From NCBI GenBank assembly GCA_964360785.1, contig CAYHXX010000002.1, positions 28,107 to 92,106 of the forward strand: a stretch of DNA of 64,000 nucleotides, in the 5' to 3' direction. The position numbers and the translations under genes are program-made. Position 1 is the stretch's first letter; every line of letters begins with the position of its first letter. The stretch is from an uncultured Gammaproteobacteria bacterium. GTDB taxonomy: Bacteria; Patescibacteriota; Microgenomatia; Woykebacterales; RBG-16-39-9b. Shown in pieces: positions 1-64,000 of this stretch. A model generated the notes under the pieces. The model was given only the letters and a program-made list of their open reading frames with translations. It had not been told where the DNA came from and ran no database searches.

Positions 1-978
1 ATTTGGTACCTCAATACCAACCAAGGACTTTCCCGGAATTGGAGCTTCTATTCGAACAGTTCCAGTTGGAGCCGCTAACCCAAGGGCAATGTCATTGGAC
101 AAAGCTGTAATCTTGGTAAGTTTTGTTCCAAGGGCAATCTCCAAAGCATATTGGGTAATTGCAGGACCCATATTGACCTCAACTACTCTTGCTTGAATTC
201 CAAAACTTTCAAGTGTTCTTTCGATAATAGAAGCGTTTTGTTTCAAGTCACCTCTCTCGGCTTTGGCACCAAGAGAATCAGTCAGTAAATCAAGAGGTGG
301 GTACTCCCAAACTTGGGACTCTCCAGGTAGATTGGCTACAACTGCAGTACTAATAGCCGGAGTTTCTTCTAGTTTTGGTTTCGGCTGATTTACTTTCATA
401 CCATTGGTGGCAAATGCAGGTTCTTTCTTTTCCTCACCTTCCTTGTTAGCTTTCCCAGCTAGAGTTTTGGCCGCGTTGTAGGAAAAAGATGCTGATTTTC
501 CAACTGCTCCAAACGCTGTTTCCAAAGAAGTATTTAAGGTAACTACTAGAGCAATAAGAGCGGTGATAAACAAAATAAAGGCAGCCCCCGGCTTTGTTAG
601 GAAGTCTCCAAGATATTGGGCAATTGTTGCACCAACCAAACCTGATTGATTGGGGATAAATGTTCCAGTGAACGAAAGTAGAGTTATGAGAAAGATTGAA
701 AAACCAATTGAAGTATTAGCATTGAGAAAAGGCAAGTTTATTTTTAAGAACATCAAACCAAGTAAGACTAACGAAAGTGGGAGGAAAATGACTCCCCAAC
801 CAAAATAATCAAATTCTGCTTGTTTGAGAAGAGCTGCAAAACCGGTATCACTACCCAAGGTAGCTAATAACGACAAACCTGCAAACCCAATCAGAAGCAA
901 ACCAGAAATAGTCTGTAAGGTTTTCTTCTTAAGCTTGAGCTTTATGGGATTTCGGAAAGTTTGTCGTCGTCGGCGCAT
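1..978 (-). CDS. ftsK: FtsK/SpoIIIE DNA translocase, partial; the C-terminal part lies beyond the window start. Not in the ORF track because it is incomplete.
   Basis: Minus-strand translation from the ATG at 976-978 gives an N-terminal TM region, then WEYPPLDLL and IQARVVEVNMGPAITQYALEIALGTKLTKI...VRIEAPIPGKSLVGIEVPN, which matches the conserved FtsK linker/motor entry region. The reading frame stays open to position 1. Confidence 0.75.
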   Translation of the reverse strand, partial: MRRRRQTFRNPIKLKLKKKTLQTISGLLLIGFAGLSLLATLGSDTGFAALLKQAEFDYFGWGVIFLPLSLVLLGLMFLKINLPFLNANTSIGFSIFLITLLSFTGTFIPNQSGLVGATIAQYLGDFLTKPGAAFILFITALIALVVTLNTSLETAFGAVGKSASFSYNAAKTLAGKANKEGEEKKEPAFATNGMKVNQPKPKLEETPAISTAVVANLPGESQVWEYPPLDLLTDSLGAKAERGDLKQNASIIERTLESFGIQARVVEVNMGPAITQYALEIALGTKLTKITALSNDIALGLAAPTGTVRIEAPIPGKSLVGIEVPN

Positions 979-1084
979 TACTTCAATTCTAAACTTTGCT
1001 GCTCGGAGATTCAATGGTAAGAGGTTGAGCAGTAAGTTTTATTAGACTAGCAGAAAAAATTTAGAAAGTCAAACTATGGGTTGT

Positions 1085-1204
1085 TTAAGAAGATAACTTG
1101 AAATCCTTCATTATATATACTACCCAAAATAAAATCCCAATAAGAACTACTAGTAAGATAGTTGCTACAACCAACAAAATTCTGGTTAAACTTTTTGAAT
1201 TCAT
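1085..1204 (-). CDS. possible small single-TM protein (38 aa), not in the ORF track
   Basis: Minus-strand ORF MNSKSLTRILLVVATILLVVLIGILFWVVYIMKDFKLSS between ftsK and rnj. Hydrophobic core, but no clear SD sequence. Confidence 0.2.
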   Translation of the reverse strand: MNSKSLTRILLVVATILLVVLIGILFWVVYIMKDFKLSS

Positions 1205-1212
1205 TTACTTAA

Positions 1213-2928
1213 TTAGATCTCGACAATAACTGGCACAACCATAGGTTTCCGCTGCGTTTTTTGGTAGAGAAAGCGCTCGAGGTCATTGGTGACCTTTTCT
1301 TTTACACTCATCCAGTTTTTTATCTTGTTACCACCATTCAGAGATTTCTTGATCACATTTGTTGCTTCTTTGATCAAAGGTTCAGATTGTTTCATATAAA
1401 CAAACCCACGGGAAACCAGATCCGGCTCTCCAATAATAGCTCCTCGAGCTTTATCGATGGTAAGGATAACGACTACAATCCCTTCTTCTGCCAAAACTTT
1501 GCGGTCGCGCAGCACCACTTCACCAACATCACCAACACCAATACCATCAACAAAGATATTTTCAGTGGGTATCTCTCCTACAATCTTGGCTCCCTGTTCA
1601 CTAAACTCTATTACCCCAGCTTCATCAACTATTAAGACGTTTTGTTTTGGGATCCCAGTACTTTCAGCCAATACCCCGTACTGTTTCATCATTCGATGCA
1701 TCGCTGAGATAGGAACAGCGTATTTTGGTTTGGTCAAGGAAAGCATCAAGATCAGCTCGTCTTGGGCAGCGTGCCCAGAGACGTGGAAGTCAGAAGTGAT
1801 ATCAGAATAGAGAACATTGGCTCCGAGTCTTGAGAGATTATCAATCATTTCATAAACGGCGTCTTGGTTCCCTGGGATTGGGTCAGCCGAAAAAACAACT
1901 TCGTCGCCTGGTTTGATACAAATAAAACGGTGATCGCTGTTGGCAATTCGATTTAGAGCACTACCCGGTTGTCCTTGGCTGCCAGCAACGATTAAAGTCA
2001 AGTTCTTATCGTTAGTTCGTTCGATTTCCTCTTGTTTAATGAGAAGATCCTTCGGGATTGAAATGTAGCCGAGATTTTGGGCGGTAAGCAAATTATTGTC
2101 CATGGACCGACCGACAACACAAACCTTGCGGTGAAACTTGATGGAAGCGTTTATAGCTTGTTGGACTCGGGAAATGTTTGAAGCAAATGTAGTGATTATT
2201 ACCCTTCCTTTGGCATTCTCCATCACTTTCTCAAACTTTTCTTGAATTGCTGCCTCCGAAAGTGTGTTACCAGGCTTTTCGCTACGTAAACAATCACTCA
2301 TGAGAGCGAGAACTCCTTTTCGTCCATACTCAGTCAAAAGATCAACATCTGTGGTTTTCCCATCGAGCGGTGTCCAGTCAAATTTGTAGTCTCCAGTGTG
2401 GATAGTAGTACCAAGTGGGGTGGTAAGAGCGTAGCCGACAGAATCTGGTATCGAGTGGCTTACACGAAACGCTTCGACTCGAAATGCTCCCAGATTAAAC
2501 TGCTCCCCAGGATTAATCTGAACAATTTTAGTTGTATTGAGTTTATTGGCTTCCTTAAGTTTATTTTTAATCAAACCGACAGTTAACCGAGTGGCATAAA
2601 CAGTTGTGTTTAACTTATCAATCAAATAAGGAATTGCGCCAATATGGTCTTCATGGCCGTGAGTGATAAGTAAACCCCGAATTTTCTTTTGTTTATCTCG
2701 CAAATAGGAAACATCTGGAATCACCATATCCACCCCATAGAGCTGCTCACTGGGAAAACCCATACCGCAATCAACTAAAACAATGTCGTCACCATATTCG
2801 TAGACAAACATGTTTTTGGTAACCTGACCATTACCTCCAAGAGGTATGAACTTTAAAACTTTTTTATTTTGTTGACTATTCTGAGAATTAAATTTTTTAT
2901 CCATAACTTTGTTTATTTTAGTCTTCAA
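1213..2928 (-). CDS. rnj: ribonuclease J (beta-CASP metallo-beta-lactamase RNase)
   Basis: HGHEDHIGAIPY motif, beta-CASP layout, 571 aa. Confidence 0.85.
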   Translation of the reverse strand: MKTKINKVMDKKFNSQNSQQNKKVLKFIPLGGNGQVTKNMFVYEYGDDIVLVDCGMGFPSEQLYGVDMVIPDVSYLRDKQKKIRGLLITHGHEDHIGAIPYLIDKLNTTVYATRLTVGLIKNKLKEANKLNTTKIVQINPGEQFNLGAFRVEAFRVSHSIPDSVGYALTTPLGTTIHTGDYKFDWTPLDGKTTDVDLLTEYGRKGVLALMSDCLRSEKPGNTLSEAAIQEKFEKVMENAKGRVIITTFASNISRVQQAINASIKFHRKVCVVGRSMDNNLLTAQNLGYISIPKDLLIKQEEIERTNDKNLTLIVAGSQGQPGSALNRIANSDHRFICIKPGDEVVFSADPIPGNQDAVYEMIDNLSRLGANVLYSDITSDFHVSGHAAQDELILMLSLTKPKYAVPISAMHRMMKQYGVLAESTGIPKQNVLIVDEAGVIEFSEQGAKIVGEIPTENIFVDGIGVGDVGEVVLRDRKVLAEEGIVVVILTIDKARGAIIGEPDLVSRGFVYMKQSEPLIKEATNVIKKSLNGGNKIKNWMSVKEKVTNDLERFLYQKTQRKPMVVPVIVEI

Positions 2929-2932
2929 TTTG

Positions 2933-3553
2933 CTAGAAGAGCTTCACCTGATTTGTATCTTCGTCTGGGTCCTTCTCTATCATAAAGCCCTGATCTGGAT
3001 TTTGCAGCAACTCTTTATTCTTAAGGAAATCCTCCTGAAAAGCTTGCATCATCCCAGTACCTCTCAAAGCGGCTGCCGGGTGATACATCGGGATCACAAT
3101 GTAAACTCCGACTCTTCTAGCTTGCCCGTGAACTGCTGAAATCTTGACACTGGGCAAAAACTTCGCCATCGAGAACCTTCCTAAGGTAACTACAATCTTT
3201 GGCCGAATTATCAAAAGTTGCTGATCAAGCCAATGGCTACAGGAAAGTATTTCACTTGGAAATGGGTCTCGGTTTTCCGGTGGTCGGTGCTTGACTACAT
3301 TTCCAATAAAAACTTCACTTCTTTTCAAGCCTACTTTCTCAAGCGTGCTATCAAGTAACTTGCCAGCCCGACCGACAAATGGTCGTCCCGATTGATCCTC
3401 AAAGTAACCAGGACCTTCACCAATAAAGAAGATCTTGGCGTTTGGGTCACCCTCTCCCGAAACTGCGTTGGTAGTACCTTTGTAAAGAGGACAAGCAGTA
3501 CACTTTTTGATTTTCTCACTTAAGTTTTCAAGAGCAATCTCGTTACTTTCCAT
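2933..3553 (-). CDS. uracil-DNA glycosylase, family 4
   Basis: CTACPLYK...GEGPGYFEDQSGRPFVGRAGKLLD and HPAAALR motifs typical of family-4 UDG. Confidence 0.75.
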   Translation of the reverse strand: MESNEIALENLSEKIKKCTACPLYKGTTNAVSGEGDPNAKIFFIGEGPGYFEDQSGRPFVGRAGKLLDSTLEKVGLKRSEVFIGNVVKHRPPENRDPFPSEILSCSHWLDQQLLIIRPKIVVTLGRFSMAKFLPSVKISAVHGQARRVGVYIVIPMYHPAAALRGTGMMQAFQEDFLKNKELLQNPDQGFMIEKDPDEDTNQVKLF

Positions 3554-3619
3554 AATCGAGTCTTCAAGATTATATGACGCCTCAGCGACATATATTCAAG
3601 CCATCGAAAAAATATAGTG

Positions 3620-5713
3620 TTACCCTTCAAACTTCCGGGTTAGATTGAGCCTGCCCTTTTCATCCACCTCTTTGACGATCACATCAATTTTTTGACCCAA
3701 CTTAACTTCGCGATTTATATCCTCAACCCGGTACGGAGCGATTGCCGAAATATGAACCAAACCCTCTAGCCCTGGCATAATCTCCACAAAAGCCCCAAAC
3801 GGCATTATTTTTTTGATCGTTCCAGAAAACTGTTCCCCTGGTTTTGGTTCGTGTGTCAAACCATCAATAATTTTCATGGCTTCTTCGGTTTTCTCTGGGT
3901 CGTTTCCGGAAATCATCACCGTACCATCATCTTCGATATCAATCTCGACGCCAGTATCTTCGATAATCTTATTGATTGTTTTACCACCAGTACCGATCAC
4001 AGCACCGATTTTCTTTGGTGAAATATGCATGACACTCACTCTTGGAGCGTATTTGGACATATCTTCACGAACCTTGGGCATTACTTCAAGCATCTTGCCG
4101 AGAATGTGATCGCGCCCAACTTTTCCATCTTTGAAAGTTTCTTTAACCATTTCTATTGTCAGCCCGTCAATTTTTACATCTAGCTGGATTGCGGTAATAC
4201 CTTTTTCTGTTCCGGCAATCTTGAAGTCCATATCGCCATAAAAATCTTCGAGTGCTTGAATATCTGTCAGAACTTTCCAGGTATCACCTTCTGTGACCAG
4301 CCCCATGGCAATACCAGAAACTGGAGCTGAGATAGGAACACCTGCGTCCATCAAAGCTAGTATTGATCCACAAGTAGATCCCATTGAAGTTGATCCAGAA
4401 GAACTCATTACCTCAGAAACTACTCGCACAGTGTAGGGAAATTTATCCGATGGCGGCATTACATTTACCATAGCTTTCTCCGCAAGTGCGCCATGACCAA
4501 TTTCGCGTCTTCCAGGAGTACCCATACGACGTACCTCTCCAGTAGAGAATGGTGGGAAGTAGTAGTGGTGCATGAAACGTTTTGTTTCTTCACCTTCCAT
4601 AGTGTCAATCATCTGCTCAAGTGACGTAGATCCGAGAGTAGCTACTGACAAAACGTGGGTCTCACCGCGTTTGAAAAGTGCAGAACCATGAGTTCGTGGT
4701 AACAAACCAACCTCAACCTCGATCTTACGGACATCCTGTGTTTTACGTCCATCTGGGCGCTTACCTTCGTCAATAATAGCTTCTCGCACCATTTTCTTCA
4801 CAGTTTCTTCAAAGATCTCGGTCATTACATCTTTGGAAAGCTTACCTTCATAGTCAACAAAGATTGCTTCTTTCAGCTCTTCAGCGGCTGTCTCACGATC
4901 AGCTCTTTCTGCGTTAAACAACTTTTCCTTGAAGTTGTCTTTGATGTGCTGAACAATTTCTTTCTTGAGCTCCTGATTAACCTCTTTGATTTCGTAAGAA
5001 TGGTCAACCTTTCCAACTTCCTTGACCCATTGATCAATAAAGTCAAAAACTGGCTCAACGCTCTTTTTGGCAAACTCAATTGCCTCGAGAACTGTCTTTT
5101 CTGGAACTTCTTTGGCTTCCGCTTCGATCATAACTGTTTTATCGCGGTTGAAAGTCACCAGCAGTTGCAATTCGCTTTGTTCCTCCTGAGTATGGGTTGG
5201 GTTTAGTACAAACTTACCGTCGATAAGTCCGACTGTAGCCGAGGCTACTGGACCCTTCCAAGGTACGCTGGAACTTTTGATGGCTGCTGAAGCGGCAATC
5301 AAACCAAGGTTGGCGGCGTCGTTTTCCATATCATAAGAAAGTACAGTGATGATCACTTGGACTTGATTGAAATAATCTTTGGGAAAAAGGGGTCTGATGG
5401 AACGGTCGATCAATCTGCCCGAAAGTATGGCATTCTCAGTCGGACGACCTTCGCGTTTGATAAATCTCGATCCAGAGATTCTTCCGGAAGCGTAAAACTT
5501 TTCCTCAAACTCAACTGAGAGTGGAAAGTAGCCCAGGTCTTCTGAGGCTTGCGCGTGAACTACGGTAACTAGTACAACGGTATCACCATATTGGGCAAGA
5601 ATCGTACTATCAGCTTGGGTCTCAATCCGACCGGTTTCAAAGCTTAAAGTCCGACCTCCCCAGGTAATTTCTTTTTTAATAACACCTTGGTTTTTAGCAG
5701 ATTTTTCTGTCAT
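3620..5713 (-). CDS. pnp: polynucleotide phosphorylase
   Basis: 697 aa. Two RNase PH domains plus KH and S1 at the C-terminus (GEQFSGTIKKIMPFGAFVEI). Confidence 0.9.
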   Translation of the reverse strand: MTEKSAKNQGVIKKEITWGGRTLSFETGRIETQADSTILAQYGDTVVLVTVVHAQASEDLGYFPLSVEFEEKFYASGRISGSRFIKREGRPTENAILSGRLIDRSIRPLFPKDYFNQVQVIITVLSYDMENDAANLGLIAASAAIKSSSVPWKGPVASATVGLIDGKFVLNPTHTQEEQSELQLLVTFNRDKTVMIEAEAKEVPEKTVLEAIEFAKKSVEPVFDFIDQWVKEVGKVDHSYEIKEVNQELKKEIVQHIKDNFKEKLFNAERADRETAAEELKEAIFVDYEGKLSKDVMTEIFEETVKKMVREAIIDEGKRPDGRKTQDVRKIEVEVGLLPRTHGSALFKRGETHVLSVATLGSTSLEQMIDTMEGEETKRFMHHYYFPPFSTGEVRRMGTPGRREIGHGALAEKAMVNVMPPSDKFPYTVRVVSEVMSSSGSTSMGSTCGSILALMDAGVPISAPVSGIAMGLVTEGDTWKVLTDIQALEDFYGDMDFKIAGTEKGITAIQLDVKIDGLTIEMVKETFKDGKVGRDHILGKMLEVMPKVREDMSKYAPRVSVMHISPKKIGAVIGTGGKTINKIIEDTGVEIDIEDDGTVMISGNDPEKTEEAMKIIDGLTHEPKPGEQFSGTIKKIMPFGAFVEIMPGLEGLVHISAIAPYRVEDINREVKLGQKIDVIVKEVDEKGRLNLTRKFEG

Positions 5714-5838
5714 TTATTTTTTATTTGAGGGAAGAACAAGTGCCAACGTGACCAAAGAAGCATTTCCCGAACCCTGCCTTGGTTACATCGGCTCTCAAAT
5801 TCCCTTTTTTACTCCTTAATAATATTTTAATAGTAATC

Positions 5839-6108
5839 TTACTTACTTAGTCCCAACTTCTCGACAATTTGTTTGTAGCGGTCTGGGTCTTTTCTTGTCA
5901 AATACATCAGAATCCGACGTCTCTTATTGACCATCTGCAAAAGACCCCGACGGGAATGGACATCCTGCTTGTGCAGCTTGAGATGTTCTGTCAGTTTCTT
6001 AACTCGCTCGGTCAAAAGTGCGATTTGGACTTCTGGTGAACCAGTATCGCCCTCGTGTTGAGCGTAATCAGATAATATTTTTTGCTTTTCTTCTTTTACT
6101 AAACTCAT
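5839..6108 (-). CDS. rpsO: 30S ribosomal protein S15
   Basis: 89 aa. Conserved [41 protein letters not shown]. Confidence 0.9.
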
Positions 6109-6249
6109 AAATTCTTATTTATACGTCTTCGTATATTTTTTTAGTAGTTTTTGGCAGCATTTTAATTATAACTCGCTAGAGTTACAAGCGCGAGATGTAT
6201 TCTTGCGATTATACCAGACTCTAGCTTCAACTTTCAACCTAGAACAAAC

Positions 6250-7071
6250 TTAAGACACTCTTGAGCTTCGGAAAATTTTTGGTGAAAGCCAATTTTCAGG
6301 AGTTTCTTGCTTCTCAGTTTCCTCTGTTTTGGTCGTCTCCTTTTCAAAACTGACCATCCCCGGTATCATACAGCGCTTTAGGTAAGCTGCTGCCTCAAAG
6401 GTTGTTGGGTCAGAAACTGCCGTGAAATTGTTGGTTGCTTCTCTGATACCGACCAACATTATCTCCGCTGCTTTTGTTGGCAAAAGAATTTTCGCATTCT
6501 TGAATGTATTGGTTGCCAGATAACAAACCCCGTCTGTAGTTGTTGAAACTAAGTTAATTTTTGCAAACTGTGTGTTTTCTCGATTTGTATCAAAATTCAG
6601 GCTTGGTAGTCGGTTGAAAAGATCAAGCTCTACACCGAAATTTCTCAATTCCTCAAGGTTGGCAACCCCAACCGTTAGAACCAAGTCAAACTTCTGTCCC
6701 TTATAAGAATAGGTTATATCTGCTGGATTGATTCTTTTTCCGTGTGAATTAACTATCAGGTCAAACCTGTTGCCTTCGATGTTGTAACTTACTTTATCAA
6801 GCTGAGCTGCCGCCCAGTCAAAACTAATGACCAAACTTTCTGGGTCAAGTTTTGCTCTAATAAATTCTGGTTTTACTAGGGGTCTAGCTGCTATCGGAAG
6901 TTCTCTATTTGTCAGAAGCAAACTTTGCTTTTTGTAGGCCCCAAAAATTTCAACCAAACTCGCTGCTAAACAAGCAAGGTCATTATCCATATTGTCGCCC
7001 AGGATAACCAGAGCGCTCTGGGATTTGTCAAACAATTCTTTTAGCTGAAAACTGACAACATTAATCTGCAT
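6250..7071 (-). CDS. hypothetical protein, possibly a degenerate DHH-family (NrnA-like) phosphoesterase, in the infB-rpsO interval
   Basis: ILGDNMDNDLACLAASL resembles DHH motif I/II. The DHH triad itself is not conserved (NSHG). Synteny with rbfA/nrnA/truB positions in other bacteria. Confidence 0.35.
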   Translation of the reverse strand: MQINVVSFQLKELFDKSQSALVILGDNMDNDLACLAASLVEIFGAYKKQSLLLTNRELPIAARPLVKPEFIRAKLDPESLVISFDWAAAQLDKVSYNIEGNRFDLIVNSHGKRINPADITYSYKGQKFDLVLTVGVANLEELRNFGVELDLFNRLPSLNFDTNRENTQFAKINLVSTTTDGVCYLATNTFKNAKILLPTKAAEIMLVGIREATNNFTAVSDPTTFEAAAYLKRCMIPGMVSFEKETTKTEETEKQETPENWLSPKIFRSSRVS

Positions 7072-7115
7072 AAGCTAATTCAGTATAATAAAGACACTAG
7101 ATAATACTATGGGTA

Positions 7116-8591
7116 TTAAGAAAATGCAACAATAACATCGCCTTTGTCAAAATCGGCGAAATTCTCAAACAATAAACCACATTCTTCACCTTCCTTGGCC
7201 GTGTTAATTTCTTTTTGGAGATGACGAATACTTTTTATCCTAGTAGTTCCAATCTCCTCTTCATCCCTGAGAAATCTTACGCGATCACCTTTAGCTAATC
7301 GGGACTCAGTTATCTTTGTTCCCGCAATTTTTCCGTAGCTCGTGTCAAAGATCGCAATGATCTGACCTCGACCTAAAATCTTCTCGCGTTTTGCATCAAC
7401 CAGAAGTTCCAATCCTTCTTTTAGTTCATCAAGCAATTCGTAGATAATACTGTAGGAACGAATCATTACTTTTTCCTCTTCAGCAAGCTTTTCCGCTGAC
7501 TTCGCAATTTTTACGTTGAAAGAAATTATTAGTGCTTTTGTTGAGGCAGCCAATAGCACATCGGAGTCTGAAACTTCTCCAGTTTCTTTGTGAACAATAT
7601 TGACCTTACGTTCCTGATCACTCAAGGATTCGATTGCTGCGATTATAGCTTCCAAAGAACCGACAACATCTGCTTTCACAATTAGATTTATCTGGGTTTT
7701 TCCACTATTGGCTAGGGAAGCGAATGGGTCTCTTTTTTCGACTTTCTCTTCTGAAGTATCTACCTCTGAGTTCGCTGCGTTTACCAAGGTCACAACCTCA
7801 CCTACGCCTGGAACTTTTTCAAACCCGAGAATTTCGACTGGCATTGAAACACCAGCTTCTTTTTGTTGTTTTCCATCACTATCAATCAGTGATTTAACTT
7901 TCCCAAAACATTCTTTACTTTTTATCTGGTCGCCGATTTTCAGTTTGCCTTTTTTTACCAAAATAGTTGCTAGCGGACCACGAAATTTATCAAGGGAGGA
8001 TTCAATCACAACACCTTCAAAATTTGCAGAACTTTCATCTTTCAACTCTGCCATTTCGGCCACAAGGTTGATCATTTCAAGAAGATCGTCCACACCTTGC
8101 CCAGTCTTAGCTGAGATGGGAACAGTCACAACATCGCCACCATAACCTTCCGCCAAAACCCCAGCTTCTGAGAGCCCTTTTTTTACCCGATCAACGTTGG
8201 CACCAGGAGCGTCCATCTTGTTTATCGCAACTATCATTGGAACCCCAGCGCTCTTGATGTGAGTAATCGATTCTTTTGTCTGTGGCATCACACCATCATC
8301 TGCAGCAACCACCAGAATAACAATATCAGTTATGTTTGCCCCGCGAGCACGCATGGCGGAAAAAGCCGCGTGTCCCGGAGTATCAATAAAGGTAATCGTC
8401 TTACCATCTTTGGTGATCTGATAAGCACCAATGTGCTGAGTGATACCACCATGTTCTTTTTCGGCAACTTTTGTGCTACGGATGTAATCTAGAAGAGTGG
8501 TCTTACCATGGTCAACATGACCCATGATAGTAACAATTGGGGCTCGTGAGGGAGTATTCTTTTTTGTAGTTTCTGTTTTTGTTTTTGCCAC
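7116..8591 (-). CDS. infB: translation initiation factor IF-2; short form of 491 aa that lacks the N-terminal domains
   Basis: G domain [21 protein letters not shown], followed by the IF2 beta-barrel domains. Confidence 0.85.
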
Positions 8592-8609
8592 AACAGGTTT
8601 CTTTCCACT

Positions 8610-9674
8610 TTAATTTTCTTTGGTTTTAGTTTTCTTCTTGAGCGCTGCTTTCTTTGGTTTCGCCACTTTCTTTTCTTTAGTTTTACCTGATTCTTTAGTT
8701 TCCTTGATTTTCACTTCTTCCTTTAAGGATTCTAGGCCTTCAGCACCTTTAATATCTATTCTCCAACCAGTTAATTTAGCTCCCAATCTAACATTTTGCC
8801 CGTCCTTACCAATGGCAAGTGAAAGCTGGTCTTCTGGAACTTCGACATGAGCTGTTTTTTCTGCTTCATCAATCGCTACTTTCCCCACAGTTGCGGGTGA
8901 AAGTGAAGAGGCAACAAACTTTGCTGGATCGTCGCTGTACTGGATGATATCAATTTTTTCATTTCCCAGTTCTGCAATAACTGCCTGAACTCGGACACCT
9001 TTTTGGCCAACACAACTTCCAACGGGATCCACCCCTGCTTGACGAGAAAAAACCGCAACTTTACTGCGCGATCCTGCTTCCCGAGAAATTGATTTTATTT
9101 CCACCAAACCGGAGCCGATTTCTGGAACTTCTAGTTTAAATAGGCCTTCAACCAACCCTTTGTGAGCACGGGAGACAACAATTTCCTGTCCTCGAGAACC
9201 TTCACGAATACCAACGATATAAAATTTCAGTCTTTGGTTGAGCCGAAGGTCTTCACCAGTCATTCGCTCTGCAGCTGGCATGGTACCCTCGGTCTTGCCA
9301 ATATCCACAACGACATTCGGCCCTTCAAGTCTCTGGACCATTCCGTTGACAATAGTTCCAACTTTTTTCTCATACTCGGTCAGAATGGCACCTTTTTCGG
9401 CTTCACGAATTCTTTGCAAAAGTACTTGTTTAGCAGTTTGGGCGGCAATCCTACCAAAACCTTCTGGGGTCACTTCTTTACCTTCTTTAAAGACTTTGAC
9501 GCCACCGTGCTCGGTATCTAGTTCAACTACAAGCTCATCGTCTTCTGATCCATAGTCTTTACGAAAAGCTGCTTTGATTGCTTCTTTCATGATGCTAACT
9601 ACTTCTTCTGGTTCAACACCACGTTCAGCTGCTGCTTGATTAAGGGCGGCTGCAAATTCTGTTCTCAGTGCCAC
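8610..9674 (-). CDS. nusA: transcription termination/antitermination factor NusA (GTG start)
   Basis: S1/KH architecture. Start codon is GTG at 9672-9674, preceded by GGAGG. Confidence 0.85.
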   Translation of the reverse strand: MALRTEFAAALNQAAAERGVEPEEVVSIMKEAIKAAFRKDYGSEDDELVVELDTEHGGVKVFKEGKEVTPEGFGRIAAQTAKQVLLQRIREAEKGAILTEYEKKVGTIVNGMVQRLEGPNVVVDIGKTEGTMPAAERMTGEDLRLNQRLKFYIVGIREGSRGQEIVVSRAHKGLVEGLFKLEVPEIGSGLVEIKSISREAGSRSKVAVFSRQAGVDPVGSCVGQKGVRVQAVIAELGNEKIDIIQYSDDPAKFVASSLSPATVGKVAIDEAEKTAHVEVPEDQLSLAIGKDGQNVRLGAKLTGWRIDIKGAEGLESLKEEVKIKETKESGKTKEKKVAKPKKAALKKKTKTKEN

Positions 9675-9744
9675 TTTTGTTTTCCTCCTAAATACTTACT
9701 ACCTTATTTTAAGTATTAAAAAAGTAAATTCACTTCGTTCTTTG

Positions 9745-9768
9745 CTTTTTTTGATCTAGATCAAAAAA
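9745..9768. promoter_or_regulatory. perfect 24-bp palindrome TTTTTTTGATCTAGATCAAAAAAA in the divergent nusA / tRNA-operon intergenic region; candidate operator or leader hairpin
   Basis: Read directly from the sequence. Adjacent hairpin GTGGGACGTTATCCCAC at 9769-9785. Confidence 0.4.
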
Positions 9769-9882
9769 AGTGGGACGTTATCCCACTTAAAGTAAGGCTA
9801 ATTAAACTAGTTGACAATATAGCACTTGGAACCTCGCTGGTCAAGACCGTTGGTACTAGTTTTTATTAATTGGCAGTGCTAT

Positions 9883-9911
9883 TGACAAATTTTTGCCTCA
9901 AGCATAAAATC
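9883..9911 (+). promoter_or_regulatory. sigma70-like promoter for the tRNA operon (TTGACA-17-TAAAAT)
   Basis: TTGACA at 9883-9888, 17-nt spacer, TAAAAT at 9906-9911, about 15 nt upstream of the first tRNA. Confidence 0.45.
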
Positions 9912-9925
9912 TGCAATTGTGTGCT

Positions 9926-10000
9926 GGTCCTGTAGCTCAGGGGTAGAGCCGGAGATTCCAAATCTCTAAGTCGGAGGTTCGATTCCTCCCAGGGCCGCCA
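9926..10000 (+). tRNA. tRNA-Trp (anticodon CCA)
   Basis: Cloverleaf folded by hand: acceptor GGTCCTG/CAGGGCC, T loop TTCGATT, anticodon loop TTCCAAA, encoded CCA end. Confidence 0.8.
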
Positions 10001-10002
10001 AC

Positions 10003-10077
10003 GCGGAAGTAGCTCAGTGGTAGAGCACTAGATAGGGGATCTAGGGGCCACACGTTCGAATCGTGTCTTCCGCTCCA
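10003..10077 (+). tRNA. tRNA-Pro (tentative anticodon GGG)
   Basis: Acceptor GCGGAAG/CTTCCGC, T loop TTCGAAT, CCA end. The anticodon arm CTAGA-TAGGGGA-TCTAG gives GGG with G37, but an unusual A at position 33. Confidence 0.6.
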
Positions 10078-10107
10078 AGAGAGATTCCTCCGCTTTGTCG
10101 GAGTAAA

Positions 10108-10183
10108 GGGTGCATAGCTCAACTGGAAGAGCGTTCCCTTCGCAAGGGAAAGGTTGGAGGTTCGAGCCCTCTTGCATCCACCA
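10108..10183 (+). tRNA. tRNA-Ala (anticodon CGC)
   Basis: G3:U70 identity pair in the acceptor stem. Anticodon loop TTCGCAA, T loop TTCGAGC, CCA end. Confidence 0.8.
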
Positions 10184-10186
10184 AAC

Positions 10187-10299
10187 ACCGATGTAGCTCA
10201 GTGAAGAGAGCGCCATTTAAGTCTTGCTTTGTTCGGTGGACGGGACCGAGCAACAGAGAGCATTGGAGGTCGGAGGTTCGAATCCTCCCATCGGTACCA
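10187..10299 (+). tRNA. aberrant 113-nt tRNA-like gene with an insertion of about 37-40 nt between the D arm and T arm; isotype undetermined
   Basis: Canonical acceptor ACCGATG/CATCGGT, D arm GCTC-AGTGAAGA-GAGC, T arm GGAGG-TTCGAAT-CCTCC and CCA end, but 59 nt where an anticodon arm and variable loop would normally take about 22 nt. Confidence 0.5.
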
Positions 10300-10512
10300 A
10301 AAAGATTCCTCCGAGTTTTCGGAGTTTGACTGTTCCGGAGCAAGGCTGCTCCTGACAGGGCGTGGTGGACAAGCAAAAGTCTTTCGGGAGAACTGACCGC
10401 TGTCTGTCTACCACGCCACCCAACGTTTGGATCACCTGGGTCTCTTTCCCCAGTGGTCTGCTGATTTGAGCTCGGACTGCCCCTCTAAGCTCTGGTCAGC
10501 CCCTCCCCTGTC
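10300..10512 (+). ncRNA. candidate structured RNA or leader (unassigned), co-oriented with the tRNA operon
   Basis: Locally G+C-rich with no ORF. Contains a 13-bp stem GGCGTGGTGGACA...TGTCTACCACGCC and hairpin GGAGCA-AGGC-TGCTCC. Ends at an intrinsic terminator. Confidence 0.3.
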
Positions 10513-10556
10513 GGCCCCTGGGATGACTTTACACTCGTCCCCGGGGCCATTTTTTT
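10513..10556 (+). terminator. intrinsic terminator (GGCCCCTGGG...CCCCGGGGCC stem followed by ATTTTTTT)
   Basis: 10-bp GC-rich stem followed by a T-run. Confidence 0.55.
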
Positions 10557-10610
10557 GACAAAAATATTTTTCACTAATACAATTCGCTCATTCTAAGTAG
10601 GAGGAGTTCT

Positions 10611-10847
10611 ATGGAAGACGTAACGCGTCTTGAAGACATGTCGGTGAGAGGCCGCTTAACCTTATCTTGGCAGGACGATGGAGATATCTGCATAACTGTC
10701 ATCGAAGATAGCGGAAGGAGTGCTGGCATTGAGTTTTGTAACACTGGTGGGGGTGGTGGTCAATCTCCCAATACTTTGAGGGCGTTGAGAGAACTCTACA
10801 AAGCAATGCAAAAAGACAACCAAGATAATCCGATTACGCGGGGTTAA
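10611..10847 (+). CDS. hypothetical small protein (78 aa, Gly-run TGGGGGQS)
   Basis: Strong SD: AGGAGG lies 6 nt upstream of the ATG. No recognisable family. Confidence 0.4.
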   Translation: MEDVTRLEDMSVRGRLTLSWQDDGDICITVIEDSGRSAGIEFCNTGGGGGQSPNTLRALRELYKAMQKDNQDNPITRG

Positions 10848-10984
10848 GACTTGGAAAGCCCCATTTGTTTCCACCGCTGGAACCTTGTCTTCTCTTGTCC
10901 TTGTGGTTGCGGACAAGGTCTGATCAAATGCCGAAATTGTAAAAAGGAAGAGATGTTCCGAGTCGAGATTATAAGGACACTTTA

Positions 10985-11014
10985 AGAGCAGCTAGTAACT
11001 GCTCTTCTTTTTTT
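10985..11014 (+). terminator. intrinsic terminator (AGAGCAG-CTAGTAA-CTGCTCT followed by TCTTTTTTTT)
   Basis: Hairpin plus T-run, convergent with the dnaJ 3' end. Confidence 0.45.
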
Positions 11015-12113
11015 ACTCAAGTTCCTTCAGTGCTTCTTTTTGCTTGTTGGAAAGTTTAGTTGGGGTAATTATTTTTACACGGACAAACTGGTCTCCACGA
11101 GAGTTTCCGTGTTTGATACCTTTTTCCTTGAGACGAATATCTGTTCCGGTCTGCACACCTTCGGGAATTTTCAGTTTGACTGGCCCCTCAAGAGTTGGAA
11201 CTTCGATAGTAGCGCCCAAGGCTGCCTGAGCAAAATTAATTGGTTGTTCAATATAAACATGGTAGCCAGAGCGTTTGAAATCTTTGTGTGGAGCGACCCG
11301 GATACTTAAATAGAGATCTCCATAGCTACCACCTTTTTCTCCAGCTTGCCCTAGCCCTGGAAACCTGACCGTGTCAGAATCGTCAACTCCTGGTGGAATT
11401 TTTATTTCAGTTTCTTTGACTGTTCTTGCCCTGCCAGCGCCTTTGCATTTTTGGCATTTTTTCTCGACTATTTCTCCTTCACCCTCGCAAGTAGGACAGA
11501 CCCTCCGGGTCATGATTGGCCCAAGAATTGAGTTGGTAGTTTGCTGCACCGAACCACGACCATTGCAAGTCGAACAAGTTTTTTTGCTGGAATTTCTCTC
11601 AGCACCAGATCCAGAGCACTCACTACAAATTTCATAGCGGGGAATTTCGACTTTCTTGGTAGCACCAAAAGCTGCTTGCTCAAAGGGAATAGTGATCTCG
11701 TAGTGAAGGTCTTCCCCTGTCCTGGGACCAGTTTTTCTCCTTGTTGATCCAAAGGGAGAAGAGCCACCAAAGAATTCATTGAAGATATCAAATGGGTCAC
11801 GAAAACCAGAGTCAAAATCCACATTTACTCCACCTGCTCCGTAACCATAGCTATAGCCACCAGAGCCCCGGGGAGGAGCACCGCCACCCTGGAAAGCCGA
11901 GTGTCCAAACTGATCGTAGGCTGCTTTTTTCTGTGGGTCAGAAAGTACTTGGTAGGCTTCGTTGATTTCTTTAAAGCGTTCCGCCGCACCACTGGTTTTG
12001 TCCACATCCGGGTGGTGTTTGCGCGCCATTGTACGGTAAGCTTTTTTTATATCAGATTCAGTTGAAGTTTTGGAAATGCCCAACACTTCGTAATAGTCTC
12101 GTTTACTAGACAT
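11013..12113 (-). CDS. dnaJ: molecular chaperone DnaJ
   Basis: J domain with HPD, G/F region, four CxxCxGxG zinc-finger repeats, C-terminal domain. Confidence 0.9.
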   Translation of the reverse strand: MSSKRDYYEVLGISKTSTESDIKKAYRTMARKHHPDVDKTSGAAERFKEINEAYQVLSDPQKKAAYDQFGHSAFQGGGAPPRGSGGYSYGYGAGGVNVDFDSGFRDPFDIFNEFFGGSSPFGSTRRKTGPRTGEDLHYEITIPFEQAAFGATKKVEIPRYEICSECSGSGAERNSSKKTCSTCNGRGSVQQTTNSILGPIMTRRVCPTCEGEGEIVEKKCQKCKGAGRARTVKETEIKIPPGVDDSDTVRFPGLGQAGEKGGSYGDLYLSIRVAPHKDFKRSGYHVYIEQPINFAQAALGATIEVPTLEGPVKLKIPEGVQTGTDIRLKEKGIKHGNSRGDQFVRVKIITPTKLSNKQKEALKELE

Positions 12114-12163
12114 AGTTTGAGAGAGATTTTAGCAGATAACACTCTTTATTGCCAATGTTTGGA

Positions 12164-13060
12164 TTATTTATCCGAAGTACTGTTTGAAACTTCTGAAGGG
12201 TTGTTAGCAGGTTTTTCTTTATTTTTCTTTTTGCGATAGTAGACCAAAACTCCACCCAAAATAATTGCTAGAGCAGCGAGAAGTAGAATAACCACTGGAT
12301 TCTGGAATACTCCTTTTGTTTCTGTTGCAGAAGTTGTTGCCTTTGGTGTTGTTTTAGCACTTGCTGTAGCCGCGGTTGGAGTCTTAGTTTGGGTCACCGT
12401 CTCTGTAGCTGGCGCGTCGCTTTTGTTTTCAGTTGTTGAAGTGTTTGGGTTTACTGGTGCCGGTTCTGAGCTTTCTGTAGGCGCAGGGGCTGCTGCTGGC
12501 GGATCTGCTGCAGGTGGAGCTGGTGCTGCCGCATCATAGCCGTAGGTTAAAAAACCAAAGTTTTGTTTATTAGGATCTGTATTTTTTACTACTCCGTCAA
12601 CTACAGCGTTTCCTCGAGTGTAGTCTGGTGTTTCGTCTATGCGCCAATAAGCCGTCGAGGAAGTAGTCGTCAGGATGATTTGATATATAGCTTCAGCAGT
12701 AACCGAAAGGTCGGTACTGAAATCAAAAAGAACCCAGGAACCATTTTCACTACTTGGAGCAGTCGCATCCATAGAACCAATAGAATTAGCGGCTGCATCC
12801 TTTATAGCCATGTTAACAGTCGCTGAAGAACCATCCCCATTCAAATAGACATAAACCTTGTCCAATTTATTCTTGGTTGGTTTGAAAGTTTGTTTGACCG
12901 TATGACTATTTATACGCCAGTAACCCGCATCAGCGCTTGGAGGAAGGGGAACATATTCATATTGATCAAGAACCGATGCTGCCGCAAAAGTTTGTGCTGG
13001 AAATAGTAGGAGGAAGGCCACGACAACTAAAGCTGCGGAAATTTTGGACAGTATACGCAT
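12164..13060 (-). CDS. secreted/cell-surface protein (signal peptide, beta-rich domain, Pro/Ala/Thr-rich linker, C-terminal TM anchor with KKK tail)
   Basis: N-terminal signal peptide ending AQTFA. APAPPAADPPAAAPAPTE linker. C-terminal hydrophobic helix then RKKKNKEK. Confidence 0.5.
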   Translation of the reverse strand: MRILSKISAALVVVAFLLLFPAQTFAAASVLDQYEYVPLPPSADAGYWRINSHTVKQTFKPTKNKLDKVYVYLNGDGSSATVNMAIKDAAANSIGSMDATAPSSENGSWVLFDFSTDLSVTAEAIYQIILTTTSSTAYWRIDETPDYTRGNAVVDGVVKNTDPNKQNFGFLTYGYDAAAPAPPAADPPAAAPAPTESSEPAPVNPNTSTTENKSDAPATETVTQTKTPTAATASAKTTPKATTSATETKGVFQNPVVILLLAALAIILGGVLVYYRKKKNKEKPANNPSEVSNSTSDK

Positions 13061-13097
13061 CTACTAAACTCTAGTACAGAAAAAATTAAAATGCAAG

Positions 13098-13634
13098 CTA
13101 TTTATTTAGCCAGAGTTTGGCCTTGGTAAAAGCAGCGATTGACTGGGCGTCAATTATTTCACCTTTTCGTATCAGCTCGTTAACCTCTGCAAAACTGACC
13201 TTTTTCATGTTGCTGATTCCCTCTGCTGCTTCTTTGTTTTCACTTGTCTGACGCAATTTTTGCGCTATAAACACGTATTCTGTTTCACAAGCAATTCCGT
13301 TCATTGGTTCTAGCTTTCCAATTTCTGTCCAGCTTTCCGCCTCGAAACCAGTTTCTTCCTTCAGCTCTCTTTTTGCAGCTGCTAGTATATCTTGACCATC
13401 GCTACCTCCACCAGGGAATTCCCAAGAAAAGGTTTTGGTGGGGTAGCGCCACTGGCTGACCAAATAAACATCTTGTTCGTCATCTATGGGAATTATAAAA
13501 ACAGAGTTGGGTGTTTCAACAAAGGAATATTGGCCGTGACTTCCATCTGGTCGGAGCACCTCATCCTCACGGATTTTCATCCAAGGTGTCTCGTAAACAA
13601 TTTTTGAACTTTTAGTTTTCCAAGGATTTTCCAT
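13098..13634 (-). CDS. NUDIX hydrolase
   Basis: Nudix box GGGSDGQDILAAAKRELKEETG. Confidence 0.7.
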   Translation of the reverse strand: MENPWKTKSSKIVYETPWMKIREDEVLRPDGSHGQYSFVETPNSVFIIPIDDEQDVYLVSQWRYPTKTFSWEFPGGGSDGQDILAAAKRELKEETGFEAESWTEIGKLEPMNGIACETEYVFIAQKLRQTSENKEAAEGISNMKKVSFAEVNELIRKGEIIDAQSIAAFTKAKLWLNK

Positions 13635-14215
13635 CAGATCAAATTAATACCTTCTTTACCTAAATCTAACCTTAGCTTTCCCACACTCGTGTAAATAAAG
13701 CTTTTAATCCCTAAACTTTCTGCAGCTAAGGTGTTCTTCTCCCGATCGTCAATAAAAATTATTTCCTCTTTATGCAAATTTAATCTTTTTAATACTTCCT
13801 CAAAGAATTCTTTTTCTGGTTTTATAAAGCCAATTTCTGAAGAAATAACAACTTCATCAAAATACTTATACAAATTATTATCTTCCAACATTTTCCTTAA
13901 AATTCCCGCTCTAGCATTAGACATCAACCCAATTTTGTATCTAGTCTTTAGCTGAGAAACCAGTTCTAAAAGCTCTTTATCAAGACCAAATTCTTTATGG
14001 ATCATGGGTAAAATAGTTTCGGGAGCGAATCCGGTCTTTTCAGCAATTCTTTGTACAAATTCTGCTTCCTCCATCCTACCTCTGTCTAATAGATTAGTTA
14101 GATTCTGAAAAAAATCTCTTTGATTTTCCAAGTCTTTATACGTCTTACCCAACCAACTCCACAAAAGATCTGGACAAATCACTCCAAAGAAATCAAAAAC
14201 AATTGCTTTAGTCAT
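13634..14215 (-). CDS. HAD-superfamily hydrolase
   Basis: N-terminal FDFFGV (DxDGT-like motif I) and C-terminal IDDREKN (motif IV-like). Confidence 0.6.
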   Translation of the reverse strand: MTKAIVFDFFGVICPDLLWSWLGKTYKDLENQRDFFQNLTNLLDRGRMEEAEFVQRIAEKTGFAPETILPMIHKEFGLDKELLELVSQLKTRYKIGLMSNARAGILRKMLEDNNLYKYFDEVVISSEIGFIKPEKEFFEEVLKRLNLHKEEIIFIDDREKNTLAAESLGIKSFIYTSVGKLRLDLGKEGINLI

Positions 14216-14230
14216 CTTGTAAATAGTACC

Positions 14231-14268
14231 AGAAAAAGAATGTGCCCCGACGAGTTGTTCATCGGGGC
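14231..14268 (-). terminator. intrinsic terminator of the GC-rich membrane-protein gene (GCCCCGA...TCGGGGC stem plus T-run on the minus strand)
   Basis: 7-bp GC stem at 14244-14268 followed on the minus strand by TTCTTTTTCT. Confidence 0.5.
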
Positions 14269-14290
14269 GTGGTGGGCTGCGGAACTTGAG

Positions 14291-14638
14291 TCAGGTCTGC
14301 TGCGGACGGAACATGCGGTACGTGCTGACCGGGAAACCGATGATGTGAACAGCCGACGCGATAGCTGCCATCACGGTCCAGGTCAGGAGAAGAACGTATA
14401 CACCGTCGGCATTGGCCTTATCGTTCCAACCCGAGATACCCACGTACAGGATGTACGGAGTGGCCGGAAGTACGACCAGTGCGGTGAGGAAGCCGACCAG
14501 CTTCATCACCCAATAACCCCACCGGTGGTAGGTGTCCTGGACATACTGTCCAAAGACGTATGCGCCAGCCATCGGTGTCGACAGAACGATCGACGCGGAG
14601 ACGATGATCCCCAGGTGGTCATTGATGAAAGCGAACAT
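14291..14638 (-). CDS. small integral membrane protein (115 aa, 3-4 TM) encoded by conspicuously G+C-rich DNA
   Basis: ORF with GC-rich third codon positions, flanked by AT-rich DNA. SD GGGAGGG lies 8 nt upstream. Own terminator. Confidence 0.5.
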   Translation of the reverse strand: MFAFINDHLGIIVSASIVLSTPMAGAYVFGQYVQDTYHRWGYWVMKLVGFLTALVVLPATPYILYVGISGWNDKANADGVYVLLLTWTVMAAIASAVHIIGFPVSTYRMFRPQQT

Positions 14639-14718
14639 GGAACAATCCCTCCCTGAATAGTCCCTTCCGAGACCGATTTCTTGACTTATAGTATTTTACC
14701 ACGAGGAAGGAAATCTTT

Positions 14719-15078
14719 TTAAATGGTCTTAAAAACCTTGTCTGTAGGTTCAGAGGGGATTTTAATAGTTTGGCAAAGCGTTGGTTCTTCCAAAACTTTT
14801 TTAACGGCAGTACTTACTCCCGGTGGAATAACAATGTAGTCGCCTTGGTTTAATTCGTAGTCTTCACCATCAATCTCCCAAATGGCTTTCCCACTGAAAA
14901 TAAACTCTATCTTTGTAGCTTTTTTCTGAAAATGTGGTTTTGAGGTAAAGCTTTTTTCCAGATTCTTAATTTTAATTTCCACTCTATCGTCTTTTAATAA
15001 ACCTTCAGGCATGAAAGACCCATAAAGCCAGCCCTCGCGCTCCTGTTCTTGAAAAAAGTTACCTTTGAAAAATTTCAT
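14719..15078 (-). CDS. cupin-domain protein
   Basis: 119 aa with a small beta-barrel-like sequence (GDYIVIPPG). Confidence 0.45.
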   Translation of the reverse strand: MKFFKGNFFQEQEREGWLYGSFMPEGLLKDDRVEIKIKNLEKSFTSKPHFQKKATKIEFIFSGKAIWEIDGEDYELNQGDYIVIPPGVSTAVKKVLEEPTLCQTIKIPSEPTDKVFKTI

Positions 15079-15081
15079 TTT

Positions 15082-15645
15082 TTATCCTATCGCACCCAAG
15101 ACTTTTTCGAAGATCTTTTTGTGGCCCGCTGCATTTGGATGATCTCCATCATTATAAAAATCATCTCTTGTTAAAACTCCAAAACAGTCGGCAAATTTGA
15201 GGTTTCTTTCTTGGGAAATTTCTTTAATCACTTCATTGTATTTCTTAATTTCTTCGTTTCTATAACCAAACTTGTTACTCTCCTCATCAATATTGTTAAG
15301 TTCAACTACTACAATATCCTTAGTAATTTTTTCTGCTTTATCCAAAAGCTCTTTATAAGAACTTTTAAACTCGTCTATTGGTGTTCCACCTGGGTTGTCT
15401 ATGTTTGTACTGTCATTAATTCCAATGGAAAAAATAATCTTATCTGGTCGGCGAGCGTCAACCTCTAGATCAAATCTTTTCAAAACGTCAGACACTCTGT
15501 CTCCGGAAACTCCGCAGTTATACACATAAGTTTCAGGATCATTATCAAAGAAATGCACTTTGAGCCGCTCGACCCAGCCTCCGGATTCTAGATCAAAAGC
15601 TCCCCAAGTTATACTATCCCCAAAAACACATATTCTATTGCTCAT
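15082..15645 (-). CDS. SGNH/GDSL-family hydrolase
   Basis: ICVFGDSITWG (GDS block I) and DGDHPN (DxxH block V). Confidence 0.7.
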   Translation of the reverse strand: MSNRICVFGDSITWGAFDLESGGWVERLKVHFFDNDPETYVYNCGVSGDRVSDVLKRFDLEVDARRPDKIIFSIGINDSTNIDNPGGTPIDEFKSSYKELLDKAEKITKDIVVVELNNIDEESNKFGYRNEEIKKYNEVIKEISQERNLKFADCFGVLTRDDFYNDGDHPNAAGHKKIFEKVLGAIG

Positions 15646-16097
15646 TCCTTTTTTTCTTCGTCAACTACTTCACCTTCAAGTTTTGTATCTATTCCTATTC
15701 TCAAAAACCCATTCTTCTTGTAATCTGCATCAAAACTAAAAATTTCTTGCTTATTTCTTTCCTTCAGTATTGCGATATTAACCATATCGGTAAATCTGGA
15801 ATTTTTTGAAGCTTGATTCTTGAAAACTTCAAATGCTTGATTTCTCAATTTTGTATCTACCTCAACTATTTCCACCTGGCTATTCAAAATCTCGTTAGCA
15901 AAATTTACTGCAGCAGCATGACCAACGTTTTGGCTGATAACTGTGATTGCTTCACCAAAGGCTGGATCCGATGTAACCGTCCCACAACCAACAGCGCTAG
16001 CTACACTACTAACTGCGACAGCCAGTTTGTGATTTGAGTCTTTGGAGTCTACTAGTGCTACAAAGGCATCAGCGTCGACGAAGAGTTCTTTTTCCAT
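15642..16097 (-). CDS. vapC: PIN-domain toxin (VapC-like). The start is probably at the internal Met (MEKELFVDAD), not the upstream ATG of the ORF-track entry.
   Basis: LFVDADAFVAL N-terminal PIN motif and C-terminal SFDADY. The last 10 residues ([10 protein letters not shown]) are encoded by a duplicated dnaK tail. Confidence 0.6.
   Translation of the reverse strand: MEKELFVDADAFVALVDSKDSNHKLAVAVSSVASAVGCGTVTSDPAFGEAITVISQNVGHAAAVNFANEILNSQVEIVEVDTKLRNQAFEVFKNQASKNSRFTDMVNIAILKERNKQEIFSFDADYKKNGFLRIGIDTKLEGEVVDEEKKE
15650..15678. repeat. direct repeat copy 1 (TTTTCTTCGTCAACTACTTCACCTTCAA); duplicate of the dnaK 3' end
   Basis: 28/28 identical to 16431-16459, plus flanking GTTTTG similarity. 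Confidence 0.75.
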
Positions 16098-16338
16098 AGT
16101 TCGGGGACTTACTACCATATAAGTAGGAGTTAATATTCGTGGAAAGGTTACCGGGACCAGCTGTGGCTTTTGCAGCGATCTTGAGCAAAACATCAGCCGG
16201 AGATTCGCTTGTCTTTTTTCTTAAACCAGATTTTAAAAGCTCCCTGATTATTTCAGCCTGTGGTTTATCTTGTTTCTTGGAAAGAAGGTTAATCTCCCGA
16301 TCCAGAGTCTCGGTAAGATATATTTGTTTTCTTTTCAT
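16069..16338 (-). CDS. ribbon-helix-helix (CopG/VapB-like) antitoxin
   Basis: KQIYLTETLDREINLLSKKQDKPQAEIIRELL has an RHH beta-strand/helix pattern. Sits immediately upstream of, and overlaps, the PIN gene. Confidence 0.55.
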   Translation of the reverse strand: MKRKQIYLTETLDREINLLSKKQDKPQAEIIRELLKSGLRKKTSESPADVLLKIAAKATAGPGNLSTNINSYLYGSKSPNYGKRTLRRR

Positions 16339-16424
16339 TTTCGTCCTCGATAAATATCGCGCTTATGAACTCTAATTATCGTAAATACTTACTAGCGCGT
16401 TATACGCTATACATTATACACTAC

Positions 16425-18371
16425 TTACTTCTTTTCTTCGTCAACTACTTCACCTTCAACTGTTTTGTTGTCTTCTTTTTCCTTCGACGCGCCTTCGGCT
16501 TGCTCAGGACTACCGCCTTCACCGTCTGTTGGTGGGATTTCTTCTTGGACGCCGGCGCCTTCGGGGTTGGTTCCGGGTGCGTTTTCATACATGGCTGATC
16601 CGATTTTTTGCAGCGCAGCCCCGAGTTCGTCAGCGGCTTTCTTAATATCGTCCGCATTGTCCTTTGTTATCGCCTCTTTAGCAGTAGCGACTTTTTCCTC
16701 AACTTCTTTTTTGACGTCCTCGGCTACTTTGTCACCAGCATCTTTGAGAGATTTTTCGGCGGTATAGACCAGAGAATCAGCGATGTTGCGGGCTTCAATC
16801 AATTCTTTTTTCTTGGCATCTTCCTCGGCGTGTTTTTCTGCTTCCGCGGCCATGTTGGCAGCTTCTTCCTTGGAAAGACCTGTTGAGCCGGTAATGGTAA
16901 TTTTTTGTTCTTTGCCAGAGGCCTTATCCTTGGCGTGAACGTTGAGAATGCCATTAGCATCAATATCAAAGGTTACTTCGATCTGGGGGACGCCACGCGG
17001 TGCTGGTGGTACTCCATCGAGTATGAACCGACCAAGCGATTTGTTGTCAGTTGCCATTGGTCGCTCTCCTTGTAGAACATGGACCTCGACACTAGTCTGA
17101 TTATCCGCAGCCGTTGAGAAAGTTTCTGTCTTGGCAGTTGGAATAGTTGTATTGCGCGCGATCAATACAGTTGAGACTCCGCCAAGGGTTTCAACTCCAA
17201 GGGAGAGTGGGGTAACGTCCAAAAGAACGACATCTTTAACCTCCCCGGTAAGGACTGCCCCTTGAATCCCAGCGCCAATGGCAACAACCTCGTCTGGATT
17301 GATCCCTTTGTGGGGATCTTTGCCGAAAAACTTTTTGACTGCTTCTTGCACTGCTGGCATTCGGGTCATACCGCCAACCAAAACCACCTCATCTACCTTG
17401 GCCGCGTCAATTCCAGCGTCTTTAATAGCGGCTTTACAGGCATCAAAAGTTTTATCAATCAAACTTTGGACCAAACTTTCGAGTTTGGCTCGAGAAAGTT
17501 TTACCAGCAAATGTTTTGGTCCGGAAGCGTCAGCGGTGATGAAGGGAATGTTAACCTCAGTTTCCAGAGAACTGGAAAGCTCGATCTTAGCTTTTTCCGC
17601 ACTATCGCGCAGTCGCTGCATTGCTTGCTTATCGGCTGAGAGATCAACACTATTTTCTTTTTTAAATTCTTCTACCAGAAAATCAATAATTTTTTGGTCA
17701 AAATCATCTCCTCCCAGGTGGGTGTCGCCGGAAGTAGATTTGACTTCAAAAACACCTTCGCCCAGTTCCAAAATGGAAACGTCAAAAGTTCCACCACCAA
17801 GGTCATAGACCGCAATCGTGTGGCCTTGTGATTTTTCCAGACCATAAGCCAGAGCTGCTGCAGTTGGTTCATTAATAATTCTTTTGACATCAAGACCAGC
17901 GATCTCACCGGCCTGTTTTGTTGCTTGGCGCTGGGCATCGTCAAAGTAAGCCGGGACGGTAATCACGGCATCGGTAACTTTCTCACCCAAATAACTTTCG
18001 GCATCAGCTTTGATTTTTTGGAGAATTTGCGCGGAAATTTCTTGGGGTGTGAATTCCTTACCCTCAACTTCAACCACTGCCATATCATTTTTGCCACTCT
18101 TTACAGTGTAGGGAAGCCACTTCACATCGCGTTGCACAGTCTCGTCTTTAAACTTATGTCCCATCAATCTTTTTACTGAAAAAATTGTCGTTTTTGGGTT
18201 AACCACTGCTTGGCGCTTGGCCACCCGCCCAACCACTCTTTTGATCGGATCGACAACTGAAGGGATAATATTTTCACCCTCAGCCGAGTGGATTACTTTT
18301 GGCTGGCCCCCCTCAATGATAGCTACGGCGCTGTTTGTTGTTCCTAGATCGATACCAATAATTTTTGACAT
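16425..18371 (-). CDS. dnaK: molecular chaperone DnaK (Hsp70)
   Basis: [18 protein letters not shown], 648 aa. Confidence 0.95.
16431..16459. repeat. direct repeat copy 2 (native dnaK 3' end)
   Basis: See copy 1. Together the repeats bracket the RHH-PIN cassette, about 780 bp. Confidence 0.75.
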
Positions 18372-18389
18372 ATTTTATTTTCTCCTTTT

Positions 18390-18641
18390 TTAATCAACTT
18401 CAAGAACGTAATTTTTAACAATCACCCACACTAGACTAAAGAGTACCCACCAAATCAAGACATCAAAGGCTACTGAAAAATAATTTATATGATAACCAAC
18501 TGTTCCATCGACATTAAAATTATCCCGAGCAAAGGTAAACGGAAAACCATGTTTGGACTCGTCTCTAATATAGAAAAAACTAATTGCCGTGATAATCACA
18601 GCCAGTAGAAGAGTCCACAAAAGTGAAAGTGCCTTAATCAT
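18390..18641 (-). CDS. small membrane protein (83 aa, 2 TM) between grpE and dnaK
   Basis: Hydrophobic helices. Overlaps the grpE stop by 4 nt. Confidence 0.4.
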   Translation of the reverse strand: MIKALSLLWTLLLAVIITAISFFYIRDESKHGFPFTFARDNFNVDGTVGYHINYFSVAFDVLIWWVLFSLVWVIVKNYVLEVD

Positions 18642-19090
18642 GATTTTTCCACTTTTTCGCTTACTTTAGTAACCTGAACGCGGGCTGGACGCAGTACCTT
18701 ACCTTCAAGGGAGTAACCTTTTTGCAGAACTTCGGTTATCTTGTCGTTCTCTTCACCTTCAACCACTGCGATCGCTTCGTGTAGATTTGGATCAAATTTT
18801 TTATTCTCAGCTTCGATCTCTTTGATATTTTCCGAAGTGAGTAGATCTTTAAATTTTTTGATAACTAGTTCCAAACCCTGATCATTTAAATTTTTCTGGG
18901 CTGCTTCCAGATTGTCAAGAATATCCAAAAACTTTACTACCAGAACGGTATTAGCAAATTTTACGACTGCGTGTCTTTCTTCCTCACTTCGTTTCTTTAA
19001 GTTCGCATAGTCTGCCAAAGCTCTTTTTAGCTGTCCTTCCAACTCTACTGCTTTCAAATCTTTTTCTTTTGCTTTTTTCTCTTTTGCCAT
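18638..19090 (-). CDS. grpE: nucleotide exchange factor GrpE
   Basis: Coiled-coil N-terminus, GrpE C-terminal domain, operon position. Confidence 0.85.
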   Translation of the reverse strand: MAKEKKAKEKDLKAVELEGQLKRALADYANLKKRSEEERHAVVKFANTVLVVKFLDILDNLEAAQKNLNDQGLELVIKKFKDLLTSENIKEIEAENKKFDPNLHEAIAVVEGEENDKITEVLQKGYSLEGKVLRPARVQVTKVSEKVEKS

Positions 19091-19096
19091 AGATTT

Positions 19097-19828
19097 TTAC
19101 CAGTTGCGTGTAAGCTCGGTGAGAAGATCGCCAAAATAGCGTACTGTCGGTACAACTGTGTTGAAACGCATTCTCGAAGGGCCTAGGACTGCAATCACAC
19201 CAGCATTTTTCTTACCTGATCCGAAGGGAGAGTAAACCATTCCGCAATATTCAAAGTAACCTTCACCAAGCTCCTCTCCAAGCAAAATATGGACCGGCTC
19301 ATCGCCAACTGACTTTGCAAAAACTGACTCAAGCGATTCTTGGGTGTCCATCATCTGTAGGACTGCTTTGGTCAGATCAATATCATAAAATTCTGGCATT
19401 TCCAAAATATTGGAAGCACCAGCGTAAAAGATATCCCCATCCTCGCTGTAAGCTATGGCTAGACTACCAGTCTGTGTTGAAAGTTCCCGAGCGGCTTGGC
19501 GCAGCAGCTTGTGAAATTGGAATCTTTGGTCCCAGAGCGATTCTTTGATTGTAACCTCATCTTTGACGGCCAGGTTAGTTTCTTTCATTAAGTTGCTCAC
19601 ATAGAATCTCAAACCAACAGCAGTCGGGATACGACCGGCGCTAGTATGTGGCTGTTTCAGATATCCTGAATTTGTAAGAGCCACCATTTCGTTTCGAACC
19701 GTCGCGGGCGAAACACCCAAACTGTGCTTTTCGACTATATTTTCACTACCGACAGGTTCTGCTGATTCAATATACTCATCGATAATTATTTTTAGTAAAT
19801 TTTTTTGTCGTTCAGATAGTTCCGGCAT
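19097..19828 (-). CDS. hrcA: heat-inducible transcription repressor HrcA. Start taken at the internal Met (MPELSERQKNLLKIIIDEY).
   Basis: Winged-helix N-terminus plus HrcA C-terminal domain. The ORF-track start at 19912 would add an unconserved 28-aa extension overlapping the CIRCE/promoter region. Confidence 0.75.
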   Translation of the reverse strand: MPELSERQKNLLKIIIDEYIESAEPVGSENIVEKHSLGVSPATVRNEMVALTNSGYLKQPHTSAGRIPTAVGLRFYVSNLMKETNLAVKDEVTIKESLWDQRFQFHKLLRQAARELSTQTGSLAIAYSEDGDIFYAGASNILEMPEFYDIDLTKAVLQMMDTQESLESVFAKSVGDEPVHILLGEELGEGYFEYCGMVYSPFGSGKKNAGVIAVLGPSRMRFNTVVPTVRYFGDLLTELTRNW

Positions 19829-19882
19829 AATACTTCTTCCCAAAAACTGAAGCCAATTAAACCTGTTATTTTTAAGTAGCAA

Positions 19883-19911
19883 AACTTTAGCACGAGTGCT
19901 AAAACATGTCA
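19883..19911 (-). promoter_or_regulatory. hrcA promoter (TTGACA-17-TAAAGT on the minus strand) with an embedded CIRCE-like inverted repeat TTAGCAC-GA-GTGCTAA (19886-19901)
   Basis: Perfect 7-bp CIRCE half-sites but a 2-bp spacer instead of the canonical 9. Located between the -35 and -10 elements. Confidence 0.5.
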
Positions 19912-19953
19912 ATATTTATTGAAGCTTTCCTGAGTAGGGTATAATTTTTTAGA

Positions 19954-21570
19954 TTGATGAAACCAACACTTCTTTGGTTCTTTGTTCTGACTATCCTGAT
20001 CTCAATGGGGTTGGGAATCTTCTGCGCTACAGTTAAAGATAGCCCAACTAGCGACGAGCCGCCCCATATCCTTTCCGGATATGTTTTTTTGCGCTATGGT
20101 CACAACTTTATTGATCAGGAGCACCCTTTACTTATCAAAAGTTTAGCCGCAGCTCCTTTGTTATTTCTAGACATCAAGACAAACTTGGCTGACACAAACT
20201 ACACCCAACAGCGCTATATACCACACGTGGGTAATATGTTTGACAATTCAAGGGGTTTCTTGATCTATGATGGCAACAACCCTGACCAAATCCTCTTTTG
20301 GACACGAATCCCAATGATATTGTTAACAATCTCTTTTGGTTTAGTCATCTTCCTACTGACCAGAAAATTGTTTGGTGATCTCTCTTCTTTAGTCGCCACT
20401 TTCTTTTATGCCACCGAGCCGCTTTTTCTGGGCCATGGCTCTCTGGTTAATACTGACATTGCCGCGGCAGGTTTTATCATCACCACTGTCTATGCTCTGG
20501 TTCTTTACGCTGAAAGACAAACTCCAAAACGGCTAGCTTTTTTGGCTCTTGTCTTAGCTGCCACACTACTGAGCAAGTTTTCGACTTTCTATCTTGCCCC
20601 ATTAACAGTTCTGCTGATGCTCTACATTTACAAAACCAAAAAAACTTATTTGTATAACCATATTGCTATTCTGATAGCCGGGGTTTTTACTTGCATCTCA
20701 CTCTTTTATGGTCTAATCGGTTTTCGTGATAATGGTTTTTTGGGGTTTGTACCAACCCGTTATCTGGTAGGTTTAGTATCCTCCGTTGTCTCACTTTCTG
20801 GAAAAGGTAGATACACTTACTTGCTCGGCGAGAGCTACACTGGCTCAAGGCTGTATTACTTTCCAATTTTGATTGCGACCAAAACCCAACTCTTAACTCT
20901 GTTGGGAACGGCCTTAGCGCTAGTTTTGCTTGCTTTCAAAAAGCTTAGATTCAAGAGGGTAGATCTAGTTATTTTCTTTGTTCCCTTTGTCGTTTTTCTA
21001 GGATTAGCTTTGATTGCAAAATTCAATATTGGGATCCGCCATATATCACCAATTTACCCGTTTTTGATAATTCTAGCTGCGGCGGGCATAGCTGGTCTAG
21101 TACATATTGTAAGCAAAAATATGTCCAAAACGATGAAGTTATCCACAATTGGTGTAGTTATTTTTGTTGTATTTAGCTTTAGACTCTATTCAGTAACTTC
21201 AACTTACCCACATTTCTTGAGTTATTACAATATTTTAGCTGGAGGAACGGATAATGGCTGGAAGGTAGCCAATGACAGTAACTACGATTGGGGACAGGAT
21301 ATAAAGCGATTAGAGGAATTTGTCAGAGATAACAAGATAAATTCACTAGCATTTGATAATTACACCGGTAATTACGCTGCCAAAGATTATTACAATCTAC
21401 CAGTCTTTCAATTTTATCCCGACCAGAAAAATTATCAAGGCCACCTAGCGTTATCCACATCAGTAATTACTTTTTATGAAAACAAGCCCGAAAACTACTC
21501 CTGGGTTGTGGATAACTACAAACCCATTGCCCGAGCAGGGAAGAGTATTTTTATCTATAAAATAGAGTAA
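19954..21570 (+). CDS. GT-C fold membrane glycosyltransferase (ArnT/PMT, GT39/GT83-like)
   Basis: Multi-TM protein. First periplasmic loop contains SDEPPH (the DE motif of ArnT/PMT-like enzymes). Confidence 0.55.
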   Translation: MMKPTLLWFFVLTILISMGLGIFCATVKDSPTSDEPPHILSGYVFLRYGHNFIDQEHPLLIKSLAAAPLLFLDIKTNLADTNYTQQRYIPHVGNMFDNSRGFLIYDGNNPDQILFWTRIPMILLTISFGLVIFLLTRKLFGDLSSLVATFFYATEPLFLGHGSLVNTDIAAAGFIITTVYALVLYAERQTPKRLAFLALVLAATLLSKFSTFYLAPLTVLLMLYIYKTKKTYLYNHIAILIAGVFTCISLFYGLIGFRDNGFLGFVPTRYLVGLVSSVVSLSGKGRYTYLLGESYTGSRLYYFPILIATKTQLLTLLGTALALVLLAFKKLRFKRVDLVIFFVPFVVFLGLALIAKFNIGIRHISPIYPFLIILAAAGIAGLVHIVSKNMSKTMKLSTIGVVIFVVFSFRLYSVTSTYPHFLSYYNILAGGTDNGWKVANDSNYDWGQDIKRLEEFVRDNKINSLAFDNYTGNYAAKDYYNLPVFQFYPDQKNYQGHLALSTSVITFYENKPENYSWVVDNYKPIARAGKSIFIYKIE

Positions 21571-21588
21571 AAAAAACTAGCTCGAAAG

Positions 21589-22077
21589 CTAGTTTTGGAG
21601 CAGTTTGAGTATTTTGGGCATGCTTACAATGTACTTATCTGGGTGTTCTTGTACATCTTTTGCGAGTTCTCTCTCTGAAACCCACTTAATCTGTTCAACC
21701 TCTTCTTCTTGCGGTTGAAATTCGTCCAGTGGTTTATCTACCGTAGCTGTAAACCACTGACAGAAGTAGTTTCGTGGTTCAGTTATCCGCATCTTCGATC
21801 CCTGGTTAAAGATCTCTCCAATAAGCCCAATCTCTTCTTCGGCCTCTTTGTATATATTTGTCTCGTAAGTCTCACCTTCATCAACAGTTCCGGAAACAGC
21901 TGGTCCCCATTTACCTGGGTCTTTGTCTTTATTGTGTTTGCGCTGGGCAATAAGTACCTCACCTTGCGAGTTGGTTACCCACAGAGCTGCTACTCTGTAT
22001 ACCTCGTTTTGGTGATCGACATCTGCTCGATCTTTGTGTCCGACTACTTGATCATTCTCGTCAACGATTTGGATCAC
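21589..22077 (-). CDS. NUDIX hydrolase
   Basis: GTVDEGETYETNIYKEAEEEIG Nudix box. Confidence 0.65.
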   Translation of the reverse strand: MIQIVDENDQVVGHKDRADVDHQNEVYRVAALWVTNSQGEVLIAQRKHNKDKDPGKWGPAVSGTVDEGETYETNIYKEAEEEIGLIGEIFNQGSKMRITEPRNYFCQWFTATVDKPLDEFQPQEEEVEQIKWVSERELAKDVQEHPDKYIVSMPKILKLLQN

Positions 22078-22140
22078 CAGACACCTCCTTAACTAGACTA
22101 ACTCCGGTTTTTCCTGTCAGAGCAATTATACTTTATACCT

Positions 22141-22761
22141 TCAACTTATATTAATATCCTTGATTTCCTCAACAGTAAAATCTTCACCTCTAACAGCCAG
22201 TCTTACCTCAGCGCCATTACCAACAGCTCCAGGTAATATTGTTGAATAATTTCCAATTTTCAGGTGTATCAGTATCGCTCGTATAACTGTTTCGTGGGTA
22301 ACTATAAGAACAGTTTTATCCTGATAATTAGTAATAATTTCTTGAAAGAGGGAAAAGACCCGTTCAATAACCTCAGCATCGCTTTCCATTTCGAAACCTT
22401 TGAAATAAAGTTTCTCTTGGTTTGTTAGTCCTACTATAGCCTCGTCTAGCTCTTTCAGTGCTGCTTTTGGTTTGCCTTCGAACTGGCCAAAATCTCGCCC
22501 ACGTAATTTTTCAGAAGTTTTTATTTCTAGCTTTCTCTCTGTTGCAATTATTTCAGCTGTCTTACTAGCTCGTGATAAATCTGACGAGAAAATTGCTTCG
22601 AATCTAATATCCTCTAGCTGTTGGGCTAAACTATATGCTTGCTCTATTCCAGTTTCGTTTAAAGGAACGTCTATGTGACTTTGTGTCACTTTTTTCGTAT
22701 TCCAATCAGTTTCCCCATGCCGGACAATATAAATTGTGCCTTTTTGCTGATTGTCGATCAT
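22141..22761 (-). CDS. histidine phosphatase family protein (phosphoglycerate-mutase-like)
   Basis: IYIVRHGETDWN catalytic RHG motif. Confidence 0.7.
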   Translation of the reverse strand: MIDNQQKGTIYIVRHGETDWNTKKVTQSHIDVPLNETGIEQAYSLAQQLEDIRFEAIFSSDLSRASKTAEIIATERKLEIKTSEKLRGRDFGQFEGKPKAALKELDEAIVGLTNQEKLYFKGFEMESDAEVIERVFSLFQEIITNYQDKTVLIVTHETVIRAILIHLKIGNYSTILPGAVGNGAEVRLAVRGEDFTVEEIKDINIS

Positions 22762-24524
22762 ATCTTTAAAACTGATAAAAACGCTTCTTGGGGGATTTGT
22801 ACTTTGCCAAATTGTTTTAGGCGTTTTTTACCTTTTTTCTGTTTGTCCAACAACTTATTTTTTCTGGTTACATCACCACCATAAAGTTTGGCAGTGACAT
22901 CTTTGCGGAAGGCGGGAACATCGGCTCGGGCAATGATTTTCCCCCCAATCGCTGCTTGGATCGACACTTCAAAATTTTGGCGGGGAAGGACCTCTTTTAA
23001 CTTTTCAACCAATTTGCGGCCAACTTCTTCTGATTTTTTCTTGACCACGATCTGGGAAAGAGCATCAACCACGTCTTTGGCTACCAAAATATCCATCTTT
23101 ACAGCTTCGACCTCTTCCCAACCTGCTAGTTCATAATCAAACGAGGCGTAACCGGAGGAAACTGATTTTAATTTATCGTAAAAATCACTGACAACTTCTG
23201 CCAAGGGGAGAGTAAACTCGATAACTACTTGGGAAGAGATATATCTGATATCCGCAACGGTTGCCCGCCGATTGTTAAGTAGTTCCAGAATCCCACCGAG
23301 ATAATCACTTCGGGAAACAATTGTCGCGGTAATAATTGGTTCCTTCAGGGAACGGATTTCTGATGGATCAGGAAACTTAGTTGGGTTGGAAATTTCAACA
23401 TTCTCACCACTAGTCAACTCTAGTTGGTATTTAACGGTTGGGCTGGAAGCAACCAAGTCTAGGTCATATTCGCGTTCCAATCTTTCCTGCACAACTTCAA
23501 AATGAAGTAGCCCCAAGAAACCACAGCGAAACCCAAAACCCAAAGCTGTGCTGCTATCAGCCTCAAATGTTAACGAGGCATCATTGAGCTTGAGCTTTTC
23601 TAAAGCGTCTTTAAGGCTCGGGAATTTGTCATTATCGGCAGGGTAAAACCCGGCAAAAACCATCGGCCGCACTTCCCGATAACCCGGCAGGGGAGAGCTA
23701 GTCTTTTCCCCTTTCGCTACCACTGTATCCCCTACCCTAACCAAACTCACGTCTTTCAAACCAGTGGCCAAATAGCCGATCTCCCCCTCTTCCAGTACTT
23801 CTTTCTCGACTAGATTGGGCTTGAATACTCCAATTTCAACTAAGTTCCCTTCTCCAGAAGTTCCCAGAAATTTTACCTGTTCTCCTTTGGTGAAGTTACC
23901 ATCAAAAACTCTCACGTAGGCAATCACACCTTTAAATTGATCAAAGCTTGAATCAAAGATCAGGGCGCGCTTTTCCGCTTGCCCTACTCTTGGAGCTGGA
24001 ACTTTCTCAACAATTCTGTCGAGTAGTGCTTCTATATTGGTCCCCTCTTTGGCGGAAATTTTTGTAACGTCATCTGCAGATATATTTAAGATCTCGGTCA
24101 TTTCCGAAATTACTTTTTCGGGATTTGCTGCTGGCATATCGATCTTATTGATAACTGGAATGATTATCAGATTCTGTCTTTGGCTCAAATAAAAATTACT
24201 GAGAGTTTGGGCTTGGACACCTTGGGTCGCGTCAACTAGTAAGACTACCCCCTCAACCGCAGCTAAAGAACGGCTAACTTCGTAGGTAAAGTCAACATGG
24301 CCGGGGGTATCGATCAGGTTAAGTTCGTAACCCTTCCAATTCATTTGTACTGGCTGGAGTTTGATCGTAATCCCCCGCTCACGCTCGATGTCCATCTGGT
24401 CAAGAAGTTGGGCCTTCATTTTTGAGCGCTCGACTGTACCAGTAATCTCGAGCATACGATCAGCCAAAGTAGATTTACCGTGGTCAATATGGGCGGCAAT
24501 AGCGAAATTCCGAATCTTTTGCAT
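22758..24524 (-). CDS. lepA: elongation factor 4 (LepA)
   Basis: IRNFAIAAHIDHGKSTL, DTPGHVDF, LepA C-terminal domain. Confidence 0.9.
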   Translation of the reverse strand: MQKIRNFAIAAHIDHGKSTLADRMLEITGTVERSKMKAQLLDQMDIERERGITIKLQPVQMNWKGYELNLIDTPGHVDFTYEVSRSLAAVEGVVLLVDATQGVQAQTLSNFYLSQRQNLIIIPVINKIDMPAANPEKVISEMTEILNISADDVTKISAKEGTNIEALLDRIVEKVPAPRVGQAEKRALIFDSSFDQFKGVIAYVRVFDGNFTKGEQVKFLGTSGEGNLVEIGVFKPNLVEKEVLEEGEIGYLATGLKDVSLVRVGDTVVAKGEKTSSPLPGYREVRPMVFAGFYPADNDKFPSLKDALEKLKLNDASLTFEADSSTALGFGFRCGFLGLLHFEVVQERLEREYDLDLVASSPTVKYQLELTSGENVEISNPTKFPDPSEIRSLKEPIITATIVSRSDYLGGILELLNNRRATVADIRYISSQVVIEFTLPLAEVVSDFYDKLKSVSSGYASFDYELAGWEEVEAVKMDILVAKDVVDALSQIVVKKKSEEVGRKLVEKLKEVLPRQNFEVSIQAAIGGKIIARADVPAFRKDVTAKLYGGDVTRKNKLLDKQKKGKKRLKQFGKVQIPQEAFLSVLKI

Positions 24525-24549
24525 ATTAGTTTTCTAATAAATTAACCGG

Positions 24550-26244
24550 TTAAGGGCGCGGTGAATTAGGATTGGGGTCAACTGATTCTTCGAAGTTAAG
24601 CACGCGACGCACTTTGCGAAAATCAGGAAACAAACCAAGAAAAATTCTCAGCTCTTCAGATTTCAGCCACCAAGTCAAAATTCCGTAAATAAATAAACCA
24701 GCAGTCGCCACCCCAGTGGTCAGAAATAGCAAATTCAACGCTCTCTTGGTGTCAATTATATAATCAATGACAAACTCACCATTGGGCAACTGAATATGCA
24801 AAGGCACGTATAAGAACACAGCCATTACCAAAGAGGCAGTTACAATCTTTGCAGTCGGATAGAAAATTTGTTTCATTCCAAAATGTCCGAGCTTTCTATC
24901 AAGTAGGAAAAGTAGCGTGATAAAACTAAATATTCCTGAAATTGATGTGGTCAAACCCAAGTAAGCAACTGGAATCTCAAGTTGTTTTGAGTACCCGAGT
25001 ATAAAGAAGCTTCCAATAGTGACATGCACCAACAAACCACCCAAAGCCACTTTTAAGGGTGTCACCGTGTCGTGCATGGCATAGAAAGCTTTAGTAACCA
25101 GCAAAAAACCAGCTTGGGCAAATACTCCGACTGCGAAATAGGACACTGTAGTTGCTGTAGCTACGGTTGCGGCCCAATCAAAAAGCCCACTCCCAAGGAC
25201 CAAACGTACGATCGGAATACGCAAAACAATCAGTATCAAACTTGCCGGTACCGCCAGATAAAGTAGTTGAAAAAGGCTATTAAGAAAGGTTTTCTTAAAA
25301 TCTTCTACTCTCTCAGCTGCCCATTCACCCGACAAAGTCGGTAAAGAAGCTGTAGCCAGGGCAACCCCAAACAAACTGATTGGTAGCATTTGTAAGTCGG
25401 CTGCAAACTCCAAGATCGCGATCGAACCAACTGCCAGAGTTGAGGCTAATATTATATTGACCACAACTTCAAGCTGGCCCACACCCACACCAATTGCCCG
25501 CGGCAGGGAGAGTTTTAGAATCCTCTGGACATCTCTATTTCTAAAACGAAGAACTTGACGATAATTAAAACCAAGCCGTTTTATTGCAATCAGCTGTATG
25601 GTAACGTGACAGACTGCACCAATCACTACTCCTAAACCAACTCCCAAAATCCCAAAACTACGACTCAAGACGACAATCCCAAAGATAATCCCCAAGTTAT
25701 AAACAACTGGTGCAACTGCAGCAATAAGAAAACGATGGTAACTTTGTAGTACTGAGGTAAAGAAACTACCGATTATTAGAAGTAACTCCCCGAAAATAAT
25801 AATTCGCATCAAATCAGCTGCCTGTTGATCGTATGGCGGTGCCAACCGAATATGAAACAGGTGATTTATTTGCATTGGGAAAATAAAAACGATGACTGCA
25901 AAAACCGCGAATATCAGTAAGATAAGATTGAGCACACTGGAGGCAACAATTTCCGCTTCTTCGTTCTTCTTTTTGATCAGATACTCTGTAAAGATTGGGA
26001 TAAAAGCCGCTGATAGCGCTCCTGTTATTAGAATATTGGCGATTAAATCAGGAATCACAAAGGCGGTGTTGAAAGCATCAAGTGGCCCGGAAGCTCCGAA
26101 ATAGCGTGCCAAGAACCAATTTCTGAAAACTCCCAAGATCTTACTTGCCAAGGTTAAGATCATGATGATTACTGCCGCTGAGAGAATGGTGTTTTGTTTA
26201 GCTAGTATCAGGGAGCTGCCTCGAGAAAGAAGTTTATTTACCAT
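24550..26244 (-). CDS. murJ: lipid II flippase MurJ (MviN)
   Basis: 14-TM protein with a typical MurJ N-terminus (SRGSSLILAKQNTILSA...LGVFRNWFLARYFGAS). Confidence 0.8.
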   Translation of the reverse strand: MVNKLLSRGSSLILAKQNTILSAAVIIMILTLASKILGVFRNWFLARYFGASGPLDAFNTAFVIPDLIANILITGALSAAFIPIFTEYLIKKKNEEAEIVASSVLNLILLIFAVFAVIVFIFPMQINHLFHIRLAPPYDQQAADLMRIIIFGELLLIIGSFFTSVLQSYHRFLIAAVAPVVYNLGIIFGIVVLSRSFGILGVGLGVVIGAVCHVTIQLIAIKRLGFNYRQVLRFRNRDVQRILKLSLPRAIGVGVGQLEVVVNIILASTLAVGSIAILEFAADLQMLPISLFGVALATASLPTLSGEWAAERVEDFKKTFLNSLFQLLYLAVPASLILIVLRIPIVRLVLGSGLFDWAATVATATTVSYFAVGVFAQAGFLLVTKAFYAMHDTVTPLKVALGGLLVHVTIGSFFILGYSKQLEIPVAYLGLTTSISGIFSFITLLFLLDRKLGHFGMKQIFYPTAKIVTASLVMAVFLYVPLHIQLPNGEFVIDYIIDTKRALNLLFLTTGVATAGLFIYGILTWWLKSEELRIFLGLFPDFRKVRRVLNFEESVDPNPNSPRP

Positions 26245-26432
26245 GAAGTCTCTGGAAAAAAGTAATTGTTGATATTGGATTCGAGTATAACAACTTCAAT
26301 TGGGTTAAACAATAGCTTCGGCGTTGTTGACTTTGCGGAGCAGCTATGGCTCAGATAGATGCCCTAGCAACGAGCAATGCAAAACCGCAGGTTTGACAAC
26401 GTAAGGTAAACTAAGTAATAGAGAATTTAACT

Positions 26433-26732
26433 ATGCCGATAATTCGTTCAGCTATCAAGAAAATGCGCCAAGACCAGAAAAGAACACTGGCCAACCGTGC
26501 TCAAAAAGAAAACCTTAAAAAGGCGATAAAGCTTGCTGAGACTAAGCCAACAGCCGAAAATGTCAGCAAAGCTTTTAGTGCCCTAGACAAAGCAGTAAAA
26601 GTTCATTTGATTCCAAAAGGTCGGGCCGACCGTAAAAAATCAAGATTACCAAAGGTCTCCGCAACAACTCAGAAAACAAAATTGACTAAAACAGCGCCAA
26701 AAACTACAAAACCCTCTCCAAAAAAAGTATAA
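26433..26732 (+). CDS. rpsT: 30S ribosomal protein S20
   Basis: MPIIRSAIKKMRQDQKRTLANRAQKENLKKAIK. Confidence 0.8.
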   Translation: MPIIRSAIKKMRQDQKRTLANRAQKENLKKAIKLAETKPTAENVSKAFSALDKAVKVHLIPKGRADRKKSRLPKVSATTQKTKLTKTAPKTTKPSPKKV

Positions 26733-26775
26733 GTCAGTTGTACCCCCAATCCAGTTTTGTTATACTAGTTTCCAG

Positions 26776-27384
26776 ATGCCCAAAGCTGCCCAGAAGTCCA
26801 CTGATATCAATATTGATCTTTTGCCCAAATCAACACCTTCCGGAACCACTGGAGAAGCTGTTCACTGGGCACTAACTGTTGGTCGCTACCTCGTAATCTT
26901 TACCGAAGTAGTTGCGCTTGGAGCTTTCCTAGTCGCAATTTGGTTTTCCAAAGAAAAGAATGATCTCAAAACCTCCATCAAACAAAAACAAGCAGAAATA
27001 ACTGTTTATCAAACCTGTGACTCAAAAGATAAGACCAAATTTTGTGAAGATCGTTTTCGCAAAGTACAAGGCCAAATAAACCAAGTAGTTTCTCTTGAAA
27101 ATAGTCAGGTTGAAAACAATAAAGTCCTCAGCGAACTACTAACAATCCTCCCCGTTGGTATAAAACTCGAGGGTTTAGGAATTGAGAAGAACAAACTTAA
27201 CTTTTCCGGAACTCTTCCTTCTGAAACCGAGCTACAAACTTTGATAAAGAGTATTAACAGTTCTACAAAGATTACTGGCTTGGATGTAACTAGTCTGACC
27301 CGAGAAAACAATCTTCTGAAATTCACTGCTTCTGCCTCAATTCAAAGAGGTGTTTTCGCGACAACTGAAAGTGGGGGTAACTAA
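26776..27384 (+). CDS. type IV pilus assembly protein, PilN-like (single N-terminal TM)
   Basis: Bitopic topology and coiled segment typical of PilN. Followed by a PilO-like gene. Confidence 0.4.
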   Translation: MPKAAQKSTDINIDLLPKSTPSGTTGEAVHWALTVGRYLVIFTEVVALGAFLVAIWFSKEKNDLKTSIKQKQAEITVYQTCDSKDKTKFCEDRFRKVQGQINQVVSLENSQVENNKVLSELLTILPVGIKLEGLGIEKNKLNFSGTLPSETELQTLIKSINSSTKITGLDVTSLTRENNLLKFTASASIQRGVFATTESGGN

Positions 27385-27386
27385 AG

Positions 27387-28016
27387 ATGCAATTTTACGA
27401 GCAAGCAATGACGCGCTACAACCAAACAACTGCTGATCCAAAGAAGAAAAACTATTTTGAAATAACTCTCACTTTGATTTTATTGATAATTCTTCTGGTA
27501 ATGATTTACCCAGCAATTACTCACATAATCACCTTAAACAAAGAGATTCAAGCAGGTCGAGTGGTCGACAAAGCCCTTGGAGACAAGATTGTTGCCTTAA
27601 ATCAGGCTCAGGATAATTTTGCTAAGGTAGAGAAGGATCTACCTCTACTTGAACTTGCACTACCTGTTGGTTCTGACCTGGACAAATATGTCCAAAAACC
27701 TATCGAGAGTCTTTCAACAAAGAACAGTCTGACGGTAAAGTCTATCCAATTCAGCGATGTTCCAGTGTCAAAACCAACTACAGAAGATGTCCGCCTTCGC
27801 CAGATGGAGTTTACAATGAGTTTAACTGGAGCTTTTCCAAACCTGCTTGCCTTTGTTAAAGATTTGGAAAGCTTTGTTCGAGTCACAAGTGTGGATACAC
27901 TCCAGCTGAAAGCAAGCGGTGCTGAGCTAGCAATCACTCTTCAAGGTACTACCAATTTTCTCGGAACAGCGGTGACTGCAGCCAAACAAGCAAATCAAAA
28001 GGAGGCAGCCCAATGA
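27387..28016 (+). CDS. type IV pilus assembly protein, PilO-like
   Basis: Single TM plus periplasmic domain. 3-nt gap from the preceding gene. Confidence 0.4.
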   Translation: MQFYEQAMTRYNQTTADPKKKNYFEITLTLILLIILLVMIYPAITHIITLNKEIQAGRVVDKALGDKIVALNQAQDNFAKVEKDLPLLELALPVGSDLDKYVQKPIESLSTKNSLTVKSIQFSDVPVSKPTTEDVRLRQMEFTMSLTGAFPNLLAFVKDLESFVRVTSVDTLQLKASGAELAITLQGTTNFLGTAVTAAKQANQKEAAQ

Positions 28017-28201
28017 GTAAAAACCTAGTTCCAATTCTTACTGCTTTTCTCATTGTTCTGGTACTTTTTATAATCCTGCAGGTCGTACAAATAGCTACTA
28101 AAGATCCTATTCCAGAAGCAACACAGAAACAAATCGAAACGTTAAATCCAAAGTTAGATACGAAAGTATTTGAGGAAATAAAAACTAAATCAGCTAACTA
28201 G
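28013..28201 (+). CDS. small single-TM protein (62 aa), translationally coupled to the PilO-like gene
   Basis: 4-nt overlap with the preceding gene. TM helix ILTAFLIVLVLFIILQVV. Confidence 0.35.
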   Translation: MSKNLVPILTAFLIVLVLFIILQVVQIATKDPIPEATQKQIETLNPKLDTKVFEEIKTKSAN

Positions 28202-28853
28202 CTTTGCTTATACGGCAAAGGTCGATCGTCAGATTTGTTAGAAGCGTCTCTGCCGAGAGTTTACCTTGTTTCAACCATAAATCTGTTTTCAGCAAATAGA
28301 CCAAAGCCGAACGCAATTTTCGAAAGTTCCAATTCTTTGTTTGTTCGGAAACCTTATCTTGCAAAAACTGGCTTCTAGAAATTTCCTGCCTTTCGCCACT
28401 CAAACTTAAAGCCATTAGTCGCATTTGTCTAACCAAGCTACCTATTATCATTTCTTTCTCTCGAGGTTCCCGCAACAGTTCTTTTAACACTGTCAGGGCT
28501 TGTTTTTCTTGTCCATACGCAACTGCGTCGGCAAGCCTAAAACTAGAATTAGTTTCTCTTTGTTTAAAATACCAAACTTTGTCGACCCAAGTCGGGGCAG
28601 TAACAGACTCTGCAAACCACAGGACTACATCAAAATCTAGATTCTTAGGTAGTTCAAAGTCCTTACGAATAGGAAATTTTTCAATTATTACAAGTTTCTT
28701 TTCAGAAAAAAGGCCCTTCCCGCTTGGTAACAATTCAGCTACATTTTTCGCGTTTTTAAAGGAAACTTGATCGAAACCAGAATAATCATTTTTCATCTTC
28801 AATAAAAAGTTTTTCGAAGATACGCTATCTTCGCCGTGGATAAGGTAGATCAT
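28194..28853 (-). CDS. holA: DNA polymerase III delta subunit-like (HolA)
   Basis: MIYLIHGEDSVSSKNFLLKMK N-terminus is typical of HolA. Short (219 aa). Confidence 0.5.
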   Translation of the reverse strand: MIYLIHGEDSVSSKNFLLKMKNDYSGFDQVSFKNAKNVAELLPSGKGLFSEKKLVIIEKFPIRKDFELPKNLDFDVVLWFAESVTAPTWVDKVWYFKQRETNSSFRLADAVAYGQEKQALTVLKELLREPREKEMIIGSLVRQMRLMALSLSGERQEISRSQFLQDKVSEQTKNWNFRKLRSALVYLLKTDLWLKQGKLSAETLLTNLTIDLCRISKAS

Positions 28854-28861
28854 TTATTTTT

Positions 28862-30031
28862 TTAGTTTTGGGCAGATTCACTACTAGGTGGGTTTAAAAG
28901 CTTCTCAACTGCTTTGTGAACTTCCAACCAACTGTTACCCTTGGGAAGTAGCGCATAGGCTCCACCGTACTGTCCTGCAGGAGCTACCTGAAGATAGCTA
29001 TCGCTAGCGTTGCTGAGAACCAAATTGTTTATCTTGCTAGTGTCGACTTCTTTTGACAGACTATACAAAGCTACCAGCGCACTTATATCAATATCAGTTT
29101 CTACTGACTCTCCTAGATCTTTAAAGAGTGAGTTTACTTTCGCTGGATCTAAAAGATTTTCTGTCTTCAAGGCCTTATCTTTGGCTGCTACTAGTACTTT
29201 TTGCTGTCGGGCTGCTCGCGCAAAGTCACTACCCTCACCATTTGTACCCTGACGACTGCGTGCATATTTCAGTGCTGTGTTACCCGACATATGAGTAAGA
29301 CCAGCTGTAAAATGTAAATGCTCGAAGCGACAAGAGTCAGTCCCGTCTTTACAAAACGTTTTCTCATTACCTTCAACTGGGTAGCGATAATCGTCAAAAC
29401 TCTTATCAACCACAATATCTACACCACCTAGGCTATCAATACCCTTGCGGAAACTGTCAAAATCTACCCGGGCAGTGTAATGAATATCCTCGATACCCAA
29501 AGTTTGCTCGACCACATCTTTGAGCAACCCCATACCACCCCCATCGGGGTAGCTATTGGATTCTCCAAGAGAGTAGATCGAATTTATTTTTCCCTGAGCC
29601 CCTTTGACTTTTCCAAAGTTTGGAACCTTAACCCAAACATCCCTCGGGATTGAGATCATTGAAACCTGTTTTGTGTTTTTATCCACCGAAGCAACAATGA
29701 TGGTGTCGGTCAAGAACCCATTGTGTTTTATCTCACCACTACCAACACTGTAGGTATAAGGAATATTTACTCGCTTATCAATACCTACCAACAAGAAGTT
29801 TGTCCTTCCATCAGTAGATTTGAGTTCTCCTTGCGGATTCTTAATCAAAGAAAGCGCTGCTCTTGGTTGCTTGGCAATTTGTTTAAGCAACGACACTGTT
29901 GGCCAGTAAAGAATATAGCCTGTGTAAATTATTGAGGACAGTAGTAGTACAACGATTCCAAGTTTTAGAAATTTTTTTCGCCGTGGGTTTTTTGGTTTTT
30001 GCGGCAACCTACCTAGGTCAAAATACTGCAT
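28862..30031 (-). CDS. LytR-CpsA-Psr (LCP) family phosphotransferase
   Basis: N-terminal TM, LLVGIDKR and DTIIVASVD motifs. Confidence 0.7.
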   Translation of the reverse strand: MQYFDLGRLPQKPKNPRRKKFLKLGIVVLLLSSIIYTGYILYWPTVSLLKQIAKQPRAALSLIKNPQGELKSTDGRTNFLLVGIDKRVNIPYTYSVGSGEIKHNGFLTDTIIVASVDKNTKQVSMISIPRDVWVKVPNFGKVKGAQGKINSIYSLGESNSYPDGGGMGLLKDVVEQTLGIEDIHYTARVDFDSFRKGIDSLGGVDIVVDKSFDDYRYPVEGNEKTFCKDGTDSCRFEHLHFTAGLTHMSGNTALKYARSRQGTNGEGSDFARAARQQKVLVAAKDKALKTENLLDPAKVNSLFKDLGESVETDIDISALVALYSLSKEVDTSKINNLVLSNASDSYLQVAPAGQYGGAYALLPKGNSWLEVHKAVEKLLNPPSSESAQN

Positions 30032-30063
30032 AGTTTAGGGGTAAAATTCACAAAGAAAATTGA

Positions 30064-30774
30064 TTATATCACAGCCTCGCTCGCTACCGAGACTAGTCTA
30101 ACAAAGGTTTCTTCTTCCAAGCTAGCCTGTCCAGGTAAAGCACCATGAATTTCTGGCATGGAGAGAAAACTTTTAATATTTTCTGGATTTACACTACCAC
30201 CATAAATAGTCACAACCTCCCTACCAATCTTTTCTTTTATACTTTTACAAACTTGATCAGCTGCTTCTGGTGTTTCTGGATGATAGTCTCCCCCGCCACT
30301 GATAGCACTTGGTGGCTCATAAACAAAGATTATTTCTTCTGCCTTTTCTCTTATAGCTAAGCTTTCCTTTAAATAGGACTCAAGTTGTTCCTGATTTGCT
30401 GTACACAAAACTGGAATGATTTTCTTCTCAAGCAAAAACTCCACTTTTTTTACAATCATCTGGTCAGTTTCTGCAAAGTATTTTTTTCTTTCGGAGTGTC
30501 CCACAATGCAGTATTCGACCAAACCCTGAAGCATCTCTGCAGTCACCTCTCCGGTGAAAGCACCTTGGCCAAGATGGGAGACAGTCTGTGCTCCTACTTT
30601 TACAGAAGTTCCAGAAAATAGGTTGTTTAGTAGCGGTAGTGTTACAAAGGACCCACAAACGACAACTTGTATTTTTTCCAAACTACCAAGTGGGGCTTTT
30701 GTTTTTTCAACCCAACTCGTGGCTTCAGAAATAGTTTTGTTTGCTTTCCAATTGGCCACAATAAGAGGTTTCAT
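30064..30774 (-). CDS. tpiA: triosephosphate isomerase; start taken at MKPLIVANWKAN
   Basis: NWK, GHSERK (IVGHSERKKYF), YEPPSAISGGG motifs. The ORF-track N-terminal extension would overlap the NUDIX gene. Confidence 0.85.
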   Translation of the reverse strand: MKPLIVANWKANKTISEATSWVEKTKAPLGSLEKIQVVVCGSFVTLPLLNNLFSGTSVKVGAQTVSHLGQGAFTGEVTAEMLQGLVEYCIVGHSERKKYFAETDQMIVKKVEFLLEKKIIPVLCTANQEQLESYLKESLAIREKAEEIIFVYEPPSAISGGGDYHPETPEAADQVCKSIKEKIGREVVTIYGGSVNPENIKSFLSMPEIHGALPGQASLEEETFVRLVSVASEAVI

Positions 30775-31319
30775 AAGTTTAGTTTCTCCCCTAGTAATAA
30801 TAAAGAAAGTTGGCTCTGACAATCAACAAAAACACTCCTTTGATTTTTAATATCTGCAAATAACTCTTGCAAATCAAACAATTTCACTTCTATTTCTTCA
30901 TTCTGATCCAGATGTTGCTCTGCCACCTTGGTAGCATCTTTGGCAAGGAAGACAAAGTTTCTGTTGTTGGAAATACTCGGATTTGGTGCATATCTGCCCA
31001 GCAATTCAAATTCCGTTGCTTCAAAACCGGTTTCTTCAGAGAGCTCTCTTCGAGCTGCTAGCTCTGGCTCTTCCTTTTCTTCAATAAATCCAGCTGGCAG
31101 TTCCCAGATTAGATCCTTGACTCCATTCTTGTATTGAAAAACTAGTGGAACTTGTTTATTAGATGTCAAAGCAATTATAAAGGCAGCATCACGACGTTTC
31201 ACAGAATAATATTGTGGAATTATTCTGCCGTCTGAGCTTCTTAACTCTTCCTCATAAATCGTCAGGAAAGGGTTTTCATAAACTGTAGTTTGTTTTAGCA
31301 GAGTCCACTTTTCGATCAT
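30771..31319 (-). CDS. NUDIX hydrolase (ADP-ribose pyrophosphatase-like)
   Basis: ELPAGFIEEKEEPELAARRELSEETG. Confidence 0.65.
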   Translation of the reverse strand: MIEKWTLLKQTTVYENPFLTIYEEELRSSDGRIIPQYYSVKRRDAAFIIALTSNKQVPLVFQYKNGVKDLIWELPAGFIEEKEEPELAARRELSEETGFEATEFELLGRYAPNPSISNNRNFVFLAKDATKVAEQHLDQNEEIEVKLFDLQELFADIKNQRSVFVDCQSQLSLLLLGEKLNL

Positions 31320-31323
31320 AAGA

Positions 31324-32328
31324 TTAAACTCGGTAGAAACCTAAAGCTACCAGTGCCGGTAATTTCTTTCCTTCAAGAAACTCAAGCATTGCCCCACCGC
31401 CAACTGAAACAAAATCGACCTTGTCAAGCATCCCAATCTCTTTAAGTGCAGCGATGGTATCGCCACCACCAACTAAACTGTAGGCAACAGAATCTGCCAC
31501 CATTTTTGCTACTTTCTTGGTACCCAGCGAATACTCTTTCTCTTCAAAAAGTCCCAGCGGTCCGTTCCAAACAATCATTTTAGCCTTATCGATTTCTTTT
31601 TTAAACAATTCAACGGATTCCGGCCCAATGTCTTTCTGATCAATATTGTCCGTGGCTACCAACACATTTTCCGGCAAAGTTGTTTCTCCCAATTCAAACA
31701 TCAGCCTACCACCCACCAAAACCTTATCAGCGACTTTGGCGAGATTTGTGATCGCGGGGAGTTTTGTCTCGAGTTTTGCCCCACCAATTATTGCGACCAA
31801 GGGACGCTCGGGATTTTCTAGTATCTTTTGTAGCTCCGTCACTTCCATCCCTAATTCCAGCCCAGCGTAACAAGGTAAAAAAGTGGGTAAAAAGGCAACT
31901 GAGGCATGGTTACGGTGGGCTACTGAGAAACATTCATTAACATAAATCTCCCCAAAACTTGCCAGTTTTTTGGCAAATTCCGGATCATTTGCTTCCTCTT
32001 CGGGCCAAAACCTTAGGTTTTCCAAAAGCACGATTTTACCTTCTGCTGGTTGGTCAAAATCTTCTTTAAAGGCTACTTTTTCTCCAAGCAGTTCCTCTAG
32101 TTTCGGCAAAAGTAGTTTAAAAGAAAAGTTTTGATCCCTACCTTTAGGCCGACCTACGTGGGAGATAAGGAAAATTTGATTTTGGTTGTTGAGTAGGTTT
32201 TTCAGAGTACCGACTGTTTTCTCAATTCTTGTCGCATCTTCGATTTGTCCATTTTCCAGTGGAACATCCAGGTCACCACGGACAATAACCTTTTTTGCAG
32301 TTATGCTCTCCTCTTTGAGAAATTTCAT
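31324..32328 (-). CDS. pgk: phosphoglycerate kinase (short form, 334 aa)
   Basis: RGDLDVP, ISHVGRPKG, LLENLRFW, IIGGAKL, SVGGGA motifs. Confidence 0.8.
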   Translation of the reverse strand: MKFLKEESITAKKVIVRGDLDVPLENGQIEDATRIEKTVGTLKNLLNNQNQIFLISHVGRPKGRDQNFSFKLLLPKLEELLGEKVAFKEDFDQPAEGKIVLLENLRFWPEEEANDPEFAKKLASFGEIYVNECFSVAHRNHASVAFLPTFLPCYAGLELGMEVTELQKILENPERPLVAIIGGAKLETKLPAITNLAKVADKVLVGGRLMFELGETTLPENVLVATDNIDQKDIGPESVELFKKEIDKAKMIVWNGPLGLFEEKEYSLGTKKVAKMVADSVAYSLVGGGDTIAALKEIGMLDKVDFVSVGGGAMLEFLEGKKLPALVALGFYRV

Positions 32329-32357
32329 TCAGTTAATTCTAACAAGAAAACGGTAAA

Positions 32358-32693
32358 CTAGGAAAGGTGAGCGGTAATTTTGGATACTATCGAGTCTTTT
32401 GGCTGAGAACCGACTGCCCGATCTACTTCTTTACCGTCTTTAAGTACAATAAAAGTTGGAATACTCATAACTCCAAATTGCATTGCGGTATCGTTGTCAG
32501 AATCGACGTCGATTTTCTTAACCTGAATTTTTTCGCCCATTTCGTTTTTTATTTCTTCGATCAAAGGCTCCATGACCTTACAAGGACCACACCAATCTGC
32601 ATAGAAATCGAGAAGTTCTACTGACACTGTTTTTTTACCTCCGAAAATTAAGTTTTTAAGAAAATGGGTTCTTCCTAGAAGATAGTATAACAC
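32358..32693 (-). CDS. trxA: thioredoxin
   Basis: WCGPCK active site. Confidence 0.8.
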   Translation of the reverse strand: MLYYLLGRTHFLKNLIFGGKKTVSVELLDFYADWCGPCKVMEPLIEEIKNEMGEKIQVKKIDVDSDNDTAMQFGVMSIPTFIVLKDGKEVDRAVGSQPKDSIVSKITAHLS

Positions 32694-32733
32694 AAGACTT
32701 TACCCCAAAAAGAATGGTAATATTGTTTTTCCG

Positions 32734-34569
32734 ATGAAAGTCCTTGAGCATCTAAATAAAGACCAGCTGGAGGCTGTAAAAACCACGCAGGGCCCACTTT
32801 TGGTCCTTTCTGGTCCAGGTAGCGGTAAGACTCGTGTTATCACCCACCGCATTGCCTATATTTTGGAACAGAAACTCTGTCAACCTGAAGAATTACTAGC
32901 CGTTACTTTTACCAATAAAGCTGCTGGTGAAATGAAAGAGCGACTTAAGAAATTAGCTCCAACTACGCCACCTTGGATGGGTACTTTCCACTCAATCTGC
33001 GCCAGAATTCTTCGATCTGATGGCGATGTTCTTGGGATTGGCAATCGTTTTGTTATTTATGATGATTCTGACAGTTTGGATCTGATCAAAGATATTCTCA
33101 AGGAGTTTGATATTGATCCAAAGAATTTCTCTCCTTACTCAATCAAAAACTCGATCAGTTCGTCGAAGAACGAGTTGATCGGACCAGAGGATTACAAAAA
33201 TTTCGCGCGCGGCTATTTCCAAGAAATGGTCTCCAAAGTTTACTTCCGCTACCAGGAAGTTCTGAAAGAAAACAATTCTTTGGATTTTGATGATTTGCTG
33301 ATGCAGACAGTGGCTCTTTTCGACACTCATCCAGAAATCCTCGAAAAATACCAAAATAGATTTAAATATATTCTGGTTGACGAATACCAAGATACCAACA
33401 AATCGCAGTACATGCTCACCAAGCTAGTCGCTTCAAAACACAAGAATATCTGTATTGTCGGCGACGCTTCCCAAGCGATTTATGGTTGGAGGGGTGCCGA
33501 TTACCGCAATATTCTCAATTTCCAGAAAGATTTCCCAAATACAAAAGTAGTCAACCTCGCTCAAAACTACCGCTCGACCAAAAATATTCTCGAAATTGCC
33601 AAAAACATTATCTCCCAAAACCGTTCCCATCCAATACTCGAACTTTGGACCGAAAACCCCGAAGGAGTACCAACTGTCCTTTATCAGGCAAAGAACGAGG
33701 TTGAAGAGGCTGAGTTTATTATTCGCACTATCAAGAATCTGTCTCTCAAGCAGCACTACCCTTTGTCCTCCTTTGCTATTTTGTACCGCACCAATGCCCA
33801 AAGCCGTGTCTTAGAAGAAACCCTGCTGCGTGAAGGCTTGCCCTACCGTTTAGTTGGTGGGACGAGATTTTATGACCGTAAAGAAATTCGTGATGTCGTC
33901 GCTTACTTGCGGTTTCTTGACAACTCTCGGGATCAACTCAGTTTCAAAAGAATCGTTAATACTCCCCCTCGTGGTATCGGCCCAAAAGCATTGTTAGAAA
34001 AGGAAAACCCCAAACTTCTATCTTTTTTGGAGCTAATAGAATCCTTAAAGCTAAAAATCCAAAATTTACAAACGATTGATATTATTGACCTTGTACTATC
34101 AACTACAAAATATCTCGAGTATTTGGACGATGGAACCGAAGAATCGCTAGCCCGGATCGAAAACGTTAAGGAATTGCGCAGTGTTGCTTCAGAGTTTCCA
34201 GAACTTCCTGATTTTCTGGAAAATGTTTCCTTAGTTGAGAATCACTCTTTACCAAACCAAAATAGCTCTGTCTCCGACGATGCAGCTATCACTCTCATGA
34301 CCTTGCATTCTGCCAAGGGTCTAGAGTTCCCGGTTGTTTTCATAACTGGAATGGAAGAAGGTCTTTTCCCTCACAACCAATCCCTGACTGATACTTCCGA
34401 AATTGAAGAGGAGCGTCGGCTCTGTTACGTCGGGGTCACTCGTGCCCAAGAACAACTCTATCTTACTTACACCCAATCAAGACTATATTTTGGTTCACGA
34501 ACCGAAGGAATCATATCCAGATTTATCTTAGAGATTCCAGAGGAATTACTCATTCCAATTAGGTTCTAA
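32734..34569 (+). CDS. UvrD/PcrA-family ATP-dependent DNA helicase
   Basis: GPGSGKTRV (Walker A), DEYQDTN, VGDASQAIYGWRGA, TLHSAKGLEF, VGVTRA. Confidence 0.8.
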   Translation: MKVLEHLNKDQLEAVKTTQGPLLVLSGPGSGKTRVITHRIAYILEQKLCQPEELLAVTFTNKAAGEMKERLKKLAPTTPPWMGTFHSICARILRSDGDVLGIGNRFVIYDDSDSLDLIKDILKEFDIDPKNFSPYSIKNSISSSKNELIGPEDYKNFARGYFQEMVSKVYFRYQEVLKENNSLDFDDLLMQTVALFDTHPEILEKYQNRFKYILVDEYQDTNKSQYMLTKLVASKHKNICIVGDASQAIYGWRGADYRNILNFQKDFPNTKVVNLAQNYRSTKNILEIAKNIISQNRSHPILELWTENPEGVPTVLYQAKNEVEEAEFIIRTIKNLSLKQHYPLSSFAILYRTNAQSRVLEETLLREGLPYRLVGGTRFYDRKEIRDVVAYLRFLDNSRDQLSFKRIVNTPPRGIGPKALLEKENPKLLSFLELIESLKLKIQNLQTIDIIDLVLSTTKYLEYLDDGTEESLARIENVKELRSVASEFPELPDFLENVSLVENHSLPNQNSSVSDDAAITLMTLHSAKGLEFPVVFITGMEEGLFPHNQSLTDTSEIEEERRLCYVGVTRAQEQLYLTYTQSRLYFGSRTEGIISRFILEIPEELLIPIRF

Positions 34570-34620
34570 TCACTTCTAAATTTGCAAAAATTCCGAAATA
34601 ACTTTAGAATTTATTGCTAA

Positions 34621-35418
34621 ATGAGCGTTTTTGTGGCAGCTATTTCTGCCAAATGGACAGGCAAGACTGATCTTCTAGCTACAACTATTGAGGGTTTTTT
34701 CTCTCAACTTTTTGCCCGTCTTACCTATAAATCATCGGGGATAATATTTTTGCTTTTGCTTTTCACTTTTTTCGAATTTGTCTTCCCAAAAACAAACCTT
34801 GCATTTGTAAAAGCATCGGAAACATTTGATCTTGAAACTACTTTCTCAACAAGAACAAGCACTGCTTTCTCAGAAAAGACGGATCTAAAAACTCAAGTCT
34901 TAAGTTTTAAGAGTCGGTCAATCCCTGATTCAGGTTTAGCCCAAGGAGAGACAAAAATAATTCAGACAGGTGTGGCGGGTGAAAAAGTCATCCAAATAAA
35001 AACTATCCTCCACAATGGTCAAAAATATGCAGTTGAAAACACAATCGTCTCCGAAACTAAACCAATTGAGGAAGTTCTCGCGGTTCACCCATCAGTTCTC
35101 GCAAAGACAATTGATTCTCCTTACGGGGCTTTGAAATACACTGCCAAACTAAATGTTTGGGCAACCTCTTACGACCCTTTCTGCCCAGGCTGCAACCAAA
35201 CAACTTCCATCGGGCTTAAAGCTGGTTTTGGTGTTATTGCGGTTGACCCAAAGGTCATACCGCTACGATCGAAGGTTTATATCCCCGGTTACGGGATCGC
35301 TATCGCCGGCGACACTGGTGGTAGTATCAAAGGCAACAAGATTGATCTTGGTTTTGCTGATGTCAGAAATGGTAACTGGTCGGCTCGCTTTACTGATATT
35401 TACATTTTGACGGATTAA
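34621..35418 (+). CDS. cell-wall protein with G5-like and C-terminal 3D domains
   Basis: N-terminal TM. C-terminal WATSYDPFCPGCNQTTSIGLKAGFGVIAVDP...GDTGGSIKGNKIDL matches a 3D domain. Confidence 0.55.
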   Translation: MSVFVAAISAKWTGKTDLLATTIEGFFSQLFARLTYKSSGIIFLLLLFTFFEFVFPKTNLAFVKASETFDLETTFSTRTSTAFSEKTDLKTQVLSFKSRSIPDSGLAQGETKIIQTGVAGEKVIQIKTILHNGQKYAVENTIVSETKPIEEVLAVHPSVLAKTIDSPYGALKYTAKLNVWATSYDPFCPGCNQTTSIGLKAGFGVIAVDPKVIPLRSKVYIPGYGIAIAGDTGGSIKGNKIDLGFADVRNGNWSARFTDIYILTD

Positions 35419-35459
35419 AAACTTCCCTACTTTTCCAAAAATAGTTTAATATAGTACTA

Positions 35460-36362
35460 ATGACCGATATCCGCCAATGTCGTCTTTGGGCAAGCTTTAT
35501 GGAAGATCTGGGTTGGGGTGTTGAGAATATCCGCACTCGCGACAAGGACAACTTTGTTTACCTCAAAAAAATTCCTTTATTTGGTACCATCCTCAAAGCC
35601 CCGAGAATTTCTTTGCCGCTACCTTTTTCTGAGATTGAAGCTTTAGCTAAAGACAAAGGTGTCTTTTTTTCAAAAATTGAGCCAAAAACTTCTCTTCCGA
35701 ATTCCAAAGTCCTTTCCGAGCTCAAGGACTCTGGTTACGCTAGTGAGCGCTGGTCGCTCCATCCCACCAAAACAATTGTTCTGGATCTGCGTAAAAGTTC
35801 TGACGAGCTGCTAAAAAATATGGAAAAAGATACCCGCTACAGCATCCGAGCTTCACAAAGACGCGGAATCAGAGTAGTCAAAAGTAACGATCTCAACCGC
35901 TTTCTCAAACTCTACCGTGCTACTGCCAAACGCCAAGGTTTTTGGATCCCGGAAAAGGACTTAGGCTCCTTGTGGGACATCTTTTCCAACGAAGGCAAGG
36001 CTTTTATTCTGATTGCTGTTTGGAATCACACCGACATTGCCGGTTGTTTGATCCTGCATCATGAGAAAAGTGCTTACTATTATCACGCGGCTTCACTACG
36101 AGAATATAAAGAATTCTTTGCGCCATATTTATTAATTTGGGAAAGTATGAACCAAGCCAAAAAACTAGGGCTAAAAGAGCTCGATCTGGAAGGCATCTAC
36201 GATCATCGGTTTCCAGCCACCAACAAATGGAAGGGTTTTACTCATTTCAAAAAAGGTTTTCGCGGTGAAGAAGTCGAGTTGCTAGGTTCTTTTGTCAAAA
36301 ATTACAATCCAATTCTTTCGACATTTTATAAAGTTTCCAACTTCTCCCTGAATTTTAGGTAA
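35460..36362 (+). CDS. FemAB-family peptidyl/aminoacyl transferase (peptidoglycan cross-bridge formation)
   Basis: KDTRYSIRASQRRGI and the overall FemX-like pattern. Confidence 0.55.
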   Translation: MTDIRQCRLWASFMEDLGWGVENIRTRDKDNFVYLKKIPLFGTILKAPRISLPLPFSEIEALAKDKGVFFSKIEPKTSLPNSKVLSELKDSGYASERWSLHPTKTIVLDLRKSSDELLKNMEKDTRYSIRASQRRGIRVVKSNDLNRFLKLYRATAKRQGFWIPEKDLGSLWDIFSNEGKAFILIAVWNHTDIAGCLILHHEKSAYYYHAASLREYKEFFAPYLLIWESMNQAKKLGLKELDLEGIYDHRFPATNKWKGFTHFKKGFRGEEVELLGSFVKNYNPILSTFYKVSNFSLNFR

Positions 36363-36420
36363 AAGAAAGCCGCTAGTTCATGCCTGGCTGGCACAAACGT
36401 AGCGGCCTCCTCTCTCTTTT
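36361..36420. terminator. bidirectional intrinsic terminator between the FemAB-like gene and the GC-rich large gene (GCCGCTA...TAGCGGC)
   Basis: 7-bp stem at 36369-36406 with T-rich tracts on both strands. Confidence 0.45.
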
Positions 36421-36432
36421 CCTCCGATCTCT

Positions 36433-38766
36433 TTACTGCTTGATGACGACGATGGTCTCACCGCAGTTGGCGCAGGCCTTGGCAGTGAGAGCGTTCTTGT
36501 ACCCGCATCCGGCCGTGCAGTAGATGAAGTCCCTTGCAGGCTGAGCCGGGGCGGGGGATGTCGTCGGTACCGGAGCCGGCGTTGGTGCTGGCTCTGGCGC
36601 GGGCGCGGGGGCCGGAGTCGGCCTTCCCGTTACCCTCACCGACTTCGTCTTTGGCCCTGGGGCGGGTGCGCTAGCGGCGGCGGCCTTCCTTGCTGCTTCT
36701 ACCACCTCGGGGGGAAGCTCAGCAGCAACGGAACCATCTTCAGGCTCCACCACTGCCTCTTCCTTCGGCAGCTCGCAGCCGCACTCGTCGCAGCGCTTGC
36801 GACCAGGCTGCGCTGGTGTCTTGCAGTTCGGGCAGACCCTTTCCTGTGGCTCGACGATGGCGGCGGGTACGGGGACCGTTGCCAAAGTGCCACACTCGTC
36901 GCAGCGCTTGCGCTCCGGCGCGATCGGCCCGCCGTACTGCACACAGTCCGGGTTCGGGCAGACCTTACCGTCGCCATTGGCCCCAATGGCCTTCATCTGC
37001 TCGGCGACACCAGCCAGGGTGGCCACGTCCCCTAAGGTGGCTGGCTGGACCTCGTCCTGCTGCGGCCCAAAACCGAGATCCCACGACCCTTCGGACGCGA
37101 TCGCATCGATCTCCTTACTCCGACTCACGGTCTGCTCGACATTCGAGGCTTCCGCCACGAGCGTGCGGGCTCCGTTGATCAGAGTTCGTGATTCGACGAG
37201 CGGACTCCTTTGGGCATGAGCTACGCTCGGGTTGTCGAAGTTCTGCCGGTTGGCCACCAGGTTGTCGATCTTGCTCAAGACTGAGCGTCCGGGCGGTGTT
37301 TCGGCGAAGGGTCCGACCGCGTGCTGAGCGTCAGCAATGAACTTGTCGATCTGCTCAAGATTGGCGTCGATCTCCTCGACGGCCAACGAAGCCTCGTACA
37401 GCTCCTCTGCCCGACCAACCAGCTTGAAGGACCCGCCACGCTTCTCACGGGGTGCTGACCCCTTCAAACGCCTTAGCTCGACTTCAAGCTCGCTTGCCTC
37501 AGCAAGGAACCGCTGTGCGTAGCCGTTGTCCGGAAATGCGCCGACCGCCTCCTTGGCCGCACCGACAAAGCACGTCGTCGCCTCAAAGTCAACCTCGGCT
37601 CGGACATCGCGAGCGGCACTGACACTGAGCGTGTAGTTCCGCGCCGGTAGGTGTTGTTGGCGGATCTCGCTGAGTTTGTCCTGAGCCTTCTTGCCGACTT
37701 CACTGGGGTCCCATTTGGGGTCAGCGGCCCGCGCCTTCTCGACGACCTCCTTGATGTGCTCGACGACGCTGAGGATCTGCTGATTAGCGTTGTTCGTCGC
37801 ACAGCTGTCACACCCTTCGACCTGGTTTTCGCGGTCGATGTAGTAGGGCGGGCGGTCTTTCGGGATCGGTTTCAAGCACGGCTCGCCGCTGGGGAGTGTG
37901 TTCTGACACTCTTTCGTTTCGGTCGTCTGCACGGTCACTTCTGCTTCCCTTTCCTCGTGCGTTCGCACGACTACTGACTTGACGCTTGGACTGTGATGTA
38001 CTGCCATTTCTGGCTCCTCTTCTGTTGTCGCAACTGCGGTTGCTCCTCCTTTCGCAACCAAATCAGTCCAGTACTTACTTGCGATTCTGGTTATCTCGTC
38101 CGTCGAGAACTCACTGTTGCGTGTTTCCCAACCGTAAACAGAAGACTCAACCTCTGCCCCGTCCGGGAAATAAACGATCCTGCGGCACTCGCGTGCTATC
38201 TTGATCGTTCTAATCTGCTTTGGCCACGTGATACCCTCCACAGCGGGCAGTTCTGGCTTCTTACCAACTGTGTTTTGGAGAATAGTGATGTTTCGGTTCA
38301 TGAGCGCGACCAGAAACTCAATATCTCTCACGATGTTTCGAAGTTGGCGCTCCACCTCCCTGTTTGGGCCAGAATGTTTGATCTCAACTAGACCTACAAC
38401 CCAAGCGGTTTTGGCTTCGATACTGATGAGAATCCCGTCTGGGTTGTGAAATGCGAGTTTCGGATAGTCAGAGAAAAACGGGGAGCGTGTTCTCAGAAAT
38501 GCCAGAAAGTAATCAGCCACTACCTGCTCTTCAGCAGACATTTGCCTGCCTTCATAATCTGGCGCACTGAGTACAAGCTCTTGAAGAACTCTTCCTCGCT
38601 TATCTGAGATGGTTGGTTCCTGTGAATTATATGTAATTGTTCGGGTGCCTAGGTCATGAAGGTTCGCTGTTTGTAGCGCTCTTTTATCCGGTGTCAGATA
38701 GGGTCGAACCGGGGTGATATGCGCTACGACCTCAGAAACCCAGTGATCGACATCGCGAATACTCAT
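36433..38766 (-). CDS. G+C-rich foreign-looking protein of about 778 aa: N-terminal PD-(D/E)xK nuclease-like domain, long Ala/Glu-rich central region, Pro/Ala linker, three C-terminal zinc ribbons. Start taken at MSIRDVDHW.
   Basis: HNPDGILISIEAKTAWVVGLVEIKHS (PD...ExK). CPNPDCVQYGGPIAPERKRCDECG, CPNCKTPAQPGRKRCDECG, CTAGCGYKNALTAKACANCG. SD GGAAGGAGG lies 8 nt upstream of the ATG at 38764-38766. The ORF-track start 38874 is upstream in AT-rich DNA and unlikely. Confidence 0.55.
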   Translation of the reverse strand: MSIRDVDHWVSEVVAHITPVRPYLTPDKRALQTANLHDLGTRTITYNSQEPTISDKRGRVLQELVLSAPDYEGRQMSAEEQVVADYFLAFLRTRSPFFSDYPKLAFHNPDGILISIEAKTAWVVGLVEIKHSGPNREVERQLRNIVRDIEFLVALMNRNITILQNTVGKKPELPAVEGITWPKQIRTIKIARECRRIVYFPDGAEVESSVYGWETRNSEFSTDEITRIASKYWTDLVAKGGATAVATTEEEPEMAVHHSPSVKSVVVRTHEEREAEVTVQTTETKECQNTLPSGEPCLKPIPKDRPPYYIDRENQVEGCDSCATNNANQQILSVVEHIKEVVEKARAADPKWDPSEVGKKAQDKLSEIRQQHLPARNYTLSVSAARDVRAEVDFEATTCFVGAAKEAVGAFPDNGYAQRFLAEASELEVELRRLKGSAPREKRGGSFKLVGRAEELYEASLAVEEIDANLEQIDKFIADAQHAVGPFAETPPGRSVLSKIDNLVANRQNFDNPSVAHAQRSPLVESRTLINGARTLVAEASNVEQTVSRSKEIDAIASEGSWDLGFGPQQDEVQPATLGDVATLAGVAEQMKAIGANGDGKVCPNPDCVQYGGPIAPERKRCDECGTLATVPVPAAIVEPQERVCPNCKTPAQPGRKRCDECGCELPKEEAVVEPEDGSVAAELPPEVVEAARKAAAASAPAPGPKTKSVRVTGRPTPAPAPAPEPAPTPAPVPTTSPAPAQPARDFIYCTAGCGYKNALTAKACANCGETIVVIKQ

Positions 38767-38797
38767 TCGGATGCCTCCTTCCTCACTTATGAGGCCT

Positions 38798-38825
38798 ATT
38801 ATACACAAAAAGTTGTAAAAGTCAA
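38798..38825 (-). promoter_or_regulatory. sigma70-like promoter of the large GC-rich gene (TTGACT-16-TATAAT on the minus strand)
   Basis: Minus-strand -35 TTGACT at 38820-38825 and -10 TATAAT at 38798-38803. AT-rich, unlike the ORF. Confidence 0.5.
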
Positions 38826-38857
38826 TCCTATAGCAGTTGTCGTGTGATTCTGGGCAT

Positions 38858-38879
38858 AAAAAAACTCCATCCAATGGAG
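38858..38879 (-). terminator. intrinsic terminator downstream of the small zinc-ribbon gene (CTCCAT-TGG-ATGGAG plus TTTTTTT on the minus strand)
   Basis: Hairpin followed by a 7-T run on the minus strand. A second upstream hairpin GGGAGACAG...CTGTCTCCC at 38903-38941. Confidence 0.5.
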
Positions 38880-39039
38880 TTAATTACTTTAAAGATATAG
38901 GTGGGAGACAGTTAGCGCGAGGCTAAACCGATCTGTCTCCCCTGGCGTCCTTCCTGTCTCGGTAAACAGGCACATGAGCTTACGTCATGACAAATCTCCT
39001 GGCCACAGTCTTGTGGCTAACCGCTCACCGTGATGGAAG

Positions 39040-39443
39040 CTACTTGCGCTTCCCCCCGTGAGCCATCTCCTGGTCGTGGCTGCGGCGTTCGGATTGCCGG
39101 GCACGCCATCGCTCCTTCTTGGCCATCTTCCGCACCTTGCGGTTGGCGGCCTCGATGCGGTCGCTGCTGGACTGCTCCGACAGTTCCACGATGAGCTCCT
39201 GGGCCCTGACGAACTTGCCGTTCGTCTTGGCTGTGACCGCCGCGAAGAAGAGTTTCTTCGCCACCGATCCGAGCTCACGCGGGTTGAACCGCCTGAGACT
39301 GCTCTCGACCTGAGAACAGAGGCTCCGGCAACGGCGGCACGTGCTCACGTTGCGGTCCTCGGCCTCGAGGTCTACAACGAACCCCGTATCGCACGAGCGG
39401 CACAGAGTTTCCACTTCAGCCTTGCCGAAAATCGTAACCATTT
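39040..39443 (-). CDS. G+C-rich small zinc-ribbon protein with basic C-terminal tail (about 133 aa; start at MVTIFGKAEV)
   Basis: CRSCD...CRRCRSLC zinc-ribbon-like spacing. Lys/Arg-rich C-terminus (RKVRKMAKKERWRARQSERR). GC-rich third codon positions. Confidence 0.45.
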
Positions 39444-39644
39444 CGTGTCCCCTTTCACAGGAACAACTCACACTTTAGGACGGGGTGAGTAACCGCTTTG
39501 GCTTGAAGCCAAAAAGCCATTCCAAAGGAAACCTTTGGAACAGCTTTATAGCCTCAACTTACCTTCACAAATTTGGCTCTTAAGTTTCGGGGAAGTTTGT
39601 ATTCACCTCCTTTTGATAGATATCCCGTAATTTCTTACGAGCCA

Positions 39645-39709
39645 AGTTTGAAAAGATAAAGGTTTAGGGCGGGTGGGAGGATACTTTGCATTGCTTTCTC
39701 CTCCCACCC
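39645..39709 (-). terminator. intrinsic terminator (11-bp stem GGGTGGGAGGA/TCCTCCCACCC) downstream of the 50-aa ORF on the minus strand
   Basis: Long GC stem at 39671-39709 followed on the minus strand by a T-rich tract. Confidence 0.4.
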
Positions 39710-39745
39710 ATGTGCCCCGCATGTTGTCGTCGCCGGCGTACCTGG

Positions 39746-39898
39746 TTAGCGCTTCTGAGCGGCCAGGGCCCGACAGGTCTGGGTGATCGCGTCGCCGTTG
39801 CCGTACACCCGTGTGGCAACACCACCCGGGAGAACGATCATGCGCGACGGGCCGGTGTTGAAGCTCTTGTATGATACCTTCTGACCAGAACGTGACAT
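39746..39898 (-). CDS. G+C-rich small ORF (about 50 aa, MSRSGQKVSYKSFNTGPSRMIVLPGGVATRVYGNGDAITQTCRALAAQKR); below the ORF-track length cutoff
   Basis: Consensus SD: AGGAGG lies about 8 nt upstream of the ATG. Followed by a terminator. No family recognised. Confidence 0.3.
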   Translation of the reverse strand: MSRSGQKVSYKSFNTGPSRMIVLPGGVATRVYGNGDAITQTCRALAAQKR

Positions 39899-40088
39899 GT
39901 TGGCGGGACCTCCTGTAAAAGCTGAGTCACCTCATTTTGGTGTCTCAAACCTCACTACTAGATAGGGAGATTTCAGATACCAAGACCTCTCTCAAAAAGC
40001 CTGATGCACCACTCAATCTTGATAAAAAGTATAGCACACTTTAGTCCTTTTGTCAAGTACTATGGGTTGTTCTCTGGGTTAGTGGTGA

Positions 40089-43010
40089 TTATTTTTTAGT
40101 TAGGGAAAACGGGCATATAGAATTGTAAGGGCAATAGTTACAGGCAGGTAAGCGGCCGAAGTATTTCGGGTTAGCAGGAAAATTATCGTTTTGTAAATTC
40201 TCTTGAATGTTTTGGGCAACGGTGATAACTTCTTCCTCAGTTTTTTTGATCTCTTCGAGTTTTGGCTGGTAACCGCCTTCAAAACCACTTTCCAGGTCGG
40301 AAATACCAACAAACTCGGGGACAATCCCATAGTTTTTGTAGTAAGCGAGTGTATAAATTTTCAGTTGGACGCTGTCTTTGGCATTTTTTTCTAGCTCTTC
40401 AGCTGTGCGATTTTCTGTGGATTTATAATCAATGATCCTTACTTTTTTGTTTTTTTTATCCTCATCAACTCGATCAAATCTTCCTTTAACCAAAACTTCC
40501 ACACCAGAGATTTTTAACCCGAAACGAAACTCTTTCTCAATATAAGTTGGGAGAATCTTGGAACCTTTCTCGCGCTGCCAAAAAGATTTGAGGACTGCTT
40601 TGGCTTGGATCAACCTTCTTTCCTCGTGTTCAGCGGTGAGGAAACCTTCGTTTATCCAAGTGTTTTCCAAAACTTCGGTGATCTGCGATAGTTTTGGAGT
40701 TTTACCAGCCATTTTACTTTGCCAAAAATCTGCCACGGCGGCGTGCAAGGCAAAACCATAAACAATGGTGTGGTGACGAAGTATCGGTAGGCGCAATATG
40801 TGCGCATAGCGGTATTTGTAGGCACAAGTTTCATAATCATCAATCGAAGATTGGGAAAGAGAAATAATTTTTTTGATACGTATCGGACTTTTGGTTTTTT
40901 CTTTTGCGAAATTGAATTGTTCGATTTTTTCCAGAGCACTCTTTTTTACAGTAACTTGAGTCGCTACGGGTTTATCAAGTGCTTCGAGAACAAAGGGAGA
41001 AACTTTCTTGAGTCTTTTGCCTCCAGCATCTTTGTGCCAAGTGTAGTAAAGCTTGTCCTTGGCCCGGGTACTACCAACATAAAACAACCGCCGCTCCTCC
41101 TGTATATGAAAATCCCCTTCCGGCAGCTCTTCTTTGATCAGCTGCTCGGGGAGCGGGATACTCTCGCCCCTTTCTCTCGAAGGGAAACGGTCTGCCGTCA
41201 AACTGACCATAAAGACAGTGGCGAATTCTAAGCCTTTGGCTGCGTGCACCGTCAGTACGGAAACTGCGTCAAGATCGGGGTCAAAATCAGCGGCGGCCGG
41301 GTCGTCCCCAACTTGCTGCATCGTGATAAGGAAATCGACAAACACTTGCACCGACTCGTTGCGAGCGAGATCAATAAACTCCCGGATCTTGTCAAAAAAC
41401 TTAGCTATGTTTTGGATTTTTAGCTGCGCCTCAACGGTATTTTCCCGTTCCAACTTTTTTAGATATTCGGTCTTTTCCAAAAATTTATAAAGTACTCGTC
41501 CCACATTTTCTTTGCGAGAAAGCGAAAGCAGCTCTTCTTGATCGTTGATTATGTTTTCCACGATCGCACGGCCTTCCGGACTTACTTCAACTTCATCTAG
41601 GACACCTAGATTTTGAAAAACGTAATGCAGATTTTTGTTGCGACGTCGGGCTAAGTCCATACAAGCAATGCAGTCAGGCAGAGGGAGTTGGTAGATTTCT
41701 GAAGTTGCCAAATCGTAAAGACTAAGGCTGTCATCAAAATTTGACAGGCTTTTCAAAAAAGAGATTAATAAACTGATTTCTGGCTGGTTGTACAATCCAG
41801 AGACACCGGAAAATTTAAACGGGATTCCTTTGATATTTAGCGATCTCAAGAAAGGCTCTGCCTGAGAATTTGCTCTCACCAGTATCGCTATGTTCTTAAA
41901 ACTATTAGTTTTGTTTTTTGTAAGTTTTTCTATTTGCCCGGCTACAAAATCAGCTTCCTGGGAAAGAGTTTCAAAAGAAACTTCCTTTGGAGACTCTCCT
42001 GGGGATTCACGAGTCGAAACTAATTTCTTATTAATTTTATTGCGCACTTCTAGCCGATCTGGGTCATTAAAGCGGATCAACCGATAGCTCCTGTCAAGTA
42101 AGTTTTGGTTTGAACGATAATTTTTGGTCAGGACAATTTGCGCTGCTTTTTTGTAGTCAATCTTGAATTTCAAAATATTGGAAATTGCTGCCCCCCGAAA
42201 CTTGTAAATACTTTGATCATCATCTCCCACCACACAAATATTTTTATGAGAGTTGGCCAGCAATTTTACTAGCTCATTCTGGGCATAATTTGTGTCTTGG
42301 TACTCATCGACCAGAATATATTTAAACTTGTTTTGATACTCCTTCAAGATTTGTGGCTGATCTCTGAAAAGTTTTAGAGTGAGATAAACTTGATCGCCAT
42401 AGTCCACTTTTCCGGCGGAGAGCTTGAGGTCCTCATATTTGGTGTAAAAGGAAGCTAGTTCGAACTGTTTCTCGTATTCTTCTTTATCTTGAGATTTCTT
42501 CAGGCCTTTAGCAACTTCCAAGTAATCTTCGGGACTGACATCCTCATCTTTACAACGGCTGATGAGGGCGAGAATACCTTCAATAAACTTTGTTGGATTC
42601 GACAGGGGTCGGTAATGTCTCAGGTCGAAAGCAAAAAGGTTTTGCTGAACAAAAAGAATCTGTTGGGGTTTAGTCAAAACTTGAAAATCCGTCGGCATAC
42701 CCAAATCTAGCGCTTCTTCTCTCAAGATTCGATCTCCAAAAGCATGGAAGGTTGAGATCCAAGTATCAACATAGCCATAGGGAACAAGGATATCGACCCG
42801 TTCTTCCATCTCCGCAGCTGCCTTCTCAGTGAAAGTTAGTGCCAGAATTTCTGAAGGTTTTGCTAGTTTTTTCTCAATGATATAAGCAATTCGTCGACTG
42901 ATAACGGTAGTCTTACCAGTCCCGGCTCCAGCAATTATCAACAAGGGTCCAGCTGTATTGGAAACTGCTTTTGCTTGATCTGGGTTCAGTCCTTTTAAAA
43001 TTTCGCTCAT
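40089..43010 (-). CDS. AddA-like helicase-nuclease: UvrD-family helicase fused to a C-terminal PD-(D/E)xK (RecB/Cas4-like) nuclease with a Cys cluster
   Basis: GAGTGKTTV, DEYQDTN, VGDDDQSIYKFRGA, TVHAAKGLEF. C-terminus has GRFDRVD...IIDYKS and CNYCPYNSIC. Confidence 0.8.
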   Translation of the reverse strand: MSEILKGLNPDQAKAVSNTAGPLLIIAGAGTGKTTVISRRIAYIIEKKLAKPSEILALTFTEKAAAEMEERVDILVPYGYVDTWISTFHAFGDRILREEALDLGMPTDFQVLTKPQQILFVQQNLFAFDLRHYRPLSNPTKFIEGILALISRCKDEDVSPEDYLEVAKGLKKSQDKEEYEKQFELASFYTKYEDLKLSAGKVDYGDQVYLTLKLFRDQPQILKEYQNKFKYILVDEYQDTNYAQNELVKLLANSHKNICVVGDDDQSIYKFRGAAISNILKFKIDYKKAAQIVLTKNYRSNQNLLDRSYRLIRFNDPDRLEVRNKINKKLVSTRESPGESPKEVSFETLSQEADFVAGQIEKLTKNKTNSFKNIAILVRANSQAEPFLRSLNIKGIPFKFSGVSGLYNQPEISLLISFLKSLSNFDDSLSLYDLATSEIYQLPLPDCIACMDLARRRNKNLHYVFQNLGVLDEVEVSPEGRAIVENIINDQEELLSLSRKENVGRVLYKFLEKTEYLKKLERENTVEAQLKIQNIAKFFDKIREFIDLARNESVQVFVDFLITMQQVGDDPAAADFDPDLDAVSVLTVHAAKGLEFATVFMVSLTADRFPSRERGESIPLPEQLIKEELPEGDFHIQEERRLFYVGSTRAKDKLYYTWHKDAGGKRLKKVSPFVLEALDKPVATQVTVKKSALEKIEQFNFAKEKTKSPIRIKKIISLSQSSIDDYETCAYKYRYAHILRLPILRHHTIVYGFALHAAVADFWQSKMAGKTPKLSQITEVLENTWINEGFLTAEHEERRLIQAKAVLKSFWQREKGSKILPTYIEKEFRFGLKISGVEVLVKGRFDRVDEDKKNKKVRIIDYKSTENRTAEELEKNAKDSVQLKIYTLAYYKNYGIVPEFVGISDLESGFEGGYQPKLEEIKKTEEEVITVAQNIQENLQNDNFPANPKYFGRLPACNYCPYNSICPFSLTKK

Positions 43011-44023
43011 ATTTCTTCTGGGGTGGGTAGGGCTTCTTTGTCTTCCTTCTTCTCAATTGTAGCGATGGTGGAAATTTTGGAATTTAGGCTGCTATAGCGA
43101 TTGTTGACCATATCGGAAGTATTTTTCGTGTCCGTGATATGTTTGGTTAACACTCTTAAACTTTCGCCAAATTTACCAGATTCTGTCTGAATACTACGCA
43201 AGGCCGTCAAAATAGTTTTGGCCCGTTCTTCAATCTTCTTGCCTTCAAAACTCATCAGAATTGTGCGCATATAAGCATAAAAGGTTGCCGGGGAAACTGG
43301 TAGAACTCTTTTCTTGTAAGCGTAATCAGAAAGCTCGGGCAGGTTGGCCATTATCTCGTAATAGACCGATTCGCTCGGGATATACATCAGAGCATAATCA
43401 ATCGTGCCCTCTTCGGGTAAGATGTACTTATTTGCGATATCGTCAATGTGTTTTTTTACATCGCGAACAAACTCTTTCTGTAAACTCAGTTTTTCAGTTT
43501 CCGCTTCAGCTGAATTGAATGCATTGAAACGCTCGAGGGGAAACTTAGAATCAATCACGATCAAACCGCTTTCAGTTTTTATGGCGGCATCAACAATCTC
43601 TCCAGTTTTAAACCGGTACTGCAAATAAAAACTTTCCTTGGGGAGAAAATCTCCCAAAATTTCTTTGAGTATTTGCTCACCTAAATTTCCGCGAAGTTTG
43701 GGAGAACGTAAAAAATCCTGAAGTTGTTTCATGGAACGACCGATTTCGCTCATTTGACCAATCTCTTTTTGAACTCCGGCTATTACCACCGCGGCTTTGT
43801 CTAGTCGTTCCCCCAAAATTTTGCTACTTTCGCTGAGTTGTTTTTGGGTAACTTCAGAATTTTTATCAACAGAGGCTTGCATACCCTTCAACCACTCTGT
43901 TAGAACTCTGAGACTTTCTTCGCTGCTTTTATTTTGGTTTGATTTTTCGATAACTTTGTAGAGAAAGAAAAAACCAACAATTATTATTATCCCGATAGCA
44001 ATAAGAAGTGTTTGTGTATCCAT
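43007..44023 (-). CDS. rmuC: DNA recombination protein RmuC
   Basis: N-terminal TM plus coiled coil. VIDSKFPLE, ALMYIPSESVYYE, VLPVSPATFYAYMRTI match the RmuC domain. Confidence 0.7.
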   Translation of the reverse strand: MDTQTLLIAIGIIIIVGFFFLYKVIEKSNQNKSSEESLRVLTEWLKGMQASVDKNSEVTQKQLSESSKILGERLDKAAVVIAGVQKEIGQMSEIGRSMKQLQDFLRSPKLRGNLGEQILKEILGDFLPKESFYLQYRFKTGEIVDAAIKTESGLIVIDSKFPLERFNAFNSAEAETEKLSLQKEFVRDVKKHIDDIANKYILPEEGTIDYALMYIPSESVYYEIMANLPELSDYAYKKRVLPVSPATFYAYMRTILMSFEGKKIEERAKTILTALRSIQTESGKFGESLRVLTKHITDTKNTSDMVNNRYSSLNSKISTIATIEKKEDKEALPTPEEI

Positions 44024-44124
44024 TTGTTTTTTCTAGATCTTGTAATGATCTGCGGATAGATTGCCATCTTAGCAAAGGCTATCCTAGTTGTAAACCAAAA
44101 GTAGCTACTTTAAACTTGATGTAG

Positions 44125-44526
44125 ATGTTTCTCTATATCTTGCCCACCATCCTACTCACCGCTATCTCCGTGGCTGTCTTTATTTTCACTTCTCTCTATA
44201 CCAACCCAAAGGATAGCGCTGGAAACTTAATTGTGATCAATCTTGTGTATTTTCTCCTGTCTGGTTTCGGTAGCCTTGCTGGCTTCCTGACCTTGGTGCT
44301 ATACTGGCTTTCGAATTTCAGATCCGAACAGAGTAGATCTCTCTCTGTCGAAGCGCTTCACAAACCAAAAATAAGGTTTAGGAAAAGTCTTCGTCACGGT
44401 CTCTTGGTATCACTGAGTGTTGTCGGAATCGGATTACTTAATAGCTTGGGCTTTGCCAATCCAGTGAATATTATTCTTCTGATTTCAGCAGCTATTCTGA
44501 TAGAGGTGTATTTTTTCGGGCACTAA
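44125..44526 (+). CDS. small membrane protein (133 aa, 4 TM)
   Basis: Hydrophobic helices only. Confidence 0.4.
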   Translation: MFLYILPTILLTAISVAVFIFTSLYTNPKDSAGNLIVINLVYFLLSGFGSLAGFLTLVLYWLSNFRSEQSRSLSVEALHKPKIRFRKSLRHGLLVSLSVVGIGLLNSLGFANPVNIILLISAAILIEVYFFGH

Positions 44527-44532
44527 ATACTT

Positions 44533-45933
44533 ATGGAAAAGAAAAAGTTTTTTGTTACAACACCAATATACTATATCAACGATGTCCCCCACATCGGGCA
44601 TGCCTATGCCACAATTGCGGCTGATATTCTCGCTCGTTACTATCGCGCACTTGGGACCGAAACTTTTTTCCTGGCTGGTCTTGATGAGAACTCTCAAAAA
44701 ACCGTACTTGCAGCGGAGAAATCTGGAAAGGATATTGTTTCTTACACAAACGACCTGGCAATAACTTGGCAAAACACCTGGAAAAGTTTGGAGATATCCA
44801 ATGATGATTTTATCCGTACAACTGAAGGTAGGCACAAGAAGTTAGTTTTAGAATTTTTCAAAAAAGTTGAGTCTTCCGGAGACATCTACAAAGGTCATTA
44901 CGAGGGGCTTTATTGTGTTGGGCATGAAGCGTTTTTGAAAGAAGGGGATTTGGATGAAAACGGTTTGTGTCCAGATCACAAAAGCAAACCTGAGACTTTA
45001 GTCGAAGCAAACTATTTTTTCAAGCTCTCCAAATATCAAGATCAGCTACTTTCTTTTTACAAAGCCAACCCAGGTTTTGTCGAACCAAAAGAGCGTTTTC
45101 ATGAGGTAATAAATTTTGTTGAGAGCGGTCTTCAGGATATCTCGGTAACCAGAGAAAGCCAGAAATGGGGAATACCTGCTCCCATCGATAATAAACAAGT
45201 GATTTATGTTTGGTTTGACGCTCTGATCAACTATATTTCTGCCAACCCAAGTAAGTGGCCGGCAGATCTCCACATTATCGGCAAGGATATTTTGCGCTTT
45301 CACGCTGTAATTTGGCCAGCAATGCTCCTGTCCGCTGGATATCCCCTACCCAAGAAAATCTTTGCTCATGGCTTCTTCACCGTCGATGGACAAAAGATCA
45401 GCAAATCGCTGGCAAACAGCATCGACCCGATCAAGTTGGTCGAGGAGTACGGCAACGACGCCTTGCGCTACTTCTTATTTCACGAATTTCCTTTTGGCAA
45501 TGATGGCGATTTTTCTTTTGAGCGCTTGCGCGAAGTTTATAACTCTGATCTAGCAAACGGTCTTGGCAACCTTATTTCCCGCATAGCAAAACTCGCGGAA
45601 AGTTTAGAACTTAGTGGTGCCTCTTTGCACAAGAACCCGTTACTTGATTCTAGCTTTCGTATCCATATTGAAAAACTAGAATTTCTCGAAGGCTTAAACT
45701 ATATTTGGGGAAAAATCAGAAAAATCGATAAGAGTATTGAGACGTCAAAACCTTGGGAGGCTCTTGAGACTGATCGGCCCAAAGCTAGCAGTATTGTTGA
45801 GAACTTGATAAGACAAGTAATCGAAATACAAGAACTCCTGATTCCTTTTTTACCCGAAACAGCAGAAACAATCGCCAAGCAATTCTCAGCCGAGAAAATT
45901 AAATCAGAAGCGCCGCTTTTCCCGCGTAAGTAA
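44533..45933 (+). CDS. metG: methionyl-tRNA synthetase (short form without C-terminal tRNA-binding domain)
   Basis: PIYYINDVPHIGHAY (HIGH) and KISKSL (KMSKS). Confidence 0.85.
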   Translation: MEKKKFFVTTPIYYINDVPHIGHAYATIAADILARYYRALGTETFFLAGLDENSQKTVLAAEKSGKDIVSYTNDLAITWQNTWKSLEISNDDFIRTTEGRHKKLVLEFFKKVESSGDIYKGHYEGLYCVGHEAFLKEGDLDENGLCPDHKSKPETLVEANYFFKLSKYQDQLLSFYKANPGFVEPKERFHEVINFVESGLQDISVTRESQKWGIPAPIDNKQVIYVWFDALINYISANPSKWPADLHIIGKDILRFHAVIWPAMLLSAGYPLPKKIFAHGFFTVDGQKISKSLANSIDPIKLVEEYGNDALRYFLFHEFPFGNDGDFSFERLREVYNSDLANGLGNLISRIAKLAESLELSGASLHKNPLLDSSFRIHIEKLEFLEGLNYIWGKIRKIDKSIETSKPWEALETDRPKASSIVENLIRQVIEIQELLIPFLPETAETIAKQFSAEKIKSEAPLFPRK

Positions 45934-45935
45934 TT

Positions 45936-46706
45936 ATGGAACTAATCGACACCCACGCCCATCTTCAATTTGAGAATTTCGCAGACGACAGAGAAGAAGT
46001 CATCTCCAGAAACTCCTCACAATTAAAGGCAGTAATAAATCCTGGAGCAGACCTGGATTCATCAGAAAATGCCGTCGTGCTTTCTCAAAAAGTAGCCAAT
46101 TTCTACGCTGCTGTTGGGGTACACCCACACCACGTCGATCATTGGACCGAAGATTACTTGCCCAAATTGGAAATAATGGTTAAAAACGACAAAGTTGTTG
46201 CAGTTGGAGAAATTGGACTAGATAACCACGTTTATGAAGGTTATCCACAACCTGATTTGGAAAAGCAAAAAGGAATACTGCTACCCCAGATAGAGCTAGC
46301 TCGAACTTACAAAAAACCTATTCTTTTTCATTGCCGAAACGCCTATGATGAACTTTACGACACCATTAAAAGCTACCATCCAATTTCTGGTTTAGTACAC
46401 TGTTTTATGGGGGACAAAGAACTTGCAAAGAAGTTCGTGGATTTGGGACTTTTAATCTCGTTTGCTGGAAATATTACTTACAAAAATAATGGCCATATGC
46501 GAGAAGCAGCTGCAAGTCTTTCCCTTGATCAGATTTTACTAGAAACTGACTCTCCCTACCTCACACCAGAACCTCTCCGCGGACAGAGAAACGAACCTAT
46601 CAATGTATCACTAGTTGCTGAAACTATTGCCCAAGTTCGGGAAATTGCAGTAGAGGAAGTAGCCAAGAGAACAACAAAAAACACTGAAAGGCTCTTCAAA
46701 CTATGA
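45936..46706 (+). CDS. tatD: TatD-family metal-dependent hydrolase/DNase
   Basis: IDTHAHL, GEIGLD, HCR, DSPY motifs. Confidence 0.8.
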   Translation: MELIDTHAHLQFENFADDREEVISRNSSQLKAVINPGADLDSSENAVVLSQKVANFYAAVGVHPHHVDHWTEDYLPKLEIMVKNDKVVAVGEIGLDNHVYEGYPQPDLEKQKGILLPQIELARTYKKPILFHCRNAYDELYDTIKSYHPISGLVHCFMGDKELAKKFVDLGLLISFAGNITYKNNGHMREAAASLSLDQILLETDSPYLTPEPLRGQRNEPINVSLVAETIAQVREIAVEEVAKRTTKNTERLFKL

Positions 46707-48178
46707 GTAAACTTTCGAACAGCTTTCTTGAAAAACTAACTCCAATTTTTTCTCTTGTTCTTTTGACCTCCCCGTTTTGGCTCTCTTTTTTCTTACCAAA
46801 ACTAACGGTCTATTTGATCTTTATTTTTGACCTTTATTTTGTTTACCGCGGTGCCTCTCTCGGTATCAATTCTGTTCGTTCCTACCTCAAGATTAGAAAA
46901 TCTGTCAAAACTGATTGGCTTGAAAAGTGTCGGCAAGAAAACCTTGATTATCAGAAAATGCACCACGTTGTGTTTATACCAACGTATAAGGAACCAGTTC
47001 TGATATTGGAAAGAACTCTTAGTTTTTTATCTGAACAAGAGTTTCCCACCAAAAATATTTTAGTAGTCCTTGCCGGGGAGGCACGTGAAGAGGATTTTCT
47101 GGTGAAAGCTGGTGACCTCAAAGAAAAGTTCAAGGAAAAATTTTTAGATATCTTGATCACTAAACACACCTTGCTGGAGGGTGAAGTAGCTGGTAAAAGC
47201 TCAAATCAAAATTTTGCCTCACAAACTGTAAACGCTTACTTGGCTGAAAAAAACATCGATAAAGACCACCTAACTTTTACCTCGTGTGATGCAGATGTTG
47301 CCATGCACCCAAAATATTTTTCTAACGTATCCTATCTTTTTCTGAGAAACCCAAACCGCTATCTGCGTTTTTGGCAGGGGGCACTACTTTTCTACAACAA
47401 CATTTGGCGTGTACCCATCCCAATTCGCGTAGTTCACACCCTTTACTCAATATCGGGTGTAGCTGAGTTGATGCGGCCACAAACTGCCTTTATTTATTCC
47501 ACCTATACCGGGAGCTGGCGACTACTTGAAAAAACTGGGTTCTGGGATCCTGATGTTATCTCTGAGGATTGGCATTTATTTTTTAAGGCCTTCTTTGCAA
47601 CCAACGGTCATGTGGAGCTGGAACCGGTTTTCCTACCGCTTTCGGCCGATGCGGTTGAAGGCAGAAATCTTCGAGAGTCCCTGGCTGCCCAATATCAGCA
47701 AAATCGTCGTTGGGCATGGGGAGTTGTTGATGTTGCTTATGCCATTAAGCAGTTTAGAATTCACAAGGGAAGTGTTTCAATCCCAAACTTTATTCTGAGA
47801 TTCTTGCGTGTTTTTGAGCAGCATCTGCTCTGGCCTGTTAATTGGTGGGTAATCACACTAGGTGCAACCTTACCTCCTTTGATAAACGCACAATTAAGAT
47901 TCACAACTCTTGGCTACTACTTACCAAAATTGGCTGGGCTAATCCTAACTATAACCACCGTGTTTATCCTTTTAATAATTGTTGTTGATTTTATGCTCAG
48001 ACCACCACGTCCACAAAATCTTAAAAAGACATTTTTCCTGACCAATATCTTGCAATATTTACTTCTTCCCATTACTGGTTTTTTGTTTGGTTCCCTACCT
48101 GGTATGGATGCTCACACCCGTTTGATATTAGGAAAAAGGCTGGATTATAAAGTGACTGAGAAGTTTGAAGAGAAATAA
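46703..48178 (+). CDS. membrane-embedded processive GT2-family glycosyltransferase (QxxRW type)
   Basis: N-terminal and C-terminal TM helices. Cytoplasmic domain with DAD and QQNRRW (QxxRW). Confidence 0.55.
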   Translation: MSKLSNSFLEKLTPIFSLVLLTSPFWLSFFLPKLTVYLIFIFDLYFVYRGASLGINSVRSYLKIRKSVKTDWLEKCRQENLDYQKMHHVVFIPTYKEPVLILERTLSFLSEQEFPTKNILVVLAGEAREEDFLVKAGDLKEKFKEKFLDILITKHTLLEGEVAGKSSNQNFASQTVNAYLAEKNIDKDHLTFTSCDADVAMHPKYFSNVSYLFLRNPNRYLRFWQGALLFYNNIWRVPIPIRVVHTLYSISGVAELMRPQTAFIYSTYTGSWRLLEKTGFWDPDVISEDWHLFFKAFFATNGHVELEPVFLPLSADAVEGRNLRESLAAQYQQNRRWAWGVVDVAYAIKQFRIHKGSVSIPNFILRFLRVFEQHLLWPVNWWVITLGATLPPLINAQLRFTTLGYYLPKLAGLILTITTVFILLIIVVDFMLRPPRPQNLKKTFFLTNILQYLLLPITGFLFGSLPGMDAHTRLILGKRLDYKVTEKFEEK

Positions 48179-48293
48179 CGGGTAATGTCACTTTGCGTTC
48201 TTCGAACTAAACGTGACTGAGAAGTTTGAAGAAAATTGCATTTTTTAGCTCTTTAGTTTTGGTTGCGGTATAATCTCCCTGCTTAAATTACTT

Positions 48294-48635
48294 ATGAGTA
48301 ACAAATTTTTTTCCCCCGTTAGTTTGTGGGCATTGGTTTTAAACCTAATTGTTTTTTTCACTGCCGTAACTTTGCTGCTGCTCCACAGAAACTCCCTGCC
48401 ACCAACTTTACCTCTGTGGTTTTCGAAGCCTTGGGGGGCCGAGAGGCTAGCCCCACCGCTAGCTTTATGGCTTTTGCCCAGTATCATTCTAATTTCTCTG
48501 GTATTAAACAGCCTGGTCGCCAAGATACTTTTCGAAAACCAGAGAACTTTAGCTTTAATTTTAGTTTGGGCCACCCTGCTCGTTTCACTAATACTGTTTT
48601 TTCCACTGTACCGAATACTTTTGGTAATAGTTTAG
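48294..48635 (+). CDS. small membrane protein (113 aa)
   Basis: 3 hydrophobic helices; weak. Confidence 0.3.
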   Translation: MSNKFFSPVSLWALVLNLIVFFTAVTLLLLHRNSLPPTLPLWFSKPWGAERLAPPLALWLLPSIILISLVLNSLVAKILFENQRTLALILVWATLLVSLILFFPLYRILLVIV

Positions 48636-48638
48636 TTT

Positions 48639-49748
48639 ATGGAGTATCTTTTTTCTTTCCTAGTAGCCTTCTTAATTTCGTTTTTTATAACTCCTGCGTG
48701 TATCTCGTTAGCTAAAAAGTTTGGTTTTGTTGACCAACCAACGCGACCCCATCCTGCAATTTTGCATAAAAATATTTTACCTCGAGGAGGGGGCGTACCG
48801 GTACTAATCGCCCTCCTAATATCACTTAGCGTTGTCATTTTGTTCAGCTCACAACTCCAACTGACCAAGGCTTTGGTGGGAATTGTAACCGCCTCTGTGT
48901 TTCTTGTCGGCCTGGGTCTTGCTGATGACAAATACGACCTCAACCCCTATATGCGACTAGGCGCCAATGTGCTTATTGTTTTGATTGTGGTTGCCTCTGG
49001 TATTGGTATCAGCTCGTTTACGAATCCTTTTGGAGGCATTATTAACCTGGATACCATTGTTTTTCACTTTAATTTAGGAGAAAACTTTCTTTTTCTTGCT
49101 GGGCCACACTCAATTGTTGTCTTAGCTGATTTAGTTGCTCTCTTTTGGATCATTTGGCTTATGAATGCAATGAACTGGTCCAGTGGTATTGATGGCCAAC
49201 TAACCGGTACTGCTGTTATTGCTTTAGGCCTACTTGGTTTTGTTTCTGCTTCCTTGATCAGTAACGACAGTGTTCAAATCTTGCCAGCGACACTTGCCTT
49301 TGCCGGTGCTGGAGCTTTCCTTGGCTTTCTACCTTCTAGTTTTTACCCACAGAAAATTATGCCTGGCTATGGCGGGGCCGCCTTAGCAGGTTTTTTGATA
49401 GCGGTACTAGCAATACTTGCAGGAGCCAAACTTGCCTCGGTACTATTGATAATCTTAATCCCTCTTATCGATAGTCTTTGGACAGTAACAAGAAGGGTTC
49501 TTGGCCGCCATTCGCCGGTGTGGGGGGATAGCTTTCACCTTCACCATCAGCTCTTGCGTATGGGTTGGAGTGTTCCCCAGATCTGTTTTCTTTATTACAG
49601 TGTGACCTTCGTTTTTGGTCTGCTCGCGCTCAACCTGGACTCAGAAGGCAAATTTTTTGCAATTGCCATACTCGGTGCGTTAATATTCTCGAGTCTATTT
49701 ACAATTTTTGTATTAGCCAGAAAGCTGGACCTAAGAAGAAATGCATAA
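48639..49748 (+). CDS. MraY/WecA-family polyprenyl-phosphate sugar-1-phosphate transferase (GT4)
   Basis: DDKYDL (DDxxD), NAMNWSSGIDGQ (NxxNxxDGxDG), HLHHQ. 10-11 TM. Confidence 0.6.
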   Translation: MEYLFSFLVAFLISFFITPACISLAKKFGFVDQPTRPHPAILHKNILPRGGGVPVLIALLISLSVVILFSSQLQLTKALVGIVTASVFLVGLGLADDKYDLNPYMRLGANVLIVLIVVASGIGISSFTNPFGGIINLDTIVFHFNLGENFLFLAGPHSIVVLADLVALFWIIWLMNAMNWSSGIDGQLTGTAVIALGLLGFVSASLISNDSVQILPATLAFAGAGAFLGFLPSSFYPQKIMPGYGGAALAGFLIAVLAILAGAKLASVLLIILIPLIDSLWTVTRRVLGRHSPVWGDSFHLHHQLLRMGWSVPQICFLYYSVTFVFGLLALNLDSEGKFFAIAILGALIFSSLFTIFVLARKLDLRRNA

Positions 49749-50676
49749 GTTTTTCGATCAATCTTATTATTTGCTTATTTCACTTCGCCCCCGTCAATGG
49801 TTAAAGAACTTGAGTGTTTTCGCCGCTATTTTCTTCGGTGGTCGTTTTTTTGATCTAGCGGATTTCCAAACAACTTCTCTTGTTTTTATCATCTTTTGCT
49901 TACAGTCCTCCGCTGTCTATTTACTTAACGATGTTATTGATATCAAGGCCGATCAAAGCCACTTTTCAAAAAGGGAGCGTCCAATAGCAAAGGGTTTGAT
50001 TTCTCCCCGTATAGCAATCACAAGCGGTGTATTACTTTCCAGTTTTAGTTTGTTTTTGAGTTACCAAGTTTCTGACTTGGTCTTTTTGACAAATCTAATT
50101 TTTCTTGGCACTCAGGTTATTTATAGTCTGTACCTTAAGCAGGTAATTATTTTTGATATCCTCGCTATTTCCTTGACATTTATGCTCAGAGTTTTTGCCG
50201 GCTCTTTCGCAATTAGTGAACCACTCTCTGCCTGGTTGATACTAACCGTGATGATGCTATCACTATTTCTAGCAATTGGAAAAAGGCGTAGTGAAGTAAC
50301 CTTACTAAGCTTTCAACAGGCAGTGGAACATAGAAAAATATTGTCTCACTACCCACTAAATCTGCTTGATGGTTTGGTTTTTATGATGGCAACTTCAAGT
50401 TTATTAACTTACAGTCTTTTCACATTCAACACTGGGCGGACAACCAATACAAACTTTTTGGGGGACTATCTACCGATAACACTGGCAAACCCGCGCTGGT
50501 TAATGCTCACTATTCCTTTTGTTGTCTACGGAATTTTTCGTTACCTTTATTTGATATTTGAGAAAAAAGAAGGAGAATCACCAGAAAAAGTACTCTTGAC
50601 TGACACACCCCTTTTTACAACAGTTCTTTCTTGGATCCTTCTTACATTTGTAGTTATCTACGTTTTTGGAGCCTAA
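49741..50676 (+). CDS. UbiA-family prenyltransferase (decaprenyl-phosphate phosphoribosyltransferase-like)
   Basis: YLLNDVIDIKADQSHFSKRERPIAKG (NDxxDxxxD) plus second Asp-rich region. 8-9 TM. 8-nt overlap with the upstream gene. Confidence 0.65.
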   Translation: MHKFFDQSYYLLISLRPRQWLKNLSVFAAIFFGGRFFDLADFQTTSLVFIIFCLQSSAVYLLNDVIDIKADQSHFSKRERPIAKGLISPRIAITSGVLLSSFSLFLSYQVSDLVFLTNLIFLGTQVIYSLYLKQVIIFDILAISLTFMLRVFAGSFAISEPLSAWLILTVMMLSLFLAIGKRRSEVTLLSFQQAVEHRKILSHYPLNLLDGLVFMMATSSLLTYSLFTFNTGRTTNTNFLGDYLPITLANPRWLMLTIPFVVYGIFRYLYLIFEKKEGESPEKVLLTDTPLFTTVLSWILLTFVVIYVFGA

Positions 50677-51224
50677 TTCCGGTTTACGAATTTATAGTAA
50701 GCGAAGGTAAGAGCTACAGTAATTGCCAAACTCATCCCCAATACAAATTTCGAACTTAACCCTTGATAAACATTTACTAAAATAAAAAATAGTATTAGCC
50801 AAGACAACACTAACCAAACAGTTGCAGTGTGGTAAATTGATCCAGTTGTCGTCAACCAAAATTCTTTACCTTTACTGTAAAGTTTGCTTATCAGCGTCGG
50901 GTGAGTAGTATCAATATTGAGATGATTTGCTTGAAAAAGTGCCCAACTAAAACCTATTCCACAAGCTAGCATAGTTAAGGTATCAGAAAAATTTACCAAA
51001 GTAGATAAATCCTCTTCGCTATTAAACTGTAGGATTAGGAAATTATTTTCAGACCCTGCGAAATTAGTTTTCCAAGCAATATTAAAAAGTATGCTACCGA
51101 CAAAGATACCTAATATCTTAGTTGCGATTAGGATTACAGATGGTAGTATCGCGCGATCAACTACCCTGATAGCAGAAATTCGGGGCATATACTTGAGACT
51201 AACAATTTTTGCGCCCTTAGACAA
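50673..51224 (-). CDS. integral membrane protein (183 aa), function unknown
   Basis: 5 TM helices. 4-nt convergent overlap with the ubiA-like gene. Confidence 0.4.
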   Translation of the reverse strand: MSKGAKIVSLKYMPRISAIRVVDRAILPSVILIATKILGIFVGSILFNIAWKTNFAGSENNFLILQFNSEEDLSTLVNFSDTLTMLACGIGFSWALFQANHLNIDTTHPTLISKLYSKGKEFWLTTTGSIYHTATVWLVLSWLILFFILVNVYQGLSSKFVLGMSLAITVALTFAYYKFVNRN

Positions 51225-51276
51225 GTGAGACAGAATTTGCTATCCTACCATGAGAATTTAATTGCACGGTTAGCAT

Positions 51277-52158
51277 ATGGCTAAGAAGCTGCTCTTCTTC
51301 TTTTTTCTAATAACTACTCTAGGTGCCTTGGTTTTCTTCGTCTTCAACTGGGTAATACCTTTTCTACAGCCAAATATCGGACAGCTTTCGGTCAATACGC
51401 CATTTCAAAGTTCCACTGCTTTTTTAGATAACAAAAAACTTGGGGCCACTCCTTTTTATTCCAAAAACTTGAAGATCGGGGATCACACCCTAACTATCGA
51501 ATCAGAGGAAACAAAATGGGAAACAAAGACCACACTTTCCTCTGGAACCTTTAATACTTTGGATATCAACATCACCAAGGCAGAAGAGTTTATCTCGGGA
51601 GAGAATTTATTTTTTCGAAAGGGCCAGAAAAGTTTAGTGGTAACTTCAAAACCACAAGGGGTAAAGGTTTTCCTCGACAATAAGGAAAAAGGCTCTACCC
51701 CCATAAAACTCGAGCCTTCGGAAGGCGTCTCGACCTTAATTTTGAAAAAAGATGGTTATCTTAGCCGTGAAATAAATCCAAATGTAGTTAACGGCTACCG
51801 ACTGACAGTTAATGTCTTTTTGTCAGTTGACCCGTTTGGAACCACAAAGAAACTGGATGCAAATTCAAAAATAGCCTTGTTTTCCCTGCACAATAATTTC
51901 ATTAATTTATCAAAATCATATTCTGACTGGGCCGAGGGTGTGGAGTTTACTCAACGCCAGCTTGGCAGCACCGACACCCGGTTTGATCTCCTGATTGACC
52001 CAGGTGGTAAAACTTACATTCTTGATGAAACTTCATGGAAGAATAAACTCGCTACCAAAGCGGTTGCAAATGTTGGTTACCTGGCCACGAAACAAAATGA
52101 TACTTTATCTGAAAAAGCCAATTCCGAATGGCAGAAACTGAAAACCCAATTCAACTAA
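51277..52158 (+). CDS. PEGA-domain-containing secreted protein
   Basis: N-terminal TM/signal. SKPQGVKVFLDNKEKGSTPIKLE and TKWETKTTLSSG PEGA-like repeats. Confidence 0.45.
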   Translation: MAKKLLFFFFLITTLGALVFFVFNWVIPFLQPNIGQLSVNTPFQSSTAFLDNKKLGATPFYSKNLKIGDHTLTIESEETKWETKTTLSSGTFNTLDINITKAEEFISGENLFFRKGQKSLVVTSKPQGVKVFLDNKEKGSTPIKLEPSEGVSTLILKKDGYLSREINPNVVNGYRLTVNVFLSVDPFGTTKKLDANSKIALFSLHNNFINLSKSYSDWAEGVEFTQRQLGSTDTRFDLLIDPGGKTYILDETSWKNKLATKAVANVGYLATKQNDTLSEKANSEWQKLKTQFN

Positions 52159-52198
52159 CGGATCTCGCTGTGATATAATCCGAACCTACTGATAGCTT

Positions 52199-52272
52199 GG
52201 CGTCGTGACCGAGTGGCTAGGTAGAGGTCTGCAAAACCTTTTACAGCGGTTCGAATCCGCTCGACGCCTCCA
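52199..52272 (+). tRNA. tRNA-Cys (anticodon GCA)
   Basis: Acceptor GGCGTCG/CGACGCC, anticodon arm GAGGT-CTGCAAA-ACCTT, T arm AGCGG-TTCGAAT-CCGCT, CCA end. Confidence 0.75.
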
Positions 52273-52378
52273 ATTTTACGGTTCGCTCCCGATGCAATCG
52301 GGATTGGATGCGAAGCATCTGCTTCCCCTCCGCACCTCCAAACTTGACATCCTATAACTATTCTGTTAGACTACGTTC

Positions 52379-52408
52379 GTCCTTCCAATCTTGTGGAAGG
52401 ATTTTTTG
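52379..52408 (+). terminator. intrinsic terminator-like hairpin (CCTTCCA-ATCTTG-TGGAAGG followed by ATTTTTTG), preceded by TTGACA-17-TAGACT at about 52330-52358
   Basis: Hairpin plus T-run. Overlaps the first codons of the ORF-track start for the M23 gene. Confidence 0.4.
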
Positions 52409-52432
52409 TTTCCCCCGATTTATTCGGGGTCT

Positions 52433-53140
52433 ATGATAAAAACTTATCTATCTGCTCTCACTGTCTTTTTACCTGCTGTCTCAAAAATTAATACTTTAGT
52501 AAGGGCCTTTTCAAACACGGTCGCTACTGCATTAGCTCTAACCTTCAAAGTTCTCTCCAAGCTACGTCGAATAGGAATATTTCTTTTCCAAAAACAACTC
52601 TCTTCCACTTTCACTATTTCAAAGTTTGCACGACTCCCAGTCGTTAGCCTTCTTATCCTTTTATTTCTAGCCATTGGTCCTCACACCAGTGTATTAGCCG
52701 GTTGGGAGGAAAAAGTAGTTCCCGACAATCACACCATTCTTGGCCAAAAAATTACTGATGAAATTAGAGCAGTGGAAATACCAAAGTTTCATCGACCTGT
52801 TGAAATAAGCTATATCTCTACCTATTTTTCTCGGTATCACCAAGGTATTGATTTACCCAATTTCTTCGGGGCACCAGTCAGACCCAGCGCGGGGGGAGTA
52901 GTTACTTTTGCTGGTTGGTCAAATCTCGGTTATGGAAATTTGGTTATTGTCCGTCATGAGCTTGGTTATGAATCTTTGTATGCACACTTGTCTGACACTT
53001 CGATTAAAGAAGGGGCCGTTGTAACTTCTGAATCGATTATCGGTAGGGTGGGATCAACTGGAGTTGCTTCTGGAAATCATCTTCACCTTGAAATTCACTT
53101 CAAGGGAAACCCGATCAATCCTTTGACTTTGATTCCTTAG
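52433..53140 (+). CDS. M23-family metallopeptidase (LytM-like); start uncertain (52391 or 52433)
   Basis: HQGIDL, GYGNLVIVRH, HLHLEIH motifs. Confidence 0.7.
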   Translation: MIKTYLSALTVFLPAVSKINTLVRAFSNTVATALALTFKVLSKLRRIGIFLFQKQLSSTFTISKFARLPVVSLLILLFLAIGPHTSVLAGWEEKVVPDNHTILGQKITDEIRAVEIPKFHRPVEISYISTYFSRYHQGIDLPNFFGAPVRPSAGGVVTFAGWSNLGYGNLVIVRHELGYESLYAHLSDTSIKEGAVVTSESIIGRVGSTGVASGNHLHLEIHFKGNPINPLTLIP

Positions 53141-53874
53141 ATTAGTAGGTAGATCTTGGCTTTTTTCTGAAGTTCGTCGTACCAAGACTGAAATTTCTCG
53201 TTCAATTTCTCGTTCTGCAATTGGTCTTTGACCGCGTTTCGATCTTTGATATCAACTCCCAAGGAAGAATTGTCCTTGTTGTTAGCAATATACTCATCGA
53301 TTTCTTTGTCCTCAACTTTGATTTTGTCTTTCAGGAGTTTTTCGACGAGTAGTTGGATCCTGATTTGGTTTTTGAATTCTGTTTCTGAAATACCTCTTGA
53401 TTCCAAGGCTTGCTTAAGCTGCTCTTTACCACCTAGTTGTTTTTCAATTTCCCCGGTCTTCTTATCGAGATCTTCTTGGGAGAGCACAATTCCGTTCTTG
53501 TTGGCTTCTTGACTGATGAGTTTGTCTCTGACTATTTGATTCAAGATTTCTTTGTTATCCTTGGCTTTGAGGTTTTGGTAGTATTCAACAGTTGTTATAG
53601 GTTGGTTGTTTACCACGGCTGCCACAAACCAGTTTTTCTTAAAAAAGAGGAATGCACCCAAAGCGACGACTACCAAAGTGATAGCTAGATAACGAGTATA
53701 AAGTGTGCGGTTGTTGGAAATGTTCTTACGAATTGCAGAGTAGACTGCTTTTGGCGAAAATCTCGCCTCTTTGGCCTTGTTAGTTTTCTTCGCTACAGGC
53801 GAAGCTTTTGTAGTGGCTTTCTTTGTTTTGCTTTTAGTAGCTTCTGACGTGGTTTCTTTCTTTTTAGTTGCCAT
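53137..53874 (-). CDS. SurA-N/PrsA-like periplasmic chaperone-like protein (no PPIase domain); Lys-rich N-terminus plus TM
   Basis: Architecture only: basic tail, TM, then helical domain resembling a SurA N-terminal domain. Confidence 0.35.
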   Translation of the reverse strand: MATKKKETTSEATKSKTKKATTKASPVAKKTNKAKEARFSPKAVYSAIRKNISNNRTLYTRYLAITLVVVALGAFLFFKKNWFVAAVVNNQPITTVEYYQNLKAKDNKEILNQIVRDKLISQEANKNGIVLSQEDLDKKTGEIEKQLGGKEQLKQALESRGISETEFKNQIRIQLLVEKLLKDKIKVEDKEIDEYIANNKDNSSLGVDIKDRNAVKDQLQNEKLNEKFQSWYDELQKKAKIYLLI

Positions 53875-54312
53875 AGGATGAGATTTATTCTAAAACATCC
53901 TTTAGCAATTTTTCAAGGGGTACTTTTGAAAATGAAAAACGACAGCAAGCTTGTAGGCTAACGCTGTCGTTTGTTTCTAGTCGTCCGGGTCTCCATTCTG
54001 CCGTGTCAGAATTTCGCGGAGACCCGGTATAGGCGAACGAAACCAGTCTTCTGATCCATCTCCATCTGTTGCAACACCTTTTGAGTCAAGCTCGAAGGTG
54101 GAACAGACTTCATCGACGGACCAGTCGCTCTGTCGCTGCCTCGCTCCTCATTAAGGATTAACACGGTACATCCTGGGTGCGGACTACAATATAACATAAA
54201 ATTAAGAGTTTGTCAATACTATGGGTTACAGTTGTTTACTTTAGTTACGAAAAAAGGGCCTCATCAGAAGCCCTTTTTCTTGACACATGCAACTTGCTAC
54301 TTGTAACTTAGT

Positions 54313-55950
<1,638 letters not shown>

Positions 55951-56030
55951 CTAAAATATCGATCGTAATACTAATTCTTTGTTTCTCAGAAACAACTTTC
56001 TGATCGATATAATTTACCTCCTTTAAATTA

Positions 56031-56324
56031 TTAATCTACTATTGCCATTACATCTTCAAACTTAACCAATTTGAATTCCTCACCATCAAGTTTGAGCTCA
56101 TCGCCACCCCATTTTTTGTAAATTACAGTGTCCCCAACACTAAACTCCGCTTTCTCTTCGTGTTCGGGGTGTTTGATCGGGGAACCAACGGCAATAACCT
56201 TACCTTTGGCTGGTCGTTCTTGAGCATTGTCTGGTAAATAGATCCCGGAAGCGGTCTTCTCAACTGCTTCTTCTGGTTTTATTAACGCATAACCAGCAAG
56301 CGGCTTTAATGTAACTTTTGACAT
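56031..56324 (-). CDS. groS: co-chaperonin GroES
   Basis: 97 aa, LKPLAGYALIKP...VGDTVIYKKWGG. Confidence 0.9.
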   Translation of the reverse strand: MSKVTLKPLAGYALIKPEEAVEKTASGIYLPDNAQERPAKGKVIAVGSPIKHPEHEEKAEFSVGDTVIYKKWGGDELKLDGEEFKLVKFEDVMAIVD

Positions 56325-56378
56325 AAACCTCCTAAAATTAAACTCTTTAAATTGTTAGTGTGGGCAAAATCTATAAAC

Positions 56379-56403
56379 AGCACTCTCAACTCTTTTGTGC
56401 TAA
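56379..56403 (-). promoter_or_regulatory. CIRCE-like operator upstream of groES (minus strand TTAGCAC-N11-GAGTGCT)
   Basis: Inverted repeat about 60 nt upstream of the groES start. TTGACA lies upstream on the minus strand. Confidence 0.45.
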
Positions 56404-56447
56404 CGTAGTTTATAGATTCCTGTTTTTGTTGTCAAGGGATACTACTT

Positions 56448-57803
56448 TTAGTTTGCGGTTACCGATGATATCAGGCTGTATTTTTTAAGCACTGCGGTTA
56501 GCTTTTTGTCCAAATCCTTAAGCTGTCCTGAAGCCGATCCACCTGTTTCTACCTCCAAAACTACATTTTTGAATTCGGTTACGATATTGTCATTTAAACC
56601 TTGGTCGTACGTATCACTGTGCAAATACCAACTTCTTGCACTCGGAGCTTGCACAAGGTAGGCCGCCAAGTAGGGGTTGGTTGTCTGCTCTTTGGCCATA
56701 TCGACTCGGGGGAAGGCTCTACCGAAAATATTTTGCTCACTCTCATACTTAAAAACTTCCCGCAAAACTTCCTTTGAAGTCAGGTAGGCGGCTAATTTCC
56801 AACTAGCTTGTTTTTGATTACTTTTTTCCGAAACTCCAATGGCCCAGTAGCTTCCCCAGGTAACAGTTTCCGAATCTGGAAGCTGTGGGGTCGGGGCAAC
56901 ACCAAAATCAAGTTTTAGGTTTTCTTTTTTCAGTGTTTCCAGCAGGGTGTGGATCTTCTCTGCTGGCAAAATAATCATGGCTGTCTTACCCGTAGAGAAA
57001 GCAGCGATACTATTTGGCAAGGTGTTATCCCAGATCTTGTCCTCTTTCGAGAATTTCAGATAGCCATCAACGGCGTCACTGACAAGATTTGTTCCGCGTG
57101 AGCCTTTGTTATCAAGGATATTTAGTTTCCCATTGTTGACAAATGCAACACCGTTTTGCAGCAAAAAGAGCCCAATTATTTCCGAAAAATTCTCAACGTT
57201 GTTTACTGTACCCAAGGCAATTGCTGAGTTGAGGATACGTTGTTTGTCCCGGATAGTGAGGGCTGGACCATAAACTTGACGGAGTTGGGCCCAAGTTGTC
57301 GGTGCCTCTTTGAAGTTGGACGAAGCAAATATTGATTTATTATAAAGCAGGGCAAGCCCATCAATCTCCAAGGGAAATCCTCTGTAAGAACTTCCGAGTT
57401 TCATATCGGTTTTTGTGATTGGGTAAAAAGTTTTTTCGTATTCGATAGCACTCATAACACTCTCTGGGAGCGAGGCTAAGCTTTTGCCCAACTCAGGACC
57501 CCAACCGCTGTGCCACCAAAAAAGGTCTGGGGTAGTATCTTTGTTCACAAGGTCAGCTTTCAAAGTTGGAAAATAATTTTCCTTTTGCCGTTGTTCGTAT
57601 TCAATCGTAATCTCGGGATTTTTTTCTTGAAAGTCTTTTTTTATCGTATTAAAAACTACTGGGTCCCAAAAACCAACTACTTTGAGGAAAATTGGTTTGG
57701 GCTCACTTTCTCTTTTGAATACAAGGGTGAGGATAAAGTAGGTAACTACAAGTGTAATGAGGAATAAAACTATGTAGAGTATTTTTGTCTTGGCAGTAGA
57801 CAT
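56448..57803 (-). CDS. extracellular solute-binding protein (ABC transporter SBP family 1-like)
   Basis: N-terminal TM/signal anchor. Size and composition typical of sugar-binding SBPs. No permease adjacent. Confidence 0.45.
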   Translation of the reverse strand: MSTAKTKILYIVLFLITLVVTYFILTLVFKRESEPKPIFLKVVGFWDPVVFNTIKKDFQEKNPEITIEYEQRQKENYFPTLKADLVNKDTTPDLFWWHSGWGPELGKSLASLPESVMSAIEYEKTFYPITKTDMKLGSSYRGFPLEIDGLALLYNKSIFASSNFKEAPTTWAQLRQVYGPALTIRDKQRILNSAIALGTVNNVENFSEIIGLFLLQNGVAFVNNGKLNILDNKGSRGTNLVSDAVDGYLKFSKEDKIWDNTLPNSIAAFSTGKTAMIILPAEKIHTLLETLKKENLKLDFGVAPTPQLPDSETVTWGSYWAIGVSEKSNQKQASWKLAAYLTSKEVLREVFKYESEQNIFGRAFPRVDMAKEQTTNPYLAAYLVQAPSARSWYLHSDTYDQGLNDNIVTEFKNVVLEVETGGSASGQLKDLDKKLTAVLKKYSLISSVTAN

Positions 57804-57814
57804 GAAATTATTTT

Positions 57815-58687
57815 TTACTTTATTCTGTTTAAGTACTCTTTCAAGGAAGCTGCTATATCTTCTCGTTTCAAACCAAACTCAATATTGGCCTCGATAAATC
57901 CAAGTTTGTCTCCAATGTCATAATAGCGTGCGTTTTCAACTAGTACCGTGTAGACTGGCTCGTTTTTAATTAGTTCTGAGATCGCGTCGGCCAGCCAGAT
58001 TTCACCGGATTTACCAGGTTGCAAGTTGTCTAGATATTTCCAGATCGAGGGTGTAAAAATGTAGGCTCCATGAGTAGCAATGTCGCTTGGCGCCTCATCG
58101 GGGGAGGGTTTTTCAACTATTTTCTCTATTTGGTAGATGTTGCCTTCGATATGCTTTACTTGTGCAATTCCGTATTTACTCAGAGCCGTTTGGTCCGTAA
58201 TTTTAACCCCACTGATCATACTTACTTGATACTTGTCGTAAGCATCGATTAGCTGCTTCAAACGCGGGGGTTCAGAGTAAATAAACTCATCTCCCCAGAC
58301 AACTGCAAAAGGCTCATCTTCAACCAAGGGTTTTGCTGAGATAACCGGGGAAGCGTTACCATAGGGTCCTTTTTGACGAACGTAAATAAAATTCGCCATC
58401 GTCGCAATATTTTTAATCTCTTGTGCTTTTTCAGTTTTTCCAGTTTCGATCAGGAAATCTTCGAAATCTTTACTTCGATCAAAATGGTCCTCAATCGCTC
58501 TTTTGCTGCCCCCCGTAACGATGATGATATCCTTGACTCCTGAGGCTACAATTTCTTCGACGACATACTGGATCACAGGTTTATCCACAATTGGTAACAT
58601 TTCCTTGGGCATGGCTTTGGTTGCCGGTAAAAACCTTGTTCCGAGGCCAGCGGCAGGGATGATTGCTTTGGTGATTTTATTGCTCAT
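57815..58687 (-). CDS. galU: UTP--glucose-1-phosphate uridylyltransferase
   Basis: KAIIPAAGLGTRFLPATKAMPKEMLPIVDKPVIQY. Confidence 0.8.
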   Translation of the reverse strand: MSNKITKAIIPAAGLGTRFLPATKAMPKEMLPIVDKPVIQYVVEEIVASGVKDIIIVTGGSKRAIEDHFDRSKDFEDFLIETGKTEKAQEIKNIATMANFIYVRQKGPYGNASPVISAKPLVEDEPFAVVWGDEFIYSEPPRLKQLIDAYDKYQVSMISGVKITDQTALSKYGIAQVKHIEGNIYQIEKIVEKPSPDEAPSDIATHGAYIFTPSIWKYLDNLQPGKSGEIWLADAISELIKNEPVYTVLVENARYYDIGDKLGFIEANIEFGLKREDIAASLKEYLNRIK

Positions 58688-58749
58688 TTTGACGGTTTTT
58701 AATTGTAGTTATGCTATCATAGCAGGAGTAGACAGACAATTGAAGGGAG

Positions 58750-59328
58750 GTGGAAAAAATAATGATTAAAAATCCTTCACAACGAGTCGGAGTTTTTATA
58801 GATGTCCAAAATCTTTATTACTCGGCCAAAAATTTATATAACGCAAAAGTAAATTTCGGAAAAATACTGGAAAAAGCAGTCGCTGGTCGACAGCTTATCC
58901 GCGCTTTTGCCTACGTAATCAACGCAGATATCCCTGAGCAGCAATCTTTTTTCGAAGCCCTAGCCAAAGCTGGTTTTGAGGTAAAAAGTAAAGATATTCA
59001 GCTATTTCCTGGTGGGGTCAAAAAAGGCGATTGGGATGTCGGTATTGTCATTGATATGATCCGAATGGGAGCAAAACTTGATGTCATGGTGTTGGTTTCT
59101 GGAGATGGGGATTACGTACCAGCTCTTGAGTACTTGCGCAATCAGGGACATTTGATCGAAGTAATTGCTTTTGGAAAAAGTACTAGTGCAAAATTGATTC
59201 TTGAAACAGACGAGTTTATTGACCTTGATCAGGACAGCGCTCACTATCTGATTGCCAATCGAAGGCCGCCTTACGCCAAAAGAGGTTATACAAAACCTCC
59301 CAGCAACGAGTCTTTGTCCGAATTATAG
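58750..59328 (+). CDS. NYN/LabA-like domain protein
   Basis: VGVFIDVQNLYYSA N-terminus and LVSGDGDY motif. Confidence 0.6.
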   Translation: MEKIMIKNPSQRVGVFIDVQNLYYSAKNLYNAKVNFGKILEKAVAGRQLIRAFAYVINADIPEQQSFFEALAKAGFEVKSKDIQLFPGGVKKGDWDVGIVIDMIRMGAKLDVMVLVSGDGDYVPALEYLRNQGHLIEVIAFGKSTSAKLILETDEFIDLDQDSAHYLIANRRPPYAKRGYTKPPSNESLSEL

Positions 59329-59426
59329 AAAGTTCCAAGGAAAAGCAACCAAAACCGCTAGTCTTCTTAGACGCAAGTCTAAAAGAGACTTATAGTGTTG
59401 TTCGGTTTTCTTTGGGTACTCTGAAA

Positions 59427-59686
59427 TGAAAAAGCCCGCCCGTACGACCAACCAGCAGGTTGTTTTGTGTCGTACGGAACGGGCTCTTGTGACTTCCGGT
59501 TCGTGTTCAGCTCGTCAGGGTGATGCCTGAGTTGCTGAGTTCAGTGCCGGCGCCGCGCACGCGAGATCAGCCGGACGCGCCGTCGATCTCCAGGTCGAAC
59601 AAGCTTTCGAAAATCACCTGGGACAACCGTCTCATGAAAGGTATCCTTTCCTCGCTACTGAACCAGTTCACTCGAACCAGTCGATA
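59427..59686 (-). ncRNA. candidate structured sRNA (about 260 nt), unassigned, with its own near-consensus promoter and intrinsic terminator
   Basis: Minus-strand TTGACA(59716-59721)-17-TAGAAT(59693-59698). G+C-rich body with no ORF of 60 aa or more. Terminator hairpin at 59433-59485 plus U-run. Confidence 0.45.
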
Positions 59687-59745
59687 AAAAATATTCTAGC
59701 ATATCTTAGCAAATCTGTCAACTATGGGTCTATTGGGATTTTTGT

Positions 59746-60069
59746 TTGGAAATAAAAACGCGGTCAGTGGAAAGCTCATCCGGTACAGCCGATACACAGC
59801 CCGAGCCGGATAATTCTGTTGCCATCCACTAACCGCGGCCGACACTATTCGACTGATTGCTGGTCGCAGGAGCACCTACTGGTATGCAGGTGTGTCGGCT
59901 CTGCCCTCGACCTAAACGTTCGTGTAGCTGTTACGGCTACAGGCGGTGCCCATTTGCCGTACCCTCCTTAGACATGCGCCCTTCTTCCAAACTTAGGTGG
60001 AAGCACCTAGTCGCAGATATCTAGCTTCGCCTCTGTATCTCCCATACGAGCGCTTGCCTACCTGCCACA
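59746..60069 (-). ncRNA. candidate structured RNA (about 320 nt) with RNase P RNA-like motifs (possible reduced rnpB)
   Basis: Minus-strand promoter TTGAAG(60100-60105)-17-TATAAT(60077-60082). RNA contains AAGGAGGGUACGGCAAAUGGGCACCGC...GUAACAG and ACAGAAUUAUCCGGCUCGGGCU, resembling RNase P CR-II/III and CR-V. CR-I was not found. Confidence 0.35.
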
Positions 60070-60141
60070 ATTTCTAATTATATTCCTTTGTCAAGTCTTC
60101 TTCAAACCTAACTGTGTCCAAAATATGCTAAGATATCTGGG

Positions 60142-61125
60142 ATGAAAATTCTTGGTATTGAAACTTCTTGCGATGAAACCGCCGCGGCAATAGTCGAAGA
60201 TGGTACAAAAATTCTATCCAACACCGTCTCCTCTTCTCTACCCTACCACGCCGAAACTGGCGGAATAATTCCGGAAAAAGCCGCGCGCGAACAACTTAAA
60301 GCTATGGTTCCAGTACTGGAAAAAACTTTTAAAGCCGCTTCTCTCTCCCCTGCCTCTATCGATGCAATTGCTGTTACTAGCGGCCCTGGACTATTTGGTT
60401 CTCTTATTTTGGGGGTTGAGTCGGCTAAATCTCTCGCCTTTGCATTGGATAAACCAATTGTTCCAATCAATCATTTAGTCGGACATATCTATGCAAATTG
60501 GCTTGAAAATCCTGACCCACCGACTTTCCCAAATCTTACTTTGATTGTTTCTGGCGGACATTCGGAGCTAGTTTTGATGAGCGATCACGGAAATTTTGAA
60601 TGGCTCGGCGGGACTCGTGACGACGCTGCTGGAGAGGCTTTTGACAAAACGGCCCGCGTTCTGGGACTTACTTATCCTGGCGGCCCGGCAATACAGAAAG
60701 CAGCTGGGAGAGTAAAAAAACTAGACAACTTTCTTCCCCGTCCACTTTCAACCAGTTCTGATTTTGATTTTTCTTTTTCTGGGCTTAAAACTGCGGTAGT
60801 AAACCTAGTTGGCGAGAAGAAGTTAACAGATGATGAGATTTCCCAATACGCGGCTGAGATTCAGGAAGCAATTGTTGATTCTTTATTGATCAAAACTATA
60901 AAAGCAGCTGAGAAATATCAGGTTAAAGAGTTGCTGCTAGCAGGCGGGGTTGCAGCCAACACTCGTCTGGTTGAAAAAACAAAAGAAAAATTCAAAGGTG
61001 TTGTCCACTCTCCCTCTCCCAAGCTTTGCATTGATAATGGAGCAATGATCGCCGCCGCGGCTTTCTTTAACTACAAACCAATTCCATGGCAAGAAATCCT
61101 CGCCGACTCCGGTCTTTTCTTTTAA
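60142..61125 (+). CDS. tsaD: tRNA N6-adenosine threonylcarbamoyltransferase TsaD
   Basis: MKILGIETSCDETAAAIV, Kae1/YgjD family. Confidence 0.9.
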   Translation: MKILGIETSCDETAAAIVEDGTKILSNTVSSSLPYHAETGGIIPEKAAREQLKAMVPVLEKTFKAASLSPASIDAIAVTSGPGLFGSLILGVESAKSLAFALDKPIVPINHLVGHIYANWLENPDPPTFPNLTLIVSGGHSELVLMSDHGNFEWLGGTRDDAAGEAFDKTARVLGLTYPGGPAIQKAAGRVKKLDNFLPRPLSTSSDFDFSFSGLKTAVVNLVGEKKLTDDEISQYAAEIQEAIVDSLLIKTIKAAEKYQVKELLLAGGVAANTRLVEKTKEKFKGVVHSPSPKLCIDNGAMIAAAAFFNYKPIPWQEILADSGLFF

Positions 61126-61142
61126 CTTCTCACCACCGTTGC

Positions 61143-61250
61143 GAGCACGCGTTCCCTTTACCCAGCTTTGTAACCGGAGCGCTGGAAATCCTTTTAGCGA
61201 CCTACGAGCATGCGTTCGCAGTTTCCAGCTTTGTAACCGAAGCGTTAAGA
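61143..61250. repeat. tandem imperfect repeat of about 61 nt (2 copies) in the tsaD-valS intergenic region
   Basis: CGAGCACGCGTTCCCTTTACCCAGCTTTGTAACCGGAGCG and CGAGCATGCGTTCGCAGTTTCCAGCTTTGTAACCGAAGCG. Confidence 0.5.
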
Positions 61251-61457
61251 AAATTTCCTGTAGATTTTCGTTGTGAAACAAAATTTCAAATGTTTGACGA
61301 AAAATTGAGGAGTTTTTGAAATTTAGAAAATCGAAAGAAAATTTTTAGCCAGAGGTTACCCGCTGGCCGCTTTGGCGTCACCCTTTCGGCAAAAGGTGAC
61401 TTAAGCTAACAAAATCTCTGTTTACGAAGCCCAACTTCTTCGATATAATCCTCCCCA

Positions 61458-63596
61458 ATGGATAAAGTTTACAACCACAAAGAAATCGAAGACAAATGGT
61501 ACTCGTTTTGGGAAGAAAAAGGCTATTTTCAGCCTAATAATTCCGAAAAATCTTTTTCGATCATCCTTCCCCCACCCAATGCCCACGGTCGTTTGCACAT
61601 TGGTCACGCTATGTATGTGATTGAGGATATTATGATCCGTTACCACCGGATGCTGGGTGAATCCACCCTTTGGCTACCGGGAGCCGATCACGCTGGGATT
61701 CTCACTCAAGTAGTTTACGAACGAGAACTCGAAAAAGAAGGTAAAACCCGTCACGACCTCGGCCGGGAAGAGTTTTATAAACAAACCTATGATTTTACTC
61801 AAAAGAACAAAAAAGAAATGTACGACCAGCTTCGCGCCATGGGTTTCTCTTTGGATTGGTCTCGTGAGAAATTTACTTTGGACTCAGAAATTTCAAAGAT
61901 AGTCTACTCGACTTTCAAAAAACTCTATGACGATGGTTTGATTTATCGCGGTACTCGCATGATCAATTGGTGCCCCCGCTGCGCTACTGTTCTTTCTGAT
62001 TTGGAAGTCGTGCACAAAGAAAAGGAAGGCAATCTTTGGTTTATCAAATACCCGATCAAGTCAGATAACAGAGATCAGAAATCAGATATCAGTCAGGAAA
62101 CCTTTATTACTGTGGCGACAACTCGTCCGGAAACTATGCTGGGAGATACCGCAGTAGCAGTTAATCCCGAAGATACCCGCTATAAAGATTTTGTTGGAAA
62201 AACAGTAATACTACCGCTGATGAACCGGGAGATTCCAATTTTGGCCGATTCGTACGTTGATCCGAAGTTTGGAACCGGTGCAGTCAAAATTACCCCGGCG
62301 CATGATCCGAATGATTATGAAGTTGGTTTGAAACACAAACTTGAGCAAATCCAAGTCATTGGCCAAGACGACAAAATGACATCAAAAGCTGTTGGGTACT
62401 CTGGTTTGGACAAATACGCTGCTCGAAAGCAAGTTGTAGCTGACCTTGAAAAACTTGGACTGGTGGAAAAGACGGAACGTTATGTTAACAATATTGGTGT
62501 TTGTGAACGTTGCGCTACCGTAATCGAACCACTAGTGTCCAAGCAATGGTTTATTGCAGTTAACAAAACGGGAAAATCTGGCAAAAACCTAGCTAAAGAC
62601 GCCCTAACCGCGGTCAAATCCGGCAAGATCAAGGTAATTCCCTCTCGTTTTGAGAAAATTTACTACAACTGGATGGAAAATCTACACGATTGGTGTATTT
62701 CCCGCCAGCTTTGGTGGGGCCACCAAATTCCGGTTTGGTACCGTGGAGAGGAAACTTATGTTGGGGTTGAAGCACCGGCTGGTGAAGGCTGGGTTCAGGA
62801 TCCGGATACGCTCGATACCTGGTTCTCGTCGGGACAGTGGCCGTTTACGACTTTAGGCTACGGCCAAAAGGATGATTTTGATTTCAAAAAATTCTATCCT
62901 ACCTCAGTCATGGAGACTGGCTACGATATTCTCTTTTTCTGGGTCGCCCGCATGATCATGCTTGGTCTGTATGTAACTGATGCTGTTCCATTTGAGACTG
63001 TTTACCTTCATGGTCTGGTTCGGGACGAGAAGGGACAAAAAATGAGTAAAAGCAAAGGCAACGCTATTGACCCGTTAATTGCCGCTGATCAGTACGGTGC
63101 TGATGCCGTCCGTATGGCCCTGGTTTTCGGTACTGGAGCTGGAAACGATGCCAACATTGGTGAAAGTAAGATCAAAGGTATGCGTAATTTTACCAATAAA
63201 CTCTGGAATATTGGCCGTTACGTGATCGATATGAAGCCCGCCTCGCCGGCAGGCAGGCCTGAGTATATAAACTATGAGGCAAAGCCAAATGAGACTGACA
63301 AACTAATCTTAGCTGAGCTTGAGTCAGTCAAGGCTAGTGTCAATAAAGCTTTTACTGACTATAGGTTTTCTCAAGCCGCTGAGGAGCTCTACGACTTCGT
63401 TTGGCACAAATTCGCAGATAGATACATTGAGGAATCAAAAAACCGTAGAAATGAGGCTCAGAGTGTCCTGGAGCAGGTTTTGGAAGAGTCCCTCCGCCTA
63501 CTTCATCCTTTCATGCCTTTAATCACCGAAGAGATCTGGCAAAAGCTCCCTCGCAAGAAGGGCGCTTCGATCATGGTCTCCCCTTGGCCAAAGTAA
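61458..63596 (+). CDS. valS: valyl-tRNA synthetase (short form, 712 aa, lacking C-terminal coiled coil)
   Basis: PPPNAHGRLHIGHAM (HIGH), KMSKSKGN, typical ValS N-terminus. Confidence 0.85.
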   Translation: MDKVYNHKEIEDKWYSFWEEKGYFQPNNSEKSFSIILPPPNAHGRLHIGHAMYVIEDIMIRYHRMLGESTLWLPGADHAGILTQVVYERELEKEGKTRHDLGREEFYKQTYDFTQKNKKEMYDQLRAMGFSLDWSREKFTLDSEISKIVYSTFKKLYDDGLIYRGTRMINWCPRCATVLSDLEVVHKEKEGNLWFIKYPIKSDNRDQKSDISQETFITVATTRPETMLGDTAVAVNPEDTRYKDFVGKTVILPLMNREIPILADSYVDPKFGTGAVKITPAHDPNDYEVGLKHKLEQIQVIGQDDKMTSKAVGYSGLDKYAARKQVVADLEKLGLVEKTERYVNNIGVCERCATVIEPLVSKQWFIAVNKTGKSGKNLAKDALTAVKSGKIKVIPSRFEKIYYNWMENLHDWCISRQLWWGHQIPVWYRGEETYVGVEAPAGEGWVQDPDTLDTWFSSGQWPFTTLGYGQKDDFDFKKFYPTSVMETGYDILFFWVARMIMLGLYVTDAVPFETVYLHGLVRDEKGQKMSKSKGNAIDPLIAADQYGADAVRMALVFGTGAGNDANIGESKIKGMRNFTNKLWNIGRYVIDMKPASPAGRPEYINYEAKPNETDKLILAELESVKASVNKAFTDYRFSQAAEELYDFVWHKFADRYIEESKNRRNEAQSVLEQVLEESLRLLHPFMPLITEEIWQKLPRKKGASIMVSPWPK

Positions 63597-63625
63597 CCTT
63601 CGTTCGAAAATAACCCCCTGAAAAC

Positions 63626-63680
63626 GCAAAAAGGACAGATTCACAGCTTGTTTCGCATAGAAACAAACCGGAACCTGTCC
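63626..63680 (-). terminator. hairpin (GGACAG...CTGTCC) with a minus-strand T-run downstream of the GC-rich gene; convergent with the valS 3' end
   Basis: Stem at 63631-63680, + strand A-run at 63626-63630. Confidence 0.35.
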
Positions 63681-63700
63681 CCTTGCACACTGTTGATCCT

Positions 63701-64000
63701 CTAGCGCAGCGGCGAAATGCCGTACTGGCCGAGGAACTCGTTCGCCACGACGACGGGCAGAGACCTATTGACCACTGCCTCCAACGCAAGTCTCGTCACT
63801 GTGGCCTCGAACTCCGCGCGGGCCTCGAACTCCTTGCGGAAGAACCGTCGGAGGTACCGCTTCCACCATGCCGGTACCTGAACGACGCCGACATACTCGA
63901 TGTACCTTTGTAGGCGGTCGTAAACCTGCTGGTAGCGGGTCAGCAAGACCCACTTCCAACCCTCGACCTCCCAGTCGATGTCGGCGCTTGGGTGGCGTGG
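63701..64000 (-). CDS. G+C-rich hypothetical protein, 3' part; the gene may start beyond the window end
   Basis: Minus-strand ORF ending at 63701 (…EFLGQYGISPLR) with GC-rich third positions. Reading frame open to 64000. Confidence 0.4.
   Translation of the reverse strand, partial: PRHPSADIDWEVEGWKWVLLTRYQQVYDRLQRYIEYVGVVQVPAWWKRYLRRFFRKEFEARAEFEATVTRLALEAVVNRSLPVVVANEFLGQYGISPLR

Follow-up and report, generated by a model that had tools for sequence, protein, structure and literature searches.

Native AT-rich control signals beside GC-rich genes in a clade-specific locus of a groundwater Patescibacteria lineage

Positions 38767-38905 of the 64,000-nucleotide stretch of DNA analysed here (the window) appear to form a native intergenic control region in a clade-specific, vertically inherited locus, and we give this explanation as a whole a probability of roughly 0.65. 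Judging from the sequence comparisons below, the GC mosaic of the locus would not be the record of a recent import; it would reflect two regimes side by side. Purifying selection would keep promoters, Shine-Dalgarno (SD) sequences and terminators AT-rich and accessible, and a locus- or gene-specific force would keep the coding parts GC-rich. The force that we prefer would act at the mRNA level, as selection for stable, structured transcripts and/or for a codon usage made deliberately atypical and GC-ending so as to gate translation. The main alternative force would be GC-biased gene conversion at a recombination-prone, diversifying locus.

The window comes from a Curtissbacteria-related lineage of Patescibacteria, ultra-small bacteria, in Hainich groundwater. 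The gene order around the island, RmuC-helicase-[island]-FemAB-G5/3D, is common to related Patescibacteria. GC-rich DNA was present at the helicase/FemAB site in every clade member examined; in L004 and L005, other GC-rich genes occupy it. Read along the minus strand of the window, the helicase gene is followed by promoter P1, a leader, a 50-aa ORF, an SD-bearing small-RNA element and a terminator-like hairpin, and then by orf133, a bulged hairpin, the intrinsic terminator at 38881-38863, promoter P2, a strong SD, the 777-aa gene and a third terminator. In L091 the helicase-FemAB gap is 235 nt long and holds a promoter, an sRNA of ~170 nt and a terminator, and L093 has the RNA element and a 66-aa ORF at the island site. 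More distant relatives carry there the small-RNA gene alone, or the RNA with one small ORF. Empty or minimal sites were not seen in any clade member examined, minimal sites being confined to distant relatives. Since distant relatives have only the small-RNA gene at this site, the island appears to have grown around that gene.

Control signals and RNA elements

The sequence-only reading had described a TTGACT-16-TATAAT promoter, an SD and an upstream terminator with a T7 run ahead of the large gene, and all of these were found there on the minus strand. Promoter P2 (38798..38825) agrees with the consensus at 11 of 12 positions. Its -35 hexamer TTGACT (38825-38820) and -10 hexamer TATAAT (38803-38798) are separated by a 16-nt spacer, a CTATAGG motif (38826-38832) lies directly upstream, the predicted transcription start site is at ~38791, and the promoter stands 31 nt ahead of the ATG. 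The SD GGAAGGAGG (38774..38782, minus strand) is located 7 nt ahead of ATG 38766. The upstream unit, that of orf133, is closed by an intrinsic terminator (38856..38881, minus strand; 8-bp stem, 3-nt loop, T7), in which the GC-containing stem-loop AACTCCATTGGATGGAGTT at 38881-38863 directly precedes the T run. The CTCCA/TGGAG stem with its T run recurs in L003 and L085 with different loops.

Four promoter-like sites were counted in 4.5 kb, compared with 2.2 ± 1.4 in shuffled sequences, so a near-consensus promoter in a single sequence is not beyond chance. We accept P2 as real because its hexamers are kept across nine orthologous loci: TTGAC and TAT.AT show no variation there, nor do the SD purines or the start codon. 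Of the 69 nt compared for P2 with the 5'UTR, 55-63 aligned in five of the six orthologous islands, at 84-90% nucleotide identity. P2 thus combines near-consensus hexamers, a 16-nt spacer and conservation at orthologous positions, as expected of a sigma-70-type promoter. The native look attributed to these signals was also borne out: the same promoter style, CCCATAGT/CTATAGG then TTGAC, occurs at an ordinary gene at position 1073. On this comparative evidence, the promoter, ribosome-binding site and terminator of 38767-38905 are taken to be real, native and of host type.

The first promoter of the island, P1 (CCCATAGT-AC-TTGACA-17-TATACT, TG-preceded; 40028..40066, minus strand), lies directly after the helicase stop codon and is followed by a conserved leader of ~120 nt; identity among orthologous islands is 84-94% here. 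Downstream lies a small GC-rich ORF of 50 aa with its own SD (39746..39898, minus strand); L003, L084 and L085 have in its place a 45-50 aa ORF of variable sequence. Next comes a conserved RNA element of ~85 nt (39566..39649, minus strand; 96 bits in the window), which is present in all clade loci and stands by itself as an sRNA gene in L091. Its outer stem is TTGGCYC/GRGCCAA; inside are a GNRA hairpin and a loop closed by a GGG/CCC stem, and this loop contains the invariant AAGGAGGTGAA, a perfect SD after which no start codon follows. A peptide encoded across the SD-bearing RNA was rejected, as the indels are not multiples of three and neither a start codon nor a frame is conserved. Rfam gave no match in 38700-40200 even at E<=10 except chance microRNA ones, and nothing relevant in the whole window at gathering thresholds or in permissive scans of 53800-60200, 59400-60120 and 53880-54240. 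The element is a candidate for a new RNA motif whose SD is exposed.

Between this element and orf133, comparison of the loci revealed a terminator-like hairpin (inverted repeat I1; 39503..39557, minus strand) whose stem differences among loci are compensatory. orf133 itself (39040..39441, minus strand; GC 0.63) encodes a protein with a Cys-rich N-terminus and a basic C-tail and shows 41% identity to L082. Its likely start is ATG 39441, with the SD AAAGGGGA, and the longest ORF begins at GTG 39471. An antisense ORF (39058-39492, plus strand) is called as a gene on the ENA contig. It had no match to L082, versus 41% identity for the orf133 strand, and is probably spurious; gene callers can choose the wrong strand in GC-rich stretches such as this one. 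The 3'UTR of orf133 contains a conserved bulged hairpin (38903..38942, minus strand; GGGAGACAG-ATCGGT-TTAGC-loop-GCTAA-CTGTCTCCC), with 83-93% identity over 42-48 of 56 nt in L003, L082, L083 and L085 and short fragments only in L084 and L090.

The 777-aa gene and the composition of GC-rich units

The 777-aa gene (36433..38766, minus strand, ATG 38766) encodes a clade-specific protein and is split in two in some orthologues. Behind it, an intrinsic terminator was read from the sequence (36361..36406, minus strand; GCCGCTA...TAGCGGC then TTTCTTTT), convergent with the FemAB gene. The protein comprises a PD-(D/E)XK-like N-domain (aa 1-240; 38047-38766), a middle part with a Cys knuckle and a helical rod (about aa 290-570), and a C-terminal part of zinc ribbons with Pro/Ala-rich linkers between them (aa 600-777). 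In the N-domain, D110, E128, K130 and Q141 are invariant in 12 sequences of the family, which gives the family-wide D...(D/E)xK motif of the PD-(D/E)XK superfamily, and an AF2 model (pLDDT 83) places these residues on a putative beta-beta-alpha core. No Pfam, PADLOC or PHROG profile and no significant Foldseek match was obtained for this domain. Its top fold matches, which were non-significant, were mostly PD-(D/E)XK nucleases; the best were bunyavirus and arenavirus cap-snatching endonucleases, BsmI, Nt.BspD6I, BbvCI, RecB-like and UL24-like. Membership in the nuclease fold is thus suggested by the motifs together with non-significant fold matches. Searches of the island ORFs against Pfam, PADLOC and PHROGs returned no known family save a sub-threshold Pfam double zinc ribbon (DZR) in the 777-aa protein (E=4.4e-5; 24 bits against a gathering threshold of 27.3), and a sequence-profile search of the PDB matched only its zinc-ribbon region, to ArnA-like chains. 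The protein would thus consist of a nuclease-like PD-(D/E)XK N-domain followed by a helical rod and then by zinc ribbons, and would represent a small new protein family. Such a combination is typical of nucleic-acid-targeting conflict systems.

The GC content of the spacer 38767-38880 is 0.40, compared with 0.58 (GC3 0.65) for the 777-aa ORF and a median of 0.42 (GC3 0.39) for host genes. Calculated feature by feature, the claimed contrast between AT-rich control DNA and GC-rich ORFs therefore holds for this spacer, which is far below the ORF, but not for the other noncoding parts of the island, 38881-39039 (0.50) and 36363-36432 (0.54), both of which contain GC-rich hairpins. The claim that GC-richness sets in essentially at the start codon needs correction: codons 1-250 have a GC of only 0.48-0.52 (GC3 0.40-0.62), and the full level (GC 0.60-0.71, GC3 0.62-0.84) is reached past about codon 300. 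Along the gene, GC rises from 0.49 through 0.61 to 0.67. This step in GC3, with the N-domain lower and the rest higher, was seen in all orthologues, those with a split gene included, and the lower GC3 of the N-domain counts against a purely local mutational force.

At two-fold sites, C/(C+T) was 0.78 in the 777-aa ORF vs 0.40 in host genes and G/(A+G) was 0.76 vs 0.32, so the GC contrast is truly synonymous; in the island genes the shift spans all synonymous classes. Amino-acid composition alone was rejected as the cause of the high GC, since two-fold and four-fold synonymous sites are all shifted. High expression was rejected as the cause of the high GC3: DnaK (16425-18371) has a GC3 of 0.42, in the ordinary host range.

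Two further GC-rich units lie in the window. The second unit (14222..14702, minus strand) consists of a promoter region, an SD, an ORF for a 115-aa membrane protein and a hairpin terminator. The sequence-only reading had seen the same pattern in this cassette at 14.3-14.6 kb, and rightly so: the ORF (14291-14638, minus strand) has a GC of 0.57 and a GC3 of 0.74 and carries its own SD and hairpin terminator. A word-indexed protein search found one relative, at 84%, and dN/dS was 0.12. The unit is kept between the window and L088, AT-rich promoter and terminator included, and the neighbouring AT-rich genes differ. The third GC-rich ORF (63701..64000, minus strand; GC 0.61, GC3 0.82), not mentioned in the sequence-only reading, is cut by the end of the window and has a terminator behind it, and a word-indexed protein search with this fragment gave no match.

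Folding of 150-nt windows relative to dinucleotide shuffles was stronger in the GC-rich genes (mean z -1.21, n=17) than in host genes (-0.16, n=80; p=3.6e-4), and this excess was replicated in seven orthologous genomes (-1.15, n=80, vs -0.37, n=38; p=5e-4). These z-scores may partly be a by-product, since dinucleotide shuffling destroys codon periodicity and the Ala, Gly, Pro and Arg codon families are mutually complementary.

Origin of the GC mosaic

Conservation across the island is inverse: the control and RNA elements show 81-98% nucleotide identity and align almost full length in most of six orthologous islands, and the coding sequences of these islands barely align at the nucleotide level. 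In the large protein, the N-domain reaches 26-48% amino-acid identity and the middle domain 19-54%; the helicase reaches 68-79% and FemAB 63-82%. Where the amino acid is identical between orthologues, the fraction of sites with the same codon was 0.38-0.44 for the large gene (0.33-0.37 expected at saturation) and 0.44-0.49 for the helicase (0.40-0.42 expected); the synonymous sites of the large gene are thus about saturated between orthologues, as in the flanking genes. At the same sites, GC3 was 0.46-0.68 in the large gene vs 0.32-0.42 in the helicase. Synonymous saturation together with a high GC3 in every lineage indicates that the GC-ending codon usage is maintained and is not the decaying trace of a transfer.

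An HMMER scan of 1.84 billion representative proteins gave 21 matches to the 777-aa protein; the first 15 cover the N- or middle domains and the other six only the zinc-ribbon/Pro-Ala tail. All ten homologue contexts examined were the helicase-[island]-FemAB locus of related Patescibacteria. No homologue was found in INPHARED phages and PLSDB plasmids by tblastn or in an IMG/VR scan, and a word-indexed protein search with the large gene returned only the query itself. The comparison with donor-like homologues that the sequence-only reading had proposed accordingly yielded no donor homologue among the 21 matches or in the phage, plasmid and IMG/VR collections. Around the island no flanking direct repeats or att-like sites were found, the main island contained no repeat family, neither the scanned proteins nor the gene calls of the flanking DNA included an integrase, and the nearest tRNA genes lie at ~10 kb and ~52 kb. 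Among the hallmarks of a genomic island, atypical composition and codon usage are present here; patchy distribution, mobility genes, repeats or a tRNA target, donor homologues and amelioration were not found. As for integron cassettes, each unit has its own promoter, and neither attC-like repeats nor an IntI was identified.

Recent transfer from a high-GC donor, followed by recruitment or remodelling of native AT-rich promoters, SDs and terminators, had been proposed in the sequence-only reading. It would explain the atypical GC and codon usage, the lack of relatives of these genes outside the clade and the absence of the genes from relatives outside it. We nevertheless consider it improbable: all clade members examined have the island at one and the same position, between flanking genes only 63-82% identical, GC3 is stationary at saturated synonymous sites, the scan of 1.84 billion proteins gave no donor homologue, and the promoter was kept together with the gene in nine loci. 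The other proposal, a mobile element delivering ORF-sized GC-rich cargo as an integron-like or phage-moron-like cassette system, fits the build of every unit as an autonomous promoter-ORF-terminator module of deviating composition and the different neighbours of the 115-aa unit in L088. It is slightly more improbable still, as the gene order around the island is kept, flanking repeats, an evident integrase and attC-like sites were not found, the island ORFs match no known family, and the flanking DNA examined yielded no phage genes. Moreover, what is kept of the 115-aa unit reaches beyond the ORF and takes in the AT-rich promoter and terminator; the variation lies in the neighbours and not in the cassette. 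A chimera of assembly or binning, joining foreign GC-rich DNA to a low-GC contig, might be suspected in a metagenome-assembled genome; the 777-aa gene, with identical junctions, was found in three assemblies of the same population and the helicase-[island]-FemAB layout in more than 12 independent metagenomes, and these independent assemblies refute it, leaving it a negligible probability.

Recurrent allelic replacement, unlikely as well, deserves more weight than these. The coding parts would be re-imported by homologous recombination from an unsampled GC-rich pool (phage, plasmid or strains), with the conserved AT-rich promoter and RNA elements as recombination anchors. Conserved noncoding anchors do surround hypervariable coding sequences, and other GC-rich genes are found there in L004 and L005. 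The identities of the domains in part disagree with those of the flanking genes: between the window and L083 the helicase is 79% and the N-domain 32% identical, and between the window and L084 the values are 70% and 48%, so that the N-domain departs from the flanking-gene trend, which leaves room for allelic exchange or replacement. Between the two genomes that share it, the 115-aa cassette also shows lower synonymous divergence than DnaK (same-codon fraction 0.62 vs 0.44 expected, against 0.47 vs 0.39 for DnaK); we did not accept this as stand-alone proof of recent transfer, since strong codon bias lowers the saturation level. Against replacement, there was no copy outside the locus in the ten contexts and nothing in the phage, plasmid and IMG/VR collections or elsewhere among the matches from the protein scan, and synonymous saturation has gone as far in the large gene as in the flanking genes.

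On the sequence evidence, then, the GC-rich genes are best regarded as long-resident, fast-evolving genes of one clade, not recent imports; an ancient acquisition at the base of the clade, beside a resident small-RNA gene, may have taken place. We suggest, tentatively, that the lineage actively maintains a second, GC-ending codon usage, with unusually structured mRNAs, in a few lineage-specific and hypervariable genes under strong, conserved native promoters, anchored on an sRNA with a perfect SD on display. If so, composition would be a regulatory or RNA-stability device, or the mark of a recombination hotspot, instead of a trace of foreign origin, and the equation of atypical GC with recent horizontal transfer would fail systematically for such genes. 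Atypical GC and codon usage are taken as recent horizontal transfer by island-prediction tools and most annotators; positional orthology and synonymous saturation indicate here that resident genes can bear such a signature stably and have it maintained. In a streamlined, uncultivated bacterium, the locus also offers a concrete case for telling biased gene conversion apart from selection on codon usage or mRNA.

Comparison with known systems

Acquired islands of atypical composition are reportedly described by the amelioration model of Lawrence and Ochman. Like them, the 777-aa island has a local GC and codon anomaly, genes without relatives elsewhere and no counterpart outside the clade. Unlike them, it is fixed in a single syntenic position throughout a clade in which the flanking proteins share only 63-82% identity, its GC3 is stationary despite saturation, its promoters are kept with the genes, and no mobility genes, repeats or donor homologues were found. 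Phage morons are autonomous promoter-ORF-terminator modules of deviating GC. Each GC-rich ORF of the window similarly comes with a sigma-70-type promoter and an intrinsic terminator of its own and differs from its neighbours in composition; in contrast to morons, the units lie outside a prophage, use the ordinary host promoter style and are stable residents. Bacterial ORFans, as Daubin and Ochman are said to have found in 2004, are typically AT-richer than the core genome. The GC-rich genes of the window are likewise lineage-restricted and fast-evolving and encode short or poorly structured proteins, but they are far GC-richer (GC3 0.64-0.82 vs 0.39), the reverse of the usual rule that genes without relatives elsewhere are AT-rich.

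The STAB-SD of Bacillus thuringiensis cryIIIA is an mRNA stabilizer. A comparable STAB-SD-like system, a ribosome-binding mRNA stabilizer, is that of B. subtilis hbs, as described in PMC5737220. As in cryIIIA and hbs, the window RNA has a perfect SD (AAGGAGGTGA) upstream of a coding region and without a start codon; it differs in that a conserved structure of three stems presents the SD in a loop and that the element is a free-standing sRNA gene in L091. With the PD-(D/E)XK superfamily, the 777-aa family shares the invariant D...ExK...Q on a predicted beta-beta-alpha core, and it differs from that superfamily in that a Cys knuckle, a helical rod and double zinc ribbons are fused to its N-domain. 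GC-biased gene conversion is reported for bacteria in PMC4450053. It would raise GC3 at an often-recombining locus without a GC-rich donor; the shift in the window, in contrast, is very large (+0.25 to +0.4 GC3), concerns few genes and differs between domains.

Control signals and base composition of the large gene

The sequence-only reading had placed a near-consensus promoter, an SD, and an upstream terminator before the large gene (777 aa; 36433–38766, minus strand), and all of these signals were found on that strand. The promoter (P2) consists of a −35 element TTGACT (38825–38820) and a −10 element TATAAT (38803–38798) separated by 16 nt, followed by the SD GGAAGGAGG (38782–38774) and the ATG at 38766. 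A stem-loop, AACTCCATTGGATGGAGTT (38881–38863), and then seven T lie 5′ of P2, and an intrinsic terminator (36406–36361) lies 3′ of the gene. Promoter-like sites numbered four in 4.5 kb versus 2.2 ± 1.4 in shuffles, and a P2-type match judged in a single sequence is within chance expectation. The arrangement CTATAG(G)TTGAC(T), 16–17 nt, TATAAT, ca. 20 nt, GGAAGGAGG, ca. 7 nt, and ATG was present 5′ of every orthologue; across a nine-locus alignment, no variation was seen in TTGAC, TAT.AT, the purines of the SD, or the start codon.

Exact minus-strand copies of the octamer CCCATAGT occur at 1073–1080, 7106–7113, 40059–40066, 54218–54225, and 59721–59728, and a TTGAC −35 element lies just 3′ of the octamer at each of the four sites whose downstream sequence was read (all but 7106). 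The CCCATAGT-TTGAC combination is found ahead of an ordinary gene (1073) and of two other small units (54218 and 59721), so this promoter style is native. The octamer may act as an operator or upstream promoter element that typifies this lineage.

Host genes in the window had a median GC of 0.42 (GC3 0.39), the spacer 38767–38880 had a GC of 0.40, and the whole 777-aa ORF reached 0.58 (GC3 0.65). The proposed contrast between spacer and ORF is thus real, but its abrupt onset at the start codon is not: GC climbs gradually, from 0.48–0.52 (GC3 0.40–0.62) in codons 1–250 to 0.60–0.71 (GC3 0.62–0.84) from about codon 300. The shift is synonymous. In the GC-rich part of the gene, C/(C+T) and G/(A+G) at two-fold sites were 0.78 and 0.76 versus 0.40 and 0.32 in host genes, and four-fold GC3 was 0.66 versus 0.38. 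With all GC-rich units pooled, the usage of AAG, CAG, and ATC was 0.88, 0.88, and 0.89 versus 0.28, 0.35, and 0.36 in host genes. The GC3 outliers in the window were the large gene, an ORF pair at 39040–39492, a 115-aa ORF, and an ORF at 63701–64000 (minus strand; GC 0.61, GC3 0.82). This last ORF, absent from the sequence-only reading, is followed by a terminator and extends past the window end; a search found no homologues of it.

Conservation of the island among orthologous loci

A word-indexed protein search with the large gene returned only the query itself, and HMMER, run over the full set of 1.84 billion representative proteins, gave 21 matches, the first 15 to the N- or middle domains and the remaining six to the zinc-ribbon/Pro-Ala tail only. 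All homologue contexts fetched (L003, L082–L087, L089, and L090) were one locus: RmuC, helicase-nuclease, the island, the large gene, and a convergent FemAB gene. The large gene is split in L086 and L087, with its N-domain and its remainder on separate ORFs. GC-rich DNA occupied the island site in 4/4 closest GTDB genomes (L002–L005), and none was found there in the Curtissbacteria checked. Homologue searches of phage, plasmid, and IMG/VR sequences gave no match, and no direct repeats flanking the island were found. Pairwise amino acid identity was 68–79% for the helicase, 63–82% for FemAB, 26–48% for the N-domain, and 19–54% for the middle domain. The large gene is a positional orthologue and not a recent import. 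Extra GC-rich genes of 324–352 aa are present in some of the related islands (L004 14714–15772, minus strand; L084 5837–6850; L087 267–1304; L089 1–975), one with an apparent DHH-like H..DDD motif, read by eye.

A contig in ENA, obtained from the 0.1 µm size fraction of Hainich groundwater, matched the window at 99.95%, an identical 777-aa protein was present on a 169-kb NCBI contig, and two ENA variants each differed from the NCBI copy by one residue; this recurrence excludes an assembly chimera. By the neighboring helicase-nuclease, the nearest genomes were Patescibacteria MAGs (69–72% identity), followed by Curtissbacteria (57–60%).

In best local nucleotide alignments with six orthologous islands, the promoter at the helicase end (P1) showed 84–94% identity (34–43 of 46 nt; 6/6 islands), the SD-bearing RNA 85–95% (about 80 of 84 nt; 6/6), the terminator-1 region 77–98% (47–66 of 66 nt; 5/6), and P2 with its 5′UTR 84–90% (55–63 of 69 nt; 5/6). 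In contrast, only short fragments of the GC-rich coding sequences aligned. Ordinarily, spacers are less conserved than coding sequence; here the order is reversed.

In the N-domain (aa 1–240), R21, Q32, G58, D110, E128, K130, Q141, W213, and E224 were invariant. The AF2 model (pLDDT 83, pTM 0.79) places D110 just ahead of strand 111–117, E128 and K130 at the end of strand 120–129, and Q141 on helix 136–165, a predicted layout that would fit the PD-(D/E)XK arrangement. Foldseek gave no significant match to the N-domain; the non-significant ones listed were mostly PD-(D/E)XK nucleases. Residues 290–570 form a Cys knuckle and then nine long helices with generic helical matches only, and the C-terminus has predicted double zinc ribbons with Pro/Ala-rich linkers between them. 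Defence-system and phage profiles did not match the protein.

Other GC-rich units and maintenance of GC-ending codons

The GC-rich 14.3 kb cassette of the sequence-only reading was confirmed as a 115-aa ORF (14291–14638, GC3 0.74), whose dN/dS of 0.12 indicates a real gene. This membrane protein has one relative (84% identity, L088). The segment common to both loci (14222–14702) includes the promoter region and terminator, and the variable genes around it are AT-rich neighbors (13634–14215 and 14719–16193, minus strand; GC 0.33–0.39) not found in L088. Two short GC-rich transcription units (59440–59730 and 53950–54225, minus strand) have CCCATAGT-TTGAC-style promoters, strong terminators, and ORFs of only 22 and about 35 aa; each could encode an sRNA or a small protein, and Rfam gave no match. 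A further GC-rich unit of ca. 330 nt (59760–60100, minus strand), which is non-coding, has a TTGACA...TATAAT promoter and ends in a T-run. It probably encodes a structured RNA, and Rfam, including a permissive scan, gave no match.

At sites with identical amino acids among orthologues, the same-codon fraction was 0.38–0.44 for the large gene (0.33–0.37 expected at saturation; GC3 0.46–0.68) and 0.44–0.49 for the helicase (0.40–0.42; GC3 0.32–0.42). Thus, synonymous sites are randomized while GC-ending usage is kept in each lineage, which rules out a recent transfer that has yet to ameliorate. A domain-linked GC3 step was present in all orthologues (N-domain 0.44–0.58, middle domain 0.55–0.83, C-terminal part 0.49–0.74).

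Folding z over the whole CDS was lowest for orf133 (the small gene between P1 and P2; −2.7), followed by the 115-aa gene (−2.4) and the middle part of the large gene (−1.8); two host genes scored +0.5 and +0.4. In 150-nt windows against dinucleotide shuffles, which lose codon periodicity so that the excess may in part be a by-product, mean z was −1.21 for GC-rich genes (n = 17) and −0.16 for host genes (n = 80; p = 3.6e-4); across seven orthologous genomes, it was −1.15 for the large gene (n = 80) and −0.37 for the helicase (n = 38; p = 5e-4). An RNA-level cause of the maintained GC-ending usage is possible.

The observation of the sequence-only reading was essentially right. Of its interpretation, recruitment of promoters after transfer is not supported, since every fetched context is the same locus and the control elements are conserved with the orthologues. 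Nor is a mobile element delivering ORF-only cargo, as the shared 14.3 kb segment includes promoter region and terminator; the proposed comparison with donor-like homologues yielded the 21 HMMER matches, with all fetched contexts at this locus. The locus is best read as resident, clade-specific, and fast-evolving, one in which native control and RNA elements are conserved and the use of GC-ending codons is maintained. One candidate for the maintaining force would be selection on mRNA or codon usage, and another biased gene conversion; recurrent replacement of the coding sequence from an unsampled pool is a further candidate. Synonymous divergence between the window and L088 was lower for the 115-aa gene than for DnaK, so this cassette may have been exchanged between lineages.

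Island anatomy and the SD-bearing RNA

The whole island spans 40066 to 36361 on the minus strand. P1 (40056–40028), preceded by CCCATAGT, is followed by a conserved leader, a 50-aa GC-rich ORF (39898–39746; 45–50 aa ORFs of variable sequence at the matching place in L003, L084, and L085), a hairpin that differs between loci in a compensatory manner, the ca. 85-nt RNA element (39649–39566), a terminator-like hairpin (39557–39503), and orf133 (39441–39040; 41% identity in L082). The 3′UTR of orf133 contains a bulged hairpin (38942–38903) with an invariant ATCGG bulge, also found in L003 and L085 with a different loop sequence; the terminator, P2, the large gene, and its terminator follow. A full-length antisense ORF pair overlaps here (39058–39492, plus strand, 144 aa; 39040–39471, minus strand, 143 aa). 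ENA calls the gene on the plus strand, and conservation was seen only in the minus-strand frame; the gene caller probably took the wrong strand.

Elsewhere in the window, an Rfam tRNA call (10187–10296, plus strand; 110 nt, 51 bits), not reported by ARAGORN, has an apparent insertion of about 38 nt 3′ of the anticodon region and clusters with tRNA-Trp(CCA), tRNA-Pro(GGG), and tRNA-Ala(CGC).

A covariance model built for this RNA element matched all clade loci and gave no match in Curtissbacteria. A metagenome scan added three loci (L091 7736–7819, L093 169–246, and L092 516–601), two of them informative. In L091, the 235-nt helicase–FemAB gap holds a promoter, an RNA of about 170 nt, and a terminator, and nothing else, as a stand-alone sRNA gene; in L093, the element is followed by one 66-aa Cys-rich ORF. 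Therefore, GC-rich genes accreted around a resident small-RNA gene.

The element has an outer stem TTGGCYC/GRGCCAA with one CG-to-UA covariation, a GNRA hairpin, and a GGG/CCC stem closing a loop with the invariant AAGGAGGTGAA, a perfect SD. Rfam gave no match to it, and across loci neither a conserved start codon nor a conserved reading frame was found 3′ of AAGGAGGTGAA. The element may bind ribosomes, or it may stabilize mRNA as STAB-SD elements do.

Follow-up and report, generated by a model that had tools for sequence, protein, structure and literature searches.

In RNase P RNA, the CR-I and CR-V strands pair as P4, and P1, formed by the paired 5′ and 3′ ends, encloses the catalytic and specificity domains; its gene, rnpB, is essential and present in a single copy. 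S. aureus RNAIII (26-aa delta-toxin) and B. subtilis SR1 are dual-function small RNAs, laid out as a structured, abundant RNA of regulatory type with a Shine-Dalgarno sequence and an ORF of about 20–40 codons. Type I toxin–antitoxin systems comprise a small toxin mRNA and a complementary regulatory RNA, the toxin being hydrophobic and membrane-inserting. To our knowledge, CPR/Patescibacteria have small genomes whose ncRNA content is almost unexplored. The GC-IGR approach, outlined in two reports (PMC8632094, PMC11109978), finds orphan structured ncRNAs in AT-rich bacterial genomes by way of their long, GC-rich intergenic regions.

The locus described here comes from an uncultured groundwater bacterium and was analysed within a 64-kb stretch of its DNA (64,000 nt; hereafter the window). 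The gap between the NYN and tsaD genes contains two small RNA genes, both on the minus strand, RNA-A (59746–60069) and RNA-B (59427–59692). As a preliminary description of this DNA had stated, no ORF in the region reaches 60 aa (the longest ones touching 59.33–60.14 kb have 59, 55 and 50 aa), and the region is GC-rich, its GC content being 0.50–0.58 over 59.4–60.1 kb while that of the whole window is 0.43. Promoter-like sites number 7, compared to 3.2 ± 1.7 in shuffled sequences, and the two best hits of the promoter scan coincide with the two promoters proposed earlier. The proposal of two separate minus-strand RNA genes also holds, as each RNA has its own promoter and terminator and these are kept in syntenic loci. 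Our main reading, to which we assign a probability of roughly 0.6, is that the two small genes are independent of each other, each strongly promoted and bounded by a terminator, RNA-A representing an uncatalogued family of folded trans-acting ncRNA and RNA-B a small-ORF RNA. Like the ncRNAs of the GC-IGR approach, RNA-A forms an island of high GC content (43% GC in the genome), has its own promoter and intrinsic terminator, contains a pseudoknot and helices with compensatory changes, and has no adjacent same-strand gene to regulate. Unlike those ncRNAs, it matches none of the 4227 Rfam families, is confined to one narrow clade and carries a conserved Shine-Dalgarno-like box.

Homologues were accepted by synteny, the gene order being SBP–NTP-transferase–NYN–gap–TsaD–aaRS. 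The usable ones were obtained via exact-protein look-ups, and TsaD identity across the syntenic loci is 76–89%. All the matches listed by TsaD-based scans of genome and metagenome contigs were at most 60% identical, and these had neither homologous RNA nor synteny. At the syntenic loci of related genomes, the gene order, promoter hexamers and terminator hairpins are retained. Phage and plasmid records showed no similarity to the locus. The 17-mer at the 5′ end of RNA-A did match viral contigs (16 hits), but the similarity does not extend and we regard these matches as chance. A literature search found no description of either RNA.

The RNA-A promoter (60077–60105, minus strand) consists of a −35 box TTGAAG, a 17-nt spacer and a −10 box TATAAT, scores 10/12 in the scan and adjoins the tsaD start (60142) back to back. 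The corresponding promoters read TTGAAR/TTGATA-17-TATAAT in loci L086 and L092 and TTGCTC-18-TATAAT in L090, and a near-invariant stretch, CTTGACA..GGAATATAATTAGAAAT, is found at this site. The 5′ end of the transcript would lie about 7 nt past the −10 box. RNA-A, about 320 nt long, is strongly folded (MFE z = −3.85, below every shuffle) and has three homologues of the same form, designated form A, in L090, L086 and L092 (nhmmer E-values from 5e-48 to 6e-30). The consensus model derived from the four form A sequences comprises 10 helices with a total of 81 pairs, and 95.3% of its cells are paired. Double-sided pair changes number 9, compared to 3.6 ± 1.4 in shuffles (0/500 reach 9) and 0–5 in slid controls. 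This covariation, although genuine, is thin and comes from one narrow clade, and the shuffle statistics are inflated by relatedness. As to the strand, several invariant G-U pairs are compatible with the minus strand only.

In the consensus fold, the 5′ end of RNA-A pairs with columns 154–157. The conserved 5′ segment has no complementary target within the window. Helix region H3 (59984–60012, minus strand) can form two mutually exclusive hairpins, ACUAGGU/ACCUAAGU and CUUCCA/UGGAAG; each has one compensatory change among the four sequences, and a hairpin of the CUUCA...UGAAG type is found at the equivalent relative position in two longer forms of the RNA, C and D, all of which is weak evidence. 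The 3′ domain (59750–59837, minus strand) also contains the terminator. Here, helix H8 (59837–59821 / 59775–59759) is built around H9 and H10 as a long terminal hairpin, which is followed by UUUUUAUUU, with a U tract at 59758–59750.

The RNA-A family spans 10 syntenic loci and occurs in three forms: A (~300–325 nt), C (~376–388 nt) and D (~545 nt). Since MAFFT failed to align forms A, C and D (as it failed with the RNA-B set), we relied on motif anchors and a covariance model. All eight RNAs of the three forms share a core module, although the set, which includes four of form A, amounts to about 6–7 distinct sequences, all from a single narrow clade. In RNA-A the core occupies 59838–59914 (minus strand) and comprises UA, helix Pd, the pseudoknot strands, hairpin Pe and an A-rich linker. 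Pd is a 9-bp helix (5′ strand 59912–59904, 3′ strand 59870–59862), and the pseudoknot is an 8-bp pairing between GCCGACAC (59899–59892) and GUGUCGGC (59845–59838). The order UAGG–helix–GCCGAC–hairpin–helix–linker–GUCGGC is that of an H-type pseudoknot. Compensatory changes are seen at 6 of the 9 positions of Pd. The pseudoknot pairing is invariant save for one G-U, so that the argument for it is conserved complementarity rather than covariation. When form A alone was used to build a covariance model, the model retrieved form D (30.7 bits, E = 8.5e-5) and nothing else. The HDV ribozyme has a 7-bp P1 that opens with a G-U at the cleavage site, a 3-bp P3, an L3 that forms P1.1 and a catalytic C in J4/2. 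An HDV-like ribozyme was considered for the core, which has the order P1-P2-hairpin-P1′-linker-P2′, and was rejected: Pd has 9–11 bp and starts with G-C, the hairpin has 4–18 bp, no GG follows the 3′ strand of Pd for P1.1, and there is no HDV-type Rfam hit.

Upstream of the core, RNA-A has a Shine-Dalgarno-like box, AAGGAGGG (59962–59969, minus strand), with an AUG 9 nt downstream. A GGAGG box of this kind is present in each form, as AAGGAGGG, GAGGAGGG, AAGGAGAG or AUGGAGGC in form A, AUGGAGGG in form C and GGGAGGG in form D, at a distance of 3 to 9 nt from the start codon. Judged by eye, the ORF that follows has 1–23 codons, namely 9 or 23 in forms C and D and 1–13 in form A, the extreme case being the bare GUG-UGA of L092. 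The box may bind ribosomes.

The RNA-B promoter (59693–59729, minus strand) is made up of an upstream element ACCCATAGT, a −35 box TTGACA, a 17-nt spacer and an extended −10 box TGCTAGAAT; its core, TTGACA-17-TAGAAT (59721–59693), scores 11/12 and has a TG extension. The arrangement CCYATAGT-TTGACA-17/18-TGCTAnnnT recurs in 6/7 RNA-B homologues, the remaining one, L083, having CTTATAGT. The upstream element is also found beside other promoters of the same genome, and a further copy by the NYN stop codon lies within the NYN terminator tail. We considered whether CCYATAGT marks the inverted repeats of a mobile element and rejected this, as the element adjoins several promoters.

The RNA-B transcript, about 255 nt, probably starts near 59686. 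Its MFE z-score of −3.81 is again below that of every shuffle, and six homologous loci are available (L092, L083, L095, L090, L086 and L179), making seven sequences with the window. The conserved structure is limited to the terminator, the consensus fold amounting to −21 kcal/mol. A 5′ hairpin (59660–59682, minus strand) keeps its position in every homologue while its sequence differs. The strong terminator placed earlier at 59433–59485 proved to be a real hairpin: within 59429–59486 (minus strand), a stem of about 16 bp (59486–59469 / 59448–59434) encloses an inner hairpin and is followed by UUUUU, and the stem shows compensatory changes among homologues. A simple terminator scan missed this terminator on the minus strand and reported the inner hairpin on the plus strand. 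The similarity of RNA-B to forms C and D, and likewise of form A to form C, reaches only z ~3; sequence-level homology being no stronger than this, RNA-B is treated as a separate family and not as a paralogue of RNA-A.

The conserved feature of RNA-B is a small ORF, already suspected as a possible 22-codon frame at its 5′ end and indeed present at 59635–59567 (minus strand) as ATG, 21 codons and TGA, with the predicted peptide MRRLSQVIFESLFDLEIDGASG. It is preceded by the Shine-Dalgarno region GAGGAAAGGA (59644–59653, minus strand). An ORF of 22–28 codons ending in UGA occupies the same place in 7/7 homologues, although open frames of about 25 codons are not rare in GC-rich sequence. GGAGG, AAGG or AGGA precedes the start codon in all seven as well; a regular expression flagged five of these motifs, and those of the window and L179 were assigned by eye. 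GC3 of the ORF is 0.65–0.86, the highest of the three codon positions in 7/7 (one tie), against 0.42 for the genome, and TGA is the stop codon in just 10 of 52 ordinary genes.

The peptide sequence itself is poorly conserved. Mean BLOSUM scores of the translations are 19.2 in the proposed frame versus 20.6 and 19.5 in the other two; the window–L092 pair, with 32 versus 20 and 19, favours the proposed frame. Frame-shifting indels within the ORF separate L090 from L086, and codon families are switched between homologues (serine TCC/AGC, arginine CGT/AGG). The peptides are laid out alike: the N-terminus is basic, the middle hydrophobic and the C-terminal half acidic. They have no match in Pfam or NCBIfam. 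A RiPP precursor was considered and set aside: the neighbours are housekeeping genes, no maturation enzyme is encoded nearby and there is no peptide-family hit. On these sequence features, RNA-B is most likely a small-ORF RNA. Its ORF would be translated, and what matters would be either the act of translation itself or a loosely constrained acidic peptide.

Mapped onto the TsaD tree, the locus content of close relatives turns out to be patchy: A and B together, B only, C, D or nothing. L083, L095, L177 and L179 have no RNA-A at this locus. RNA-B stands alone in three genomes, and RNA-A is always accompanied by RNA-B (4/4). Every genome except L177 has at least one small ORF with a Shine-Dalgarno sequence and start codon at the locus, and in 3/4 genomes that combine RNA-A with RNA-B, the RNA-A ORF has shrunk to 1–2 codons. 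Judging from the compared sequences, both RNAs appear to be dispensable and restricted to a narrow clade, probably within Patescibacteria, and the locus turns over fast between close relatives.

How could such RNAs work? We propose that RNA-A is a stable, folded ncRNA that acts in trans and can be divided into three. Its 5′ domain has several helices and is closed by a long-range helix of 4 bp; the H-type pseudoknot module, which combines the 9-bp helix, the 8-bp pairing and the A-rich linker, lies in the centre; and the long 3′ hairpin would also serve as the terminator. Forms C and D, found in sister lineages, are longer and have the same module plus the GGAGG box, a start codon and the 9- or 23-codon ORF. 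RNA-B is read as a separate, fast-evolving RNA that is built like a small mRNA, from its 5′ hairpin through Shine-Dalgarno sequence, start codon, 22–28 codons and UGA to the GC-rich hairpins and the long terminator. The RNAIII/SR1 layout is matched by forms C and D (376–545 nt) and by RNA-B. In contrast to RNAIII and SR1, however, the peptides here are unconserved and acidic rather than amphipathic-cationic, and the form A ORF has only 1–13 codons; moreover, the RNAs of this locus have no sequence or structure homology with those two and give no evidence of base-pairing targets. It is a guess, with a rather small chance of being right, that both RNA types engage ribosomes through their Shine-Dalgarno and start sites, the structured 3′ parts stabilising the RNA or binding a partner. 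A broader version, which we hold to be unlikely, makes RNA-A/C/D and RNA-B a new class of abundant, very stable, ribosome-engaging RNAs of ultra-small groundwater bacteria. Here, the ORF content (1–28 codons) would be arbitrary, and control over translation capacity or RNA fate would come from initiation or termination as such rather than from the peptide. The pseudoknot domain may then be a stabilising or partner-binding module, and the all-UGA stops of RNA-B would point to release factor 2.

Other explanations have to be weighed against our main reading. The preliminary description had proposed that RNA-A might be a reduced rnpB. Both would be GC-rich RNAs of about 300 nt with their own promoter and terminator and with long-range pairing, and the organism is from a group whose rnpB may go unrecognised by standard models: CPR RNase P RNAs may fall under Rfam thresholds and may lack P12–P14, P18 or the UGG motif (PMC8172020). 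In addition, no rnpB was found elsewhere within the 64-kb window (Rfam at E ≤ 1), and ACAGAA..CCGGCU and GGUACGGC..GUAACAG do occur in the window sequence in the right order. The strings quoted earlier, AAGGAGGGUACGGCAAAUGGGCACCGC...GUAACAG and ACAGAAUUAUCCGGCUCGGGCU, are indeed present as written, but they are not conserved in the three homologues: ACAGAA is kept in none of L090, L086 and L092, the homologues having AAGACAACUUUAUCCG, ACAAGAAUUUAUCCG and CAUAAACUUUAUCCG instead, and L092 is devoid of the GGUACGGC...GUAACAG segment. As already noticed in the preliminary description, there is no CR-I-like GGAAAGUCC string. The CCGG of the supposed CR-V pairs not with CR-I but locally, AUCCGG with CCGGAU 20–30 nt downstream, in helix H9. 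The topology differs as well. The 5′ and 3′ ends are unpaired with each other, hence RNA-A has no P1; its 3′ third is a self-contained terminator hairpin; and between the strands of the conserved long-range GCCGACAC/GUGUCGGC pairing there is no specificity domain, just a single hairpin plus a strand of one helix. Conserved CR-I, CR-IV and CR-V nucleotides are missing, and RNA-A itself is missing from the syntenic gap of the four close relatives named above. Finally, there is no covariance-model signal: cmscan of 59200–60300 (1.1 kb, permissive filters, E ≤ 10) returned zero matches to any Rfam family, RNase P included, nor did a search of the whole window yield a family for RNA-A, and four homologous loci gave nothing in the gap at E ≤ 1. 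The Infernal check proposed earlier, with RNase P, SRP, 6S and tmRNA models, matched no family to RNA-A; ARAGORN found no tmRNA in the window and Rfam gave no tmRNA hit; and the 6S, SRP, T-box, riboswitch, OLE, GOLLD, ROOL, HEARO and raiA models had no match. It is thus scarcely credible that RNA-A is an RNase P RNA, whether reduced or strongly diverged; its family is not yet catalogued. For CPR, where rnpB can truly diverge, the case is a caution that short motif resemblance is insufficient and that the conservation of each motif should be checked in homologues.

As for RNA-B, there is an appreciable minority chance that it is purely non-coding, the Shine-Dalgarno-like box, start codon and frame being untranslated by-products of a GC-rich structure. 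The RNA is highly structured, the in-frame peptide similarity is no higher than that of the other frames, the indels between L090 and L086 shift the frame, and GC3 is unlike that of the genome's genes (average 0.42). However, non-coding RNA would not be expected to show the three-base periodicity described above, or to keep a Shine-Dalgarno sequence, a properly spaced start, 22–28 codons and a stop in 7/7 sequences whose surroundings are barely alignable; and, beyond the terminator, there is no conserved structure to explain its retention. It is quite improbable that the locus is a toxin–antitoxin-like or dual-function pair in which RNA-B is the mRNA of a toxic or effector peptide and RNA-A its RNA regulator. 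Such a pair would fit the strain-variable content of the locus, the constant company of RNA-B wherever RNA-A occurs, the strong promoters, the small ORF in a heavily folded mRNA beside a second RNA, with its Shine-Dalgarno sequence partly inside a hairpin, and the peptide layout. Yet the peptides have no continuous membrane-spanning hydrophobic stretch of about 18 residues, and the two RNAs are arranged in tandem on one strand and not antisense. Nor are they complementary, RNAduplex energies being in the shuffle range in 3/4 genomes and at its edge in L092. There is also no convincing antisense promoter, as the plus-strand hit at 59368–59396 falls in the NYN terminator tail, and RNA-B alone in three genomes would be odd for a toxin without its antitoxin. 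A cis-acting role for RNA-A, as a leader of the riboswitch or attenuator type with a terminator that controls read-through into the RNA-B ORF, is very improbable in our view. In its favour, the terminator of RNA-A precedes the RNA-B promoter by just ~25–55 nt, the two hairpins of H3 exclude each other, and the complexity of RNA-A, pseudoknot included, is aptamer-like; against this, RNA-B is preceded in every genome by a conserved near-consensus promoter of its own and also occurs without RNA-A, forms C and D have their ORF upstream of the pseudoknot module and are followed by a terminator and then a convergent gene, and riboswitch and T-box models are unmatched.

With RNA-A read as an uncatalogued ncRNA and RNA-B as a small-ORF RNA, the locus provides a clear example of a structured RNA family that is uncatalogued and has a well-defined pseudoknot core, with a conserved small-ORF RNA alongside. 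At least two further orphan GC-rich units with the same type of promoter lie in this 64-kb window, so that standard annotation may be missing a set of strongly expressed small RNAs or small-ORF genes in this lineage.

The observation of two genes in the gap between the NYN-domain protein gene (58750–59328, plus strand) and the TsaD gene (60142–61125, plus strand) is real. Both lie on the minus strand: RNA-A runs from 60069 to 59746 and RNA-B from 59692 to 59427. In agreement with the preliminary description, the 813-nt gap lacks any ORF reaching 60 aa, its GC content is 0.50–0.58 against a window mean of 0.43, and the two near-consensus minus-strand promoters are the top two of the scan (11/12 and 10/12 matches). 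The strong terminator was confirmed, and at the end of both units a U tract follows a long hairpin rich in GC. Both RNAs are also structured (z = −3.85 for RNA-A and −3.81 for RNA-B), all shuffles folding less well.

The genes flanking this gap are housekeeping genes. On the NYN side are a nucleotidyl transferase gene (57815–58687) and a solute-binding protein gene (56448–57803), both on the minus strand, and tsaD is followed by a class I aminoacyl-tRNA synthetase gene (61458–63596, plus strand). A protein identical to the window TsaD is encoded on Hainich groundwater contigs (well H52, 0.1-μm filter fraction), and its relatives at 45–57% identity that carry names are Woykebacteria, Saccharibacteria, Berkelbacteria, "Patescibacteria" and some Dehalococcoidia. 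These matches place the organism among uncultured ultra-small bacteria, probably of the CPR.

Large TsaD-based scans gave, among the matches listed, only distant genomes without synteny. A protein search supplied graded relatives at 60–89% identity, and twelve TsaD relatives, the window's own among them, were traced by exact protein match to loci sharing the gene order. Across these loci the NYN–tsaD gap measures 77 nt to 1187 nt. It holds RNA-A together with RNA-B in the window, L090, L086 and L092; RNA-B alone in L083, L095 and L179; an RNA of 376–388 nt, "C", in L087, L094 and L089; an RNA of ~545 nt, "D", in L178; and nothing in L177. A near-consensus promoter and a terminator are retained by all gap RNAs. 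In the TsaD tree, L179 is basal, one clade has forms C and D only, and in the other the gap contains RNA-B, alone or together with RNA-A, or is empty. Given this patchy distribution, the RNA-A and RNA-B genes are both dispensable, with rapid turnover.

RNA-A represents a structured RNA family that is new and narrow in distribution, and its pseudoknot core is well supported. The four sequences of form A, the length variant found in the window, align at 78% identity. Their model (RNAalifold plus one added pairing) has 81 pairs in 10 helices, with 95.3% of cells being standard pairs. Nine pairs changed on both sides, compared with 3.6 ± 1.4 in shuffles (0/500 reach nine) and 0–5 in slid controls, and several invariant G–U pairs are compatible with the minus strand only. 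The 5′ domain is closed by helix H1 (60069–60066 with 59924–59921) and encloses H2, H3 and H4. Between this domain with the conserved AAGGAGGG box (59969–59962) and the 3′ hairpin, which doubles as terminator, lies a central module, which according to the model is an H-type pseudoknot. Its order is UA, the 5′ strand of the 9-bp core helix Pd, 3–4 nt, GCCGACAC, the core hairpin Pe, the 3′ strand of Pd, an A-rich linker of 12–16 nt and GUGUCGGC.

Forms C and D contain the same module. Seven RNAs were aligned on motif anchors, and in this alignment six of the nine Pd positions show compensatory changes and the GCCGAC/GUCGGC pairing is invariant save one G–U. When trained on form A alone, a covariance model recovers form D (score 30.7 bits, E = 8.5e-5) and has no match in the distant loci or in the rest of the window. 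Also common to the three forms is a CUUCA...UGAAG-type hairpin ~15–20 nt ahead of a GGAGG box. Forms A, C and D are treated as one family.

RNase P-like strings in RNA-A had earlier led to its being described as either a reduced rnpB or a different RNA. Since rnpB can be diverged in CPR, its detection requiring lowered thresholds (circularised CPR genomes, PMC8172020), the RNase P reading was worth a real test, and it fails every defining feature that could be tested. Rfam models at gathering thresholds had no match in the gap region, a 1.1-kb search around the gap at E ≤ 10 returned zero matches, and the whole window at E ≤ 1 gave tRNAs and chance matches only; ARAGORN found no tmRNA in the window. 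The gap RNAs of related loci likewise had no Rfam match, so that an RNase P or other covariance-model signal is absent from both the gap and the homologous loci. CR-I and P1 are absent from RNA-A. Within the form-A set, the supposed CR-V has its ACAGAA in the window sequence only, and the adjoining CCGG pairs locally in helix H9. The GGUACGGC...GUAACAG segment is missing in L092, and four close relatives are without RNA-A at the syntenic locus. The RNase P label is wrong. Specific tests also went against five other readings: a type I toxin–antitoxin pair, RNA-A as a cis-acting leader of RNA-B, an HDV-like ribozyme for the RNA-A core, a RiPP (modified-peptide) precursor for the small ORF, and a mobile element. 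Complementarity between RNA-A and RNA-B does not exceed chance.

RNA-B is a conserved small-ORF RNA adjoining RNA-A. It evolves fast (mean column identity 54%), and its homologues share no consensus structure apart from the terminator. Conservation is positional: a 5′ hairpin, Shine–Dalgarno motif, start codon, 22–28 codons, a UGA stop, GC-rich hairpins and a ~16-bp stem in the terminator. The possible 22-codon ORF noticed in the window is upheld by the presence of this Shine–Dalgarno/start/22–28 codons/UGA arrangement in 7/7 homologues (start codons ATG in four, GTG in two, TTG in one). Coding is supported by the arrangement, by a GC3 of 0.65–0.86 (genome GC3 0.42), the top codon position in all seven with a tie in one, and by codon-family switches between homologues (serine TCC/AGC, arginine CGT/AGG). 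A constrained peptide is opposed by BLOSUM similarity, which in the proposed frame is not above other frames except for the window–L092 pair, and by frame-shifting indels between L090 and L086. UGA is the stop in 7/7 of these ORFs versus 10/52 ordinary genes, and searches of the peptides against Pfam and NCBIfam gave no match. On balance, the ORF is probably translated, its exact sequence being seemingly of little importance.

Sequence similarity between RNA-B and forms C and D is marginal (z ~3). Forms C and D are without RNA-B and have a 9- or 23-codon ORF after the GGAGG box. Form A, in the few genomes that have it, always has RNA-B alongside; its ORF after the box, as read from sequence, has 13 codons in the window and 2 in L090 and L086, and is a bare GUG-UGA in L092. 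The pattern is compatible with a single small ORF being sufficient at each locus and with ribosome engagement being a property common to these RNAs; it is suggestive in a few genomes, and we regard this reading as unlikely. The locus is a good candidate for RNA-family curation and CPR transcript mapping.

The 192-aa protein encoded beside the RNAs is predicted to be a nuclease, a LabA-like protein with a stand-alone NYN domain (Pfam E = 4.6e-35). Its gene is present in every related locus, and since it is kept in L177 despite the RNA-free gap, its position next to the RNAs looks like plain synteny and not a functional link. Upstream of tsaD (60113–60141, plus strand), an extended −10-like TGCTAAGAT ends ~8 nt before the ATG, with TGTGTTAAAAT or TGTTAGAAT equivalents in all related loci, which points to a tsaD mRNA with little or no leader, its transcription running back to back with that of RNA-A. 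The 333-nt tsaD–synthetase gap (61126–61457, plus strand) contains CCAGCTTTGTAACCGRAGCG twice and a hairpin near its end, without a T-box or other Rfam match; L177 has a related gap. A minus-strand ORF at 63703–64000, continuing past the window end, has 62% GC against 43% for the window and may be foreign DNA.

The motif ACCCATAGT occurs on the minus strand at 1073–1080, 7106–7113, 40059–40066, 54218–54225 and 59721–59728 (7 matches versus 1.9 expected). At least four promoters on the minus strand have it 0–3 nt ahead of their TTGAC −35 box. It is retained beside the RNA-B promoter of related genomes, and may be a lineage-specific upstream promoter element or regulator site. A promoter of the RNA-B type, ACCCATAGT-TTGACA-17-TATATT, precedes an orphan GC-rich unit (53935–54190, minus strand) with a strong terminator, mutually pairing ends, an MFE z-score of −6.2 and no Rfam match; a SurA-like gene with a separate promoter lies downstream of it. 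Another unit with this promoter type (39680–40040, minus strand) has a folded 5′ leader of ~130 nt, AGGAGG, an ORF of ~49 codons (MSRSGQKVSYKSFNTGPSRMIVLPGG...) without a Pfam or NCBIfam match, and a terminator GGGUGGGAGGA/UCCUCCCACCC; this unit is probably a small-protein gene that lacks annotation. The fifth tRNA-like gene of a tRNA cluster (10187–10296, plus strand) scores 51 bits with the Rfam tRNA model and has no ARAGORN call. At ~38–48 nt, the insertion in its anticodon arm falls well short of a group I intron. CCA ends are encoded in all tRNAs of the cluster.
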